Below are positions 1-57,188 of a stretch of 57,188 nt of DNA, in pieces. Made by a program: the position numbers and the translations under genes. Under the pieces are notes generated by a model. That model saw only the letters and a program-made list of their open reading frames with translations. It did no database searches and was not told the DNA's origin. The DNA is from a virus (Duplodnaviria; Heunggongvirae; Uroviricota; Caudoviricetes). Positions within the stretch are counted from its first letter, which is position 1; every line of letters starts with the position of its first letter. The stretch is from IMG/VR virus record IMGVR_UViG_2657245570_000014. One strand, 5' to 3'.

Positions 1-28
1 AATCCCTACCCGAAATAATACTTATTAG

Positions 29-58
29 AAAAAAACCAGCCTTTGGGGAGGCTGGCTA
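29..58 (-). terminator. Rho-independent terminator downstream of Q (tR-prime-like)
   Basis: Inverted repeat CCAGCCT/AGGCTGG with a 6-nt loop, followed by a T-run on the minus strand. Confidence 0.45.
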
Positions 59-155
59 AATCAGGAAACAAGCTGTTATATGATAATAACTACGTTGCGA
101 TTCCAACATTTAAAATGTTAGACTAATGAGAATCAGACAGCAACTTTTCCTTTAA

Positions 156-533
156 TTATTTCGAACAATCAGCATCCATCTCCAATCGGAGATCCAACAC
201 CATCAGCATACCCTCCACTACGCCCTCAGCTTTCTGGAGCATCCTGCCAACCCAACAATCAGATCGCCCATGCTTACGTGCAAGCGCCATAAAAGTCATG
301 CCGCCGACATAATAGTCCACCAATAAATCATGCAAATCGCTGTTGTTCTTTTTCAGACGGGCCATGCACCCGCAAATGATCATCGCGTCATCGTCACAAC
401 ATTGTGGGCGAGATTTTACTTTTGAAGGAATTAATCCCTTAAAACCGGCGGCAATGGACGACCAGGTCACATCTTCATGATTATTAGCCGCCCACGCTCC
501 CCAACGCTCAAGAACCATCTGAATATCACGCAT
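156..533 (-). CDS. Late antiterminator Q (phage 21 / QuuD-type)
   Basis: Translation [24 protein letters not shown]... recalled as the QuuD/Q21 family; position downstream of rusA; start taken at the internal Met (ORF extends to 548). Confidence 0.75.
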
Positions 534-755
534 CAACTTACTCCACAAAACTCAGACCAGAACGCCAATTACAAGCAAAAATCAACAAAACAGTATTAGT
601 TGATTGTTATCTCTGACTTCATACTCCTGCTCCTGTCAGGGTTTTGGCGTAATTCTTCAGTATTCGGTAATCGGTCAAAACAGAACCAGGGAAACGATAT
701 AAGCGCAGGCGCATCCAGCGGTGGCGAAGAAGTTCTGCCATATAAAACTCAAACA

Positions 756-1118
756 TCATTCATCTCCCTGTTCAGTGATGGTCAGTTCCAGCTTTCCACC
801 TTTGACAACCGGCATCTTCACAACGCGGTAATCAACGACCTGAGCATCATCCAACCAGAAACCTGCTTTGGTGAGTGCGTCAAAAGCGGCCTTTTGTAGA
901 TTATCCAGGTCACGGCGACGGCGATCCGGCATGTGACACTCAATGCGGATTTTCACAGGCATAGCCAGGCCGATATCCAGCATTGCGTTTTTAATGATTC
1001 GGGCGACGTTTTCGCGGTATGCCTGCCCCTCTGCGCTGATGTGCGTGCGCCCGCGATTATGGCGGTAATAGCGATTATTGCTCGGCGGCCAGGGTAATGT
1101 GATATTGTAGGTATTCAC
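756..1118 (-). CDS. rusA: Holliday junction resolvase RusA
   Basis: 120 aa, translation [18 protein letters not shown]...; typical size and nin-region position. Confidence 0.9.
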
Positions 1119-1405
1119 GCCTTAATTACCCCCTCTTTCAGCCAGATAACCTGCGTTCTCGCCATACCTTCCAGCGCGCATTCTTTTGCATATCCAGCGT
1201 CAACAAAATGCGTGCGACGGTCGATCTCGTCGTGACAGGCAGAACATGCAATGGTGGCAATCAGGTCTGGCGGTTTGATACCGGTACCGCACAATCCAGC
1301 CAGCCGGATATGTGCCAGTACAGACGTTTCAGGATTGCCATTACATACGCCAGGGATTCTTACCTGGCATTCCCGACCACGCGCTGCTTTTCTCAAATCA
1401 GCCAT
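1115..1405 (-). CDS. YbcO-like Cys-rich nin-region protein
   Basis: Translation [37 protein letters not shown]... with several Cys; lies between ninE and rusA as in DLP12-type nin regions; start taken at internal Met. Confidence 0.7.
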
Positions 1406-1544
1406 GATTCCTCCTTGCTGCCAGTCGCAACCATTTTTTATCAACCAGGCTGGCGGTATATCCGAGCAGTGTTGGTATTTCGGATGGTTTCAGCTCAGGC
1501 CTACGCTTACGACGATTTGGTACTTTGTAGATGTGTCCGTTCAT
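1398..1544 (-). CDS. ninE: NinE-like protein
   Basis: C-terminal RKRRPELKPSEIPTLLGYTASLVDKKWLRLAARR resembles the NinE basic C-terminus; the longer ORF (to 1604) would read across the element junction, so the start is placed at Met 1544. Confidence 0.55.
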   Translation of the reverse strand: MNGHIYKVPNRRKRRPELKPSEIPTLLGYTASLVDKKWLRLAARRNHG

Positions 1545-1550
1545 GACACG

Positions 1551-1556
1551 AATAAG
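1551..1556. repeat. Left copy of the flanking direct repeat AATAAG (putative target-site duplication)
   Basis: AATAAG immediately outside the TG terminus; identical hexamer at 38787..38792. Confidence 0.6.
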
Positions 1557-1634
1557 TGATGCGCCGCGCGATAAATGCACTCTATCTTGTGCGATAAATG
1601 GCATCCACGCGGCGTTTCATTATTTGAAAAAGAA

Positions 1635-2207
1635 TTACATTTCAGGTTGCGTTATGACAGTCCCAACAGGGTGATAGCGGTAGATCGTTGACAGTCCAAT
1701 ATCATAGATAATTGCCAGCCGCTTTCTGTCATACCCTTTCTGGAGCAATCTTGCGATCTGCTCATGCTGCTCCTTCGTCAGTTTCGGGCGACGTCCTCCA
1801 ACTCTTCCTTGTGCTCGCGCAGCAGCCAGTCCTGCCAGCGTGCGCTCAACTATCAGTTCACGCTCCATTTCTGCCAGTGCACCCATCATATGAAAAAAGA
1901 ACCTTCCCATCGGAGTGCTGGTATCGATTGAATCCGTCAGACTGCGAAAATTGACACCTTTTGCGCGTAGCTCTTCTGTGAGAGCAATGAGGTGTTTCAT
2001 TCTTCTACCCAACCGATCCAGCTTCCAGACCACCAATGTATCCCCTCTTTTAAGGCACTTTAAAGCGCGTTTCAGGCCTGGTCGTTCCGACTTGGTTCCG
2101 CTCATTTTGTCCTCAAAAATCTGTTCACATCCTGCGCACATTAATGCATTGCGTTGCAAATCTGTGTTTTGGTCATTTGTTGACACACGTATGTAGCCAA
2201 TCAGCAT
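1635..2207 (-). CDS. pin: Serine recombinase / DNA invertase (Pin/Gin/Hin family)
   Basis: N-terminal MLIGYIRVSTNDQNTDLQ resolvase catalytic domain and C-terminal HTH; sits beside the tail fiber cassettes; start taken at internal Met. Confidence 0.9.
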   Translation of the reverse strand: MLIGYIRVSTNDQNTDLQRNALMCAGCEQIFEDKMSGTKSERPGLKRALKCLKRGDTLVVWKLDRLGRRMKHLIALTEELRAKGVNFRSLTDSIDTSTPMGRFFFHMMGALAEMERELIVERTLAGLAAARAQGRVGGRRPKLTKEQHEQIARLLQKGYDRKRLAIIYDIGLSTIYRYHPVGTVITQPEM

Positions 2208-2263
2208 TAAAAATACTCCCTTTTGAGTGGTTAAAGTACTGAGATAATGTGGGGAGGATTTGA

Positions 2264-2289
2264 GAGATAAACGTTGGTTTGGGGGAAGG
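2264..2289 (+). other. Putative invertase crossover site 1 (hix/gix-like)
   Basis: GAGATAAACGTTGGTTTGGGGGAAGG; the AAAC-NN-GGTTT core resembles Hin/Gin sites; the same sequence block recurs at 2778 and inverted at 4389. Confidence 0.5.
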
Positions 2290-2782
2290 CTCTGCACTGC
2301 CTGTTGGTGTGCCTGTTCCATGGCCCACCGCCACACCGCCAGCAGGCTGGTTAAAGTGCGACGGGCGCGCCTTTACAAAAGAACAATATCCTGTTCTGGC
2401 CAGAGTCTACCCGACCCTCCGTCTTCCCGATTTACGCGGTGAGTTTATCCGTGGATGGGACGACGGGCGCAAAGTTGATACGGGGCGTTCATTGCTAAGT
2501 GGTCAGGCTGCAACATTTATTCGTACAGCTTTGCAGGATTATTACGGTTACGATCTGAATACTAATGTCAAAGTAGGTATCGCTTTTGCTACTGCTGATT
2601 CTGTTATAACCGTTGGAAACCCAGCTAATCCTAAAGCAGGAAATAATAGCGATTATGTTCCTGCATCAGCAGATAACTCTATAACGGGTATTCAAAGGAC
2701 AGCGGAGGATAATTTTACCGGGGCATGGATATCAATGCGCCCCCGCAATGTTGCGTTTAATTACATCGTAAGGGCCGCATAA
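2279..2782 (+). CDS. Silent tail fiber C-terminal cassette 1 (no own promoter or ATG start)
   Basis: First ~70 aa (GEGSALPVGVPVPWPTATPPAGWLKCDGRAFTKEQYPVLARVYPTLRLPDLRGEFIRGWDDGRK) almost identical to an internal segment of the active fiber; shared C-terminal NYIVRA; ORF starts at TTG. Confidence 0.7.
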   Translation: MGEGSALPVGVPVPWPTATPPAGWLKCDGRAFTKEQYPVLARVYPTLRLPDLRGEFIRGWDDGRKVDTGRSLLSGQAATFIRTALQDYYGYDLNTNVKVGIAFATADSVITVGNPANPKAGNNSDYVPASADNSITGIQRTAEDNFTGAWISMRPRNVAFNYIVRAA

Positions 2783-2803
2783 AAACGTTGGTTTGGGGGA
2801 AGG
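2778..2803 (+). other. Putative invertase crossover site 2
   Basis: CATAAAAACGTTGGTTTGGGGGAAGG, a direct repeat of site 1. Confidence 0.5.
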
Positions 2804-3266
2804 CTCTGCATTGCCTGTTGGTGTACCGGTTCCATGGCCCACCGCCACACCGCCAGCAGGCTGGTTACAGTGCAACGGAGCTACGTTCACCAAAGAACAA
2901 TATCCTGTTCTGGCCAGAGTCTACCCGACCCTCCGTCTTCCCGATTTACGCGGTGAGTTTATCCGTGGATGGGACGACGGGCGCAAGATTGACGAGGGGC
3001 GTAAGTTGCTTTCATGGCAGAAAGGTACACTGGTCGGCGGTCATGACGATAACGATTCTTCGCTTGATATCTCGTACATGAGTAACGGAAATAATATTGA
3101 CTATGGCGGCGATAAGGTGTTTGCGGGGAATTACCGTAGCGATTATTTGTGGTACGTAATTCTGGGAGGAACAAACAGTCGCGCAAAAGCCGAATTAAAC
3201 GGAGCATTCTTTAACATAACCCGCCCCCGCAATATCGCGTTTAACTATATCGTGAGGGCGGCGTGA
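2793..3266 (+). CDS. Silent tail fiber C-terminal cassette 2
   Basis: Same conserved 70-aa leader and C-terminal NYIVRAA as cassette 1 and the active fiber, with a distinct central region. Confidence 0.7.
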   Translation: MGEGSALPVGVPVPWPTATPPAGWLQCNGATFTKEQYPVLARVYPTLRLPDLRGEFIRGWDDGRKIDEGRKLLSWQKGTLVGGHDDNDSSLDISYMSNGNNIDYGGDKVFAGNYRSDYLWYVILGGTNSRAKAELNGAFFNITRPRNIAFNYIVRAA

Positions 3267-3272
3267 TACCGT

Positions 3273-3887
3273 TCAACTGGCAAGTGCCAGTGGCGCTTCC
3301 GGCCAGCTGATTTCAGGTGCCGTGCTGATATCCAGTGCGTTCAGCTCGTCGATATAATCCAGCACGGCGTTCAGTTTTGCCGTTTCTTCTGGTGTCAGAC
3401 TGCGACCAGCACGCAGTTTGAGGTTGATAAGATCGACTGACGCCATCGCCTGTTTCACCCGTTGCTGGCGTTGCTGTCTGGCAACCTCCAGTTCTGCGGC
3501 TCGCTGCCGTTCAGTATCGGTTACCCACGCCTCACCGTTCCAGGTATCCCATGGCGTGGCTGGCTGTTTTGTGGTGGTGTCCGCCGGGTAATCACCCGGT
3601 TGGGTAATCAGAACAGGGTTACCGTTCTCCGTGCTGTATACCGTCTCGCCGCGGTGATCAGGCACATGCTCCCACCCGTTCAGCGTGGCAGTCCGGCAAA
3701 CCACGTAACCCGAAATTGCCTCCGGCGGTGCATCGGCGCACGAATGTGCCGGAGTACCCACCCCAAGGGCGAGATACTCCACAGAGGATGAGGTGTATTC
3801 CCGGGTTTCCTCGTCATAGTGATATACAGTGATATCGCCCGCTACAGTGGCGATACCGTTTTCATCCAGAACTGCAGTGTTACTCAT
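3273..3887 (-). CDS. Tail fiber assembly protein (Tfa)
   Basis: 204 aa directly downstream of the fiber gene; N-terminal Tfa-like region MSNTAVLDENGIATVAGDITVYHYDEETREYTSSSVEYLALGVG. Confidence 0.85.
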   Translation of the reverse strand: MSNTAVLDENGIATVAGDITVYHYDEETREYTSSSVEYLALGVGTPAHSCADAPPEAISGYVVCRTATLNGWEHVPDHRGETVYSTENGNPVLITQPGDYPADTTTKQPATPWDTWNGEAWVTDTERQRAAELEVARQQRQQRVKQAMASVDLINLKLRAGRSLTPEETAKLNAVLDYIDELNALDISTAPEISWPEAPLALAS

Positions 3888-5560
3888 TAAACTGCCCTCA
3901 CAATGTAATTAAGTGCAATGCTACGGGGTCTGACAGTGATACCCTTCGCATACCCGCTTCTGATAGAGGTCAGAATAGTAGCCTGCATACCATTGTCTGA
4001 CATTGCCACGACAGGATCGCTGAATGTTGTCCCGTCCGGCATTTTAAAGCTGCCCTCACGAAGGTCTGTAATGGAATCTTCATTGTTGAATCCCATGCCG
4101 ACTATCCCCGAGGTTCCCGTAGTGTCCTGGTTATAATAATCCAGCATTGCTGTTCTTAACAGCGTTGCCCCTTGTGCGGACAGCAACTTACGTCCTGTAT
4201 CAACTTTGCGCCCGTCGTCCCATCCACGGATAAACTCACCGCGTAAATCGGGAAGACGGAGGGTCGGGTAGACTCTGGCCAGAACAGGATATTGTTCTTT
4301 TGTAAAGGCGCGCCCGTCGCACTTTAACCAGCCTGCTGGCGGTGTGGCGGTGGGCCATGGAACCGGTACACCAACAGGCAATGCAGAGCCTTCCCCCAAA
4401 CCAAGGTAATTGAGGACATCTTTTATACTGCCCTTAGCGATAATAGCGCGACCAATAGCTGTAAGGGTTGCCAGCGCTGCGCGGTCTGCTCCGGTAAAAT
4501 AAGGCAACCGATCTGCTGCAGTGGCAAGTCCTGCCAGAGCAGTGAGCGTGGCATCTGCCGGTTGTTTTCCGTTTGCCAGATCGTATGCAGCCTTGACCGC
4601 TTTCGGTGTGGCGGCCAGTATTTCAGACGTGCTGTTGATAGCACTGCTCAGTTGTACGGTGCCTTTTGCCGTCAGCGAGGCAGCAGGCACTCCCGTTATC
4701 TGACTCCACGGGTGAGTGTGGCTGACGGGCGCCTTGCCGGCTGCAAGGTCGTATGCAGCCTTGACCGCCTTCGGCGTGGCAGCCTCAATTTCTGATTGAC
4801 TGTCCGTGGCGCTGCTCAGTTGTACGGTGCCTTTTGCCGTCAGTGAAGCCGCAGGCACTCCCGTTATCTGACTCCACGGGTGAGTGTGGCTGGCAGGCGC
4901 CTTGCCGGCTGCCAGGTCGTATGCAGCCTTGACCGCTTTCGGTGTGGCGGCCAGTATTTCAGACGTGCTGTTGATGGCACTGCTCAGTTGTACGGTGCCT
5001 TTTGCCGTCAGCGAGGCAGCTGGCACTCCCGTTATCTGACTCCACGGGTGAGTGTGGCTGACGGGCGCCTTGCCGGCTGCAAGGTCGTATGCAGCCTTGA
5101 CCGCCTTCGGCGTGGCAGCCTCAATTTCTGATTGACTGTCCGTGGCGCTGCTCAGTTGTACGGTGCCTTTTGCCGTCAGTGAAGCCGCAGGCACTCCCGT
5201 TATCTGACTCCACGGGTGAGTGTGGCTGGCAGGCGCCTTGCCGGCTGCCAGGTCGTATGCAGCCTTGACCGCTTTTGGTGTGGCGGCCAGCGTTTCAGAG
5301 GTGCTGTTGGTGGCACTGCTCAGTTGGGTGAACCCCTTAGCTGTCAGTGTCGCGTCCGGGTGGTTACGGGAACGTACGTGTTCAGCCAGTGACTGTGCGG
5401 CTTCCTCCGTTTTCTTCTTCAGCCATTTCGTCCTGTTTGCCAGTTGCCGGGGGGCTCGATTTGATATCCCGTCTGCACCACCCAGAACCGGATCTGATGT
5501 CTCCAGTTGATAGATATTTTCTTCCCACTTTTCTGTTTCATTCAGGTTTCCCATAATCAA
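3887..5560 (-). CDS. Tail fiber protein (constant N-terminus, tandem repeats, currently expressed C-terminal variant)
   Basis: 557 aa; repeated 56-aa units (SHTHPWSQITGVPAASLTAKGTVQLSS...); C-terminal part shares the cassette leader. Confidence 0.9.
   Translation of the reverse strand: MIMGNLNETEKWEENIYQLETSDPVLGGADGISNRAPRQLANRTKWLKKKTEEAAQSLAEHVRSRNHPDATLTAKGFTQLSSATNSTSETLAATPKAVKAAYDLAAGKAPASHTHPWSQITGVPAASLTAKGTVQLSSATDSQSEIEAATPKAVKAAYDLAAGKAPVSHTHPWSQITGVPAASLTAKGTVQLSSAINSTSEILAATPKAVKAAYDLAAGKAPASHTHPWSQITGVPAASLTAKGTVQLSSATDSQSEIEAATPKAVKAAYDLAAGKAPVSHTHPWSQITGVPAASLTAKGTVQLSSAINSTSEILAATPKAVKAAYDLANGKQPADATLTALAGLATAADRLPYFTGADRAALATLTAIGRAIIAKGSIKDVLNYLGLGEGSALPVGVPVPWPTATPPAGWLKCDGRAFTKEQYPVLARVYPTLRLPDLRGEFIRGWDDGRKVDTGRKLLSAQGATLLRTAMLDYYNQDTTGTSGIVGMGFNNEDSITDLREGSFKMPDGTTFSDPVVAMSDNGMQATILTSIRSGYAKGITVRPRSIALNYIVRAV
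4389..4413 (-). other. Putative invertase crossover site 3 (inverted relative to sites 1 and 2)
   Basis: Reverse complement reads TCAATTACCTTGGTTTGGGGGAAGG. Confidence 0.5.
4550..5350. repeat. Tandem coding repeats in the tail fiber gene (336-bp period, about 2.5 copies, each made of two 56-aa sub-repeats)
   Basis: Near-identical protein repeats and near-identical antisense ORFs offset by 336 bp (4562.. and 4880..). Confidence 0.85.
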
Positions 5561-6135
5561 CTGCTCCCGTGGTTATAACTGCCATCATGGATGGCGGTAT
5601 TGTTATAGCGAATGGCCACAGACTGATACTCCAGGCTGGCCAGATGGCAGCGGGCCGGTGCAAATGCAGCCAGCGTCTGACGCAGCATCGCGGCCTGATC
5701 GTTAGTAATGGGCTGTTTCAGAATAACGCGATAAACTGCCCAGGCGGCTGCATCTCCATGAACAAACAGTCCGTTATAGCTGCGATTGCCGTCGTAACTG
5801 AGACGACCTGTGCCTTCAATCAGATCCACTTCACCAAAGCCAAAACGGCGGATAACTTCCCGGATTGACCACGGCGTCCCTTTATACCGGTGCAGTTCGA
5901 TGGCTGCTTTTATAAGCATGCGGCGAACATCGTCCGATTCCGCCAGCTCCCAGCCATCGCCAGACAGTGAGAACTGCTCGCCCAGCCATGGCAGCGCAGA
6001 ACTGTCGACGATATCGACGAGAAAGACCATCAGTACGCTCAGGTCGATGTTATCCAGCCGTCCTGCCAGTCTTCCCAGCGTCCTGAGACTGATATCACCC
6101 TCAAGCGGTGGCGGGAGTTGTAATGGCTCAGTCAT
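5557..6135 (-). CDS. Baseplate protein (P2 gpI-like)
   Basis: 192 aa immediately upstream of the tail fiber, downstream of baseplate J; position matches P2 I. Confidence 0.7.
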   Translation of the reverse strand: MTEPLQLPPPLEGDISLRTLGRLAGRLDNIDLSVLMVFLVDIVDSSALPWLGEQFSLSGDGWELAESDDVRRMLIKAAIELHRYKGTPWSIREVIRRFGFGEVDLIEGTGRLSYDGNRSYNGLFVHGDAAAWAVYRVILKQPITNDQAAMLRQTLAAFAPARCHLASLEYQSVAIRYNNTAIHDGSYNHGSS

Positions 6136-7231
6136 CAGACACTCCAGTCATGTTAAGAGTGATTGCCGTACAGTTTGCCCATTCGTTTTCTGCCACCACC
6201 CTCAGTGCCGGTGTCACCAGTTCAACCTGGTACACCCCGGAAACGGACAATGCACTGATAATCTGGCTGGGGACAATATCACGCCCCAGCGTGGCGGCAC
6301 GTGATGCCACCCAGTTCTGTATGGCGCTGTTAGCGGCATCTTTTACAGACCTGGCATCCTGATCACGATAGATCGTAATCCTGGCTTCAATGGTGTAATC
6401 CACCTTCACTGGTGTTTTAGCCCGCACTGTATCAGTGAGTGGCCTGACTTTCTCATCAGAGCAGAAACTCTCTACCAGCGTGAGAACACCGCCGTCCGGC
6501 AGACCGGTACTGAGCAGCGGATACAGATCTACGGTCCCGGGAACCGGGGAAAGCACAGCAACATCGACAATGTTGGGATGGGCCTGCATGGCATGAAAGC
6601 GGTATGCGCCACGGCTTCCGGCATTGGTGAATGACTCCGGGGCCAGCCTGATACGCTCCCGGAGCCTGTCATCGTCTTCCTGTTCTGAACCGCCGGAACT
6701 GGCCGTCAGATTGCTCACCAGCAGGTCGACGTTATCAATCTCATCGAGTAACTGACTGACCTGCGCAGGTTGCCAGCCGTTACCAGCGGTACCGGGTTCG
6801 GTACAGGTGGACGTGACATTGACCAGCAGCAATCCGGCCTTCAGTACCACATCTGTATCGGTGGCAAAAATAACGCTGTCGGAAGCGCTGACGCGGGTGC
6901 CTGCCGGGATCAGCACATCAATGGCCAGTGCCTCATCTACGGAGAACTGGAGCGTGGTGGTGGCAGGCTGCGCGGCAAGACGGTATACACCAACCAGTTC
7001 ACCGAGGTAATCAATCATCGGCTCACGGGCAAAGGCGACCAGATTCTGCTTTGCTGCCTCCTGTACCGCAACCCTGACCAGCATTTCGCGATAGGCCCAC
7101 AGATCAATCAGCAGACGTTCTGCCTGTGCCGGGTACAGCGTTTTGCCGGTATCCGCTTCATACTTCGCAATCATTTCTGCCGTGATTTTGTCGGCATCGC
7201 GTTCAATAAAATCGGGTTCTGTCAGCGCCAT
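6128..7231 (-). CDS. Baseplate protein J-like
   Basis: 367 aa; position between W-like and I-like genes. Confidence 0.8.
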   Translation of the reverse strand: MALTEPDFIERDADKITAEMIAKYEADTGKTLYPAQAERLLIDLWAYREMLVRVAVQEAAKQNLVAFAREPMIDYLGELVGVYRLAAQPATTTLQFSVDEALAIDVLIPAGTRVSASDSVIFATDTDVVLKAGLLLVNVTSTCTEPGTAGNGWQPAQVSQLLDEIDNVDLLVSNLTASSGGSEQEDDDRLRERIRLAPESFTNAGSRGAYRFHAMQAHPNIVDVAVLSPVPGTVDLYPLLSTGLPDGGVLTLVESFCSDEKVRPLTDTVRAKTPVKVDYTIEARITIYRDQDARSVKDAANSAIQNWVASRAATLGRDIVPSQIISALSVSGVYQVELVTPALRVVAENEWANCTAITLNMTGVSDD

Positions 7232-7569
7232 AGCAGCTCCTGAGTCCGGGTCTGTCCGTCTGAGCCTTTCCAGCTCACCCGGAGCGTAAGATGTTCGCCG
7301 TCGACGGCGGGTTTAACTGACATAAGCTGGCAGCGGGGCTCCCAGCGCCGGATGGCATCGACGGATTCGCGCACCACATGCGGAATGGCCCGGTCTACAG
7401 GCCAGTCGATATAAAGATGCAGATTGCTGCCGAACTCCGGGCGATGCGGGTCGCTGCCGCGGGGAGTCCGCAGGATAATTTGAATCGCCTGCCGGATATC
7501 ATCCAGCCCCCGGACAATTTCGCCGGGAGCCTGCAGGGCTGGTTGCCAGAATACTGAGGTCGTTTTCAT
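7222..7569 (-). CDS. Baseplate wedge protein W (gp25-like)
   Basis: 115 aa; typical size and position. Confidence 0.75.
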   Translation of the reverse strand: MKTTSVFWQPALQAPGEIVRGLDDIRQAIQIILRTPRGSDPHRPEFGSNLHLYIDWPVDRAIPHVVRESVDAIRRWEPRCQLMSVKPAVDGEHLTLRVSWKGSDGQTRTQELLWR

Positions 7570-7623
7570 GGGGGCAGTATTGCCCCCGTGCGGGAACGCT
7601 GATATTAAAGGCGTTTAAGAAGC

Positions 7624-8220
7624 TCAGTGGGAGTGGTGGCTGGAGTTTTCGCCATCAGACAGCATACTGCCCGTGGCATGGGCATTCCCTTTAATCTCGA
7701 TATTGCCATGGATGGTCGCGGTAACACCTTTACCACCAGAACCCGCCATGCCTCCTTCGTAAATCAGCTTTCCCCTGACACGCAGATCTCCGGTAAGTTC
7801 GGTTTCCGGTGCGTCAATCGTGGCTTTCTGTGTTTTCAATACCACATCAGCACCACACTCAATGACAATATGCTCAATGCCGCCCCGGATGGTCAGAGTG
7901 TGCGTCTTCCGGTTGTAGCTGTACTCTGCACCATCAGCAAACCGGGTTCCCCGGATATTTTTGTCACTGAACGGTGGTTTATCGACGTCTGAATACACCG
8001 CGCCCAGAATAACACCATCCTCGCCGTTGGCATCGAGCAGCACCTCAACCTGCTCCCCCACGTCAGGGAGCCAGTAATCTTTGTTATCCTGGGTATTACG
8101 CTGCAGCACGTTAAGCCAGTTTGTGCGCAGGTTATCGCATTCAGGCAGACGAACGCGGGCCTGAACCCTGTCGGCATCAACGGCACTGACCGTACCGACC
8201 TGACGAGTGACACCAGTCAT
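7624..8220 (-). CDS. Baseplate spike / assembly protein V-like
   Basis: 198 aa; position between D and W. Confidence 0.7.
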   Translation of the reverse strand: MTGVTRQVGTVSAVDADRVQARVRLPECDNLRTNWLNVLQRNTQDNKDYWLPDVGEQVEVLLDANGEDGVILGAVYSDVDKPPFSDKNIRGTRFADGAEYSYNRKTHTLTIRGGIEHIVIECGADVVLKTQKATIDAPETELTGDLRVRGKLIYEGGMAGSGGKGVTATIHGNIEIKGNAHATGSMLSDGENSSHHSH

Positions 8221-9371
8221 TTTTTCTTCTCCTTAATCACCGTCGATGTACTGCCATCCGGGTGATAAACCGTGAGTTTCTGAGTTTTTTGTTTTTTCCC
8301 TCTTGTGACTGGCCCCCGTGCCACTTCCAGCTCTGTGGTGTAGCCGCTGTTACGGTCAAACGCATGGCGGGCAGTGGTTATGAGCCATGGCCCGGATAAC
8401 TGCCCAAAACCCACCAGTTCAATTTTGTTGCCTGCTGTCAGTTGAGGTGTTCCCGTCAGCGTCAGGGAGCCGTTCTGCTGGTATTCGTTATGTCTGGCCA
8501 GTGCTGAATCCGCTTTAATCCGGGCACTGTCCGGGTCGCTGACGCGGCTGTTAACTTTAAGTGAGTCAGCGCTGGTAACCTTACCACCTTTGAGCTTTTT
8601 GTCGCTTTCACGGGTACCACCATCAGCTTCGTGGACGATCAGTTTTTTACTGCTGCTTTTCTGGTGTTTTACCTTTGCAGATTTATAGACCCGGTTGATG
8701 GTGTCACGCAGGGAAAAGCGGGCCACATCCTGCGGTTTTAACTGCCTGACCGTCTCCTGACTGCGCAGTGTGGCCAGATGAGAAAAAATCAGCTGGTCAC
8801 TGACCACTTTCACTGCATAACCATACTCGCTGGCCAGCCGGCGCAGAAAACCCACGTCGGTTTCAGCATACTGGGTCACCCGGTCGATTCTGATGGACTC
8901 AATGCTGCCCACCAGTTTCAGCCGGTGCTTTCTGGCAATCCGCCCCGCAACAGCTGCCAGCGTGGTGTTCTCAAAACCACGGCTGGATTTAGTCCGCAGA
9001 GCACTGTTAACCGAGGTGGCCACCCCACGGATAGAAACAACGGAAGCGGGCGAACTCACTTCGATCTCGTCTATAGAGAACGTACCGCAGGACAGCAGCT
9101 TCTCGCCCTGATAGCCCATTTTCAGCGTCAGCGTGTCACCCTTGCCCGGATACCACTTATCCAGCCAGCGGCCATCGGTGTCGTCCAGCTCCACCTCAAT
9201 GGTATCGGACTCATTTTTGATGTTATCGCTCCAGGTCACACGGGTGACATAAGGCGCGATATCAGAGGTGATGTTTTTCTGCAGATACCACAGAGTGAAC
9301 ACCGGTGTCAGCACATCGCTGACGCCGGTTAACGCTGATGTGACTTGCGCAGTGCTGTTTATCTCAGCCAT
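8217..9371 (-). CDS. Tail protein D-like (late control D family)
   Basis: 384 aa; position after X/U; start overlaps upstream gene. Confidence 0.75.
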   Translation of the reverse strand: MAEINSTAQVTSALTGVSDVLTPVFTLWYLQKNITSDIAPYVTRVTWSDNIKNESDTIEVELDDTDGRWLDKWYPGKGDTLTLKMGYQGEKLLSCGTFSIDEIEVSSPASVVSIRGVATSVNSALRTKSSRGFENTTLAAVAGRIARKHRLKLVGSIESIRIDRVTQYAETDVGFLRRLASEYGYAVKVVSDQLIFSHLATLRSQETVRQLKPQDVARFSLRDTINRVYKSAKVKHQKSSSKKLIVHEADGGTRESDKKLKGGKVTSADSLKVNSRVSDPDSARIKADSALARHNEYQQNGSLTLTGTPQLTAGNKIELVGFGQLSGPWLITTARHAFDRNSGYTTELEVARGPVTRGKKQKTQKLTVYHPDGSTSTVIKEKKK

Positions 9372-9574
9372 GGGGCAATATCCTCTTCTGTACGGGCTTC
9401 TTCAGTCTCAATCACCGGGATCAGTAACAACAGCCCGGAGGGCAGCACCGGCGTGATGGCCACGTGCGGATTGGCGGCAATAATCCGGGGATAGCCCAGC
9501 GGGTCACCGTAGTACTGCCATGCCAGCGAATCCCAGCGCTCTCCGTCACGGGTAACATGTTCAAGAAACATCAC
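9359..9574 (-). CDS. Tail protein X-like
   Basis: 71 aa between U-like and D-like genes. Confidence 0.65.
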   Translation of the reverse strand: MMFLEHVTRDGERWDSLAWQYYGDPLGYPRIIAANPHVAITPVLPSGLLLLIPVIETEEARTEEDIAPWLR

Positions 9575-10455
9575 ACACTCCTCGTCAGTATTCTGGCGGC
9601 CATTGCACTTAATCCCGGAGACATGCGGTTGAATGCTGTGCCGGCGGCGTTAAGCTGCCCGGAAACGGTATCCAGAGCACCTGCAATATTTCTTTTGTCC
9701 ACACCACTCAGCGCAGACTGTGCCTGCTGTACATACGTGGCTGCTTCGCTGGCTGTTCTGGCCAGACTGATGGCATCGGGCATGGATTCAGAGAGTGCGT
9801 TAAACGCCGGAACACTTTTCCCCAGAGCCCCGGAGATATTACCCAGTCCGCTCATCAGCCCCGGCACACGGGTCAGTGCGACAACGGGGTTATCCTTCAT
9901 TTTCTGTGTCACCCGAACGGCGCTGATAGTGGTCTGGAGTACAGACTGCGCCTGTTTCGCATAGTTGACGCCGTTGCGGATGAACTGCGCCACCCCTGAA
10001 GGTGAAGGAATGGCACCGGAGACCGCCCCGACACCCGGGAGCTTCGTGCGTATTGCCGGTGGTTGCAGAGGATTTTTCGGATCACCGGTGTATTCCCGGA
10101 GAGACACGGTGGCACTGACAGCCAGCACGTTACCGGTGCTGTCTGTCTGCTCGCTGGTTGCGGTCACATCGGTAATCACGAACCAGCCACGATAGTCACC
10201 GTTGCCGAAGACCAGCGCCAGTGCCTGATGGGCTTTCATGGCTGTTCGCAGTCTCGCCAGCTCCACATCGGGTACACAATAATGCTGATGGAAAACCAGA
10301 GTTATCTGGATTTCGTCCAGCCTGTCGCCGACGAACTGCAGGCCAGGCTTACCCCCGATGCGGGCATGCTCCGCATAATCGACGCCGAACGTGGCCTCGA
10401 AGCCGTCCCAGTAGGTAATCAGCTCAAACTCAATATCACCCAGTACGGCAAACAT
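9571..10455 (-). CDS. Tail protein U-like (tail formation)
   Basis: 294 aa directly downstream of the tape measure gene. Confidence 0.65.
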   Translation of the reverse strand: MFAVLGDIEFELITYWDGFEATFGVDYAEHARIGGKPGLQFVGDRLDEIQITLVFHQHYCVPDVELARLRTAMKAHQALALVFGNGDYRGWFVITDVTATSEQTDSTGNVLAVSATVSLREYTGDPKNPLQPPAIRTKLPGVGAVSGAIPSPSGVAQFIRNGVNYAKQAQSVLQTTISAVRVTQKMKDNPVVALTRVPGLMSGLGNISGALGKSVPAFNALSESMPDAISLARTASEAATYVQQAQSALSGVDKRNIAGALDTVSGQLNAAGTAFNRMSPGLSAMAARILTRSV

Positions 10456-13400
10456 CAGCGGTACTCCTTACGTTGTTTCTGAGCCAGCAGACGCTCCAGC
10501 ATTTTTTCCAGCTCATGCAGGCTCATATTCAGGGCGCCAGTCAGTCCGGCAGGCGCTGTGGTTTCCCTGCCATTGAGGAAAAACTGAGGATTAAAGCTGA
10601 CCTGGATACCACCAGACGTTCCACCGCCGGTTGCAGCTGCACCACGGCCTGAATATCCGGCAGCCAGGATTTCAGGCGAGGGGATACGGGGAACATCCGG
10701 TGTCATCTCATTTGCCAGACGTTGCCCTGGTAAAATCGATGCCCGGGTGGAGAGCGGAATAGCGGGCATGGAAGACAAACTATTGATTACGGCTCCGATC
10801 GCATTTTTAGCAGACGACATAAACCCATTGATATCGGGCAACGGCATACTGAAGCGAACACCTGAAGTGTTATCCCGTATTTCTGGCCCCTGAATGCTCA
10901 CGGGCATTTTGGGGAGCAGTTCACTGGCCATTCGCTGCCCGGCCAGAGCTGCAAGCGGAGTGGTCCGCTGCAGGCCAATGGCGGCCCCCTGCGCGATATT
11001 GTCACCAAAGCCCATAAACACGCGGCTCGGCGAATGAATGCCCAGCTTTTCGCTGAACCAGCCACTGATGCTGTCACCCATTCCGGTTACACTGGATTTG
11101 AGCGACCCCCATTTGTTTTTGATACCGTTAATCAGACCGTCGACAAGATGGCCACCGAAGTCGGTGAACTTTGCCGGCAGATCAACACCAAGATATTTCA
11201 GCGCAGCTGCAAAGGCTTTATAGAGCAGACCTGCCGGCGACCAGTTAATCAGCAGCTTACCAGTTCCCGCGATACCGCCGTTAAAGGCTTCCTGAATGTC
11301 AGCCCAGCACTGTTTAAACCAGCTACTGATGCTGTCACCCATTCCGGTTACACTGGATTTGAGCGACCCCCATTTGTTTTTGATACCGTTAATCAGACCG
11401 TCGATAAGATGGCCACCGAAGTCGGTGAACTTTGCCGGCAGAGCAACGCCGAAATATTTCAGCGCAGCCGCAAAGGCTTTATAGAGCAGGCCTGCCGGCG
11501 ACCAGTTAATCAGCAACTTACCAGTTCCCGCGATACCGCCGTTAAAGGCTTCCTGAATGTCAGCCCAGCACTGTTTAAACCAGCTACTGATGCTGTCACC
11601 CATTCCGGTTACACTGGATTTGAGCGACCCCCATTTGTTTTTGATACCGTTAATCAGACCGTCGATAAGATGGCCACCGAAGTCGGTGAACTTTGCCGGC
11701 AGAGCAACGCCGAAATATTTCAGCGCAGCCGCAAAGGCTTTATAGAGCAGGCCTGCCGGCGACCAGTTAATCAGCAACTTACCAATTCCCACAATGCCGC
11801 CGTTAAAGGCTTCCTGAATGTCTGCCCAGCGCTGTTTAAACCAGCCACTGACTGCCCCCCAGTTGCGGTAGATAAGGTAAGCTGCTGCCGCGACAGCGGT
11901 GATAACGAGACCGATGGGATTCATCATCAGCGCACGTCCAATCCAGAGAACAGCACGTCCGGCGAGCATAATTCCGCGAACCAGCCCCCCGGAGAGCACG
12001 CCACTCAGTGTTCTGGCTCCTTTGGCGACGGCGCTAAATCCGGTCACCAGCCAGCGGAGCTTACCGCCTTGCCCCAGTGCGAGCGACAGACGAAGCCAGT
12101 TGGCCCGAAGTAAAACAGCATTTTTCCAGACACTTACAAAGGGGGAAATAAGGAGATTCAGCCCCAGTTTGAGACCAACAGTCGCTATCTTAATCGCAAG
12201 GAGCGCACTGATGAGCTTAAAAGCCCCACTGACAAATTGCGGGTGAGTCGCTACCCAGTGTTTTGCCCCCTGAATGAGTGGAAGCAGTTCCTGAGTCAGA
12301 GAAATAAAAGATGGAGCTAATTGATCGCCCAGCGTAATTGCCAGATCACGACTGCTGACCATAAGTGCTTTAGTGGCTTCAAGGGGAGATTTCAGCCGCT
12401 GATCATAAGCACTGGCAAGCAAATCGTTATCCGCAGCCCTGAGAGCACCGGCACGGATCTCTCGATATCTGTCCATGTTGGCCAGCATCGGGCGGATAAA
12501 TGCCATGACCTGCATATCCGCGAACATATCGCCCAGACCAAAGTTTTTCGCCAGAGCCTGAAGTGCCTCATCTCTTGCCGTATCATTCTTTATTTTCATG
12601 GCTGATTTGAAGCCGGCCAGCGCTTCGGGGCTTTTGGCATTGAGGTAACGTTCTATAACACTCAACATCCCTTCAATCGGAGAGATCCCCGCAGCTTTAT
12701 AACTCGCAATAGATCCCTGCAAATCAATACCCAGATCAGCAAACTGTTTCTGAGTATCGCGGGCAAAAATTTTGGTAAGAAAGTTTTTAAAATTATTGGC
12801 TGCTTCGTCGGTGGAACCTGCACCGATTTTTGCTATCTGGAGACTGGCCCCGATTTCAGCAACAGCCTCTTTTCCACTGGCAATACCCGCCATCATTGGG
12901 GCCAGGGACTGCATCCACTTGACCTGATCCGGGATTTCAAATGACCCCTGGTCACCGGCATAAGCCATAATATTCTGAACGGCACCAAAATCTCTGGCCG
13001 CACCTTTCAGGGAGTTTTGCCAGACTGCGGCCACTTTTGCCCAGTCCTGAGCAGACGTGCGTGTTGCCGTTGCCGCGCGGGCAATATCCGGCATCAGAAA
13101 ACCGATATCTGACACATTATCAATATTGTCGCTGATGAGTGAACCCACCGCCTCCTGCAGCTCATCCTGATACTGATTGTATTTAAGCGCCCAGCCTTTT
13201 ATCTGTCCGGCAAGTGCATCCCGCGTTTTATTGTCATATTTTGCGGTGATCGACATATCAATCATTTTGTCCTGAAAAGACATGGACTGCTGAACGGCAG
13301 GGGAAACCGTATGATAAACAGTCTGTGCCATGCCATACGCTTCAATCCCCTGACCATACAGCGCCATGCGGTTAGCTTTCAGCGCATCACTGGTAGCGGA

Positions 13401-13667
13401 TGCCGCTGACAGACGGCGCTGCTGGCGCTCAATTTGCTCCATGGTGCGGCTTACCCGCAGCAGCTCGCTGTTGAGATGCTGCATCCGGGAAGAACCCAGT
13501 TGACCATAACGTTCTGTTGCACGGGTTAAAGCGTTCTGACGTTCCTGCAGGCGGCGTGAGGTATCGCTCAGGGAATCAAGCGCACGGCGGGTACCGCTCA
13601 TTGCAGAACGGAATGTGCTACCAATCATCCCGCCGATAACAACGCCGACTGAAAACTGTCCCGACAT
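10455..13667 (-). CDS. Tail tape measure protein
   Basis: 1070 aa, coiled-coil N-terminus, hydrophobic central region, three 87-aa tandem repeats; lies after the chaperone pair. Confidence 0.9.
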   Translation of the reverse strand: MSGQFSVGVVIGGMIGSTFRSAMSGTRRALDSLSDTSRRLQERQNALTRATERYGQLGSSRMQHLNSELLRVSRTMEQIERQQRRLSAASATSDALKANRMALYGQGIEAYGMAQTVYHTVSPAVQQSMSFQDKMIDMSITAKYDNKTRDALAGQIKGWALKYNQYQDELQEAVGSLISDNIDNVSDIGFLMPDIARAATATRTSAQDWAKVAAVWQNSLKGAARDFGAVQNIMAYAGDQGSFEIPDQVKWMQSLAPMMAGIASGKEAVAEIGASLQIAKIGAGSTDEAANNFKNFLTKIFARDTQKQFADLGIDLQGSIASYKAAGISPIEGMLSVIERYLNAKSPEALAGFKSAMKIKNDTARDEALQALAKNFGLGDMFADMQVMAFIRPMLANMDRYREIRAGALRAADNDLLASAYDQRLKSPLEATKALMVSSRDLAITLGDQLAPSFISLTQELLPLIQGAKHWVATHPQFVSGAFKLISALLAIKIATVGLKLGLNLLISPFVSVWKNAVLLRANWLRLSLALGQGGKLRWLVTGFSAVAKGARTLSGVLSGGLVRGIMLAGRAVLWIGRALMMNPIGLVITAVAAAAYLIYRNWGAVSGWFKQRWADIQEAFNGGIVGIGKLLINWSPAGLLYKAFAAALKYFGVALPAKFTDFGGHLIDGLINGIKNKWGSLKSSVTGMGDSISSWFKQCWADIQEAFNGGIAGTGKLLINWSPAGLLYKAFAAALKYFGVALPAKFTDFGGHLIDGLINGIKNKWGSLKSSVTGMGDSISSWFKQCWADIQEAFNGGIAGTGKLLINWSPAGLLYKAFAAALKYLGVDLPAKFTDFGGHLVDGLINGIKNKWGSLKSSVTGMGDSISGWFSEKLGIHSPSRVFMGFGDNIAQGAAIGLQRTTPLAALAGQRMASELLPKMPVSIQGPEIRDNTSGVRFSMPLPDINGFMSSAKNAIGAVINSLSSMPAIPLSTRASILPGQRLANEMTPDVPRIPSPEILAAGYSGRGAAATGGGTSGGIQVSFNPQFFLNGRETTAPAGLTGALNMSLHELEKMLERLLAQKQRKEYR
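11030..11830. repeat. Tandem coding repeats in the tape measure gene (261-bp period, 3 copies)
   Basis: Protein repeat SWFKQ.WADIQEAFNGGI.G.GKLLINWSPAGLLYKAFAAALKY...; antisense ORFs 11296.. and 11557.. are identical. Confidence 0.85.
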
Positions 13668-13742
13668 AGTGGTTAACCTCCGGGGAAGGTGAAAAGACGT
13701 GAGGGGATAACGCAGAACAGCCGCTACTGGCGGCTGTCTGTA

Positions 13743-14000
13743 CTATGATTTGTCGCCGTACTCGCTTTTTATTTGCTCTTCAGCCTGCTCCAGCCACATC
13801 TCCAGATCGTCAGTATCGAGGGCATCAATCTCCCCCGGCTGAAACCGGAACCATCTCGCCAGCAGCCCCTGCGCCTGCGTCAGCGCCCTGGTTGCTCTCA
13901 CCCATCCCCGTGATGAGCTGAAATCGTTTCTGTAACTGCAGGTAATCAGCCAGATCCATATTGTCGAGATCTTCCGGGAGAAGACCAGTACTGCGGGCAA
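13743..14000 (-). CDS. Overlapping second-frame ORF, probable frameshift extension of the tail chaperone (E-prime/GT-like)
   Basis: 85-aa ORF in another frame overlapping the 3-prime half of the chaperone gene and ending before the tape measure start; conserved arrangement in P2 and lambda. Confidence 0.5.
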   Translation of the reverse strand: MPAVLVFSRKISTIWIWLITCSYRNDFSSSRGWVRATRALTQAQGLLARWFRFQPGEIDALDTDDLEMWLEQAEEQIKSEYGDKS

Positions 14001-14160
14001 TCAGCGGTTCGTCCCAGTCTGCCGGGTTTTTGCTGATTTTGCGCACCTGCTTCAGGTCTTTTACCGTCAGGCGTTTCAGTTCAACCAGCTCAATTCTGGT
14101 GCCTGCAGCAGTGGTGAAGGGATAAGACAATTTAAAAGTATCGGATGGGGTCTGTGACAT
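13825..14160 (-). CDS. Tail assembly chaperone (E/G-like)
   Basis: 111 aa immediately upstream of the tape measure gene. Confidence 0.7.
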   Translation of the reverse strand: MSQTPSDTFKLSYPFTTAAGTRIELVELKRLTVKDLKQVRKISKNPADWDEPLIARSTGLLPEDLDNMDLADYLQLQKRFQLITGMGESNQGADAGAGAAGEMVPVSAGGD

Positions 14161-14257
14161 GATTGTGCTCCTGTGTAAGTTCAGGGCAGTATGTCGGGAG
14201 AAGCGCGTGACGGATATTAAAGGAGATTAAGAAGAAGGGGCCGGAGCCCCTGTGATG

Positions 14258-14539
14258 TCAGCAAGTGCGAAACCCCTTGCAGTTACGCAGGAAAGCGATG
14301 AGAAGCGTCTTTCCCTCAGATTTGCCGATGCCGGAGAACCAGTGGTCGGGAGGCTCCCATGCTTCAATCAAATCCGCCAGTTTGCGGGCCTTTGAACGTG
14401 TGCAGTCAATCGGGTCATTGGTTTTACGGGTATTAAAAAGGGTTTCCACCCCCGGAATATCAAGGAGGGTAAACCACGTACCATTTGACATGCCCAGTGC
14501 CGCACATCGTCCTCCTTTATCCGTCAGTTCAACACTCAC
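14258..14539 (-). CDS. Hypothetical protein between tail tube and chaperone
   Basis: 93-aa ORF with GTG start 2 nt after the tube stop; no recognised family. Confidence 0.4.
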   Translation of the reverse strand: MSVELTDKGGRCAALGMSNGTWFTLLDIPGVETLFNTRKTNDPIDCTRSKARKLADLIEAWEPPDHWFSGIGKSEGKTLLIAFLRNCKGFRTC

Positions 14540-14541
14540 CG

Positions 14542-15063
14542 TCAGCCCCCGATATTGATACGGTAGTCAGTCAGTTGATCAACACCGCCGACCCGGAAGA
14601 TGTTGGCCAGATAGTCCAGTTGCAGCAGCTCTTCACCATCCAGTACCTGTCTGATATACGTGCAGGTGAAGCTACTGGAGAACTCGGCGTTCTCGTGCTG
14701 TTTGAACGTCCCCAGCGGGTTCTTCTTGAACATAATCGTCAGGAAGGTGACCAGCGGGATTTCGTCAATCAGCCCCTGCGAGCTGTAGCGCTGGACGCTG
14801 GAACGACACTGCAGTGCCAGCGACCTGTACGGGTTCGCGGCAGACAGCATCGCATCGCGGTAAAAGCTGTTCCATTTGATTTCGCCTTCCAGTTTGTCAA
14901 AACCAGCCGGGAGTTCCACCTTACCCACCATCCCCAGCGCCTTGTGTTCCTGCATAATCATGGAGACATCGGGGAGTTTAACTTCCTCAGCCCGTCCCAG
15001 CAGGTTAGTACCATCCAGATAGATGTTGGCATTCGTGATGCGGTTTATCTCAATCTTTGACAT
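14542..15063 (-). CDS. Tail tube protein
   Basis: 173 aa directly downstream of the sheath gene. Confidence 0.8.
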   Translation of the reverse strand: MSKIEINRITNANIYLDGTNLLGRAEEVKLPDVSMIMQEHKALGMVGKVELPAGFDKLEGEIKWNSFYRDAMLSAANPYRSLALQCRSSVQRYSSQGLIDEIPLVTFLTIMFKKNPLGTFKQHENAEFSSSFTCTYIRQVLDGEELLQLDYLANIFRVGGVDQLTDYRINIGG

Positions 15064-16490
15064 CAGTTGCCCCCTTTCAGGGTTAACAGGTATTCCGAGG
15101 TGATCTCAGTCTCAAACGTCAGTCGCTCCAGCGGCGGTGGTGGCGTATATTTGTAGCTCAGCAACAGGTGCCCGGCGGCCAGCTCCGTCTCCGGATTGCG
15201 GGCCGGATCAAACCAGCAACGGAAGCCCAGTACCGCACCATCACCAGTCATTTTGCGACCGTAGGCGTTGACCGACTCCGTCAGTGCATCAATCAGCGCC
15301 TGAGTAATCGGCATGTCGATGTACTGCTGGCTGAAATAACGAATGGACTCGTTGATCACATCACCGGTGCGGCGAACGTTCTCAAAGTTACGCATATGGG
15401 TGACCGTTGGCCATGCTGCCGTCCGGTTACCCCACAGACGAAGGCCGCTGCCGTAACTGCTGAATACCGTGGTGATCCCCTGTTCGTTAAGCAGGTTCAC
15501 CTCACTCTGCGGGTCATCAATCATCGCGGACAGCTGGCGCTCCACGCCGGTGATCCCCAGAATCTCCTGATTGGAGGATGACCACCAGTAGCCCTTGTCC
15601 AGATCGACTCTGGCACGCAGACCTGCTGCACGCTGGCTGAGCGGCTCCAGACGCTCTGTGTTTGTCACCGGGTCATATACCTTCACATGCGGATAGCACA
15701 GACGGACGCGGTCGGAGCTGGTATTGAAGTTGATGGTGCCTTCCGGGCCACGACCTGCCAGAGCCTGTGCAAAGGTGGTACCGACAGGCGCATCAATGTA
15801 GGTTACCGCGCCCAGCTTCTCTGCCATGGCGATAAGCTCAACTGCGACACTCTTCTGGGTGCAGAACACCGGCGCAATCAGAATTTTGGCGAAATAGCCG
15901 TACAGGTTGAAGCTGTCGTTAAGCAGCTTCATGCCAGTTCGGTTTCCGGCGCTATTCACCCCGCCGATGATGTCCGCCGCAGTCACCTTCGACGGGTCCG
16001 CGTACTCATAGCTCACCTTCACGCTGCCACCGGCCTCAATAGCCTTGCCCAGGTTCGTGAGCACACCCGCCTGCGCATCAACACGGTAGTCCGTGTTCGC
16101 CGTGTGGGTGGTGCTGCCTTCACTGTTTTTCACCACCACATTAGCGACAACCGGATGCGCCAGTCTGGCCTGCCCTGTCGATTTGTCAAAGGTAACCACC
16201 TCATCCTCGATCGCCGTTTTATGTTTCGCCGGGTCGAGGACGTTAATGACCAGAACGGTACCTGCACCATGGTCATAAATCGCATCCAGCGCCTGCGGAA
16301 TGGTAAAGCCGGTGAACTGGCTGCCAAATGCCGCTGCGTCTTTCTCAGACAGGCACTGTACCAGCGTATTGACATCCCCCATCGGGGCGGTACCAATCAG
16401 GCCAATAACGGCAGATTTCACCGTTTTAACCGGGCGGGCTCCGTTTTCCACCTCAATGGTTTCGGGACCATGCAGATAGTTAGCTGCCAT
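15063..16490 (-). CDS. Contractile tail sheath protein
   Basis: 475 aa; sheath-tube order. Confidence 0.85.
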   Translation of the reverse strand: MAANYLHGPETIEVENGARPVKTVKSAVIGLIGTAPMGDVNTLVQCLSEKDAAAFGSQFTGFTIPQALDAIYDHGAGTVLVINVLDPAKHKTAIEDEVVTFDKSTGQARLAHPVVANVVVKNSEGSTTHTANTDYRVDAQAGVLTNLGKAIEAGGSVKVSYEYADPSKVTAADIIGGVNSAGNRTGMKLLNDSFNLYGYFAKILIAPVFCTQKSVAVELIAMAEKLGAVTYIDAPVGTTFAQALAGRGPEGTINFNTSSDRVRLCYPHVKVYDPVTNTERLEPLSQRAAGLRARVDLDKGYWWSSSNQEILGITGVERQLSAMIDDPQSEVNLLNEQGITTVFSSYGSGLRLWGNRTAAWPTVTHMRNFENVRRTGDVINESIRYFSQQYIDMPITQALIDALTESVNAYGRKMTGDGAVLGFRCWFDPARNPETELAAGHLLLSYKYTPPPPLERLTFETEITSEYLLTLKGGN

Positions 16491-16734
16491 GGGTGTCCTC
16501 CGTTTTCACTTCGCTGTCACTGCTGCTTCTGCGCTTTGGTGACTGCACAGCCGGTGTGCCGGCGGGTTTAGTCTCTTCAGGTACCGGCGTCAGATGTTTC
16601 AGCGCCACCAGTACCTTCACGTAGTCATGCTCCTCCGGCAGGGAAACCGTCTTCCCCGGCCAGAGCAGGATTTCGGTTCCGTCCGACAGCGTGACGCCGC
16701 TGGCCGGGCCGGAATAGCGGTATTCTTTCATCAC
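16480..16734 (-). CDS. Small conserved protein upstream of sheath
   Basis: 84 aa; position as in Mu-like tail modules. Confidence 0.5.
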   Translation of the reverse strand: MMKEYRYSGPASGVTLSDGTEILLWPGKTVSLPEEHDYVKVLVALKHLTPVPEETKPAGTPAVQSPKRRSSSDSEVKTEDTHGS

Positions 16735-17195
16735 TCGCTTTCCTCATAGTTCACTTCGGTTAACAGCGGGCCGGACGGTAAATCGCTGTCTTCGATAAAG
16801 ACGCTTTCAGTCGCGAAGTCGAGGGCGTACTGCCACAGCCCCCTGACTTCACCGATAAACACCTCGCGGGTCAGCCAGATACGGCGGCGGCAGCCGGGCG
16901 GGGTGTGGCCACCGAGAATGCGGCGGACAGCATCCAGGACATTAATCGCCCCTTTTTTACCGTTGAGCTGGCGGAAGACCACCGTGACGCAGAGCTGGAT
17001 AGTCTGAGACTGGATCACCGCACCGGTATCATCCGGCCTGTCAAAGCGCGAACCGGCATAGCTCAACAGCAACGCGCCAACCGGATGGTTCAGGCGATAT
17101 TCAGCCGGTTTCTCCGGGAAGTACTCCACCTGCAGTTGCGGCAGCTTCTCGCGTAACCGGGCCAGTACCGCATCAAGGACGGGCAGAACGTTCAT
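16731..17195 (-). CDS. Neck / tail completion protein (Mu gp37-like by position)
   Basis: 154 aa; overlapping stop/start with neighbours. Confidence 0.55.
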   Translation of the reverse strand: MNVLPVLDAVLARLREKLPQLQVEYFPEKPAEYRLNHPVGALLLSYAGSRFDRPDDTGAVIQSQTIQLCVTVVFRQLNGKKGAINVLDAVRRILGGHTPPGCRRRIWLTREVFIGEVRGLWQYALDFATESVFIEDSDLPSGPLLTEVNYEESE

Positions 17196-17641
17196 CAGTA
17201 TTTCTCCAGTAAACCGTCACGACCGCCGAAAGTGGCCGGGCGACTGCGTACACGAAACTCGCCAGGCTCAGGCACATCTTTCTGAGTGGACGGCAGCCCC
17301 AGCGTGAGCCTGTTATCACGTAACTCCCTGAGTTGCCGCAGCGCTTCTTTGTGGTCATCCTTCACCGTATCCGGGAGGTCACCTTCCGGGCGGCGGGCGT
17401 AGAGCCGGTAACGGACCAGCGTGATGGCAATGTCCCGCAGAACAGTCGGTATCTCTGCCAGTGGCAGGATATAGCGTCCGCGCAGATGGGCATCAATCAG
17501 CTCGTCGGCATAGCGGATACAGCTGTCCACCACACGGGTATTCACTGTTGCAGGCGAGTCGAAGTCCATCTCTTCACTGGTGAGCTCGATAAGCGTCCGC
17601 TCCGGCACCTGCGCAAGCAAATCCTCCAGGGTGCAGTACAT
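17195..17641 (-). CDS. Head-tail connector protein (Mu gp36-like by position)
   Basis: Start taken at internal Met overlapping the upstream stop (ORF extends to 17803). Confidence 0.55.
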   Translation of the reverse strand: MYCTLEDLLAQVPERTLIELTSEEMDFDSPATVNTRVVDSCIRYADELIDAHLRGRYILPLAEIPTVLRDIAITLVRYRLYARRPEGDLPDTVKDDHKEALRQLRELRDNRLTLGLPSTQKDVPEPGEFRVRSRPATFGGRDGLLEKY

Positions 17642-17642
17642 G

Positions 17643-17981
17643 TCACACCCCGCGCAGGATACGAATGACGTCGCCTTCACCCCCGGCTTCATCAAGTGCA
17701 ATACCACAGGATTTACCGTCGCCGGACTGCGGCACGGCTCTGGCCTGAGCATCTGACTGAACAGCCACACCACGGCTGACAGCGGCCCCGGCCTCGACAG
17801 CAATAATGCCCAGAACGCTCACCGGCGTGCTGTCGCCGGTAACAGCATCCACTTCGGCAACCCCGAGCGCTGCGGCACCGGCTTTACAGGGGGTATTATC
17901 TGCCCCGACAAAACGCTGCTGTGCCAGTGCTGCCCCTGCCGTTACGGTTGTGATCAGAATGACCTGCTGAGTGGTTCCCAT
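17643..17981 (-). CDS. Small Ala/Gly/Val-rich head protein (possible decoration protein)
   Basis: 112 aa immediately downstream of the major capsid gene. Confidence 0.5.
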   Translation of the reverse strand: MGTTQQVILITTVTAGAALAQQRFVGADNTPCKAGAAALGVAEVDAVTGDSTPVSVLGIIAVEAGAAVSRGVAVQSDAQARAVPQSGDGKSCGIALDEAGGEGDVIRILRGV

Positions 17982-17990
17982 AACGCCTCC

Positions 17991-18944
17991 TTATTTACTG
18001 ATACCGGTAATGAGATACCCGGCATCGCCACCAACCACGGCGACTTTGTAGATATCGGTATAACGGCAGTACTTCACCTTGCCACCGGCTCCGTCGTATT
18101 TGTCGGCAACAGGCATCCCCTTACGACGCAGGGTGTAGCCGAAGGACGGCTCGTTCTCGTCCGCGCTGTCCGCCCCCGGCTGCGGTTTGCCGACATAGTG
18201 CAGCATCAGATTGTCTCCCCAGATATCCGCCGGCACGCTGTTCTTATCCATTGCCGCTTTCATGGACGGCAGGGAGACCGGGGCACCGATGACGATCTCT
18301 TCGATCTGAAAGAGGTCCTGCAGGATTTCTGTGGTGATGCGCTTGCGTTCGTTGGCTCCGATAGCGGCCTGAATCGCCGGGTGGAACTTCAGCAGCGCCA
18401 TCACGCCGGCCCCCATGGTCATCAGGTTAGGACGCAGCCCCGTGGCCGTACGGACCGCTTCCATACCGGCTTCAATCACCCCGATGGGGTCCCCCTTACC
18501 ACCGGCCCAGCGATCACTGGCTGTCAGTTTTTTGACGTGCCCGGTACGGTAGACCTTTTCATCCTGAGCCAGACGGGCAGCGATAAGTTCACGGCGCAGG
18601 TTCACGCCATTCGTGGCGCGACGGATGGCCTTGCTCTCTTCGTTAAACATGGACTCCGCCTGCTCGCGATAGTCCACCGGCGCAGCCAGATCGTGTTCAC
18701 CCAGCACCAGGTCCAGCGTGCCTGTTTTTTCACGGACCAGAACATTGCTGTCCGCCCCGACGGCACGCTCGGTGTCATATTCCACAAAGGCGGTTTTCCC
18801 GAAGGTCGGTACACGCACGCCTTCCTTGTCCGTCAGCACGACGGGGAAAATACGTTCGCCGATGAATGCGGCATTTTTATAGCCACGGGCGATACTGGTC
18901 AGTACCGGATCAACGACACGTTTACCTTTTAAGTAATCAGACAT
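17991..18944 (-). CDS. Major capsid protein (Mu T-like)
   Basis: 317 aa downstream of the protease/scaffold gene. Confidence 0.85.
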   Translation of the reverse strand: MSDYLKGKRVVDPVLTSIARGYKNAAFIGERIFPVVLTDKEGVRVPTFGKTAFVEYDTERAVGADSNVLVREKTGTLDLVLGEHDLAAPVDYREQAESMFNEESKAIRRATNGVNLRRELIAARLAQDEKVYRTGHVKKLTASDRWAGGKGDPIGVIEAGMEAVRTATGLRPNLMTMGAGVMALLKFHPAIQAAIGANERKRITTEILQDLFQIEEIVIGAPVSLPSMKAAMDKNSVPADIWGDNLMLHYVGKPQPGADSADENEPSFGYTLRRKGMPVADKYDGAGGKVKYCRYTDIYKVAVVGGDAGYLITGISK

Positions 18945-18958
18945 GCTCTCTCCTTAAA

Positions 18959-20074
18959 TTACAGGCAGCGTGCGACAGCAGCCTCATAGCTGATGCCTTC
19001 TTTTTTGGACAGGGCCACTGCTTTCTGATGCAGGGCCAGACGCTCAGGATCGGCTTCCGCAAACTCTGCCACATCCACCTTCACCGTGTCGCCGACACGC
19101 TCTTTTGTGGCCTGTTCGGCGAAATTCATCACCGGCTCCCCGTCGGAGAGCAATGAACGAAAGGCGGTGGCCAGCGGTGTGCGGCTTTCCCCCTCAGCAA
19201 ACTCCACCGGCTTGTCGCCACCGGCGACGGCATCCAGCAGGGCAACCACCACGGAGGAGGCGCGGGGAGCCAGACGGCCCTCTGCGACCAGTTTTTCTGC
19301 AAAGGCCACATTGTCCTTATGCAGTTGCTCCTGTCTGACCTGTGCATCACGCGCATCGCGATCAGCAGCCTGCTGCTTCAGGCGGCGGTTCTCCTCCTGA
19401 AGGGCTTCAATCTCTTCTTTTGTCATCGATGATTCCTCGTTACTTGCGGAAGACGGCCCCGGGCCTGTCTCACTGAATTGTGCACCTGCTGCATCCTGCG
19501 ACAGTGTGTCGCGGTACGCCTCTTCGCGCAGACTGTTGAGCTGCCATTCCGGCAGGACTTTTTCTGCCTCGTCCAGACTGAAGCGGGCGATCAGAAAATC
19601 GCGCAGCTTTCCCCACAGGGAGGCATTCGTGATGGCCTGCCAGTCGGCGAACTCCACCACACCTTCTTCCTGCTCACTGAAGGACACCTGTTTCAGCCCC
19701 TTGACGGAAGGTGGCTGTGCCCCGAGAAAGCCCACATGGCGAAGGTAGAGCACGCCGGGCTTCGGATTGGACGGTGAATCCGGGAGGTAGAAAGAGGCGG
19801 ACACTTTTTTGAATCGTCCGTCGGTGACCATCTCAGCAAACTGCGGGTCCAGCTGGGCAGGCTCTGCCATCAGATCGACGCCGCTGAGCGACAGGGCTTT
19901 CACCCAGCCCCACGCCGGGTCTTCCGTTCTGGGATGACCAATCACGAGTGGTGCTTCATGGACGGACGGGTCATAGGCTTTCACGCAGGCGGCAAGATCG
20001 TCTGGCGTGAACGGCAGTTTTTTGCCGTGCATATCGGTATGAGTACCGGCTTTAAAAATGTGAATGGCTGACAT
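18959..20074 (-). CDS. Head maturation protease / scaffold (Mu I-like)
   Basis: 371 aa; N-terminal protease-like region and C-terminal coiled-coil, Ala/Glu-rich scaffold-like region. Confidence 0.8.
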   Translation of the reverse strand: MSAIHIFKAGTHTDMHGKKLPFTPDDLAACVKAYDPSVHEAPLVIGHPRTEDPAWGWVKALSLSGVDLMAEPAQLDPQFAEMVTDGRFKKVSASFYLPDSPSNPKPGVLYLRHVGFLGAQPPSVKGLKQVSFSEQEEGVVEFADWQAITNASLWGKLRDFLIARFSLDEAEKVLPEWQLNSLREEAYRDTLSQDAAGAQFSETGPGPSSASNEESSMTKEEIEALQEENRRLKQQAADRDARDAQVRQEQLHKDNVAFAEKLVAEGRLAPRASSVVVALLDAVAGGDKPVEFAEGESRTPLATAFRSLLSDGEPVMNFAEQATKERVGDTVKVDVAEFAEADPERLALHQKAVALSKKEGISYEAAVARCL

Positions 20075-20288
20075 TTTGCTGTCCCGCGTTATGTTGTCGG
20101 AGACAGTTTGTGAGAAATGCAGGCCCGGCGATTTTAATCTGCTTTAGAAAACATCAGGGGAGAAGGACAGGGAAAGCAATGCGGTGAACCGGAGGCGGTT
20201 ATAAAACAGAGGCTGTAAAGCCTTTATAAAGGTAATACAGCCCCTCATTCGCTGGCAATGATAAATCACCCGCCTGAAGAGAGAAAAC

Positions 20289-20747
20289 TCAGCGACGGGC
20301 CGCTGATTCAAGATGGCGGACAATGGTATCGAGGATGGGGATTACCACTTCAGGCTGTAGTTCTCCATCCCCCGTCACCGGCAGGAACGGGCGGGCCGGA
20401 AGTTCAACAGACTCATTACGCCCCGTTTTACCCCCGAACTGGTGAATGGCACCGTAAACAACGTTGGTCCCCACAACAGCCTGCCGGTCGTCATGGTCGG
20501 TTGATACTGACCCCATCAGACGCCCGGTATCCTGCAGTGTCTGCCCGTCACGTTCTTCCGCTGCCAGCGAGGGGATCCACCCCGGACGCCCCTCATCAAG
20601 AAAGTTAAACTGTGTTTCCGCCAGCAGGGTTCCGGCGATTTTGCGCATCGCGGGCTCCAGGTCTGTGGCAGCAAGATCCAGCGCACGGAGGCTCCGGCGC
20701 AGGGATTTATCGTTAATGGTGATACTGACCAGGTTATCGGAAGCCAT
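20289..20747 (-). CDS. Virion morphogenesis protein (Mu G-like)
   Basis: 152 aa downstream of the F-like gene. Confidence 0.7.
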   Translation of the reverse strand: MASDNLVSITINDKSLRRSLRALDLAATDLEPAMRKIAGTLLAETQFNFLDEGRPGWIPSLAAEERDGQTLQDTGRLMGSVSTDHDDRQAVVGTNVVYGAIHQFGGKTGRNESVELPARPFLPVTGDGELQPEVVIPILDTIVRHLESAARR

Positions 20748-20749
20748 TG

Positions 20750-21571
20750 TTATCCTCTCAGTTCCTGTTGTGCCAGTGGCTGAAGCGTACCCTGATAGCG
20801 GGCCAGGTCGGGACGGTATGCTGCCCCCGGTGCATAAGACCAGCCGACGTCGGTGGTCACCTTCGTGGTGCCGGTATTAAAGGTGGCCACGTTCCGCATT
20901 TCGCCGGTTTTCTCTGAGACCAGTTTCAGTTCCTGGCCCATGGCAGAGCCGGAGCTGATAACCTTCAGGCCACGGGCACGTACATCCGCCGCACTCAGGG
21001 CAATCACACTACAGCGGCAGCGCCAGCCGTTCGGCGGGTAAAATGCCTGCCAGAACGGGTCATCCCAGCGCAGCACCAGACCATGCAGCGCCAGATGGCT
21101 CCTGCGGGTATGGCTGTCGTTGATGCCGGTATACATCCAGTACGGCCTGTCGTCGACGTTTTCCATCTGTTCCGCCCAACGACCGGCGCTGTAGAGTACG
21201 GACATATTGGTGCGAAAGATGGTATCGAGCCGCCACGGACTGCCCTGCTGAATGGTGACCGGCTTACCCGTTACCGGGTCAGTCGTGTCACGTGGTCCCC
21301 ACCATCCCTTACGCTTCAGCACCGGCTCCAGCTCCTGCCGGAACCAGCGATCGGTTTTTCCTTCATCGACAGCCTGCTGCAGTGCCCCGCGAATATCTTC
21401 CAGGATATCCAGGCGGGTCACTTTAGCAACGGTAAAGGCGCGGGCATGGGCCTCCTGCCACATTTCTTCCCAGTCCCAGGTAATCTGATACCCTTTGGAC
21501 TTCAGGTAACTGACTGCCCGCTTCGGGGGAAGCGTCATGCAGTACGCCAGTTCAGCCGTTGTCACGCTCAT
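20750..21571 (-). CDS. Minor head protein (Mu F-like)
   Basis: Downstream of portal; start taken at internal Met overlapping the portal 3-prime end (ORF extends to 21598). Confidence 0.75.
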   Translation of the reverse strand: MSVTTAELAYCMTLPPKRAVSYLKSKGYQITWDWEEMWQEAHARAFTVAKVTRLDILEDIRGALQQAVDEGKTDRWFRQELEPVLKRKGWWGPRDTTDPVTGKPVTIQQGSPWRLDTIFRTNMSVLYSAGRWAEQMENVDDRPYWMYTGINDSHTRRSHLALHGLVLRWDDPFWQAFYPPNGWRCRCSVIALSAADVRARGLKVISSGSAMGQELKLVSEKTGEMRNVATFNTGTTKVTTDVGWSYAPGAAYRPDLARYQGTLQPLAQQELRG

Positions 21572-23048
21572 GCAGACGTCCCCGGATATTTGCCACAAAG
21601 AGAATACGGGCCAGCCGTTCCTGCAGATCGTCCGTGTTCATCTGAGGGTAGAGCTCCGCCAGTTCGCCCAGCAGCTCAGTCGGGTTAACCCCGTTTTCGA
21701 CCCGCTTAAACAGAGGTGCCAGGACGGGTTCCAGCGTGCCATTTAACACACCTCCGTTCATCAGAATGTCCAGCGCGTCGTCAAGCTGCTGCTGAGCCTG
21801 AATATCGGCATCAATCGCCTCGGCAAATGACAGCGGCAGCATGTTATTCTGGCGTTCCGACGGTGATGTCTCGTCAATATCGCCGTCCTGCAGTTGGTAC
21901 TCACGCTTAAAGTATTGCGGGGTCAGACGCAGACCCGCCCGGGTGAGTTTTTCGTCGCGGGTGGCGCGGGTGTCATCAATGGTCTCCTGTTCCCACATGG
22001 CCCAGACCGGACACGGCACATCGCCGAAGTTCAGGGTGACCACCGTTCTGATAACCTGATTCACTGCTGCCTGAATGATGTCCGCATCCGCATCGCGGAT
22101 ATCAGCCGTTACCTCCAGCCCGGCCTGTGCAGAGGCCTTGTTACTGTTCGCTTCCGTGGTCTGATTCTGACCAAGTAATGCAATGGAGATCTCACTGCGT
22201 GACAGTGTGATCAGCTCGCGGAATACCTCGCTGCTGTCCGCCTTACCATCCGCGGCTTTGAGTTCGATGCTGCTGTCATCGGGGATGGTGGCCACCGCGT
22301 CCTCCACCATCTGCTCCATGGAGTCCAGCAGTTTTTCAATCTCTGCATCATTTGCACCCCTCGGGTGCTTACCGATCACCCACGGGGAGCCAAACTTTTC
22401 GGCAAAGCGGAGCCAGAATTTCATCCCGCCTTTCTTGAAGGCGACCGGCCAGAAGCACATGGACAGGTCCGGGAAACCGTAAGGATTGTCATACGAGGCA
22501 TCCTGTGCCGGCACCACGAATTTTGACGGTGACAGCAGCTCACCCTCCACACCCGCATCACGCGCCCGGAAGCGCAGGCAGTTGTCCGTATCAAACTGAA
22601 ACCACTCAGGCGGTTTGCCGACAATATCCGTCACTGCCCACGCCCTGACCGAACGGCCCCACATGATTTCACAGGGCTGATACCCGTAGAGCACGGCATC
22701 ACTCATCTCACCGATGATGCGGGACAGATCCAGATCGTCGAGCATGTCGCGGATGAAACGGAAGACCCGGGCAGAAGCGTGACCGCGCTCCAGTCCACGC
22801 TCCAGTGATTTGAGCGCTGCTTTACGTCTGCGGATACAGCCCCCAACCAGCGGGTCGGTGCGCAGTTCGCGGTAGATACGGATATCCCGTCCCTGAGCCT
22901 TGAGAATGGGATCAGGATTGGGCAGATACATGCCCAGTCCGTAAAAGTCGATCGCGCGGCTGCGGGAGGCAATCTGCGCGGTCAGTGATTTCTGAGGCTC
23001 AGAAAAAGCAACAAATTCATCGGGTGAAACCCAGATACCCCTCGCCAT
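21552..23048 (-). CDS. Portal protein (Mu H-like)
   Basis: 498 aa directly downstream of the large terminase gene. Confidence 0.85.
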   Translation of the reverse strand: MARGIWVSPDEFVAFSEPQKSLTAQIASRSRAIDFYGLGMYLPNPDPILKAQGRDIRIYRELRTDPLVGGCIRRRKAALKSLERGLERGHASARVFRFIRDMLDDLDLSRIIGEMSDAVLYGYQPCEIMWGRSVRAWAVTDIVGKPPEWFQFDTDNCLRFRARDAGVEGELLSPSKFVVPAQDASYDNPYGFPDLSMCFWPVAFKKGGMKFWLRFAEKFGSPWVIGKHPRGANDAEIEKLLDSMEQMVEDAVATIPDDSSIELKAADGKADSSEVFRELITLSRSEISIALLGQNQTTEANSNKASAQAGLEVTADIRDADADIIQAAVNQVIRTVVTLNFGDVPCPVWAMWEQETIDDTRATRDEKLTRAGLRLTPQYFKREYQLQDGDIDETSPSERQNNMLPLSFAEAIDADIQAQQQLDDALDILMNGGVLNGTLEPVLAPLFKRVENGVNPTELLGELAELYPQMNTDDLQERLARILFVANIRGRLHERDNG

Positions 23049-24643
23049 CAGAATCCCTCCAGCATACGGGCCGCCTGACGACGACGGCGTGAGCTTGCCT
23101 TCACCGGCCCTTTGTTAATTTCACGGCTGGCGAAATACGCCAGCGCCAGTGCGATGGCTGAATCCCCGTGGCGTTTACCACCGTCAGCCTTTGCTTTTGA
23201 GCGTTGCTCCGGTACGCGGGGGACACCGTTCACCACCTGAACGGCCCGCAGGTCATCCAGTGTGTCTTCATCCTTTGGTAAGTCCACCAGGTTACCGTCT
23301 TCCAGTGCAGCTTTGACCGGAGGCATATGCTCCCGGTACCAGCCTTCGGTTGGCATCACCTGCTGAACCCGGCCGGAGCCGTAGCGCTGCATGGCGTATT
23401 CAGCCAGATAGGCACCATTACCACGGGCATCAAACGCTGCACCCAGCAGACCGGGCAGGCCATCCATCAGATACCAGGTGATTTGCTCCTGCTGTCTGAA
23501 CGGCACGTTACGCAGCTCCAGTACGAATGGCACGCGTCGTACCAGGTTCTTCTCCTGCAGCAGGGGATAGTCCACCGACAAATCACCGCTACGGCCAAAG
23601 TCGCGCCCCAGGAAAGAGCGGGCATCAGTGGGGAGTGCCTCCAGCAAGGGTTTCAGATACTCATCAAGCCAGTCCTGCGTCTCGCGGAAGCGAACCTCAT
23701 CAGACAGCAGTTCATAACCTTCCTTGCAGGTCAGACGCAATACCGGCGTATCAGCGGACATGCGGGACTCTATCAGGGCACGGGACAGCCAGGCACCGCC
23801 ACCGTTGGCCGGAATACAGTCAAGCTCTTCGGATGCGCCGGCACCGTAGAATTTGTACACCGATGCCATCCAGGCCTGCTCGGATGCCTCCGACCATTCC
23901 TTCCCGGTGCGCAGACAGACGCGCCGGAACAGCCCCTCAGATACGGCTTCCCGGAAAGTGATGCGATGTATGCTGCCTCCCTGACGTCCGGCACGGATAT
24001 CCCCGATAAGCGTATTGAACGGATTGTCGTCACCGTCATGGGTGGAGATAACGCGTACCTTTCCCCCCCAGATAAGCATCGCCAGCGCCGCTTTCAGCAG
24101 TTCGTCCAGTTGCTCATGGAACGCCGCTTCGTCGATAACAATAATACCCTGACGGCCACGCAGGTTAGACGGGCGGCTGGAGAGCGCAACAATACGAAAG
24201 CCGGAGTCAGGAAATTTGATGGTGTAAGTCCTGATGTGTTTGTCGTCGTCGTCCTCTTCCCAGAATCCTTCTTCAATTTCACTGGCCGCATAGTTGAATG
24301 CCCGTGCCCACATCGCACACGCCTGAATGTATTCGACGGTCATGTCCTGGTTATAAGCGATGTAATACACATTCATCCCGCCTGCTGGCGCAGAAGAGGC
24401 GGCGGTCAGTACGTTATCGGATGCCTCAGCCCATGTAATACCGGTACGACGGCTCTTTTCTATCACCTTAAGCGGAGAGGTGTCTGCCACCCAGCGCTGC
24501 TGGTAAGGCAACAGAACGGGAGGAGCATCCAGCGCCGAGGTATCAGGCAAAACGGGAGCAAGGTTATTCCTCCCGTCCATGGGACTCATCCCTTCGGGGC
24601 CACCGCCAGCGGCGTTTAAAATCACTCCGGATGATTTTGTCAT
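23048..24643 (-). CDS. Terminase large subunit
   Basis: 531 aa; terminase-portal order. Confidence 0.85.
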   Translation of the reverse strand: MTKSSGVILNAAGGGPEGMSPMDGRNNLAPVLPDTSALDAPPVLLPYQQRWVADTSPLKVIEKSRRTGITWAEASDNVLTAASSAPAGGMNVYYIAYNQDMTVEYIQACAMWARAFNYAASEIEEGFWEEDDDDKHIRTYTIKFPDSGFRIVALSSRPSNLRGRQGIIVIDEAAFHEQLDELLKAALAMLIWGGKVRVISTHDGDDNPFNTLIGDIRAGRQGGSIHRITFREAVSEGLFRRVCLRTGKEWSEASEQAWMASVYKFYGAGASEELDCIPANGGGAWLSRALIESRMSADTPVLRLTCKEGYELLSDEVRFRETQDWLDEYLKPLLEALPTDARSFLGRDFGRSGDLSVDYPLLQEKNLVRRVPFVLELRNVPFRQQEQITWYLMDGLPGLLGAAFDARGNGAYLAEYAMQRYGSGRVQQVMPTEGWYREHMPPVKAALEDGNLVDLPKDEDTLDDLRAVQVVNGVPRVPEQRSKAKADGGKRHGDSAIALALAYFASREINKGPVKASSRRRRQAARMLEGF

Positions 24644-25185
24644 GTGGCAATCCCCAGAATCTCGCGACGAAGCGCCTGTACTGCGTCGCTTGACAGTCCC
24701 CCCTTACGGGCAATTTTCTCGGCGTTGCTGGCTGCCTGCTGCGCTCTGGCCCGTACTTCAGACTGGAACTTTTTGAGGTTGACGGACGCGCGGGACAGCG
24801 TAGCCACATTCTTCGCCACCTTCGACAGCAGGGCCACGCGTTCTTTAGGATCGACTTCGCCTTCTTCCGCCTCCTGCAACTGGACAATACTCTCGAACAG
24901 CTCGGTCTGAATAAGGGCTATCACAGCCTCCGAACGCGCATCCTGATCGTCTGCTGCGCCTTCGGTCAGCATGCGGGCCGCTTCTGTTGCCGCACGGATA
25001 GCACCATAGCGGCGCTCAATCTTCTGTCCATAGCGATGGATAGCGGATTTGCTGATGACGTACCCCCGCTCACGCAGCAGGGACTCCAGCTCGTTATACC
25101 CGCTGAAGCCGGATTCAGTCAGCGCCCGTTCAAGCCAGCGGCGCACATCTTCCGGCAGCTTTTCTATTGTGCTGCGTCTGGCCAT
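24640..25185 (-). CDS. Terminase small subunit (Mu gp27-like)
   Basis: 181 aa; ATG with GGAG Shine-Dalgarno; overlaps the large terminase start. Confidence 0.75.
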   Translation of the reverse strand: MARRSTIEKLPEDVRRWLERALTESGFSGYNELESLLRERGYVISKSAIHRYGQKIERRYGAIRAATEAARMLTEGAADDQDARSEAVIALIQTELFESIVQLQEAEEGEVDPKERVALLSKVAKNVATLSRASVNLKKFQSEVRARAQQAASNAEKIARKGGLSSDAVQALRREILGIAT

Positions 25186-25496
25186 TATTCACTCCAGTAC
25201 TTTTCCGGGCGGGCAATACCCGGACCACATTCCACGGTGTATTCCACCAGGTCTACGCCGAGGCGGGTCAGGTCAGCAAACCAGTCGCCAGAAGGTTTTT
25301 TCTCCAGATCAACCATTTTACGGTCAGCCAGATAATCCAGTTCGCGGCGCAGTTCCAGCGGTGTGGTGTCCGGGTAGATGGCACGGGACACATCCAGCAG
25401 CAGCGTCTCGCTGGCGGTGTAAGGGCGGGTCTTGTTCAGGGCAACCAGCAGACTCCAGCGCAGGGATTCGCGGCGTACCCGGGTAATATCGACCAT
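25185..25496 (-). CDS. Hypothetical protein (Mu gp26 position)
   Basis: 103 aa; stop overlaps the small terminase ATG (TAATG). Confidence 0.55.
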   Translation of the reverse strand: MVDITRVRRESLRWSLLVALNKTRPYTASETLLLDVSRAIYPDTTPLELRRELDYLADRKMVDLEKKPSGDWFADLTRLGVDLVEYTVECGPGIARPEKYWSE

Positions 25497-25822
25497 TATT
25501 GACCTCCGGTATTGCGGTACTGCTGTACCACTTCCAGTTTGTTATAAAGCGCGTCCAGTTTGGCCTCAATGACTGTCTGGCCACGGATATAATCCTCTCG
25601 ACGGACATAATTCAGCGGTAAATCCGCTTTAAATCGCATAAATTCTTTTTCCAGCTCGCCCCAGTTGGAGGCGGATTGTTGCAGGGCCTGTTCAAGGGAG
25701 GCGAATCGTGCCGCCTGGCGTTCTTCTGTTTTACTGAACAACCATTTGGCGAGCCCTCCCACAAACCCCATGAAGGTGAGCAGAAAACTCACCACCGTCC
25801 AGAATTCAACCTGCAGTGTCAT
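25496..25822 (-). CDS. Small membrane protein with coiled-coil (Mu gp25 position)
   Basis: 108 aa; N-terminal transmembrane segment FWTVVSFLLTFMGFVGGLAKWLF. Confidence 0.55.
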   Translation of the reverse strand: MTLQVEFWTVVSFLLTFMGFVGGLAKWLFSKTEERQAARFASLEQALQQSASNWGELEKEFMRFKADLPLNYVRREDYIRGQTVIEAKLDALYNKLEVVQQYRNTGGQ

Positions 25823-26469
25823 TTCTGTAATCCTTCCCGTTCATCCAGTAACGCGTTTATCTGGTTCCGCCAGCGACGACATTGTCCTGCGTTGTCGATG
25901 ATGTTGGCGAGAACGTCACGCTGGGAGACACCCGAATCGCGTAACCGGGTGTCAGTGGTTTCAGGTTGCCCGGTCGCTGTGCCAGAGCGGGTGCCAGCGG
26001 CGGCAACTGAGTCTGAATGACCGGTGTCGACGGATGCGTTGTCATATCCGAGTGCGGCGTTGTACTGGCGCACGAAACCGCGAGTAAACACGCACTCAAT
26101 GGGATGGCTCTTACCTTTTTCATCAATCCAGCGCTGTGTGACATCGTTAATTTGCCCCTGTAGTTGTTTATTCCGGCTCTCCAGTTGAGCAATCTGCTCA
26201 AGATAACCGGCTTCAGCCCGCTGCCCGGCGGCCACCTGCTCCTGATACCGTCTGGCCCAGGCCCGCAGCGCAGCATTCTCAAGCGTTGCCTGCTCCGTTT
26301 TGTACGCGTCAAATGCTGACTGCAACTGACTGAGCGCGGTATCACCGTCACGCTTTGCAGAGTCATGACCACTTCTGTATCCCATGGCATACAGGCCGAC
26401 CAGAAAGGCATTGATAAGAATGGCCAGCAGAATGCCGCGCCACGGCAGCTTTTTAACCAGATGCCACAC
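25819..26469 (-). CDS. i-spanin (Rz-like)
   Basis: N-terminal transmembrane segment followed by a long coiled-coil periplasmic domain; GTG start with GGGGAGG Shine-Dalgarno overlapping the endolysin 3-prime end. Confidence 0.7.
   Translation of the reverse strand: MWHLVKKLPWRGILLAILINAFLVGLYAMGYRSGHDSAKRDGDTALSQLQSAFDAYKTEQATLENAALRAWARRYQEQVAAGQRAEAGYLEQIAQLESRNKQLQGQINDVTQRWIDEKGKSHPIECVFTRGFVRQYNAALGYDNASVDTGHSDSVAAAGTRSGTATGQPETTDTRLRDSGVSQRDVLANIIDNAGQCRRWRNQINALLDEREGLQK
25857..26123 (-). CDS. o-spanin (Rz1-like), nested in the +1 frame of the i-spanin gene
   Basis: MKKVRAIPLSACLLAVSC lipoprotein-like signal followed by a Pro-rich segment (LPPLAPALAQRPGNLKPLTPG); fully embedded in the Rz-like gene. 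Confidence 0.65.
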   Translation of the reverse strand: MKKVRAIPLSACLLAVSCASTTPHSDMTTHPSTPVIQTQLPPLAPALAQRPGNLKPLTPGYAIRVSPSVTFSPTSSTTQDNVVAGGTR

Positions 26470-27193
26470 AACTGCTGCCTCCCCATGTGAGATATCGCGG
26501 TGCCAGTTCGCGCAGGATGCGCTGCGGATAATGGCGGTTCTCCCGCCAGCTGGCCGCATTGCGTCCGGCATTCACCGTGGCGACATGTCCGAACCAGCGG
26601 GTGCTGTCCAGACCTTTCTGTGATGCAAGCCGCCTGTCCCGTTGTACCCAGCCCAGACCACCGTTATAGCCCGACAGTGTCATGGCCATACGCTCGCAGT
26701 CACTGGCGGCGCTGACACGCTGCCACAGCCAGCGGTCATAGCTGACCAGCGCCCGGATAGCCCATGCCGGATTAAACGGCTCACGACTGCTCAGCATCGG
26801 TATCAACTGGCTTATCCAGTCGGCAGTGGCAGGCATGAACTGCGCCAGTCCCTGAGCGCCAGCCGGCGAGATCGCATCAGGTCGCCAGCCGCTTTCCTGA
26901 TGCAGTTGCGCGGCGAAATCGGCCACCGGCGCAGACAGTCCCCATTCAAGCCGGGCATTACGGATCACATCATCGCGATACTGCAGCGCAGCCTGCGGAG
27001 GTTGTGCTGCGCATGCCTGGCTAAAAAAGCCGCCACACCAGAGCAACATTGCGACAAAGAATACCCATGCCATATGAACCAGAAAGGTCCCGGCGCGGAC
27101 TGACAGGCGTTCGGTTCTGATGAAGACCCGAAAGGCTTCGAAAGCCAGTTTCAGGGACATGCATACAATCCAGGTGATCTGCGGCCAGTTCAT
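26453..27193 (-). CDS. Endolysin, lytic transglycosylase (SLT) type with a hydrophobic N-terminal signal-anchor
   Basis: SLT-like region (EWGLSAPVADFAAQLHQESGW...); N-terminal hydrophobic stretch MAWVFFVAMLLWCGGFF; ATG 3 nt after the holin stop. Confidence 0.8.
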   Translation of the reverse strand: MNWPQITWIVCMSLKLAFEAFRVFIRTERLSVRAGTFLVHMAWVFFVAMLLWCGGFFSQACAAQPPQAALQYRDDVIRNARLEWGLSAPVADFAAQLHQESGWRPDAISPAGAQGLAQFMPATADWISQLIPMLSSREPFNPAWAIRALVSYDRWLWQRVSAASDCERMAMTLSGYNGGLGWVQRDRRLASQKGLDSTRWFGHVATVNAGRNAASWRENRHYPQRILRELAPRYLTWGGSSCVASG

Positions 27194-27195
27194 GA

Positions 27196-27546
27196 TTAAA
27201 GCCCCATCGCAACAGCCAGGCAGACCGCTGCAACAATCAGTGCACGGCGGATTAACGCAGCAGAAAACACCAGGTGAAGGCCGGTCTGTACCGGGAAACG
27301 CCCTTCAGCCATCAGCCTGTCGTCATGTTTCAGGTACTGACCGGGACGGGCTTTGGGGAAGAGCGAACGGTCAAGCCAGTAACCCAGCACTGCTGCCAGC
27401 GTGATGAGTGCCAGCTTGTAGATCACAACAGGCAGCTGCTGTGGTGAGACCAGAGCGATGGTGCCCAGCAACAGCACTGAGGTCAGCAGCCAGCCGCTGA
27501 GGCGAGGTTTTTTAACAGGGGGAATGAATTTTTTCAGGTTTTTCAT
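27196..27546 (-). CDS. Putative holin (three predicted transmembrane segments)
   Basis: 117 aa; AAGGAG Shine-Dalgarno 6 nt upstream of ATG; first gene of the late operon. Confidence 0.65.
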   Translation of the reverse strand: MKNLKKFIPPVKKPRLSGWLLTSVLLLGTIALVSPQQLPVVIYKLALITLAAVLGYWLDRSLFPKARPGQYLKHDDRLMAEGRFPVQTGLHLVFSAALIRRALIVAAVCLAVAMGL

Positions 27547-27676
27547 GTGTGTCTCCTTATCTGGTGGAGACAGCATCACAAATACAGGGCGCGAAGGATT
27601 TTAAAGCGCGTTAAGAGAGCCGGGGATACGGGATGTGCAGGATAAACGATGAATTATTCACAGAGGAGAATACGAT

Positions 27677-28153
27677 ATGACGCACACACTGAATCCGGTC
27701 ATCACTGTCACTGTGTCCGGTCCTGTGGGCAGCGGTAAAAGTTACGTACTGGCGCGGATAGAAGAGATGGTGAAACAGGAACTCGGAAACAGCGTCATTG
27801 TCGATGCTGCTGACGTGGAGAATGAGCGCCGTATGAATGGCGAAGATCTGACGACCTGGCAGAAGCCACGGGGTGGCACAGTGATCAGGCTGGAGGAATA
27901 CACGGGACAGGGCCTGTTGTCATACGGCGAGGAGCGTATCTGTCGGACGAATGAGCTGCTGGATGTTATATGCCCCACGGGCCGGCAACCCTGGATACTG
28001 CCCGATGCACTGCATGCCACCATTGCGGCACTGATGACAGTTTACGATCAGGAGCTGCTCATGAAGGAGTTACGTAAACTCACCGGTCAGCCAACAGAAT
28101 GTTGTTCGTCTCCGAAGTACGGCAAACAGGAAAACGCCCCGGATAATCCTTAA
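27677..28153 (+). CDS. Small P-loop protein (Walker A GPVGSGKS near the N-terminus; kinase-like), unknown function
   Basis: 158 aa; GAGGAG Shine-Dalgarno; opposite strand to the late operon. Confidence 0.7.
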   Translation: MTHTLNPVITVTVSGPVGSGKSYVLARIEEMVKQELGNSVIVDAADVENERRMNGEDLTTWQKPRGGTVIRLEEYTGQGLLSYGEERICRTNELLDVICPTGRQPWILPDALHATIAALMTVYDQELLMKELRKLTGQPTECCSSPKYGKQENAPDNP

Positions 28154-28159
28154 GATACC

Positions 28160-28192
28160 TCCTGAACAGAAACAGCCCTGAAGGGCTGCACT
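28160..28192. terminator. Possible bidirectional hairpin terminator between convergent genes
   Basis: CAGCCC tgaa GGGCTG stem-loop flanked by an A-run on one side and a T-rich stretch on the other. Confidence 0.35.
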
Positions 28193-28781
28193 AAAAAAAG
28201 AAGTGTATTATTGCCCAAACAGCTATAACGATGATTCCCAGCCCAAGAGCCGATTCTAACTTATCTTTGGCAGTCATTTTTACTGTTGTAGCGGGCGCAG
28301 GTAAGTCTTGCTGCTGTGGATTTTCTGTTAGTTGTTTACGAGAAGAAACATCGCCCCTGTTAGTTTGCTTCATGTTGATTACAGATGCGTTATGGGCATT
28401 ATCAGCAGCAATTGACTGAAGTTTTACAAAAGTTTTTGAATCTGTTTTAGCCAGAAGTAACCTATTTCCCGTAAACATTGCCTTAAAAGTGATAGTTTTT
28501 TTCGTCTTGTCCGCCGCACCAAGCAAACCTCCAATGACCAACCCTGCACCACCAAAGATTAATCCACCAAGCAAACCTGCGCCTGCCGCCTTACCTATAC
28601 GGCTTTCCTCTTCACTATCCGCAAGTTCAATCGATAAAAGCTCTTCTTTCAGATTTAATACAATATTTTCAGGAAAGCCTTGTTTTGGTTTTTTGGCAAA
28701 CACGATGGTACCGAACCCCATGCTTGCCCACCCTTTAGGAAAACTTCCTGCGATAACCTGAATCCCTGCCATGTTCATCAC
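28191..28781 (-). CDS. Membrane protein with a glycine-zipper segment and C-terminal transmembrane helix, unknown function
   Basis: GAGLLGGLIFGGAGLVIGGLLGAA motif; C-terminal LGLGIIVIAVWAIIHFFF. Confidence 0.6.
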   Translation of the reverse strand: MMNMAGIQVIAGSFPKGWASMGFGTIVFAKKPKQGFPENIVLNLKEELLSIELADSEEESRIGKAAGAGLLGGLIFGGAGLVIGGLLGAADKTKKTITFKAMFTGNRLLLAKTDSKTFVKLQSIAADNAHNASVINMKQTNRGDVSSRKQLTENPQQQDLPAPATTVKMTAKDKLESALGLGIIVIAVWAIIHFFF

Positions 28782-28862
28782 CTTTTACATTAAAATTTCA
28801 GAACGCAGCATGATGCCGCCTTTGTCTTTTTTCTGATCCCATGGTAATTCAGCTGTTATTTT

Positions 28863-29849
28863 CTATTTAAGAATAAAACGGTATTTACTGTCAGGAGTGC
28901 TTTGCTGATCAAGTAGCAGTGAACGACATGGAGCAGTCAAAACCCGAGCATAACTACCATCAGGGCTTATGTTAATGTAACAAACCTTGCCCTTAACACT
29001 ATAATTTTCGGGGACGGATGCCTTTGCTGATACAGTAAATTTAAGGGTATGCCAGCCCGTTTTTTGCTTGTAGCTTGAAACCGAATGGAAATCATCTGAG
29101 TACTTATTTAACCCTGGAAACATGCTGCGCAGTGCGGGGATGGAATCTTCTATTATTTTATCGTTGGTTTTAATGTTAAAAACGCTGGTTTCAGTAGAAG
29201 CTACTGCTTTGGCATTTCCCCATTTACCAGCGAACACAATCATTCCCACGAAAAATATTGCTACAAGAACTAACACTCCCCCCAACACTACTACATGAGG
29301 CTTCCGGCTTCTGGTTGGTACAGTTGCGACTGATTTTGCACCGCTTTCCGATGGAGGTGATAGAGTTTTACTCTCATCACGAATATTCAGCAGATCATCA
29401 AAATAACCAAACACAGCCTGCAACTGCTCTTTGTCTAGGCCTTTAAGATGGGTTGTACCGAAATGCTTCAGACAGTATCTGTCACGGTCAAGACGATACC
29501 CAGGGTCAGTAAGCGCCATTATTTTGCTGACCAGAAGATTACAGTCCTTCATATTCTGGATCTGTTGTGCATATCTCTGAAGGATCTCAACCGCACCATG
29601 ATAATCAGCCGCAGTCATTTCATTAACTGTTTTGGTATTAAGTTTCGTGTGGATCGTCATCCATAGCTCGCGCTTACTTTCCCCCAGATCAACCAATTCA
29701 TCCATCAATCTGTGTAAATCGCGTTTTTGCAGCAACGAAATTGGTTGCTGGGCCGAAGGAAGTATGTCAGCAGAATAGTTATGAATGGTAACATCACCGC
29801 TGACAACGTTACCCACATCCCCGTTAACTGTTTGCTTCTCTTTACTCAT
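28863..29849 (-). CDS. Single-pass membrane protein, unknown function, apparently co-transcribed with the repressor
   Basis: 328 aa; start overlaps the repressor stop; central transmembrane segment HVVVLGGVLVLVAIFFVGMIVFA; N-terminal motif NGDVGNVVSGDVTIHN. Confidence 0.65.
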   Translation of the reverse strand: MSKEKQTVNGDVGNVVSGDVTIHNYSADILPSAQQPISLLQKRDLHRLMDELVDLGESKRELWMTIHTKLNTKTVNEMTAADYHGAVEILQRYAQQIQNMKDCNLLVSKIMALTDPGYRLDRDRYCLKHFGTTHLKGLDKEQLQAVFGYFDDLLNIRDESKTLSPPSESGAKSVATVPTRSRKPHVVVLGGVLVLVAIFFVGMIVFAGKWGNAKAVASTETSVFNIKTNDKIIEDSIPALRSMFPGLNKYSDDFHSVSSYKQKTGWHTLKFTVSAKASVPENYSVKGKVCYINISPDGSYARVLTAPCRSLLLDQQSTPDSKYRFILK

Positions 29850-30307
29850 CTTCTCTTGGTATTTTTGTTCATTATTCCACCTGTTCCTATGGTTACGTTA
29901 CCTTTGATAACATTCCCCAGAACATCTCCATGAATAACCTGTTCCGCCCGTTCTCTGGAGGAGCCAGTAGTCAAGGCCGACAAAACTGAACCTTTGACCT
30001 GTAATGGTGCCTGCCGGTAGTGCTGCAGTAACTCCATTTCATCACGTGATAAAGTTATACCTGATGACTCCCCGGTAAGAATGAACTGTACATTGGCCCC
30101 AATTCTTGCAAAGGCTGCAAGTAACTCACCTCCGGGAACAGCAACCCCTCGTTCATATTTCCCCCACATTTCTCTTGAAACGCCACAAAGGGCTGCTACT
30201 TCAGCCTGCTTGAGTGATAACCGCGAACGCTCAGCTTTGAACCGCGACGCGCAAAGAGAATCAAAATTCACATAAACCTCATTGACAATGAGAACAATAG
30301 TTCTCAT
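29846..30307 (-). CDS. Putative prophage repressor (XRE-family helix-turn-helix)
   Basis: HTH region LKQAEVAALCGVSREMWGKYERG; divergent from the ner-like gene; true start may be an internal GTG with GAGG Shine-Dalgarno. Confidence 0.7.
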   Translation of the reverse strand: MRTIVLIVNEVYVNFDSLCASRFKAERSRLSLKQAEVAALCGVSREMWGKYERGVAVPGGELLAAFARIGANVQFILTGESSGITLSRDEMELLQHYRQAPLQVKGSVLSALTTGSSRERAEQVIHGDVLGNVIKGNVTIGTGGIMNKNTKRR

Positions 30308-30357
30308 AATCTATCACATATAAAACAAACATCATTGCATCAACAAAGGAGACAACA
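30308..30357. promoter_or_regulatory. Divergent early promoter/operator region between the repressor and ner-like genes
   Basis: Short AT-rich intergenic region between divergent regulator genes. Confidence 0.5.
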
Positions 30358-30546
30358 ATGACTTCCGAACAAGTTAAAAATCTCTTCCGTCAGCGTGGTA
30401 TCACGTTTACCCGCTGGGCCGAAGAACACGGCTACAGCCGCAATGAGGTCTATCGTGTTCTCAATGGACAGACCAAAGCTCGTTACGGCAAAGCCCATGA
30501 AATTGCCGTAAAACTGGGATTAAAACCCACGTCAAATGCGGCATAA
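30358..30546 (+). CDS. Ner/Cro-like small DNA-binding protein
   Basis: 62 aa; AAGGAGA Shine-Dalgarno; first gene of the early operon, opposite the repressor. Confidence 0.7.
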   Translation: MTSEQVKNLFRQRGITFTRWAEEHGYSRNEVYRVLNGQTKARYGKAHEIAVKLGLKPTSNAA

Positions 30547-30598
30547 ATTTTCCACATATGCAACAGGTTATCACATATTGCAAAAATGGAAATGTGAC

Positions 30599-30907
30599 AT
30601 GAGTAAAGTAAATATTTCCAGTTCTGGGACCCGCATCCTACGTGTACTCAAAGCTCTACGCGGTCATGCTCTGAACGGTGTTTCTAACGGTGAACTGGCA
30701 TCAGCCCTGGGGGAGTCCCCGGCGAATATCAATCGAGCACTTAATACCCTTATTGAAGAGGGACTGGCCATGAAATTAGAGAACGGACGTTTCGCACCGG
30801 GAATCCAGTTACTACAGATCGCCATGGCTCACAGTCACGAGATGGCGCGTGCACAGGATCGTATTAACGAAATCAACCAACGAGTTATTTCAGGTAGTCG
30901 TTTGTAA
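30599..30907 (+). CDS. Putative winged-helix DNA-binding protein
   Basis: Region RILRVLKALRGHALNGVSNGELASALGESPANINRALNTLIEEGLA; start uncertain (ORF opens at 30536). Confidence 0.5.
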   Translation: MSKVNISSSGTRILRVLKALRGHALNGVSNGELASALGESPANINRALNTLIEEGLAMKLENGRFAPGIQLLQIAMAHSHEMARAQDRINEINQRVISGSRL

Positions 30908-30917
30908 GGAGTAATCA

Positions 30918-31832
30918 ATGGGACGCACCAAATCACCCGTTAACACTGAACTGAATGTTGAGGTTCCGCTGTCAGATAACATCAATGTCAATTTGAACGC
31001 TATGACACAGCATCGCATGGAAATTATGCAGCAGTTTGGTGATGGACTGCCTTATGAACGTGATCGCATTGTTCACGAAGCACGTTTTTATATGGCGCAG
31101 AGTGCTGAATCTATGCTGGAAGCGGGTAAGCGGCTGATCATCTTAAAAGAAAATGAGCCACACGGTGATTTTACAAACATTTTAGAAAATGAACTCGGAC
31201 TTGCACCACAAGTTGCTCGCCGCATGATGCAAGCCAGTATGAAGTTTTTGGGAGAAGGTGATGAGCCAACAAAACGCTCAACGTTGAGCGTTTTGGGGAA
31301 AGCCAAACTGTACGACCTGATGGTTCTGGATAATGAAGAACTTGATGAATTGGCCGACGGCGGCACAGTTGCCGGCCTGACGCTTGACGACGTTGATCGC
31401 ATGTCAGTACGTGAATTGCGTCAGGCCCTGCGCGAAGCGCGCGAAACCAACGCAGCACAACAGCGCGTACTCGCCGACAAAAATGAAAAAATAGATTCAC
31501 TCTCCACCAGACTGGAGAAGAAATCCCGTATTCAGCCGCCTGAGCCTGATGAGGAGGTTAAGAAGCTGCGGGCGGAAGTAACAGCATTAGCGGTTGAGGC
31601 GGAATCTGCTATCGCCGTCCGACTGTCCAGCGCTTTTGAGACGCTGTGCGCATATTGTGCTGAAAACATGATTGATACCCCCAGAGACTTCATGGCAGGC
31701 CTGGTCTGTCAACTGGAAAGCACAGCGCGTAGCCTGCGCTCCACATTTGACCTGCCGGACGAGCCAACAGGCAATGCAGCGCCTTCATGGCTGACTGAGC
31801 CGACGCCACAGATTAACGGGCTGGAGGCATAA
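30918..31832 (+). CDS. Conserved early-region coiled-coil protein, unknown function
   Basis: 304 aa; AAGGAG Shine-Dalgarno; immediately upstream of the transposase. Confidence 0.6.
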   Translation: MGRTKSPVNTELNVEVPLSDNINVNLNAMTQHRMEIMQQFGDGLPYERDRIVHEARFYMAQSAESMLEAGKRLIILKENEPHGDFTNILENELGLAPQVARRMMQASMKFLGEGDEPTKRSTLSVLGKAKLYDLMVLDNEELDELADGGTVAGLTLDDVDRMSVRELRQALREARETNAAQQRVLADKNEKIDSLSTRLEKKSRIQPPEPDEEVKKLRAEVTALAVEAESAIAVRLSSAFETLCAYCAENMIDTPRDFMAGLVCQLESTARSLRSTFDLPDEPTGNAAPSWLTEPTPQINGLEA

Positions 31833-31835
31833 CCA

Positions 31836-33605
31836 ATGAATGCTGCCCTGACTGAACGACTGGTTTATGTCGCCCGCGCGGCACGTGACGCGGGGCATGG
31901 TAAACGCGGTGCAATATACGACGCTGCCTGTGCTGAACTTGGCATGTCCCGCGCCACTCTGCTGCGCAGGCTGAAGGAGGTCTCTGTGACTGATAAACGC
32001 AAAAAACGCGCCGATGCCGGGCGCAGCGCCCTGACCCGCGACGAAGCCGCGCTGATATCTGCCACACTGCGTGAGGCCACCCGCAAGAACGGTAAGCGTC
32101 TCTATTCCATCGCAGATGCAGTGGAAACCCTGCGGGCTAACGGCTTTATCACCGCAGGCAGAACAGATGAAACCACCAGTGAGTTTTTCCCGTTGTCTGA
32201 AGATGCCATCAGCCGTGCTCTGCGTAACTATGGCCTGCACCCGGAACAACTGGATGCCCCTGCACCACATACCGAAGTGGCCAGTCTGCATCCCAATCAT
32301 GTCTGGCAGATTGACGCCTCACTCTGCACGCTTTACTACCTGAGCAATGGACATAAAGGGCTGCAGGTGATGGACAGCGCGAAGTTCTACAAGAACAAGC
32401 CCGCTAACCTTGCCCGTATCGCCAGTGACCGCGTGTGGAGTTACGAGATTACCGACCATGCCAGCGGCTGGATTTACGTTGAGTATGTGACGGGCGCGGA
32501 ATCAGGTGAGAACCTGTGTTCTGTGCTTATCAACGCCATGCAGGAGCGTGGCGGCGCAGACGTGCTGCACGGCGTGCCGAAAATACTCTATCTCGACCCC
32601 GGCTCGGCAAACACCGCGGGTATGACGAAAAACATGTGCCGCTCACTGGGCATCGACCTGATAGCGCACAAGCCGCATAACGCCCGCGCCACCGGACAGG
32701 TGGAAAAGGCGCGTGACATTATCGAACGCAAGCTGGAGCCGGGTCTGAAGTTCCGGCCGGTTCACAGTCTGGAAGAACTCAACGCGCTGGCCGCGAAATG
32801 GCGCAGCCACTTTAACGCCACGGCTGTTCACAGCCGCCACGGTAAAACCCGCACGGATATCTGGCTGAAGATTACTGCTGAGCAGCTGAAAAAAGCGCCT
32901 TCCGTTGAGGTATGTCGTGAACTGGCTGTGGCGGCACCAGAACTCCGCAAAGTCACGCCAAAACTTCGTGTCTCGTTCCGGGGCACTGAATTTGACGTAT
33001 CAACGGTACCGGGCGTACTGGTTGGTGAAAAACTGATGATTACCCGTAACCCATGGCGCAGCGATGTGGCACAGGTGGTTCTGACCGGTGAGGACGGCCA
33101 CGAGACGTTCTTCCTGGTCGAAGAGGTCAGAAAGAACGAGTTTGGCTTTGCTGAAGGCGCGGCGGTATTTGGCGAAAGTTACAAAGCCCTGCCGGAAACC
33201 CCGGCACAGATGGCGGCAAAAGAAACCGAAGCGCTGGTTACCGGTACAGACAACGCCGCAGATGCAGCCGCCGCACGCAAGGCGAAGGCGCTGCCGTTCG
33301 GCGGGCGGCTTGACCCGTATAAACATATCGACGACACCACACTTCCGGCCTATATGCCGAAGCGTGGTCAGGCCTCTGACGTACGCGGGCCGCGCACTGA
33401 ACAACGTCCCATGACTCATGTGGAGGCCGCGAAAGCCCTGCGCGATAAGTTCAGCGCCGACGGCCTTACCTGGACGCCGGAACATTACCGCCAGTTAACG
33501 GCACAGTACCCGGACGGCGTACCGGAAGCCGCACTGGATGAAGTCATGGCCACGCTGACCACACCGGCCCGCAGCAGTGTTATCAGCATTGTTAACGGCA
33601 ACTGA
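31836..33605 (+). CDS. DDE transposase (Mu A-like, integrase-core fold)
   Basis: 589 aa; candidate catalytic residues in HVWQIDASL, LYLDPGSANT and a later Glu; GGAGG Shine-Dalgarno. Confidence 0.85.
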   Translation: MNAALTERLVYVARAARDAGHGKRGAIYDAACAELGMSRATLLRRLKEVSVTDKRKKRADAGRSALTRDEAALISATLREATRKNGKRLYSIADAVETLRANGFITAGRTDETTSEFFPLSEDAISRALRNYGLHPEQLDAPAPHTEVASLHPNHVWQIDASLCTLYYLSNGHKGLQVMDSAKFYKNKPANLARIASDRVWSYEITDHASGWIYVEYVTGAESGENLCSVLINAMQERGGADVLHGVPKILYLDPGSANTAGMTKNMCRSLGIDLIAHKPHNARATGQVEKARDIIERKLEPGLKFRPVHSLEELNALAAKWRSHFNATAVHSRHGKTRTDIWLKITAEQLKKAPSVEVCRELAVAAPELRKVTPKLRVSFRGTEFDVSTVPGVLVGEKLMITRNPWRSDVAQVVLTGEDGHETFFLVEEVRKNEFGFAEGAAVFGESYKALPETPAQMAAKETEALVTGTDNAADAAAARKAKALPFGGRLDPYKHIDDTTLPAYMPKRGQASDVRGPRTEQRPMTHVEAAKALRDKFSADGLTWTPEHYRQLTAQYPDGVPEAALDEVMATLTTPARSSVISIVNGN

Positions 33606-33615
33606 GGAGGGAAAC

Positions 33616-34782
33616 ATGCTGGTACTGAAGCAGCAACTGAAAGAGGCCCGTATTCCACAGGCGGTGGTGGCGAGAGCTGTCGATGTTTCTGAGGCCACGC
33701 TGGCCCAGATTGTGAATCATAACGCGTGGCCCCGCACCAGCCCCGGAGAAGTGCGCCGGCGTCTTGCGTCCTGGCTGGAAAGTCAGGGGATTGATACAAC
33801 GAAGAGTTTTGATGCTGTACAGGGCGCGGCCACGCCCCGTACAGCGGGTACCACAGATAAAACGAGCCTCAGTGAGGAAGAGAATATGTTACTCAAAAAA
33901 CAGGTGTTATTTCCAGCAACCAAAAAAGCGTTTGGTCTTTTCCGTGACCCGTTCGCCGACGAAGCCATGCAGGGTTCTGATGATGTGTTCACCACCCCGG
34001 ACATTCGCTACGTGCGTGAGGCGCTGTACCAGACAGCCCGTCATGGTGGGTTTATGGCCGTCATCGGTGAGTCCGGTGCGGGTAAATCCACGCTGCGCCG
34101 CGACCTGACTGAACGTATCAACCGCGAGAATGCGCCGGTAATTGTTATCGAGCCATACATCATCGCTATGGAAGACAACGATGTGAAAGGGAAAACCCTG
34201 AAGGCAGCAGCTATTGCCGAAGCCATTATCAGTACCATCGCACCACTGGAAAGCATCAGACGCAGTCAGGACGCCCGTTTTCGCCAGTTGCATCGCGTCC
34301 TGAAAGACAGCAGCCAGGCGGGGTTCAGCCACGTTCTGGTGATTGAGGAGGCCCACAGTCTGCCCATTCCGACACTGAAACACCTCAAACGCTTTTTTGA
34401 GCTGGAGTCCGGTTTCAAAAAACTGCTGTCCATCGTGCTGATTGGCCAGCCGGAACTGGCGACAAAACTGTCTGAACGCAATATGGAAGTCCGTGAAGTC
34501 GTTCAGCGCTGTGAGGTGGTCGAACTTCTGCCTCTGGACAATAACCTTGAAGAATTTCTGACGTTCAAACTGCAACGGGCCGGTAAACAGCTGACGGACA
34601 TTATGGACGCCGGTGCAGTGGATGCCATACGTGCCCGCCTGAGCAATCCGGGAAGTCACCGTAAAAATATGGTCAGCCTGCTGTATCCGCTGGCCGTCAG
34701 TAACCTGGTAATAGCCGCCATGAATCTGGCCGCTGAAATCGGGGTTCCACAGGTCAACGCTGACGTTGTCAAAGGGGTTTAA
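33616..34782 (+). CDS. Transposition ATPase (Mu B-like, AAA+)
   Basis: Walker A GESGAGKST and Walker B-like VLVIEEAH; directly downstream of the transposase with GAGGAGGG Shine-Dalgarno. Confidence 0.85.
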   Translation: MLVLKQQLKEARIPQAVVARAVDVSEATLAQIVNHNAWPRTSPGEVRRRLASWLESQGIDTTKSFDAVQGAATPRTAGTTDKTSLSEEENMLLKKQVLFPATKKAFGLFRDPFADEAMQGSDDVFTTPDIRYVREALYQTARHGGFMAVIGESGAGKSTLRRDLTERINRENAPVIVIEPYIIAMEDNDVKGKTLKAAAIAEAIISTIAPLESIRRSQDARFRQLHRVLKDSSQAGFSHVLVIEEAHSLPIPTLKHLKRFFELESGFKKLLSIVLIGQPELATKLSERNMEVREVVQRCEVVELLPLDNNLEEFLTFKLQRAGKQLTDIMDAGAVDAIRARLSNPGSHRKNMVSLLYPLAVSNLVIAAMNLAAEIGVPQVNADVVKGV

Positions 34783-34784
34783 TA

Positions 34785-35054
34785 ATGAAATCCACCACAG
34801 GTATCAACCAGCAAATCAGCAAAGTGCAGTCAGCCATTATGGCGCTTAAGGCGACGAACACGGATGTACAAAGCATCACCATCAGGGGTAACAAACCTGT
34901 CATCCGCGTTTCCCGGAGTGCGCATTGCATGCGCATGCTTGAGCAGGGAAAGGCCTGTTATCTGTATACCGGACATGACCACAGGGGATATTTCCGTCAG
35001 GGCGTTTTCGAACTGCACGGCTGTCGCGTCGTGTGGCCGGAATCTTTGTGGTAA
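34785..35054 (+). CDS. Hypothetical early protein
   Basis: 89-aa ORF tightly packed after the B-like gene. Confidence 0.5.
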   Translation: MKSTTGINQQISKVQSAIMALKATNTDVQSITIRGNKPVIRVSRSAHCMRMLEQGKACYLYTGHDHRGYFRQGVFELHGCRVVWPESLW

Positions 35055-35081
35055 TCAGCACAACTGGAGAAATCATAAAAA

Positions 35082-35612
35082 ATGGCAAAAAGTACAAAAG
35101 GTGCAAAACGTATCAAGGCCGCAGCAGCACTCTGGGTGCCGGGGACACGTGAAGAGGTCATTGAGGGAATCAGACTACTCGGTGACGCACAACGTGAACT
35201 GGTCAGGGCTGAAACAGAAATGAATGACGCCATTGGCGATATCACCGCACGTTATGCCCCGCTCACCGAGAGCCTGAAAAAACGCATGGCCGAACTGCAG
35301 TCCGGTATTCAGACATGGTGTGAGGCACACCGTGATGAACTGACCGGCAACGGGAAGGTGAAGTTCGCTAACCTCACCACCGGCGAGGTGCAGTGGCGAA
35401 ACCGTCCGCCATCAGTCAGTATCCGTGGGGCGGATAATGTTATTGAATTACTGAGACGTCTGGGGCTTGAGCGCTTTATTCGTGTAAAAGAGGAAATAAA
35501 TAAAGACGCTATCCTGAATGAAAAAGAGGCCGTGAAAAATATTCCCGGTATTTCCATTAAAAGCGACATTGAGGATTTTTCAATAATTCCTTTTGAGCAG
35601 GATGTGCAGTAA
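35082..35612 (+). CDS. gam: Mu-type Gam (DNA end-binding, host nuclease inhibitor)
   Basis: 176 aa; MAKSTKGAKRIKAAAALWVP... and C-terminal GISIKSDIEDFSIIPFEQD resemble Mu Gam as recalled. Confidence 0.8.
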   Translation: MAKSTKGAKRIKAAAALWVPGTREEVIEGIRLLGDAQRELVRAETEMNDAIGDITARYAPLTESLKKRMAELQSGIQTWCEAHRDELTGNGKVKFANLTTGEVQWRNRPPSVSIRGADNVIELLRRLGLERFIRVKEEINKDAILNEKEAVKNIPGISIKSDIEDFSIIPFEQDVQ

Positions 35613-35709
35613 ACACACCACGTTAATTATTTAATAAAAACATTTTCTTTTTTATTCCGACGTCAGCGCCGCGGGCTTCTGCACGCCGGAAACAGAGGAG
35701 AATTAAATC

Positions 35710-35904
35710 ATGATATTTAAATGTATTCAGTGCGAGAGGGATATAACAGCCCTGCGTTTTCACAGCGCCATCGCCGTGATGTCCGGTAAATACCACATCC
35801 CTGCGGTACGCGTCACCCTGGTCTGCCCGTACTGCAGCCAGCATTTTTCGGCAGACGTGCCCGTCATGGAATTCTCCCGCCCTGACAGGGAGGACTCGCA
35901 ATGA
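35710..35904 (+). CDS. Hypothetical small Cys-containing protein (two CxxC motifs)
   Basis: 64 aa with CIQC and CPYC. Confidence 0.5.
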   Translation: MIFKCIQCERDITALRFHSAIAVMSGKYHIPAVRVTLVCPYCSQHFSADVPVMEFSRPDREDSQ

Positions 35905-36173
35905 TTACCCCACAGGAAGCACGACAGCGCACCCGAACCCTTGTTGAACACTATGTCAACGAGTGTGAATGCCGCGACCTCACCGATGTGAAGCACGTCC
36001 TGACGGCGCTAATCAGCATGACCGCTCAAGCCATTGTGGCGACCAACGGAAAGGCGGCTGCCCTGCAGGTACTGGTGAACACACTAACCCACACGGCAGC
36101 GCATGAGGTGCCGTACCGGATGGAAACCACTGCAGAAGGCGGCCTGCACATCACCGTCAGCCGGAAGCACTGA
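35901..36173 (+). CDS. Hypothetical early protein
   Basis: 90 aa; ATGA overlap with the upstream gene. Confidence 0.5.
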   Translation: MITPQEARQRTRTLVEHYVNECECRDLTDVKHVLTALISMTAQAIVATNGKAAALQVLVNTLTHTAAHEVPYRMETTAEGGLHITVSRKH

Positions 36174-36182
36174 GGGCGCGGC

Positions 36183-36479
36183 ATGACACGGAACACCATA
36201 CTCACCCGCACCGCCCTCTACCGTCTGGCCCTGCAGCGTTTCGGGCCGGACGCACAGGCCCTGAAACTGACAGAAGAGGCCGCTGAACTGGCGGCCAGTG
36301 CTGCCCGCAATCTGAACGGACAGGGCAGCGAAAGCGACCTCGCGGCAGAGCTGGCAGACGTGGAAATCATGACAGAGCAATTGCGCCTTCAGGGGATGGA
36401 CCGGCTGATTGACTTCCACAAACAGAAAAAACTGGAACGTCTGGCTGCACGACTGGGCGTGATTTACACGAACGAGTAA
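36183..36479 (+). CDS. Hypothetical early protein
   Basis: 98-aa ORF in the early operon. Confidence 0.5.
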   Translation: MTRNTILTRTALYRLALQRFGPDAQALKLTEEAAELAASAARNLNGQGSESDLAAELADVEIMTEQLRLQGMDRLIDFHKQKKLERLAARLGVIYTNE

Positions 36480-36493
36480 CCGGGAGGCATTCA

Positions 36494-36709
36494 ATGGCTG
36501 ACATACTCAGGGAAATCACCGCATGGATACTGATTCTTACTGGCCTGGCGACATGCCTCAGTGCGGGGGCAGCCCTGGCTGCCCTGCTGATGCACATAAC
36601 AACACAGTGGTTATGGGAAAAGCTTAAAGCAGCATACAGCCTGAAAGAGCTGTCCGACGCTGTCCGGGCATGGAAACGGCAGAAAAATACCGGAGATACA
36701 GAACAATGA
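36494..36709 (+). CDS. Small membrane protein
   Basis: 71 aa; hydrophobic segment ITAWILILTGLATCLSAGAALAALLM. Confidence 0.5.
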   Translation: MADILREITAWILILTGLATCLSAGAALAALLMHITTQWLWEKLKAAYSLKELSDAVRAWKRQKNTGDTEQ

Positions 36710-37389
36710 CAGACCAGAATAAACACATTGAGAAACTGAAAAAGTTGCTGGCGCTGGCCGCATCCGGCAACCCGCACGAGGCCGCTCTGGCACTGCGCCG
36801 AGCCCGTAAACTGATGGATGTTCACGGCATCACACATTCCGACATTGCTATGAGTGATATTGATGAAACCATCAGTCACTACTGGCCGACAGGCAGTCTC
36901 CGTCCACCGCGCTACATGCTGGGCCTGATGAACATCATCCGCGAGGTATTTGGTGTTAACTCCATCATTCACCCCGGCACGCATCCGTCTGTGGGGTTCT
37001 ACGGCAACCGGGAACGTGCGGCACTGGCTGCATACACCTGGGAAGTGCTGGCCCGTCAGCTGAAAAAGGCGCGTCAGCAGTATATCAGTGCACAGAACAA
37101 AAGAATAAAAACCGCCACCCGCACCAGCCGTGGAGACCAGTTTGCCGAAGGCTGGGTGCTGGCCGTTATCAGTGAAATACAGTCCTTTGCCCTGACCGAT
37201 GATGAGCGTGAACTGATGCAGCAGTGGCTGGAACATAAATACCCGCAGACGCAAACCACCAGGGCGCGTAAACCGGGAAGAAGCCGCAATGGCGACGCCT
37301 CGCGCTATGCGGGGTTTCGTGAAGGGCAGAACGTCAGACTGCACCGCCCGGTCAGTGGGCAGGAACAACAGAAACTGGAGGCCAGATGA
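36706..37389 (+). CDS. Conserved Mu-like early-region protein
   Basis: N-terminal IEKLKKLLALAASGNPHEAALALRRARKLM motif; ATGA overlap with the upstream gene; start taken at internal Met. Confidence 0.55.
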   Translation: MTDQNKHIEKLKKLLALAASGNPHEAALALRRARKLMDVHGITHSDIAMSDIDETISHYWPTGSLRPPRYMLGLMNIIREVFGVNSIIHPGTHPSVGFYGNRERAALAAYTWEVLARQLKKARQQYISAQNKRIKTATRTSRGDQFAEGWVLAVISEIQSFALTDDERELMQQWLEHKYPQTQTTRARKPGRSRNGDASRYAGFREGQNVRLHRPVSGQEQQKLEAR

Positions 37390-37616
37390 TTACGCTATCA
37401 GGTAAAAGCCGGAAATTAAAAGCCTGCCGAATATCTGCCAGATACCTTTTTGCCCGCGCCTTTTTTAAGAACGTCAGGCCGGGGATCACAATTGGTGTTA
37501 TTGCCGGACGCGAACAGGTTGAAAAATACATGTCAGGTGCATGGTGGAATAACGACCCTGTCATTGCTGCCCGTAATATTCATATCGAATGGGGAGGTAT
37601 TCAGAATGACTACTGA
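37386..37616 (+). CDS. Hypothetical early protein
   Basis: 76 aa; ATGA overlap. Confidence 0.45.
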   Translation: MITLSGKSRKLKACRISARYLFARAFFKNVRPGITIGVIAGREQVEKYMSGAWWNNDPVIAARNIHIEWGGIQNDY

Positions 37617-37812
37617 AACCATTGTCTGTTTTCTTTTCTGGTATATGTACGCAGGATCATGCAGCGCAAGACTTCATCGTTCCCTGGGCTATGGCAGGCA
37701 CTACGACACCGCGCATTACATCCTGTACATGACCGCCGTCATGTTGTTCTGGCCAGTCACCCTGCCAGCTGCAACCGACATTGTTGCCGACAGACTGAAA
37801 AAAAGGAGATGA
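37606..37812 (+). CDS. Small membrane protein
   Basis: 68 aa; GGGGAGG Shine-Dalgarno; hydrophobic segments. Confidence 0.5.
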   Translation: MTTETIVCFLFWYMYAGSCSARLHRSLGYGRHYDTAHYILYMTAVMLFWPVTLPAATDIVADRLKKRR

Positions 37813-37813
37813 T

Positions 37814-57188: not shown

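Follow-up and report, generated by a model that had tools for sequence, protein, structure and literature searches.

Can the tail fiber gene at the right end of a Mu-like prophage be joined to more than one C-terminal end, and does the invertase gene beside it do the joining? A sequence-only reading of the 57,188-nt stretch of DNA analyzed here (the window) had proposed that it can, by inversion. Our analysis makes us confident that the locus works as an active switch of the Gin/Pin type, driven by site-specific inversion, at the prophage right end, with four DNA isomers encoding three fibers. The host element is a 37.2-kb Mu-like transposable prophage (1557–38786), recognized from its ends and its genes: AATAAG is duplicated at 1551–1556 and 38787–38792, the prophage end (TGATGCGCCGCGCG...) abuts nine different host contexts, and the genes include an rve transposase, an AAA ATPase, Portal_Mu, Gam, GemA and Mor. 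This prophage family is widespread in E. coli, ST131 included.

The gene next to the proposed sites (1635–2207, minus strand) encodes a 190-aa serine recombinase of the Gin/Pin/Cin/Hin group, as had been read from its translation. It carries the Pfam Resolvase (E 8e-51) and HTH_7 (E 1e-12) domains, matches the PDB structures of Gin (4m6f, E 2e-93; 3uj3, E 1e-92) and is 77% identical to Mu Gin, 76% to PinE of e14 and 86% to the invertase of the P2-like prophage of enteropathogenic E. coli (EPEC). Its Ser9, in the motif RVSTNDQ, aligns with the catalytic serine of Gin, and the intact invertase, including Ser9, is kept at 99.8–100% identity in every copy compared. In the Gin and Hin genes, the recombinational enhancer lies within the gene. 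The 5′ end of the window’s invertase gene likewise holds a putative Fis-dependent enhancer (2123–2186; gene nt 22–85). Among the window, EPEC, pinE and gin genes, synonymous-codon identity is 0.58 over codons 6–36 versus 0.37 elsewhere (Mann-Whitney p = 0.0016), and all four share G-N13-C motifs at gene nt 22–36, found by scan, and at nt 71–85, found by eye (GCGCAGGATGTGAAC in the window). Both the synonymous conservation and the motif fit are consistent with an enhancer, though the 5′ ends of genes are also subject to other constraints; the switch may depend on Fis and on this element.

The 19-mer TTGGTTTGGGGGAAGGCTC occurs three times in the 57-kb window (2274–2292 and 2788–2806 on the plus strand, 4386–4404 on the minus strand), and no further copy appears with three mismatches allowed; none would be expected by chance. 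Two plus-strand copies and one inverted copy are what had been described, although the starts then given for the plus-strand pair, 2264 and 2778, were about 10 nt off, the third (4389) being correct. The coding homology anticipated downstream of each site was also found, at 229–274 nt and 90–92% identity 3′ of each 19-mer copy. One pair of inverted arms (2271–2544 and 4134–4407) spans 274 nt at 90% identity and the other (2785–3013 and 4179–4407) 229 nt at 92%, and the direct pair (2269–2496 and 2783–3010) spans 228 nt at 91%.

Alignment of the three sites defined the crossover dinucleotide. Each site is 26 bp long, with imperfect dyad symmetry around a 2-bp core (TT/AA) set between AAACC/GGTTT half-sites, the arrangement of gix and pix sites. 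Site S1 (2262–2287, plus strand) reads GAGAGATAAACG TT GGTTTGGGGGAA, with its core at 2274–2275, and S2 (2776–2801, plus strand) reads CGCATAAAAACG TT GGTTTGGGGGAA, with its core at 2788–2789. S3 (4391–4416, minus strand) lies within the fiber gene in the opposite orientation to S1 and S2; on the plus strand it reads TTCCCCCAAACC AA GGTAATTGAGGA, with its core at 4403–4404. The inner halves of the three sites are identical and the outer halves are weaker. The outer half of S1 is the fixed flank on the invertase side, where the dock TTGAGAGATAAACG is constant in all loci compared and the sequence 3′ of the core varies with the cassette; that of S2 is the 3′ end of the first silent cassette. Next to S3, the constant-side dock TGTCCTCAATTACC is likewise fixed in all loci compared. 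One invertase thus has three sites and two overlapping invertible segments, of 2129 and 1615 bp.

The two silent cassettes proposed earlier have uninterrupted reading frames that match the frame of the fiber gene (3887–5560, minus strand) at the junction, with no frameshift. V1 (2276–2782, plus strand) has a collar-domain head to about 2544 followed by a variable tip; its open reading frame (2279–2782) matches the phage tail Collar domain (E 7e-16) and ends in a stop codon (2780–2782) within the outer half of S2. V2 (2790–3266, plus strand), with a collar head and a different tip, is open over 2793–3266 and also matches the Collar domain (E 1e-15). The cassette currently fused to the fiber, V3 (3887–4402, minus strand), consists of a collar head and tip of about 170 aa, and its collar part matches the tip of T4 gp37 (2xgf, E 2e-13) and a short tail fiber (9cuy). 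The tips match PDB entries solely through the collar domain, and receptor specificity therefore cannot be assigned from these matches. PGAP tags the silent cassettes ‘incomplete; missing N-terminus’. The constant N-terminal part (4405–5554, minus strand) matches Pfam Phage_fiber_2 in five stretches (E 7e-89), contains tandem shaft repeats of 168 nt (56 aa) at 4574–5326 and weakly matches the Mu fiber S (5yvq). The division into constant and variable parts had been drawn correctly, but the constant part measures about 385 aa and not 380.

A single tail fiber assembly gene, tfa, encodes 204 aa (3273–3887, minus strand; Pfam Caudo_TAP, E 4e-28), converges with V2 and overlaps the V3 stop codon with its ATG (TAATG). 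Its product is 60% identical to TfaE of e14 and 59% to the Tfa of the EPEC module, and a comparison with PDB sequences returned no match. The three cassettes have this one tfa among them, and the alternative ends have no tfa or U of their own. An assembly gene for each end is typical of the classic two-state systems (Mu, P1, e14), not defining of them.

Using natural isomers in public genomes in place of long-read data, we searched complete E. coli genomes for in-silico recombinant junctions that joined the constant part to V1 or V2. Both fusions are in frame, and both occur at 100% identity in single alignments, over 665 nt in at least 8 genomes for V1 and over 635 nt in at least 15 genomes for V2. 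E. coli genomes contain every one of the four isomers of this V1/V2/V3 set, with about 100% identity per segment. The window and locus L001 show state 1, L006 shows state 2, L005 and L007 show state 3, and L014 shows state 4. Written from the invertase side, the four arrangements are V1>V2>tfa<V3<, V1>V3>tfa>V2<, V3>tfa>V2<V1< and V2>tfa<V3<V1<. Annotated full-length fiber fusions are present in L005, L006, L007, L008 and L014. An assembly artifact was considered and rejected, as the window’s arrangement recurs in the independent complete genome carrying L001 and the other isomers recur in many genomes. Of the 5426 complete genomes, approximately 750–830 gave matches to the junction queries, at a median of three places each. 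Fusions to tfa-less tips were counted in up to 75 (V1), 81 (V2), 166 (X) and 158 (Y) genomes; these junction counts are upper bounds, since they also take in certain joins made of two pieces, for example state 4 under the constant–V3 query.

The exchange itself can be read from pairs of related loci. The ST131 aroA-site prophage (L003, L012 and L016–19) carries the same invertase and the same V3–tfa block as the window, and two near-identical isolates with this prophage, Esc7 and Esc26, have identical 2000-nt flanks around a 2040-nt segment between the outer sites that is the exact reverse complement of its counterpart. The exchange was conservative, with no bases gained or lost. Together with the PCR evidence from EPEC, the differing states of such closely matching isolates come nearest to showing isomers side by side in a clonal population. 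Across the loci compared, the three docks are invariant and cassette-specific SNPs travel with their cassettes. In L001 a variant V3 head, GGTTTAGGAG, abuts the constant dock, and in L003 it abuts a cassette-tail dock; these two junctions narrow the exchange down to the 7 nt TTGGTTT at the core. Together, the two perfect junctions, the four isomers and the exact Esc inversion bear out the proposal that inversion fuses the constant fiber to either cassette.

We propose that the serine invertase recombines S3 with S1 or S2, with strand exchange at the 2-bp core. Everything 3′ of the core, that is, the collar head and tip, then moves, and everything 5′ of it, that is, the constant fiber, the invertase flank and the V1 tail, stays. 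In this way the three sites yield four DNA isomers and three fiber proteins, the constant 385 aa followed by V3, V1 or V2. The window copy probably flips in its own host, given that relatives share its sites exactly and its invertase at 99.8–100% identity. As for the Mu G and e14 P segments, the switch may diversify the receptor specificity of virions released from a lysogen population, with a predicted effect on host range.

An account without the invertase, in which RecA-dependent homologous recombination between the 230–270-nt inverted repeats makes the isomers, is highly improbable. The arms are long enough for RecA, and the heads within a module have been homogenized: dS between the V1 and V3 heads is 0.10, and the window’s V3 head equals its V2 head over the first 60 nt, unlike the V3 head of L001. 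Gene conversion or homologous recombination therefore does act on the repeats. As a source of the isomers, however, it would scatter breakpoints over the arms and give mosaic heads at the junctions, whereas the SNPs closest to the site keep to their cassette, the docks remain with the flanks and the exchange falls within TTGGTTT. The conservation of an intact Ser9 invertase in every copy also stands against it, as does the match of the sites to the e14 Pin sites, where the neighboring pinE is credited with inversion. The cassettes might instead be relics of a fossil switch that no longer inverts, with V1 and V2 fibers non-functional for want of tfa. We consider this very unlikely, although there is just one tfa, V2 is never co-oriented with it, our scan of 1500–5700 found no tfa promoter for the alternative states, and PGAP calls the silent cassettes incomplete. 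Relics would not be expected to remain open and in frame or to show purifying selection on tfa-less tips (dN/dS 0.13 and 0.40, see below), nor would fusions to such tips be so common in genomes (up to the counts given above for V1, V2, X and Y). The one-tfa layout has moreover been kept in a P2-like prophage, whose Tfa is just 59% identical, and in a P1-like plasmid, where eight cassettes lack a tfa, and the inversion among the Esc isolates is both precise and recent.

Several sites and several alternative C-termini would also suit a strict R64-type shufflon, and Goldberg et al. call the EPEC module a ‘shufflon’ (PMC4272514), but we give this reading next to no chance. An R64-type shufflon has the Rci tyrosine recombinase act on sfx sites; the adjoining recombinase here is a serine resolvase/invertase, which refutes it, and the sites are of gix/pix type, with a 2-bp core between AAACC/GGTTT half-sites. 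A diversity-generating retroelement was rejected as well, there being no reverse transcriptase. We therefore favor the invertase-driven switch.

The layout of that switch bears on how each fiber obtains its chaperone, as tfa accompanies V3 in every isomer compared. The sequence-only reading held that tfa is rightly oriented only for the variant now expressed. For V2 this stands, since no isomer can place it in line with tfa. For V1 it does not: in state 4, seen in L014, the order is invertase (minus), V2 (plus), tfa (minus), V3 (minus), V1 (minus) and constant part (minus), which puts tfa downstream of, and co-oriented with, the fiber that expresses V1. V1 is thus co-oriented with tfa in one of its two expressing isomers, tfa lying on the co-transcribed side in state 4 and antisense in state 3. 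A promoter and terminator scan of 1500–5700 found no promoter for V3–tfa facing away from the fiber operon; its one weak promoter match lay on the wrong strand, and shuffled sequence gave more. With no tfa promoter found for the antisense states, fibers made in the V2 state and in one of the two V1 states may lack their chaperone. Judged by their divergence, the tfa-less tips are under purifying selection, with dN/dS of 0.13 for tip Y against tip Va of EPEC and 0.40 for V2 against X. It is conceivable, if rather doubtful, that the non-V3 collar tips need no dedicated chaperone to fold, or else that the switch controls the supply of chaperone as well. With a single tfa that stays linked to V3, the two V1 isomers differ in whether tfa is transcribed along with the fiber; if the switch does set chaperone supply, assembled and unassembled versions of the same fiber would result, a layer of chaperone control undescribed for Mu, P1 or e14.

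The design has precedents. The earlier suggestion that three alternatives go beyond the two-state switches of Mu and e14 and resemble multi-site systems holds for the three sites and four isomers, but such a system is not new. In the P2-like prophage of EPEC E2348/69, a three-repeat module has four variants and three C-termini that coexist, as established by PCR and sequencing (NC_011601, 1891695–1893703; Goldberg et al., 2014, PMC4272514). Like the window, that module has a constant fiber, three collar-head cassettes, a single tfa tied to one of them and an adjoining serine invertase, and it shares the site ACCTTGGTTTGGGGGAAGGCTCTGCA and the C-terminal motif RPRNIAFNYIVRA; its inverted segments are 2009 and 1577 bp long. 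The host phage differs, being P2-like in EPEC and Mu-like in the window, the constant fibers align over just a local stretch of 192 aa (61% identity), and the tip sets differ between EPEC and the window’s family, except that ST131 tip Y is much the same as EPEC tip Va. The e14 P segment of E. coli K-12, inverted by PinE, has near-identical crossover sites (...AAACC/G TT GGTTTGGGAGAAGG), and its stfE belongs to the same family of collar-head cassettes and ends in RPRNIAFNYIVRAA. e14, however, is a defective lambdoid element with two sites and two states, each with its own tfa (tfaP, tfaE). The Mu G segment and Gin likewise occupy the right end of a transposable phage, in the order fiber, invertible segment, invertase, and the AAACC..GGTTT half-sites of gix are related to those of the window. 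Mu differs in having two sites and an assembly gene for each variable part (U and U′), in S variable parts that are not collar-type and in carrying mom, as no mom gene follows the invertase in the prophage studied here; the window’s Tfa and U align over 69 aa with just 28% identity.

The Min cluster of p15B also has more than two crossover sites, through which one constant fiber part takes several 3′ ends. The same site sequence occurs nine times in the P1-like plasmid pKOr024_2, which carries eight collar cassettes in tandem, none with a tfa, together with a single tfa and a single fiber site. Unlike p15B and the P1-like plasmids, the window has three sites only, on a chromosomal Mu-like prophage. 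Existing knowledge of invertase switches is unchanged, the same design having been described already; the window adds a resolved three-site, four-isomer example on a Mu-like transposable prophage, for which public genomes alone sufficed to work out every isomer and locate the crossover. Such switches matter for phage host-range prediction and for annotation, since silent cassettes are routinely labeled pseudogenes.

Reversible inversions and translocations that alter tail fiber proteins were reported for invertase-carrying prophages of ST131 Bone isolates, with switches named in ‘Entero_P88’ and ‘Burkho_phiE255’ (bioRxiv 10.1101/2022.05.07.487787). Unlike the present analysis, that preprint leaves the sites, isomers and one-tfa layout unresolved; its ‘phiE255-like’ prophage is probably the ST131 aroA-site element. 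A fiber inversion in CP076386, beside smrA and an MFS transporter gene, was confirmed with long reads by Milman et al. (2023), and L007 has the same neighborhood, with smrA and the MFS transporter gene.

The region of the switch has, on the minus strand, a gpJ-like baseplate gene (6128-7231), a gpI-like gene (5557-6135), the tail fibre gene (3887-5554; Phage_fiber_2 repeats and a Collar domain) and the tail fibre assembly gene tfa (3273-3887; Caudo_TAP). On the plus strand lie two silent cassette ORFs, V2 (2793-3266; Collar domain and its own tip) and V1 (2279-2782; Collar domain and a tip unlike V2's), and a serine recombinase gene (1635-2207, minus strand) adds the invertase. The recombinase matches solved Mu Gin structures (E 2e-93), with Ser9 aligned to the catalytic serine; its sequence identity amounts to 77% with Gin, 76% with e14 PinE and 86% with the P2-like prophage invertase of EPEC E2348/69. 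The three repeated sites with downstream coding homology that the sequence-only reading described were recovered: the window contains the 19-mer TTGGTTTGGGGGAAGGCTC three times and no more, with up to three mismatches tolerated (2274-2292 and 2788-2806, plus; 4386-4404, minus), against an expectation of 0 in shuffled sequence. The coding homology that follows forms inverted arms at 2271-2544/4134-4407 (274 nt, 90%) and 2785-3013/4179-4407 (229 nt, 92%) and a direct pair at 2269-2496/2783-3010 (228 nt, 91%). By the Gin convention the fibre site, S3, is TTCCCCCAAACC-AA-GGTAATTGAGGA (4391-4416, core 4403-4404); S1 (core 2274-2275) and S2 (core 2788-2789) have the inner half-site in common with S3 and a weaker outer half, and the V1 stop codon falls within the outer half of S2. 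That reading had placed the two plus-strand sites about 10 nt off, its site coordinates being right elsewhere.

Inversion was assessed from public complete genomes, taken as natural experiments, by building recombinant junctions in silico and seeking them in E. coli genomes. The constant N-terminal fibre part joined at the core to V1 or V2 keeps its reading frame up to the stop codon. For both junctions, constant-V1 (665 nt) and constant-V2 (635 nt), many E. coli genomes give a single alignment that is 100% identical. Moreover, all four arrangements possible with three sites exist for the window's cassette set, every segment at ~100% identity. Writing INV for the invertase, V3 for the cassette now fused to the fibre, CONST for the constant part and arrowheads for orientation, these are INV< V1> V2> TFA< V3< CONST< (state 1; the window and L001, one of the loci fetched for comparison), INV< V1> V3> TFA> V2< CONST< (state 2; L006), INV< V3> TFA> V2< V1< CONST< (state 3; L005 and L007) and INV< V2> TFA< V3< V1< CONST< (state 4; L014). 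Three docks on the fixed side of the core stay immobile, namely the invertase flank TTGAGAGATAAACG, the V1 tail GCCGCATAAAAACG and the constant fibre TGTCCTCAATTACC, while SNPs that mark a cassette immediately 3′ of the core travel with that cassette. The V3 variant head GGTTTAGGAG… abuts the constant dock in L001 and a cassette-tail dock in L003, which confines the exchange to 7 nt, TTGGTTT, core included.

The ST131 prophage beside aroA is the same prophage, with the same invertase protein, the V3-tfa block and a further two tips, designated X and Y. Two arrangements of it occur: INV< X> TFA< V3< Y< CONST< (L003, L004, Esc7) and INV< Y> V3> TFA> X< CONST< (R14, strain 751, Esc21, Esc23, Esc26). 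The genomes of the Esc isolates measure 5,156,481-5,156,537 bp; Esc7 and Esc26 agree exactly in both 2000-nt flanks, and the 2040-nt stretch bounded by the outer sites in one is precisely the reverse complement of that in the other. This difference is a conservative site-specific inversion in one strain background. The natural junctions, the four isomers and this pair support the proposal that inversion fuses the constant fibre to other tips.

A Gin/Pin-type switch is the best explanation of these data. The invertase would synapse S3 with S1 or S2 and exchange strands at the TT/AA core, swapping the fibre's collar head together with its tip. Invertases of this family do not usually resolve directly oriented sites, here S1 and S2, which explains the retention of V1 between them. 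Two-cassette versions lacking exactly the S1-S2 segment (V1) occur in both orientations in L002 (CE10) and L008 (Iso00225); they look like precise S1-S2 loss, consistent with rare deletion between directly repeated sites. The L008 copy of the prophage disrupts irp2, a yersiniabactin gene. A putative Fis-dependent enhancer, expected by homology, is suggested within the 5′ part of the invertase gene: four such genes compared show a synonymous-codon identity of 0.58 in codons 6-36 versus 0.37 elsewhere (p = 0.0016), and G-N13-C motifs are kept at gene nt 22-36 and 71-85.

The switch belongs to an already known class of system. The closest relative, the three-repeat EPEC module, has the same layout, single tfa included, and its repeat starts ACCTTGGTTTGGGGGAAGGCTCTGCA (Goldberg et al., PMC4272514). 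Over the 16-mer formed by core and inner half, the e14 Pin sites depart from those here at a single base (TTGGTTTGGGAGAAGG versus TTGGTTTGGGGGAAGG); e14 stfE belongs to the same cassette family and TfaE has 60% identity to the window Tfa, making the earlier label 'Pin-type' apt. P1-like phage-plasmids carry up to nine such crossover places per record: pKOr024_2 (L015, NZ_CP147095.1, locus 5378-13053) has nine sites of the same sequence, one in the fibre gene and the others in a tandem row of eight. One strand bears eight tfa-less cassettes in tandem, the opposite strand bears the fibre gene and a single tfa, and a serine invertase adjoins them. This P1-like cluster is the present-day equivalent of Min on p15B. 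Fibre-gene switching has also been described in invertase-bearing ST131 prophages (preprint, bioRxiv 10.1101/2022.05.07.487787). The anatomy of the present switch is unusually well resolved from public data, but a specialist would find the system unsurprising.

The gene tfa is physically tied to V3 through an overlapping stop/start (TAATG) and moves along with it. The sequence-only reading credited a correctly oriented tfa to the currently expressed variant alone; a refinement is that state 4 places tfa co-oriented ~0.5 kb downstream of a V1-expressing fibre. In state 3 (V1 expressed) and state 2 (V2 expressed) tfa is antisense; no arrangement gives V2 a tfa in cis, and a scan of 1500-5700 found no promoter-like site able to express it in the antisense states. 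Several lines of evidence argue that the tfa-less tips are not decaying: they are open reading frames; tip dN/dS is 0.13 for Y versus the EPEC tip Va and 0.40 for V2 versus X; one tfa with several tfa-less cassettes is a layout conserved both in the P2-like prophage, despite a Tfa identity of just 59%, and in the P1-like plasmid with its eight tfa-less cassettes; and fusions of the fibre to such tips are common among genomes, numbering, as upper bounds, 75 (V1), 81 (V2), 166 (X) and 158 (Y), compared with 283 for V3. Given an active switch, folding without a dedicated chaperone is about an even prospect. Use of the single Tfa through the common C-terminal motif, RPR(N/S)(I/V)A(F/L)NYIVRA(A/V), with which V1, V2 and V3 all close, is a more tentative reading, and that these tips yield defective fibres is unlikely.

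The cassettes' conserved C-terminus may be under DNA-level constraint too, since the last codons of every cassette (…GTG AGG GCx…; 3884-3905 in V3, 2768-2782 in V1, 3252-3266 in V2) hold a Shine-Dalgarno-like GAGG/AGGG, ~8 nt ahead of the tfa ATG in V3, where stop and start overlap. At the other end, the window's V3 head equals the V2 head over 60 nt (2276-2335, 2790-2849 and 4343-4402 compared), whereas that of L001 differs; V1/V3 head dS is 0.10 within the module, whereas between modules heads are far apart, as for Y and EPEC Va (dS 1.7), two cassettes whose tips are close (dS 0.34). These comparisons, which involved the window, L001, L003 and L009, show collar heads evolving in concert within a module and point to gene conversion among the heads, with tips exchanged horizontally. 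The fibre shaft (4574-5326) holds 4.5 copies of a 168-nt (56-aa) repeat, arranged as 2.2 x 336 nt at 98% identity, and its length varies with repeat copy number, as fibres range from 445 to 664 aa across otherwise near-identical prophages (L002, L001, L006, L007, L008, L005). PGAP labels silent cassettes 'incomplete; missing N-terminus' pseudogenes (L001, L003, L004, L012, L013, L016-L019) and splits the repeat-rich fibre gene into fragments in several ST131 genomes, yet the ORF translates intact; pseudogene counts in these prophages are thus inflated.

A Mu-like transposable prophage of 37.2 kb (1557-38786), which encodes an rve transposase, MuB-like ATPase, Mu-type portal, Gam, GemA and Mor, bears the switch at its right end. 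Copies of a duplicated AATAAG flank the prophage (1551-1556, 38787-38792), and its end TGATGCGCCGCGCG… abuts nine different host contexts among the fetched loci: fabI, aroA, ybjC, cysM, dgcM, irp2, yehY, a prophage remnant in CE10 and, in the window, a lambdoid nin region. Unlike in Mu, early (30.5-38.6 kb, plus) and late genes (28-1.6 kb, minus) are divergently transcribed. The Mu-like prophage is nested in the nin region of another, lambdoid, element, flanked by a truncated ninE (1398-1604) and a weak NinB-like ORF (38804-39259; Pfam NinB E 4e-4, under the gathering score). Between that ORF and replication gene P (43706-44407), the lambdoid prophage carries a 1302-aa intimin/invasin-like inverse autotransporter (39558-43466, minus; IAT_beta and five Big_1/Invasin_D3 repeats), which looks like prophage cargo.

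Follow-up and report, generated by a model that had tools for sequence, protein, structure and literature searches.

Lysis cassettes of the type analysed here were reportedly described with BcepMu. A published catalogue already includes the embedded spanins found in BcepMu and in the B3/JBD phages (Kongari et al. 2018, PMC6139136), and the homologous transglycosylases of Pseudomonas Mu-like siphophages, JBD25 included, have been classed as signal-arrest-release (SAR) endolysins (Chamblee et al. 2022, PMC9239132). Lys44 of the Oenococcus phage fOg44, cited in the KS10 paper (PMC2628397), is a signal-peptide endolysin.

The window analysed here is a stretch of 57,188 nucleotides from a virus (IMGVR_UViG_2657245570_000014). 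All genes of the cassette lie on its minus strand, in the order holin, endolysin and i-spanin with an embedded o-spanin, and match BcepMu gp21-gp24 gene for gene; a preliminary description of this DNA had recognised a lysis cassette with a holin, an SLT-type endolysin and a nested spanin pair, and all four genes are indeed found where it had placed them. The arrangement of the Bcepmuvirus type extends further, from holin, SLT endolysin and Rz with embedded Rz1 to gp25, gp26 and the small terminase. All six proteins from the holin to gp26 are homologous to their BcepMu counterparts (27-61% identity) with conserved order, and gene order and homology agree with BcepMu gp21-gp27. The surroundings include an rve transposase, a MuB-like ATPase, GemA, Mor, a Mu portal and a Gp27 small terminase. 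PhiKM, classed as Bcepmuvirus, is 99.5% identical to the window, and the cassette was present in 638 of 5426 E. coli genomes (~12% of complete genomes), with 100% identity in many of them. The prophage is a common, Mu-like one of E. coli. We take the locus for the lysis cassette of a transposable prophage of the BcepMu type (Bcepmuvirus) in this species, encoded in its late operon, and regard this explanation, together with the course of lysis proposed below, as probable.

As such, the lysis cassette is routine and of an already known kind; what is unusual is that a small membrane protein is fused to the front of the enzyme. Pfam and NCBIfam contain no family for this endolysin module, the i-spanin, the o-spanin or the gp25-like protein, and in the neighbouring cargo genes PADLOC gave no convincing match to a defence system, with only two marginal ones (P-loop protein, E~0.01). 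A 2026 preprint on a UPEC endolysin was dismissed, as it concerns an unrelated siphovirus.

Table 1. Features of the lysis cassette and its flanks, in the direction of transcription (↓, candidate cleavage position).
Feature	Position	Strand	Basis
Intergenic region, presumed activator-dependent late promoter and holin ribosome-binding site (AAGGAG)	27547..27676	-	Shine-Dalgarno, Mor-family activator gene at 38235-38624
Holin, 116 aa	27196..27546	-	PF13272 Holin_2-3, phrog_1528, BcepMu gp21 homology
Endolysin, 246 aa, N-terminal membrane module and SLT (GH23) lytic transglycosylase	26453..27193	-	PF01464, phrog_669, BcepMu gp22
Two-helix module, endolysin residues 1-58	27020..27193	-	phrog_5479 matches, module HMM, purifying selection
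SQACA↓AQPP junction, residues 58-66, candidate signal peptidase I site A60-x-A62↓A63	26996..27022	-	Conservation in 104 N-termini
i-spanin (Rz-like), 216 aa, GTG start	25819..26469	-	phrog_1403, RefSeq start, Shine-Dalgarno
o-spanin (Rz1-like lipoprotein), 95 or 88 aa	25857..26144 (or 26123)	-	Embedded +1-frame ORF, lipobox, BcepMu gp24 homology
Conserved 108-aa protein, BcepMu gp25 family	25496..25822	-	phrog_462, BcepMu gp25 homology

The holin ORF, from the ATG at 27546 to the stop at 27196, has an AAGGAG Shine-Dalgarno sequence 6 nt upstream of its start, and its product was identified by PF13272 Holin_2-3 (141.8 bits, cutoff 27, E=1.1e-41) and by the phrog_1528 holin profile (E=5.5e-55). 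Hydropathy gave three hydrophobic segments (residues 16-34, 40-58 and 92-110), and the N-terminus is strongly basic. The gene lies directly upstream of the endolysin gene, and 83 of 84 related cassettes have a holin in this position; the one exception is truncated at that end. By analogy, the protein is predicted to be a lysis timer that forms membrane lesions; no experimental studies on PF13272 Holin_2-3 were found in the literature searched. No sigma-70-type promoter was found in 27547..27676, a Mor-family activator gene lies at 38235-38624, and we infer an activator-dependent late promoter upstream of the holin.

The endolysin ORF runs from the ATG at 27193 to 26453, and the junction with the holin gene reads TAA-TC-ATG, leaving 2 nt between stop and start as in BcepMu; the spacing reported earlier, a start 3 nt past the holin stop, is correct in that the ATG begins at the third base after the stop. 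PF01464 (SLT) spans residues 97-193 with 53.8 bits against a cutoff of 21.3, and the whole protein matched the phrog_669 endolysin profile with E=8.8e-69. The catalytic E100 stands in an E-S motif (HQES), which in an alignment with E. coli Slt70 (1sly/1qsa) falls on the QES of that enzyme. It is invariant across 36 members of the family, in which C166 and C242 are invariant as well, and such an invariant cysteine pair in a catalytic domain is consistent with a periplasmic location. With a domain score above the cutoff and the catalytic glutamate in its motif, the enzyme is, as had been proposed, a member of the SLT family of lytic transglycosylases, and it is predicted to have that activity and so to yield 1,6-anhydro-MurNAc products.

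In front of the catalytic domain stands a module of two helices, at residues 3-25 and 30-53 of a low-confidence AF2 model of the full-length endolysin (mean pLDDT 65), which was used for these two N-terminal helices only. Helix 2 is strongly hydrophobic over residues 36-57 (mean hydrophobicity 0.79), with many Phe, Trp, Leu, Val and Met residues, and the loop before it is basic (R26, R29, R33). In the window lineage helix 1 is amphipathic, with charged residues at K15, E19 and R22, and most relatives may therefore differ from this lineage in N-terminal topology. The hydrophobic N-terminus noticed in the preliminary description is thus present, but as two helices and not as a single segment.

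The profile phrog_5479, 53 positions long, matched the window module end to end (residues 1-58 on profile positions 1-53, E=4.5e-4), and it also matched the KP12 module (E=3.5e-15) and JBD25 gp25 (E=2.4e-31). An HMM built from 77 modules found the small ORFs of JBD25 and JBD67 among 2191 ORF segments (E=3.8e-9 and 1.1e-7, respectively); its match to Mu gp19 was not significant (E=0.07). When the module was aligned end to end with JBD25 gp25 the score corresponded to z=5.4 and was reached by 1 of 2000 shuffles. Module and free-standing protein are also syntenic, both lying between the holin and the SLT domain. By these profile and pairwise comparisons the module is homologous to phrog_5479, a free-standing 52-aa membrane protein of Pseudomonas B3-like phages, and its fusion to the enzyme accounts for the 'second domain' that the authors on KP12 found puzzling.

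The pattern of codon changes indicates that the module is translated and under purifying selection: among its single-change codons 73% were synonymous against 23% expected, there were no in-frame stops, and the changes in the window's own lineage comprised 7 synonymous and 1 nonsynonymous. The module was present in 47 of the 84 cassettes. An origin of helix 1 by compensating frameshifts of a KP12-type sequence was ruled out because the DNA itself differs over residues ~8-45; the difference is a mosaic replacement. One locus (L036), considered as an enterobacterial 'split' arrangement, proved to be a decaying copy with an in-frame TAG.

The boundary between module and enzyme is conserved: of 104 distinct N-termini, 98 have A, S or V at -3, 100 have A at -1 and 101 have A at +1, with -2 variable, which gives a family-wide junction A-x-A↓A(Q/E)PP typical of signal peptidase I. 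Relatives have at this junction a short, classical signal peptide rich in Leu, Ile and Phe, a lipoprotein signal or a collapsed single-TMD module, and the family swaps its export device freely among a plain signal peptide, a lipoprotein signal and a fused membrane protein. Export and cleavage were predicted from hydropathy, the positive-inside rule and the -3/-1 rule; a summed, simplified Hessa scale failed to separate SAR domains from true TMDs, and composition was used instead. Judged in this way, Sec export of the endolysin before the holin fires is the most likely course, and cleavage by signal peptidase I at the junction is about evenly poised.

In the scheme that we propose from the families involved and by analogy, the holin would build up in the inner membrane and set the time of lysis. 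The endolysin would not be held in the cytoplasm; the basic loop and helix 2 of the module would act as a Sec-type export signal and so place the catalytic domain in the periplasm. Signal peptidase I would then cut at the conserved junction, giving a soluble enzyme from Ala63 and leaving a membrane peptide of ~62 residues, equivalent to the separately encoded protein of the Pseudomonas B3-like phages. Triggering of the holin, that is, membrane depolarisation, would unleash the pre-exported enzyme, and once the wall is cut the complex of i-spanin and o-spanin would fuse the inner and outer membranes. A cleaved transglycosylase that is freely secreted in active form would apparently have no need of the holin, which is nevertheless universally conserved, so that something has to restrain the enzyme after export.

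With much less confidence we suggest that the endolysin may be a natural polyprotein, in which the phrog_5479 protein, a small holin-associated membrane protein, would have been fused to the enzyme in Enterobacterales phages, its second helix serving also as the signal peptide of the enzyme, and signal peptidase would free both in a 1:1 ratio; the small product, perhaps together with the non-homologous gp25-like protein in the releasin slot, would be a previously unrecognised regulator (an antiholin or holin partner) of lysis by the pre-exported transglycosylase. If so, this would be a new control of pre-exported endolysins beside SAR/pinholin and releasin, and the enzyme, when expressed as an antibacterial, should have its first 62 residues removed.

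The preliminary description had instead found the hydrophobic segment consistent with a SAR anchor. On that model the anchor, uncleaved, would keep the enzyme inactive in the inner membrane until it slipped out when a pinholin-type holin depolarised the membrane. Such an anchor would account for the holin always being retained, and it would be consistent with the small holin directly upstream, with the Ala/Gly-rich N-terminus of BcepMu gp22 and with the listing of the Pseudomonas Mu-like siphophage SLT homologues, including that of JBD25, as SAR-type (Chamblee et al. 2022, PMC9239132). However, the TMD of a SAR endolysin is single, lies right at the N-terminus and is weakly hydrophobic, with a high content of Gly, Ala, Ser and Thr, whereas here there are two helices. 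The export helix starts only at about residue 36, and its release would require the preceding helix and basic loop to pass through the membrane. In helix 2 these four residues make up 21%, against 53% and 63% in the SAR domains of P1 Lyz and phage 21 R. The A-x-A site is moreover conserved while -2 varies freely, and the classical signal peptides that relatives carry at the same junction are cleavable, so that we consider a SAR anchor quite improbable. An enzyme that is exported but left uncleaved, so that the module tethers it in the inner membrane in the manner of membrane-bound lytic transglycosylases, is unlikely as well. In that case it would be effective only once the holin alters the state of the membrane, possibly by touching the phrog_5479-like module, and the tether would supply the restraint needed by a pre-exported enzyme. 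The purifying selection on the module and its retention in more than half of the cassettes point that way, as does the position of the free-standing homologue, whose gene adjoins the holin gene and suggests a partnership with it, but a tether leaves unexplained both the small residues at -3 and -1 with a variable -2 and the many relatives that have no module and a plain signal peptide.

All these readings take the module to be translated, and a start further inside the frame would remove it. Initiation at M12 or M41 would leave a protein of ~206 aa with a simple signal peptide like that of BcepMu gp22; the 206 aa counted from M41 are close to the 203 aa of gp22, some metagenome gene calls begin at M12, and the Shine-Dalgarno sequence before the ATG at 27193 is weak. 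Against this, the frame is open from MNWPQI onwards in all 47 fused loci, with means of 2.65 and 1.2 stops in the two alternative frames of that stretch, and in most relatives the site corresponding to M41 is not a Met. The synonymous excess across the module, the phrog_5479 match that begins at residue 1 and a start spaced from the holin stop exactly as in BcepMu all argue for the upstream ATG, and an untranslated extension is highly improbable.

Downstream of the spanins the operon probably continues. The preliminary description ended the cassette at 25819, the i-spanin stop, but the next gene, 25822-25496, overlaps that stop (ATGA) and accompanies the cassette in 81 of the 84 related loci. 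This gene, the second downstream of the endolysin if the embedded o-spanin is not counted, is probably part of the same operon, and a lysis role for it is putative. Its 108-aa product matched phrog_462 (E=1.6e-36) and has a TMD at residues 7-25, with acidic residues before and basic residues after it (an N-out/C-in pattern); the AF2 model is one long helix (pTM 0.31), with too few features to support a fold search. It might act like the Mu gp25 releasin on a membrane-associated endolysin and so form a fifth part of the cassette, which would fit any of the endolysin models, though we find this doubtful. The architecture, an N-out/C-in N-terminal TMD followed by a helical domain of ~80 aa, is that of Mu gp25, and the slot, between Rz and the gp26-like gene with the small terminase, is the same; in JBD25 this slot holds a DUF2730 protein and in the otherwise near-identical JBD67 a gp25-like protein. 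The overlapping start and the presence in nearly all related cassettes are also consistent with such a role. Two family members carry the name 'DUF2730' in UniRef, but without Pfam backing: PF10805 did not match the window protein at E<=10 or any of 28 family members at E<=1, and hhalign of the family against a DUF2730 alignment that included Mu gp25 returned a probability of 0.75%, so that membership of the DUF2730 releasins was rejected at the sequence and profile level. The gene is, furthermore, swapped together with the neighbouring gp26-type gene and may belong to the packaging module, and its co-occurrence with the cassette may merely reflect genome-wide synteny.

The spanin genes are nested as the preliminary description had stated. 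The i-spanin starts at the GTG at 26469, 8 nt behind a GGGGAGG Shine-Dalgarno sequence, and ends at 25819; the maximal ORF, from the ATG at 26571, has 250 aa and is probably the form seen at first. It matched the phrog_1403 Rz-like spanin profile with E=7.2e-92. Its N-terminal TMD spans residues 13-31, behind the basic residues K6, K7 and R11, and it carries two periplasmic cysteines (C126 and C197), which might serve in intermolecular disulfides. The o-spanin, from the ATG at 26144 (95 aa, with an AGGGG Shine-Dalgarno sequence) or at 26123 (88 aa), to 25857, lies wholly within the i-spanin gene in the +1 frame, and the lipoprotein-like signal and Pro-rich segment ascribed to it were both recovered. 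Of the two findings named beforehand as refuting, an endolysin N-terminus without a membrane segment and an embedded ORF without a lipobox-compatible cysteine, neither was obtained. By pattern, the signal comprises a basic KKVR, a 12-residue hydrophobic stretch and the lipobox LAVSC, with Ala, not an inner-membrane retention residue, at +2; the -3 position of the lipobox is Ala and not Leu, Val or Ile, and LSAC, 6 residues before it, forms another lipobox-like motif. The mature protein has 71 aa, of which 11 are Pro, and has no Cys beyond the lipidated one, unlike Rz1 of BcepMu and the JBD phages. It matched BcepMu gp24 (Rz1) with E=4e-11. An embedded lipoprotein ORF is conserved in five lineages (the window, KP12, BcepMu, where it is annotated as gp24, JBD25 and JBD67), and its retention, even though the i-spanins are just 27-34% identical to the window's, shows it to be more than a chance ORF. 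That such a gene is easily missed is borne out by the RefSeq/PGAP, PhiKM and KP12 records, in which it is unannotated; the one E. coli RefSeq record inspected gives the i-spanin the name 'lipoprotein'. By analogy with its family, the pair is predicted to be an Rz/Rz1-like two-component spanin of embedded architecture that disrupts the outer membrane.

Among known systems, BcepMu has the gene order and spacing of the window, including the endolysin start, with identities of 52% for the holin (gp21), 61% for the SLT domain (residues 62-238 of the window enzyme against gp22), 27% for Rz (gp23), 35% for Rz1 (gp24), 49% for gp25 and 57% for gp26. It differs in gp22 itself, which has 203 aa and a single short signal-like N-terminus (MRVLIAFVVALLGAAAPVA↓AQVP), whereas the window enzyme has 246 aa and the two-helix module. 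The Pseudomonas B3-like phages JBD25 and JBD67 share the holin (41%), the SLT domain (60%), Rz (31-34%, with 34% in JBD67) and a +1-frame o-spanin nested in Rz; gp25-like and gp26-like genes are present in JBD67 as well. In these phages, however, a gene of its own, placed between those of holin and endolysin, encodes the 52-aa two-helix protein, and the endolysin carries a separate signal containing a lipobox-like LLSAC; JBD25 differs further by the DUF2730 protein in its downstream slot. Lambda Rz/Rz1 has the same layout, a type II i-spanin with a Pro-rich lipoprotein o-spanin wholly inside it in the +1 frame, and the extent of the window o-spanin, 0.50-0.94 of the i-spanin length (L), agrees with the typical embedded position of 0.4-0.5 L to 0.9-1 L (Kongari et al. 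2018). The lambda proteins nevertheless have no detectable sequence similarity to those of the window, whose Rz falls in a different PHROG (phrog_1403). The likeness of the 108-aa protein to the Mu gp25 releasin (DUF2730, PF10805) is one of form only, in size, in a TMD with a helical domain and in the slot downstream of the spanins; there is no detectable sequence or profile homology, and Mu has no holin, whereas the window cassette has one.

Two further comparisons concern endolysins that leave the cytoplasm before lysis. The SAR endolysins P1 Lyz, phage 21 R and Mu gp22 share with the window an N-terminal membrane segment, export ahead of lysis (predicted for the window enzyme) and a small holin or membrane regulator, but they are muramidases and the window enzyme is an SLT transglycosylase, with two helices in place of one, a strongly hydrophobic export helix and a conserved signal-peptidase-type site after it. 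Lys44 differs in its Gram-positive host, its enzyme class and a plain signal peptide without a fused module; it resembles the model proposed here in Sec export with a cleavable signal, and in a holin that would activate the enzyme rather than transport it.

The preliminary description had recognised a lysis cassette of holin, SLT-type endolysin, i-spanin and o-spanin, and both family matches and coordinates confirmed all four calls; the span given for the cassette, 25819-27546, was also exact, because the re-derived gene ends fall at those coordinates. All the cassette genes are minus-strand genes. The holin scores 141.8 bits against PF13272 (Holin_2-3; cutoff 27) and also matches phrog_1528, and hydropathy gives it three hydrophobic segments. 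Residues 97-193 of the endolysin match PF01464 (SLT), with phrog_669 matched too, and Glu100, in HQES, lines up with the E. coli Slt70 QES motif; this glutamate, Cys166 and Cys242 are invariant in 36 members of the endolysin family. A holin is present upstream in 83 of 84 related cassettes, the remaining locus being cut off at that end.

The holin/endolysin junction reads TAA-TC-ATG, the i-spanin gene shares its first 17 nt with the 3' end of the endolysin gene, and between holin and small terminase every junction is overlapping or 2 nt apart, an arrangement that marks these genes as a predicted single operon. No sigma-70-type promoter was found upstream of the holin, consistent with a late promoter of the Mor-type activator-dependent kind at that place.

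Features of the lysis cassette and of the surrounding prophage (window positions)
Feature	Position	Strand	Details
Mu-type portal	21552-23048		
Gp27 small terminase	24640-25185		
108-aa protein	25496-25822	-	BcepMu gp25 family, phrog_462; start overlaps i-spanin stop (ATGA)
o-spanin	ATG 26144 (AGGGG Shine-Dalgarno) or ATG 26123 to 25857	-	+1 frame, within i-spanin gene
i-spanin	GTG 26469 to 25819	-	216 aa; GGGGAGG ribosome-binding site 8 nt upstream
Endolysin	ATG 27193 to 26453	-	246 aa
Holin	ATG 27546 to 27196	-	116 aa; AAGGAG ribosome-binding site 6 nt upstream
P-loop protein	27677-28153	+	158 aa; phrog_3787; RefSeq name 'ABC transporter ATPase'
Gly-rich membrane protein	28191-28781	-	196 aa; phrog_12025
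rve transposase	31836-33605		
MuB-like ATPase	33577-34782		
GemA	37814-38263		
Mor	38235-38624		
Inverse autotransporter	39558-43466	-	1302 aa; intimin/invasin-like (PF11924 + Big_1 repeats); presumably a host gene

The endolysin exceeds BcepMu gp22 by about 43 residues, and a search of a large protein database showed that such long forms (~240-250 aa) are the norm across Enterobacterales, with examples from E. coli, Salmonella, Pectobacterium, Dickeya, Serratia, Pantoea, Morganella and Arsenophonus. Its N-terminal layout is conserved: M-x-W-P-Q-I, helix 1, a charged loop and helix 2, which ends WLLWCGGFF-SQA-x-A followed by A(Q/E)PP. JBD25 and JBD67, two Pseudomonas phages, instead carry a stand-alone gene for a 52-aa protein between the holin and SLT genes, and this protein (MGAPQIIWIV...ALVWWGGFFG, then the stop) aligns end to end with the N-terminal module of the window endolysin (z=5.4; 1 shuffle in 2000 scored as high). 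An HMM of 77 enterobacterial modules retrieved the small ORFs of JBD25 (E=3.8e-9) and JBD67 (1.1e-7) among 2191 ORF segments. PHROGs independently places the 52-aa protein in phrog_5479, annotated as of unknown function, whose profile matches the module of the related phage KP12 at full length (E=3.5e-15) and that of the window at E=4.5e-4. Since module and free-standing protein also occupy the same position in the gene order, these sequence comparisons together identify the enterobacterial endolysin as a fusion of a small membrane protein (phrog_5479) with an SLT domain.

That the fused module is translated is indicated by its synonymous excess (1448 synonymous versus 534 nonsynonymous single-change codons in 146 pairs, with 23% synonymous expected by chance), by its third-position bias (495, 532 and 1741 differences at codon positions 1, 2 and 3) and by a stop-free frame, the other two frames averaging 2.65 and 1.2 stops per module. 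Within the window the segment 27059-27172 (endolysin residues ~8-45) is a mosaic replacement, its DNA unrelated to the KP12 type while both module ends are conserved. The replacement makes helix 1 of this lineage amphipathic (K15, E19 and R22; hydrophobic moment 0.48, mean hydrophobicity 0.13), and the variant is itself conserved, with 7 synonymous versus 1 nonsynonymous codon changes relative to three related loci.

Of the 84 related cassettes, 47 have the module fused, 2 have it genuinely split and 34 lack it. A candidate third split arrangement, on a viral contig (L036, 3000-3640), was rejected: it has an in-frame TAG in the loop (HSF-stop-W) and a truncated SLT domain, and looks like a decaying prophage copy of a fused endolysin. 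The module HMM also gave a weak, non-significant match (E=0.07) to Mu gp19 (positions 1460-1822 of the Mu locus, L005), a membrane protein encoded directly upstream of the Mu lysis genes.

The endolysin N-terminus had previously been proposed to be a signal-arrest-release (SAR) anchor, a reading that is wrong or at least unsupported in view of the composition of helix 2, the A-x-A junction and the signal peptides of relatives. Helix 2 (TFLVHMAWVFFVAMLLWCGGFF) is strongly hydrophobic with only 21% Gly/Ala/Ser/Thr, against 53-63% in the P1 Lyz and phage 21 R SAR domains. In 104 distinct N-termini the junction follows the (-3, -1) rule, with A in 86, S in 9 and V in 3 at -3, A in 100 at -1 and A in 101 at +1, position -2 varying freely, with N, R, H, D, C, S, A and other residues. 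At the same junction some relatives carry short textbook signal peptides, such as MWLKYIASMIIFVLFPLNA followed by SEPP and MRHLLITLLVSPMLFSATVCA followed by DTIP, others carry lipoprotein-type signals, and one form has a collapsed single-helix module that retains both ends (MNWCQIIGMVLLWCGGLINPVLA followed by DEPP). A periplasmic catalytic domain is what the positive-inside rule would predict from the basic loop before helix 2 (R26, R29, R33) and the uncharged stretch that follows the helix; the invariant Cys pair likewise points to that location. Helix 2 would thus act as the Sec export signal of the endolysin, and we give about even weight to signal peptidase I cutting after Ala62; cleavage appears more likely than SAR behaviour for this enzyme.

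Against cleavage, homologous Pseudomonas enzymes have been classed as SAR-type (Chamblee et al. 2022, PMC9239132). Moreover, a freely active secreted transglycosylase would leave the universally kept holin pointless, and therefore some holin-dependent restraint on the exported endolysin must exist. With Lys44, an exported enzyme is activated by the holin-driven collapse of the membrane potential, and by this one analogy the exported window endolysin could be activated in the same manner; Lys44 is cited as a signal-peptide endolysin in a passage of PMC2628397. The endolysins of JBD25 (gp26; L006 2875-3504) and JBD67 (gp21; L007 2875-3504) begin MKRLLTLGLLGLLSAC followed by QPAFA, a typical lipoprotein signal whose lipobox is LSAC, on the strength of which they might be lipoproteins, or be cut after AFA, instead of the SAR type listed in the literature.

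The i-spanin belongs to phrog_1403 ('Rz-like spanin', E=7e-92) and has by hydropathy a single N-terminal TMD (residues 13-31). The nested +1-frame o-spanin, described earlier as having a lipoprotein-like signal and a Pro-rich segment, holds up well: its sequence (MSHSAGLMKKVRAIPLSACLLAVSC continuing ASTTP...) has basic residues, a 12-residue hydrophobic stretch and the lipobox LAVSC, with 11 Pro in the 71 residues of the mature part, and Ala at +2 implies sorting to the outer membrane in E. coli. A lipoprotein ORF in the +1 frame, running from 0.50-0.56 to 0.94-1.0 along the i-spanin gene, is kept in KP12, BcepMu (where it is annotated as gp24 'Rz1'), JBD25 and JBD67, yet the i-spanins of the last three share only 27-34% identity with that of the window. 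This placement is the typical one of Kongari et al. 2018 (PMC6139136), where the embedded families (BcepMu, phiE255) and (B3, JBD25, JBD18, JBD67) are already catalogued. As had been anticipated, gene callers overlook the nested gene, which is missing from RefSeq/PGAP and from the PhiKM and KP12 records. The annotation has drifted: the i-spanin (25819-26469; WP_000264664.1, 2732-3382 in comparison locus L001), which lacks a lipobox and any Cys near its N-terminus, is misnamed 'lipoprotein' in RefSeq and PhiKM, while the true lipoprotein, the embedded o-spanin, is unannotated there.

The 108-aa protein next to the i-spanin, also misnamed 'lipoprotein', has an N-terminal TMD followed by a long helical domain, shares 49% identity with BcepMu gp25 and was found in 81 of 84 related cassettes. 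In Mu and JBD25 its slot holds a DUF2730 releasin, whereas JBD67, near-identical to JBD25 in the holin-endolysin region, has a gp25-like protein. Homology to DUF2730 was not detectable, with no PF10805 match in 28 family members and a profile-profile probability of 0.75%, and therefore the protein resembles releasin in form and position only. In the same two phages (L006 and L007, ~4300-5000) near-identical holin, small ORF and SLT genes accompany alternative modules downstream of Rz, DUF2730 with a Mu-gp26-type gene in JBD25 and gp25-like with a BcepMu-gp26-type gene in JBD67, so the two genes seem to travel as a pair.

By its hallmark genes the window can be taken to carry a transposable Mu-like prophage, which apparently ends just past the Mor gene. 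The slot between the immunity region and the lysis cassette (27677-28781) holds two genes that look like cargo, and its content is different in PhiKM, KP12 and BcepMu. With PADLOC neither gene could be assigned convincingly to a defence system: the membrane protein had no hit, the P-loop protein two marginal ones (E~0.01). The 2.3-kb cassette region has 100% identical copies in many E. coli chromosomes, occurs in 638 of 5426 complete E. coli genomes (at least 99% identical in 485) and is 99.5% identical to Escherichia phage PhiKM, classified as Bcepmuvirus.

BcepMu has the same gene order (gp21 holin, gp22 endolysin, gp23 Rz, gp24 embedded Rz1, gp25, gp26, TerS), with gp22 described as a 'soluble lytic murein transglycosylase' endolysin, its start 2 nt past the holin stop, and gp25 as an inner-membrane protein, and every one of these proteins has its homologue in the window (27-61% identity); by these likenesses the cassette belongs to a known family and the kind of system is already known. 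The KP12 paper (PMC9902359) met the same features in a close homolog and left them unexplained: an endolysin 'predicted to have two domains' in which the N-terminal 60 residues were unreliable, a spanin resembling an i-spanin without a partner, and a cassette termed 'T1-like'. A phrog_5479-SLT fusion was not described in the literature searched, which did not include the original BcepMu paper. Compared with these systems, the fused endolysin is a modest new variant, widespread in Enterobacterales prophages.

Follow-up and report, generated by a model that had tools for sequence, protein, structure and literature searches.

A divergent early/late layout around a central immunity hub in a BcepMu-type transposable prophage

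Are early and late operons that run outward from a central repressor region in a Mu-like element a novelty, the trace of a rearrangement or the normal arrangement of a known phage group? The question is raised by the 57,188-nucleotide stretch of viral DNA analysed here (the window; IMG/VR record IMGVR_UViG_2657245570_000014), in which an earlier note had described a 2.8 kb hub (27547-30357) dividing a leftward late arm from a rightward early arm. The coordinates proved exact. All long ORFs from 1635 to 27546 lie on the minus strand and all those from 30358 to 38624 on the plus strand; the late arm extends from the holin ATG (27546) to the pin stop codon (1635), and the early arm from the ATG of the ner-like gene (30358) to the mor stop codon (38624). 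The features are collected in Table 1. We consider it very probable that positions 1557-38786 constitute an intact BcepMu-type transposable prophage, present as a single copy, and that the divergent layout is the ancestral standard of the BcepMu/B3 lineage.

Table 1. Features of the element in the window; functions of promoters, operator and hairpins are predictions.
Feature	Position	Strand	Details
Target-site duplication, left copy	1551..1556	.	AATAAG, 6 bp; hexamer recurs at 38787-38792
Transposable prophage, BcepMu type, complete	1557..38786	.	37,230 bp; TG...CA termini
Pin-side terminus	1557..1600	+	TG and two GCGATAAATG repeats (1568-1577, 1591-1600), putative transposase-binding sites
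pin/gin-type serine DNA invertase	1635..2207	-	Last late-arm gene; 76% identical to Mu Gin
Predicted invertible tail-fibre cassette region	2271..4407	.	Two alternative C-terminal cassettes (2279-2782, 2793-3266, plus strand)
Late arm	3273..27546	-	In transcription order: holin, SLT endolysin, Rz, TerS, TerL, portal, F, G, protease, capsid, P2-like sheath/tube/tape measure/baseplate, tail fibre
Predicted late promoter 4	7576..7619	-	Upstream of gpW/baseplate genes; dyad CTTAAACGCCTTTAAT (7619-7604); -10 AATACT (7581-7576)
Predicted late promoter 3	14188..14231	-	Upstream of tail assembly/tape measure genes; dyad CTTAATCTCCTTTAAT (14231-14216); -10 CATACT (14193-14188)
Predicted late promoter 2	20105..20148	-	Upstream of protease/scaffold (Mu I analogue); dyad TCTAAAGCAGATTAAA (20148-20133); -10 CAAACT (20110-20105)
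Hairpin and U-tract, G-I gap	20201..20246	-	Fold z = -2.4
Holin	27196-27546	-	phrog_1528, E 5.5e-55; 52% identical to BcepMu gp21
Predicted late promoter 1 (Plys analogue)	27572..27615	-	Upstream of holin; dyad CTTAACGCGCTTTAAA (27615-27600); -10 GATGCT (27577-27572), TGT before it
Cargo gene 1, 158 aa P-loop protein	27677..28153	+	C-terminally truncated copy of 242 aa gene
Terminator-like hairpin	28172..28189	-	GCAGCCCTTCAGGGCTGT and T-rich tail; right after cargo gene 2 stop, before late promoter
Cargo gene 2, membrane protein, ~193-196 aa	28191..28781	-	phrog_12025; glycine-zipper stretch, C-terminal hydrophobic helix
Cargo gene 3, 328 aa single-pass membrane protein	28863..29849	-	phrog_10002; start overlaps repressor stop (ATGA)
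Immunity repressor, XRE HTH	29846..30307	-	Pfam HTH_31/HTH_3; 38.5% identical to BcepMu gp17
Predicted early promoter Pe	30278..30310	+	TTGACA-17-CATAAT (30282-30310)
Predicted operator palindrome	30288-30307		ATGAGAAC-N4-GTTCTCAT, within Pe spacer
Early arm	30358..38624	+	ner analogue, wHTH, DUF3102, transposase, B analogue, gam, small ORFs, gemA, mor
ner analogue	30358-30546	+	BcepMu gp16 family, TIGR04111, E 2.8e-27
wHTH regulator	30599-30907	+	
DUF3102 gene	30918-31832	+	
rve transposase, Tn552-like	31836-33605	+	Pfam rve E 9.8e-9; 68% identical to BcepMu gp9
ExeA/AAA B analogue	33616-34782	+	AAA_22 E 3.8e-20; 59% identical to BcepMu gp8
gam	35082-35612	+	
gemA	37814-38263	+	
mor	38235-38624	+	Pfam Mor, E 1.3e-43
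Mor-side terminus	38741..38786	-	...CA end with GAGATAAATG (38766-38775) and GAGATATTTATG (38741-38752) repeats
Target-site duplication, right copy	38787..38792	.	AATAAG, 6 bp

Boundaries of the element and origin of its layout

Each terminus was said to sit beside the end of an operon, and this is the case: the pin stop codon is 78 bp from the left terminus (1557) and the mor stop codon 162 bp from the right terminus (38786). The flanks of the element rejoin as contiguous lambdoid DNA with an overlap of exactly 6 bp (PP925829: 20577-22132 + 22127-22738), and the host site is the nin region (ninE region) of a lambdoid prophage. In E. coli AR_0015, a second copy with identical termini lies between ybjC and grxA, bracketed by the duplication CCTTCA. 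Its hub is 100% identical to that of the element, the identity spanning the 5 kb hub query, and the PGAP annotation of this prophage agrees with our late-arm gene calls. At both insertions examined to the base the duplication is 6 bp long, each time a different hexamer, compared with 5 bp for Mu. The insertion sites of related E. coli prophages, PhiKM and Klebsiella phage KP12 clone 2 (KP12_2) differ from that of the element, and the other relatives in E. coli occupy widely scattered chromosomal positions. Relatives were found in 636 of 5,426 complete E. coli genomes (~12%); 98 have the hub of the element, with at least 80% of the hub query covered in one collinear piece. In this search the hub was always flanked by both arms, on one and the same strand of the match, and Mu-type collinear order was found in none of the relatives inspected. 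Since a strand switch is deterministic, chance does not enter, and the choice was between artefact and true arrangement. The layout is genuine and not an artefact because a target-site duplication brackets the element and independent copies exist in other genomes.

A recent inversion of a Mu-type collinear ancestor within an E. coli lineage would make the layout novel. Descent from Mu might be assumed from the ten proteins common to the element and Mu, with identities of 76% for Gin, 62% for Gam, 49% for TerL, 48% for F, 36% for GemA and 30% for Mor. However, the same arrangement is present in phages of Burkholderia (BcepMu, phiE255), Pseudomonas (B3) and Klebsiella (KP12_2), and the layout is therefore older than the E. 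coli members. Nor is the inverted module that of Mu: its repressor, ner analogue, transposase and B analogue lack BLAST similarity to Mu but share 36-73% identity with their B3 counterparts and 34-68% with those in BcepMu. Moreover, the layout tracks the Tn552-like early module whatever the tail, in the myovirus BcepMu as in the siphovirus B3. We regard a recent inversion as highly improbable. As little credence is given to two back-to-back elements, one a remnant of P2/Mu-like late genes and the other a distinct transposon-like early module. The genome is indeed mosaic, with P2-like tail genes and a Tn552-like transposase, but it has one inverted pair of TG...CA termini with matching repeats, and one target-site duplication encloses both arms. 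The sole late activator gene (mor) is in the early arm while its predicted sites are in the late arm, and both arms also occur in PhiKM, whose database record is that of a phage. An assembly artefact or a rearranged defective remnant, signs of which the earlier note had proposed to look for, can practically be dismissed: the distinct composition of the hub (45% versus 53-56% GC) and one truncated gene look superficially like a scar, but a perfect 6 bp duplication surrounds the whole 37.2 kb with flanks that rejoin exactly, the layout recurs at the different AR_0015 locus and the hub is collinear in 98 genomes, the core genes are all intact ORFs that follow the order of BcepMu, and the truncated gene is accounted for by exchange of hub cargo.

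The hub as an exchangeable locus

With a GC content of 45.1%, compared with 55.8% in the late arm and 53.4% in the early arm, the hub holds the XRE-type repressor and three cargo genes, which bears out its description as the site of the repressor and accessory genes. Cargo genes 2 and 3 are located downstream of the repressor on the same strand, and cargo gene 1 is on the opposite strand. The true start of the repressor, judged from the sequence, is probably the GTG at 30271, which has GAGG before it; the N-terminus of the A33 repressor allele aligns to codon 14 of the element's repressor. The A33 allele and that in the window differ mainly in the HTH half. Three immunity types have three different palindromes at one position in Pe, followed by a conserved downstream leader. 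A simple scan predicted no promoter for the repressor. The BcepMu repressor is reported to contain an S24 peptidase domain (PMC8541194), whereas Pfam found none in the element's repressor.

Cargo gene 1 shares 92% identity, over 157 aa, with the 242 aa holin-adjacent protein of the commonest hub type, and its match to phrog_3787 spans profile positions 1-157 of 242. Its truncation is attributed to cargo exchange within the hub, not to rearrangement of the arms. In PhiKM and the commonest E. coli hub type, another repressor allele is accompanied by a Dam methylase and the 242 aa P-loop protein. Cargo gene 2 had no match in Pfam, NCBIfam or PADLOC. The N-terminal domain of the cargo gene 3 product is Flk-like (NF007987 Flk, E 2.9e-12, well under the family cut-off), and this gene was always paired with the element's repressor type in our hub comparison. 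The hub is an exchangeable immunity-plus-cargo locus.

Predicted regulation and the central palindrome

A search for a Mor/C-type motif upstream of the holin, as suggested earlier, yielded predicted late promoter 1. Mor/C sites consist of a 16 bp dyad with 5 bp inverted repeats and a GC-rich 6 bp spacer, centred at -43.5, with a -10 element and no -35 (PMC4390567, PMC2582627). Four late sites have this architecture at the sequence level, with weak -10 hexamers (3-4/6 matches). The pattern, which was derived from those four sites and for which only the BcepMu scan is independent, has exactly four sites in 57 kb against 0.04 expected, each of them in a late intergenic gap and on the late strand. 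When BcepMu was scanned with a PWM built from the four sites, the gap syntenic to that of promoter 4 ranked 1st of 73,458 positions, that of promoter 2 ranked 3rd/4th and the holin-upstream site 8th; the fourth gap (upstream of gp41) gave no score. The PWM found nothing in B3. The site of promoter 3 is conserved in KP12_2. Queries with Mu Mor and Mu C both match only 38235-38624, showing one Mor/C-family protein in the element, and this single activator probably acts in trans on the four predicted late promoters. The layout had been taken to imply a late activator working from the far end of the genome. The mor gene is indeed distal, but its position is mechanistically irrelevant because Mor is a diffusible protein, and mor of Mu is also at the distal end of its early operon.

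In the regulation that we propose, the central hub would be the immunity region, with the repressor and the two membrane-protein cargo genes transcribed leftward as one unit that would end at the terminator-like hairpin, short of the late genes. The repressor, bound to the allele-specific palindrome in the Pe spacer, would keep the early operon off. Upon derepression, the early operon would be read outward through the ner analogue, wHTH regulator, DUF3102 gene, transposase and B analogue, then gam and gemA, with mor last; no terminator was detected after mor. Mor, the sole Mor/C-family protein, would diffuse and switch on four sigma-70 promoters that lack a -35, one per intergenic gap in the late arm and each with a YYTAA-N6-TTAAW dyad of 16 bp centred at about -43; the first of them lies 20-70 bp upstream of the holin start. 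Transcription of the late arm would then proceed outward as far as the tail-fibre genes and the invertase. From the sequence, we infer the promoter, operator and terminator functions and the expression of cargo genes in lysogens. Such a two-tier cascade (early, then late) appears to replace the three tiers of Mu.

The hairpin in the G-I gap lies 29-74 bp away from the exact midpoint (20172) of the element. It is probably an intrinsic terminator and may possibly also be an analogue of the central gyrase site. Its core TTTATAAAGGCTTTAC is identical in BcepMu, the G-I gap of B3 contains a TTTATAAA palindrome, and the gyrase site of Mu is annotated in the G-I gap. The gap is at 49.7-50.3% of the element, 50.7-51.3% of BcepMu and 51.2-51.7% of B3, and the Mu gyrase site at 48.6-49.2% of its genome. 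The combined proposal, a BcepMu-type two-tier cascade acting through YYTAA-N6-TTAAW dyads with the conserved central palindrome as a gyrase-site analogue, is speculative, and we doubt it more than we favour it. If it is true, transposable phages of ~37 kb would in general require a central gyrase site, one that persists when the transposase family is replaced and when the early module is inverted, since an in-place inversion leaves the centre unchanged. For regulation in this very common but little-studied group of E. coli prophages, three features offer cheap, testable handles: the Mor sites predicted here, the pairing of operator and repressor alleles, and the central palindrome.

Comparison with BcepMu, B3, KS10 and Mu

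BcepMu is said to have been described by Summer et al. in 2004. The gene order and orientation of BcepMu (NC_005882) and phiE255, of the genus Bcepmuvirus, match the element end to end. In BcepMu, mor, gemA ... B analogue, transposase, DUF3102, wHTH and ner analogue are followed by a hub of repressor, membrane protein and cargo, and then by the late arm of holin, SLT, Rz, TerS ... P2-like tail and fibre. Thirty-six proteins are collinear over both arms (genes 1-16, 17-52), and 28 consecutive late-arm proteins match BcepMu 11555-33077 with their order kept. Identities are 68% for TnpA, 59% for the B analogue, 76% for the sheath, 63% for TerL and 54% for mor. The TG...CA termini are homologous, each aligned with its corresponding end: the pin-side terminus with the fibre-side end of BcepMu (TGAAGCGCGGCGCGATATTTC...GCGCGATAAATTC) and the mor-side terminus with its mor-side end (TGAAGAGAGGTGAGATATTTCC...). 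Both phages have a single Mor/C activator at the genome end, and the late-promoter dyad is conserved at three syntenic gaps. Like BcepMu-like phages, the element has two divergent clusters with lysogeny control at their interface, TG...CA ends with terminal repeats, varied insertion sites with a short target duplication, a Tn552/IS1604-type rve (DDE) transposase followed by an ExeA-type AAA+ protein, and a late cluster of holin, SLT endolysin and Rz/Rz1, then a Mu-like head and a P2-like tail. A further trait of that group is variable host DNA at the two ends of virion DNA, from replicative transposition and headful packaging; the element itself is seen here as a prophage.

The two have unrelated hub cargo (gp18 and the 328 aa protein show no similarity) and differ in the semi-essential early genes between gam and gemA. 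Unlike BcepMu, the E. coli element also has a Gin/Pin invertase, with NCBIfam recombinase matches and the PGAP name 'recombinase family protein', and a predicted multi-cassette invertible fibre segment, with inverted repeats at 2271-2544 / 4134-4407 (274 nt, 90%) and 2785-3013 / 4179-4407 (229 nt, 92%). The ICTV genus criterion is ~70% nucleotide similarity; similarity to BcepMu is ~20% (blastn aligns 29.8% of the element at 67.7% identity), short of that required for Bcepmuvirus in the strict sense. Judged by these sequence comparisons, membership with BcepMu is at the level of the group, below the ICTV genus threshold. Escherichia phage PhiKM (PQ738613), which GenBank taxonomy files under Bcepmuvirus, is ~97-98% identical over 87% of the element and represents the same phage type, as do Phi06_2974 B, KP12_2 and the related E. 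coli prophages; KP12_2 is ~85% identical over 74%. Layout and the four late-promoter sites are identical to those of the element in PhiKM, KP12_2 and related prophages.

The earlier note had mentioned a similar organisation in some Mu-like phages of other hosts and suggested a synteny comparison. BcepMu, phiE255, B3, KP12_2 and PhiKM have exactly that layout, and Mu is collinear. Publications have documented the divergent arrangement in BcepMu and B3 since 2004: in BcepMu the bottom strand carries genes 1-13 and the top strand genes 17-52, and lysogeny control lies where the two clusters meet (PMC2771037), and the early operon of B3 is inverted relative to Mu (PMC5977238). The layout is normal for the BcepMu/B3 group, and the observation is therefore ordinary. 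Its value as a discovery is low, with the layout so long known and near-identical phage and prophage sequences public. Its practical use lies in annotation: the element's label should be BcepMu-type instead of Mu-type, its exact ends are 1557 and 38786, and its hub should be treated as the exchangeable locus described above.

Pseudomonas phage B3 (Beetrevirus) shares the divergent layout and a homologous immunity/early module (ner analogue 73%, wHTH 57%, DUF3102 51%, TnpA 57%, B analogue 55%), and its lysis cassette and head genes are homologous to those of the element. However, its Mor is only 28% identical, it has no invertase, and no tail protein of the element matches the siphovirus B3, whereas early, lysis and head proteins do. 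Burkholderia phage KS10, also transposable, has a central repressor/ner-analogue hub and divergent transcription in a third arrangement, with lysis, terminase and portal genes leftward and early genes, mor, then capsid and tail genes rightward; its transposase is different and its ends are not TG...CA (PMC2628397).

The comparison with Mu bears out the difference in arrangement that the earlier note had seen. Mu is collinear, with c leftmost and the rest pointing rightward, and gam, gemA, mor, TerL, portal, F, G, gpJ, the fibre gene and gin in order on one strand; homologues in the early and late arms of the element are on opposite strands, and its immunity/early module is inverted relative to Mu. 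In addition to this collinear layout, other marks of Muvirus are absent: none of Mu A, B, c and Ner matched the window by tblastn at better than E = 0.2, and Mu has two activators (Mor, then C) and three tiers, whereas the element has one Mor/C homologue. Thus the term 'Mu-like' holds only loosely, as the endolysin, too, has no detectable similarity to Mu Lys, and the label 'ner' holds by position, as a Ner analogue, but not by similarity to Mu Ner. The tail genes of Mu are its own, and those of the element are P2-like. In common, the two have TG...CA ends, varied insertion with short target-site duplications, a late activator of the Mor/C family, late promoters without a -35, which in the element are predicted, and a G-I intergenic gap at the genome centre.

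Divergent arms of a complete element

The ORF map confirmed that the late and early operons run in opposite directions, as the earlier note had claimed. An unbroken series of minus-strand genes, the late arm, extends from 27546 to 1635, and an unbroken series of plus-strand genes, the early arm, extends from 30358 to 38624. The hub between them (27547-30357) holds the repressor and cargo genes. The landmarks proposed from sequence alone (holin, pin, mor and the position of ner) were borne out by phrog, Mu Gin identity, Pfam and TIGR04111, respectively. The protein at 30358 has no detectable similarity to Mu Ner, and is a predicted Ner analogue by position only. Rfam revealed no RNA families within the element and no tRNAs were found.

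Features of the transposable element and of the lambdoid prophage around it
Feature	Position	Strand	Region	Remarks
Q antiterminator	156-548		lambdoid, left flank	
rusA/ybcO-like genes, ninE			lambdoid, left flank	
Serine invertase (pin)	1635-2207 (ends 1635)	minus	late arm	76% identity to Mu Gin
Holin	starts 27546	minus	late arm	116 aa; phrog_1528, E 5.5e-55
Terminator-like hairpin	28172-28189		hub	
P-loop gene			hub	158 aa; sole gene oriented oppositely
Membrane protein			hub	about 196 aa
Membrane protein	28863-29849		hub	328 aa; start overlaps repressor stop
XRE-type repressor	29846-30307	minus	hub	
Ner analogue (by position)	starts 30358	plus	early arm	62 aa; BcepMu gp16 family, TIGR04111
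Mor-family activator	ends 38624	plus	early arm	Pfam Mor, E 1.3e-43
ninB	38804-39259		lambdoid, right flank	
Inverse autotransporter	39558-43466	minus	lambdoid, right flank	1,302 aa; intimin/invasin type; IAT_beta, E 1e-100
O/P-like genes			lambdoid, right flank	
Lambda cIII thermoregulator RNA (right flank)	50158-50216			Rfam RF01804, 88.5 bits

The layout had also been said to differ from that of Mu, and a direct comparison agreed. Mu has matches to only 10 proteins of the element (gam, gemA, mor, TerL, portal, F, G, gpJ, fibre and gin). All 10 lie on one strand in Mu, whereas in the window the three early-arm matches are on the strand opposite to the seven late-arm matches. No counterpart of MuA, MuB, c, Ner or Lys was detected in the element, which is not a Muvirus.

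Matches to lambdoid phages end at 1556 and restart at 38787, and the two flanking stretches align to 20577-22132 and 22127-22738 of phage IdasGreatGrand, which overlap by 6 bp. The element therefore spans 1557-38786 (37,230 bp), with TG at its start and CA at its end; AATAAG is present on both flanks (1551-1556 and 38787-38792). In E. coli strain AR_0015, a prophage that shares these termini and has a hub 100% identical to the present one lies between ybjC and grxA, with CCTTCA on both sides. The target-site duplication (TSD) is 6 bp in both of the insertions examined. These two independent insertions with different duplications show that the element is mobile and complete, and they rule out the assembly artefact or rearranged remnant that the earlier note had named as grounds for refutation. 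A lineage-specific inversion as the origin of the divergent layout, and two juxtaposed elements instead of one phage, were also considered and rejected.

The TSD of Mu is 5 bp. A TSD of 6 bp is more consistent with a transposase of the Tn552 type than with MuA; no published TSD lengths for B3/BcepMu-type phages were found in the literature searched. The two ends were searched for long inverted repeats, but share only short ones of the GATAAATG type. Each terminus is homologous to the corresponding end of BcepMu: TGATGCGCCGCGCGATAAATG on the pin side pairs with TGAAGCGCGGCGCGATATTTC on the BcepMu fibre side, and TGATTAGACTTGAGATAAATG on the mor side with TGAAGAGAGGTGAGATATTTC on the mor side of BcepMu.

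The element is inserted within a lambdoid prophage, with lambdoid sequence at 1-1556 and from 38787 to about 51000. The insertion falls in the PR operon between ninB and Q, at the 5' part of ninE or within it. As a probable result, Q is separated from delayed-early transcription and the lambdoid prophage is crippled. Between ninB and its P-like gene, this prophage carries the inverse autotransporter as a moron. The protein has five Big_1/Invasin_D3 repeats, and a 357 bp segment of its gene is duplicated in tandem (x 2; 41452-42159, 95% identical).

In the late arm, pin is accompanied by a predicted multi-cassette invertible tail-fibre region (2271-4407) with the inverted-repeat pairs 2271-2544/4134-4407 and 2785-3013/4179-4407. 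Inversion would swap alternative C-terminal cassettes (2279-2782 and 2793-3266) into the fibre gene (3887-5560). Both the tail-fibre gene (4574-5326; 168/336 bp period, 4.5/2.2 copies) and the tape-measure gene (11056-11851; 261 bp x 3, 97%) contain in-frame tandem repeats. The tape-measure gene of the near-identical AR_0015 prophage is annotated as two pseudogene fragments, suggesting that the region is unstable or hard to assemble.

Predicted late promoters, immunity switch and central hairpin

Each of the four late-arm intergenic gaps, including that upstream of the holin where a search for Mor/C-dependent motifs had been proposed, contains a YYTAA-N6-TTAAW dyad followed 22 nt on by a -10-like hexamer (GATGCT, CAAACT, CATACT and AATACT). 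In 57 kb, where 0.04 matches are expected, the combined pattern has exactly four, each on the late strand; as it was derived from those four sites, the count shows only its absence elsewhere in the 57 kb. Under the published Mor/C rule, two 5 bp inverted repeats on either side of a GC-rich hexanucleotide spacer form a 16 bp dyad centred at -43.5, and there is a recognisable -10 and no -35 (PMC4390567, PMC2582627). The architecture of the four predicted late promoters fits this rule. As an independent test, a PWM built from the four window sites was used to scan BcepMu. Among 73,458 positions, the syntenic gap upstream of gp49 (a BcepMu protein) ranked 1st, that of gp32 3rd/4th and that of the holin 8th; the gap upstream of gp41 gave no score. 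The PWM found nothing in B3 and did not pick out the late-promoter regions of Mu, which makes the motif specific to the BcepMu branch.

Both Mu Mor and Mu C match 38235-38624 and nothing else, so the element has one activator. In the two-tier cascade that we infer, Mor, the last product of the early operon, would act in trans on the four predicted late promoters. The suggestion that the late activator acts from the far end of the genome describes a position without mechanistic consequence. A simple scan found no terminator after mor.

A near-consensus rightward promoter is predicted at 30282-30310 (TTGACA-17-CATAAT), with a perfect palindrome, ATGAGAAC-N4-GTTCTCAT, in its spacer. Two other immunity types have different palindromes at the same position (ATGTGAT-N6-GTCACAT and TGCTCATAATTATGAGCA), and the leader downstream is conserved. 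The repressor allele A33 is 100% identical to that of the window over residues 81-153, diverged in the HTH half and 80% identical overall. This covariation supports the assignment of the palindrome as the operator in the predicted switch. The allele alignment and a GAGG-N5-GTG at 30271, inside the annotated repressor ORF, suggest that the annotated ATG at 30307 is too far upstream and over-extends the ORF into the predicted operator. No repressor promoter was found in a simple scan.

A hairpin with a U-tract (20201-20246, minus) is located in the gap between G and I, the latter an analogue of the Mu I protease/scaffold, 29-74 bp from the centre of the element (20172). BcepMu shares its core, TTTATAAAGGCTTTAC, without change (18739-18754), and the B3 G-I gap contains a TTTATAAA palindrome. 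The strong gyrase site of Mu, whose central position matters for replication, is annotated in the same gap. The simpler interpretation of the hairpin is a plain terminator, but it may instead, or also, act as a gyrase-site analogue.

Variation of the hub

The GC content of the hub is 45%, versus 56% in the late arm and 53% in the early arm. A 5 kb cross-hub query found matches in 636 of 5,426 complete E. coli genomes, 98 of which cover at least 80% of it as one collinear piece. In all five examples inspected, the holin and ner sides flank the hub in the same divergent orientation and the interior differs. Some variants keep the repressor-328 aa pair of the window but have other genes beside it, such as DUF2441; others combine a different repressor with a Dam methylase and a P-loop protein of 242 aa. 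The 158 aa gene in the window is a truncated copy of this P-loop gene (157/242 aa, 92% identical), which marks a recombination scar. With its varying interior between constant flanks, the hub is thus an exchangeable immunity-plus-cargo locus.

No credible defence system was recognised by PADLOC in the hub cargo. The 196 aa protein has no Pfam or NCBIfam match, and the sole such result for the 328 aa protein is a Flk-like N-terminal match below threshold. The repressor and the 328 aa gene are always paired in the hub variants seen. The repressor C-terminal tail HGDVLGNVIKGNVTIG resembles the N-terminus NGDVGNVVSGDVTIHN of this translationally coupled membrane protein.

Relation to BcepMu and other phages

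A tblastn search of 53 element proteins against BcepMu gave 36 matches in perfect order. Counterparts of the late-arm proteins, from holin to tail fibre, lie at BcepMu 11555-33077, and those of the early arm run from 9086 down to 368, with gemA and mor last; the repressor corresponds to gp17 and the ner analogue to gp16. Identities are 68% for the transposase, 59% for the B analogue, 76% for the sheath and 63% for TerL. In the synteny comparison that the earlier note had proposed, BcepMu and B3, as described in secondary papers and GenBank records, share the divergent layout and Mu does not. The same layout is found in phiE255, whose record is permuted, in Klebsiella KP12_2, and in E. coli phage PhiKM, which GenBank lists as a Bcepmuvirus and which has about 97-98% identity to the element. 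The element has all testable defining features of the BcepMu group; its nucleotide similarity to BcepMu, about 20%, is below the strict genus level. It is a member of the BcepMu group and works like it.

B3 and BcepMu have a common early/immunity module despite their different tails (siphovirus in B3, P2-like myovirus in BcepMu), so the divergent layout goes with the Tn552-like early module. Published descriptions place BcepMu genes 1-13 on the bottom strand, genes 17-52 on the top strand and the control of lysogeny at their junction (PMC2771037), and give B3 an early operon inverted with respect to Mu (PMC5977238). KS10 has yet another arrangement around a central hub (PMC2628397). The divergent arrangement is textbook for the BcepMu/B3 lineage. 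The finding of the earlier note is correct, yet the architecture was already known, and the prophage type is common and already sequenced. The element differs from BcepMu in its hub cargo and semi-essential early genes. It also has a Gin/Pin invertase and a predicted invertible multi-cassette fibre region, both of which BcepMu lacks (PMC2771037).
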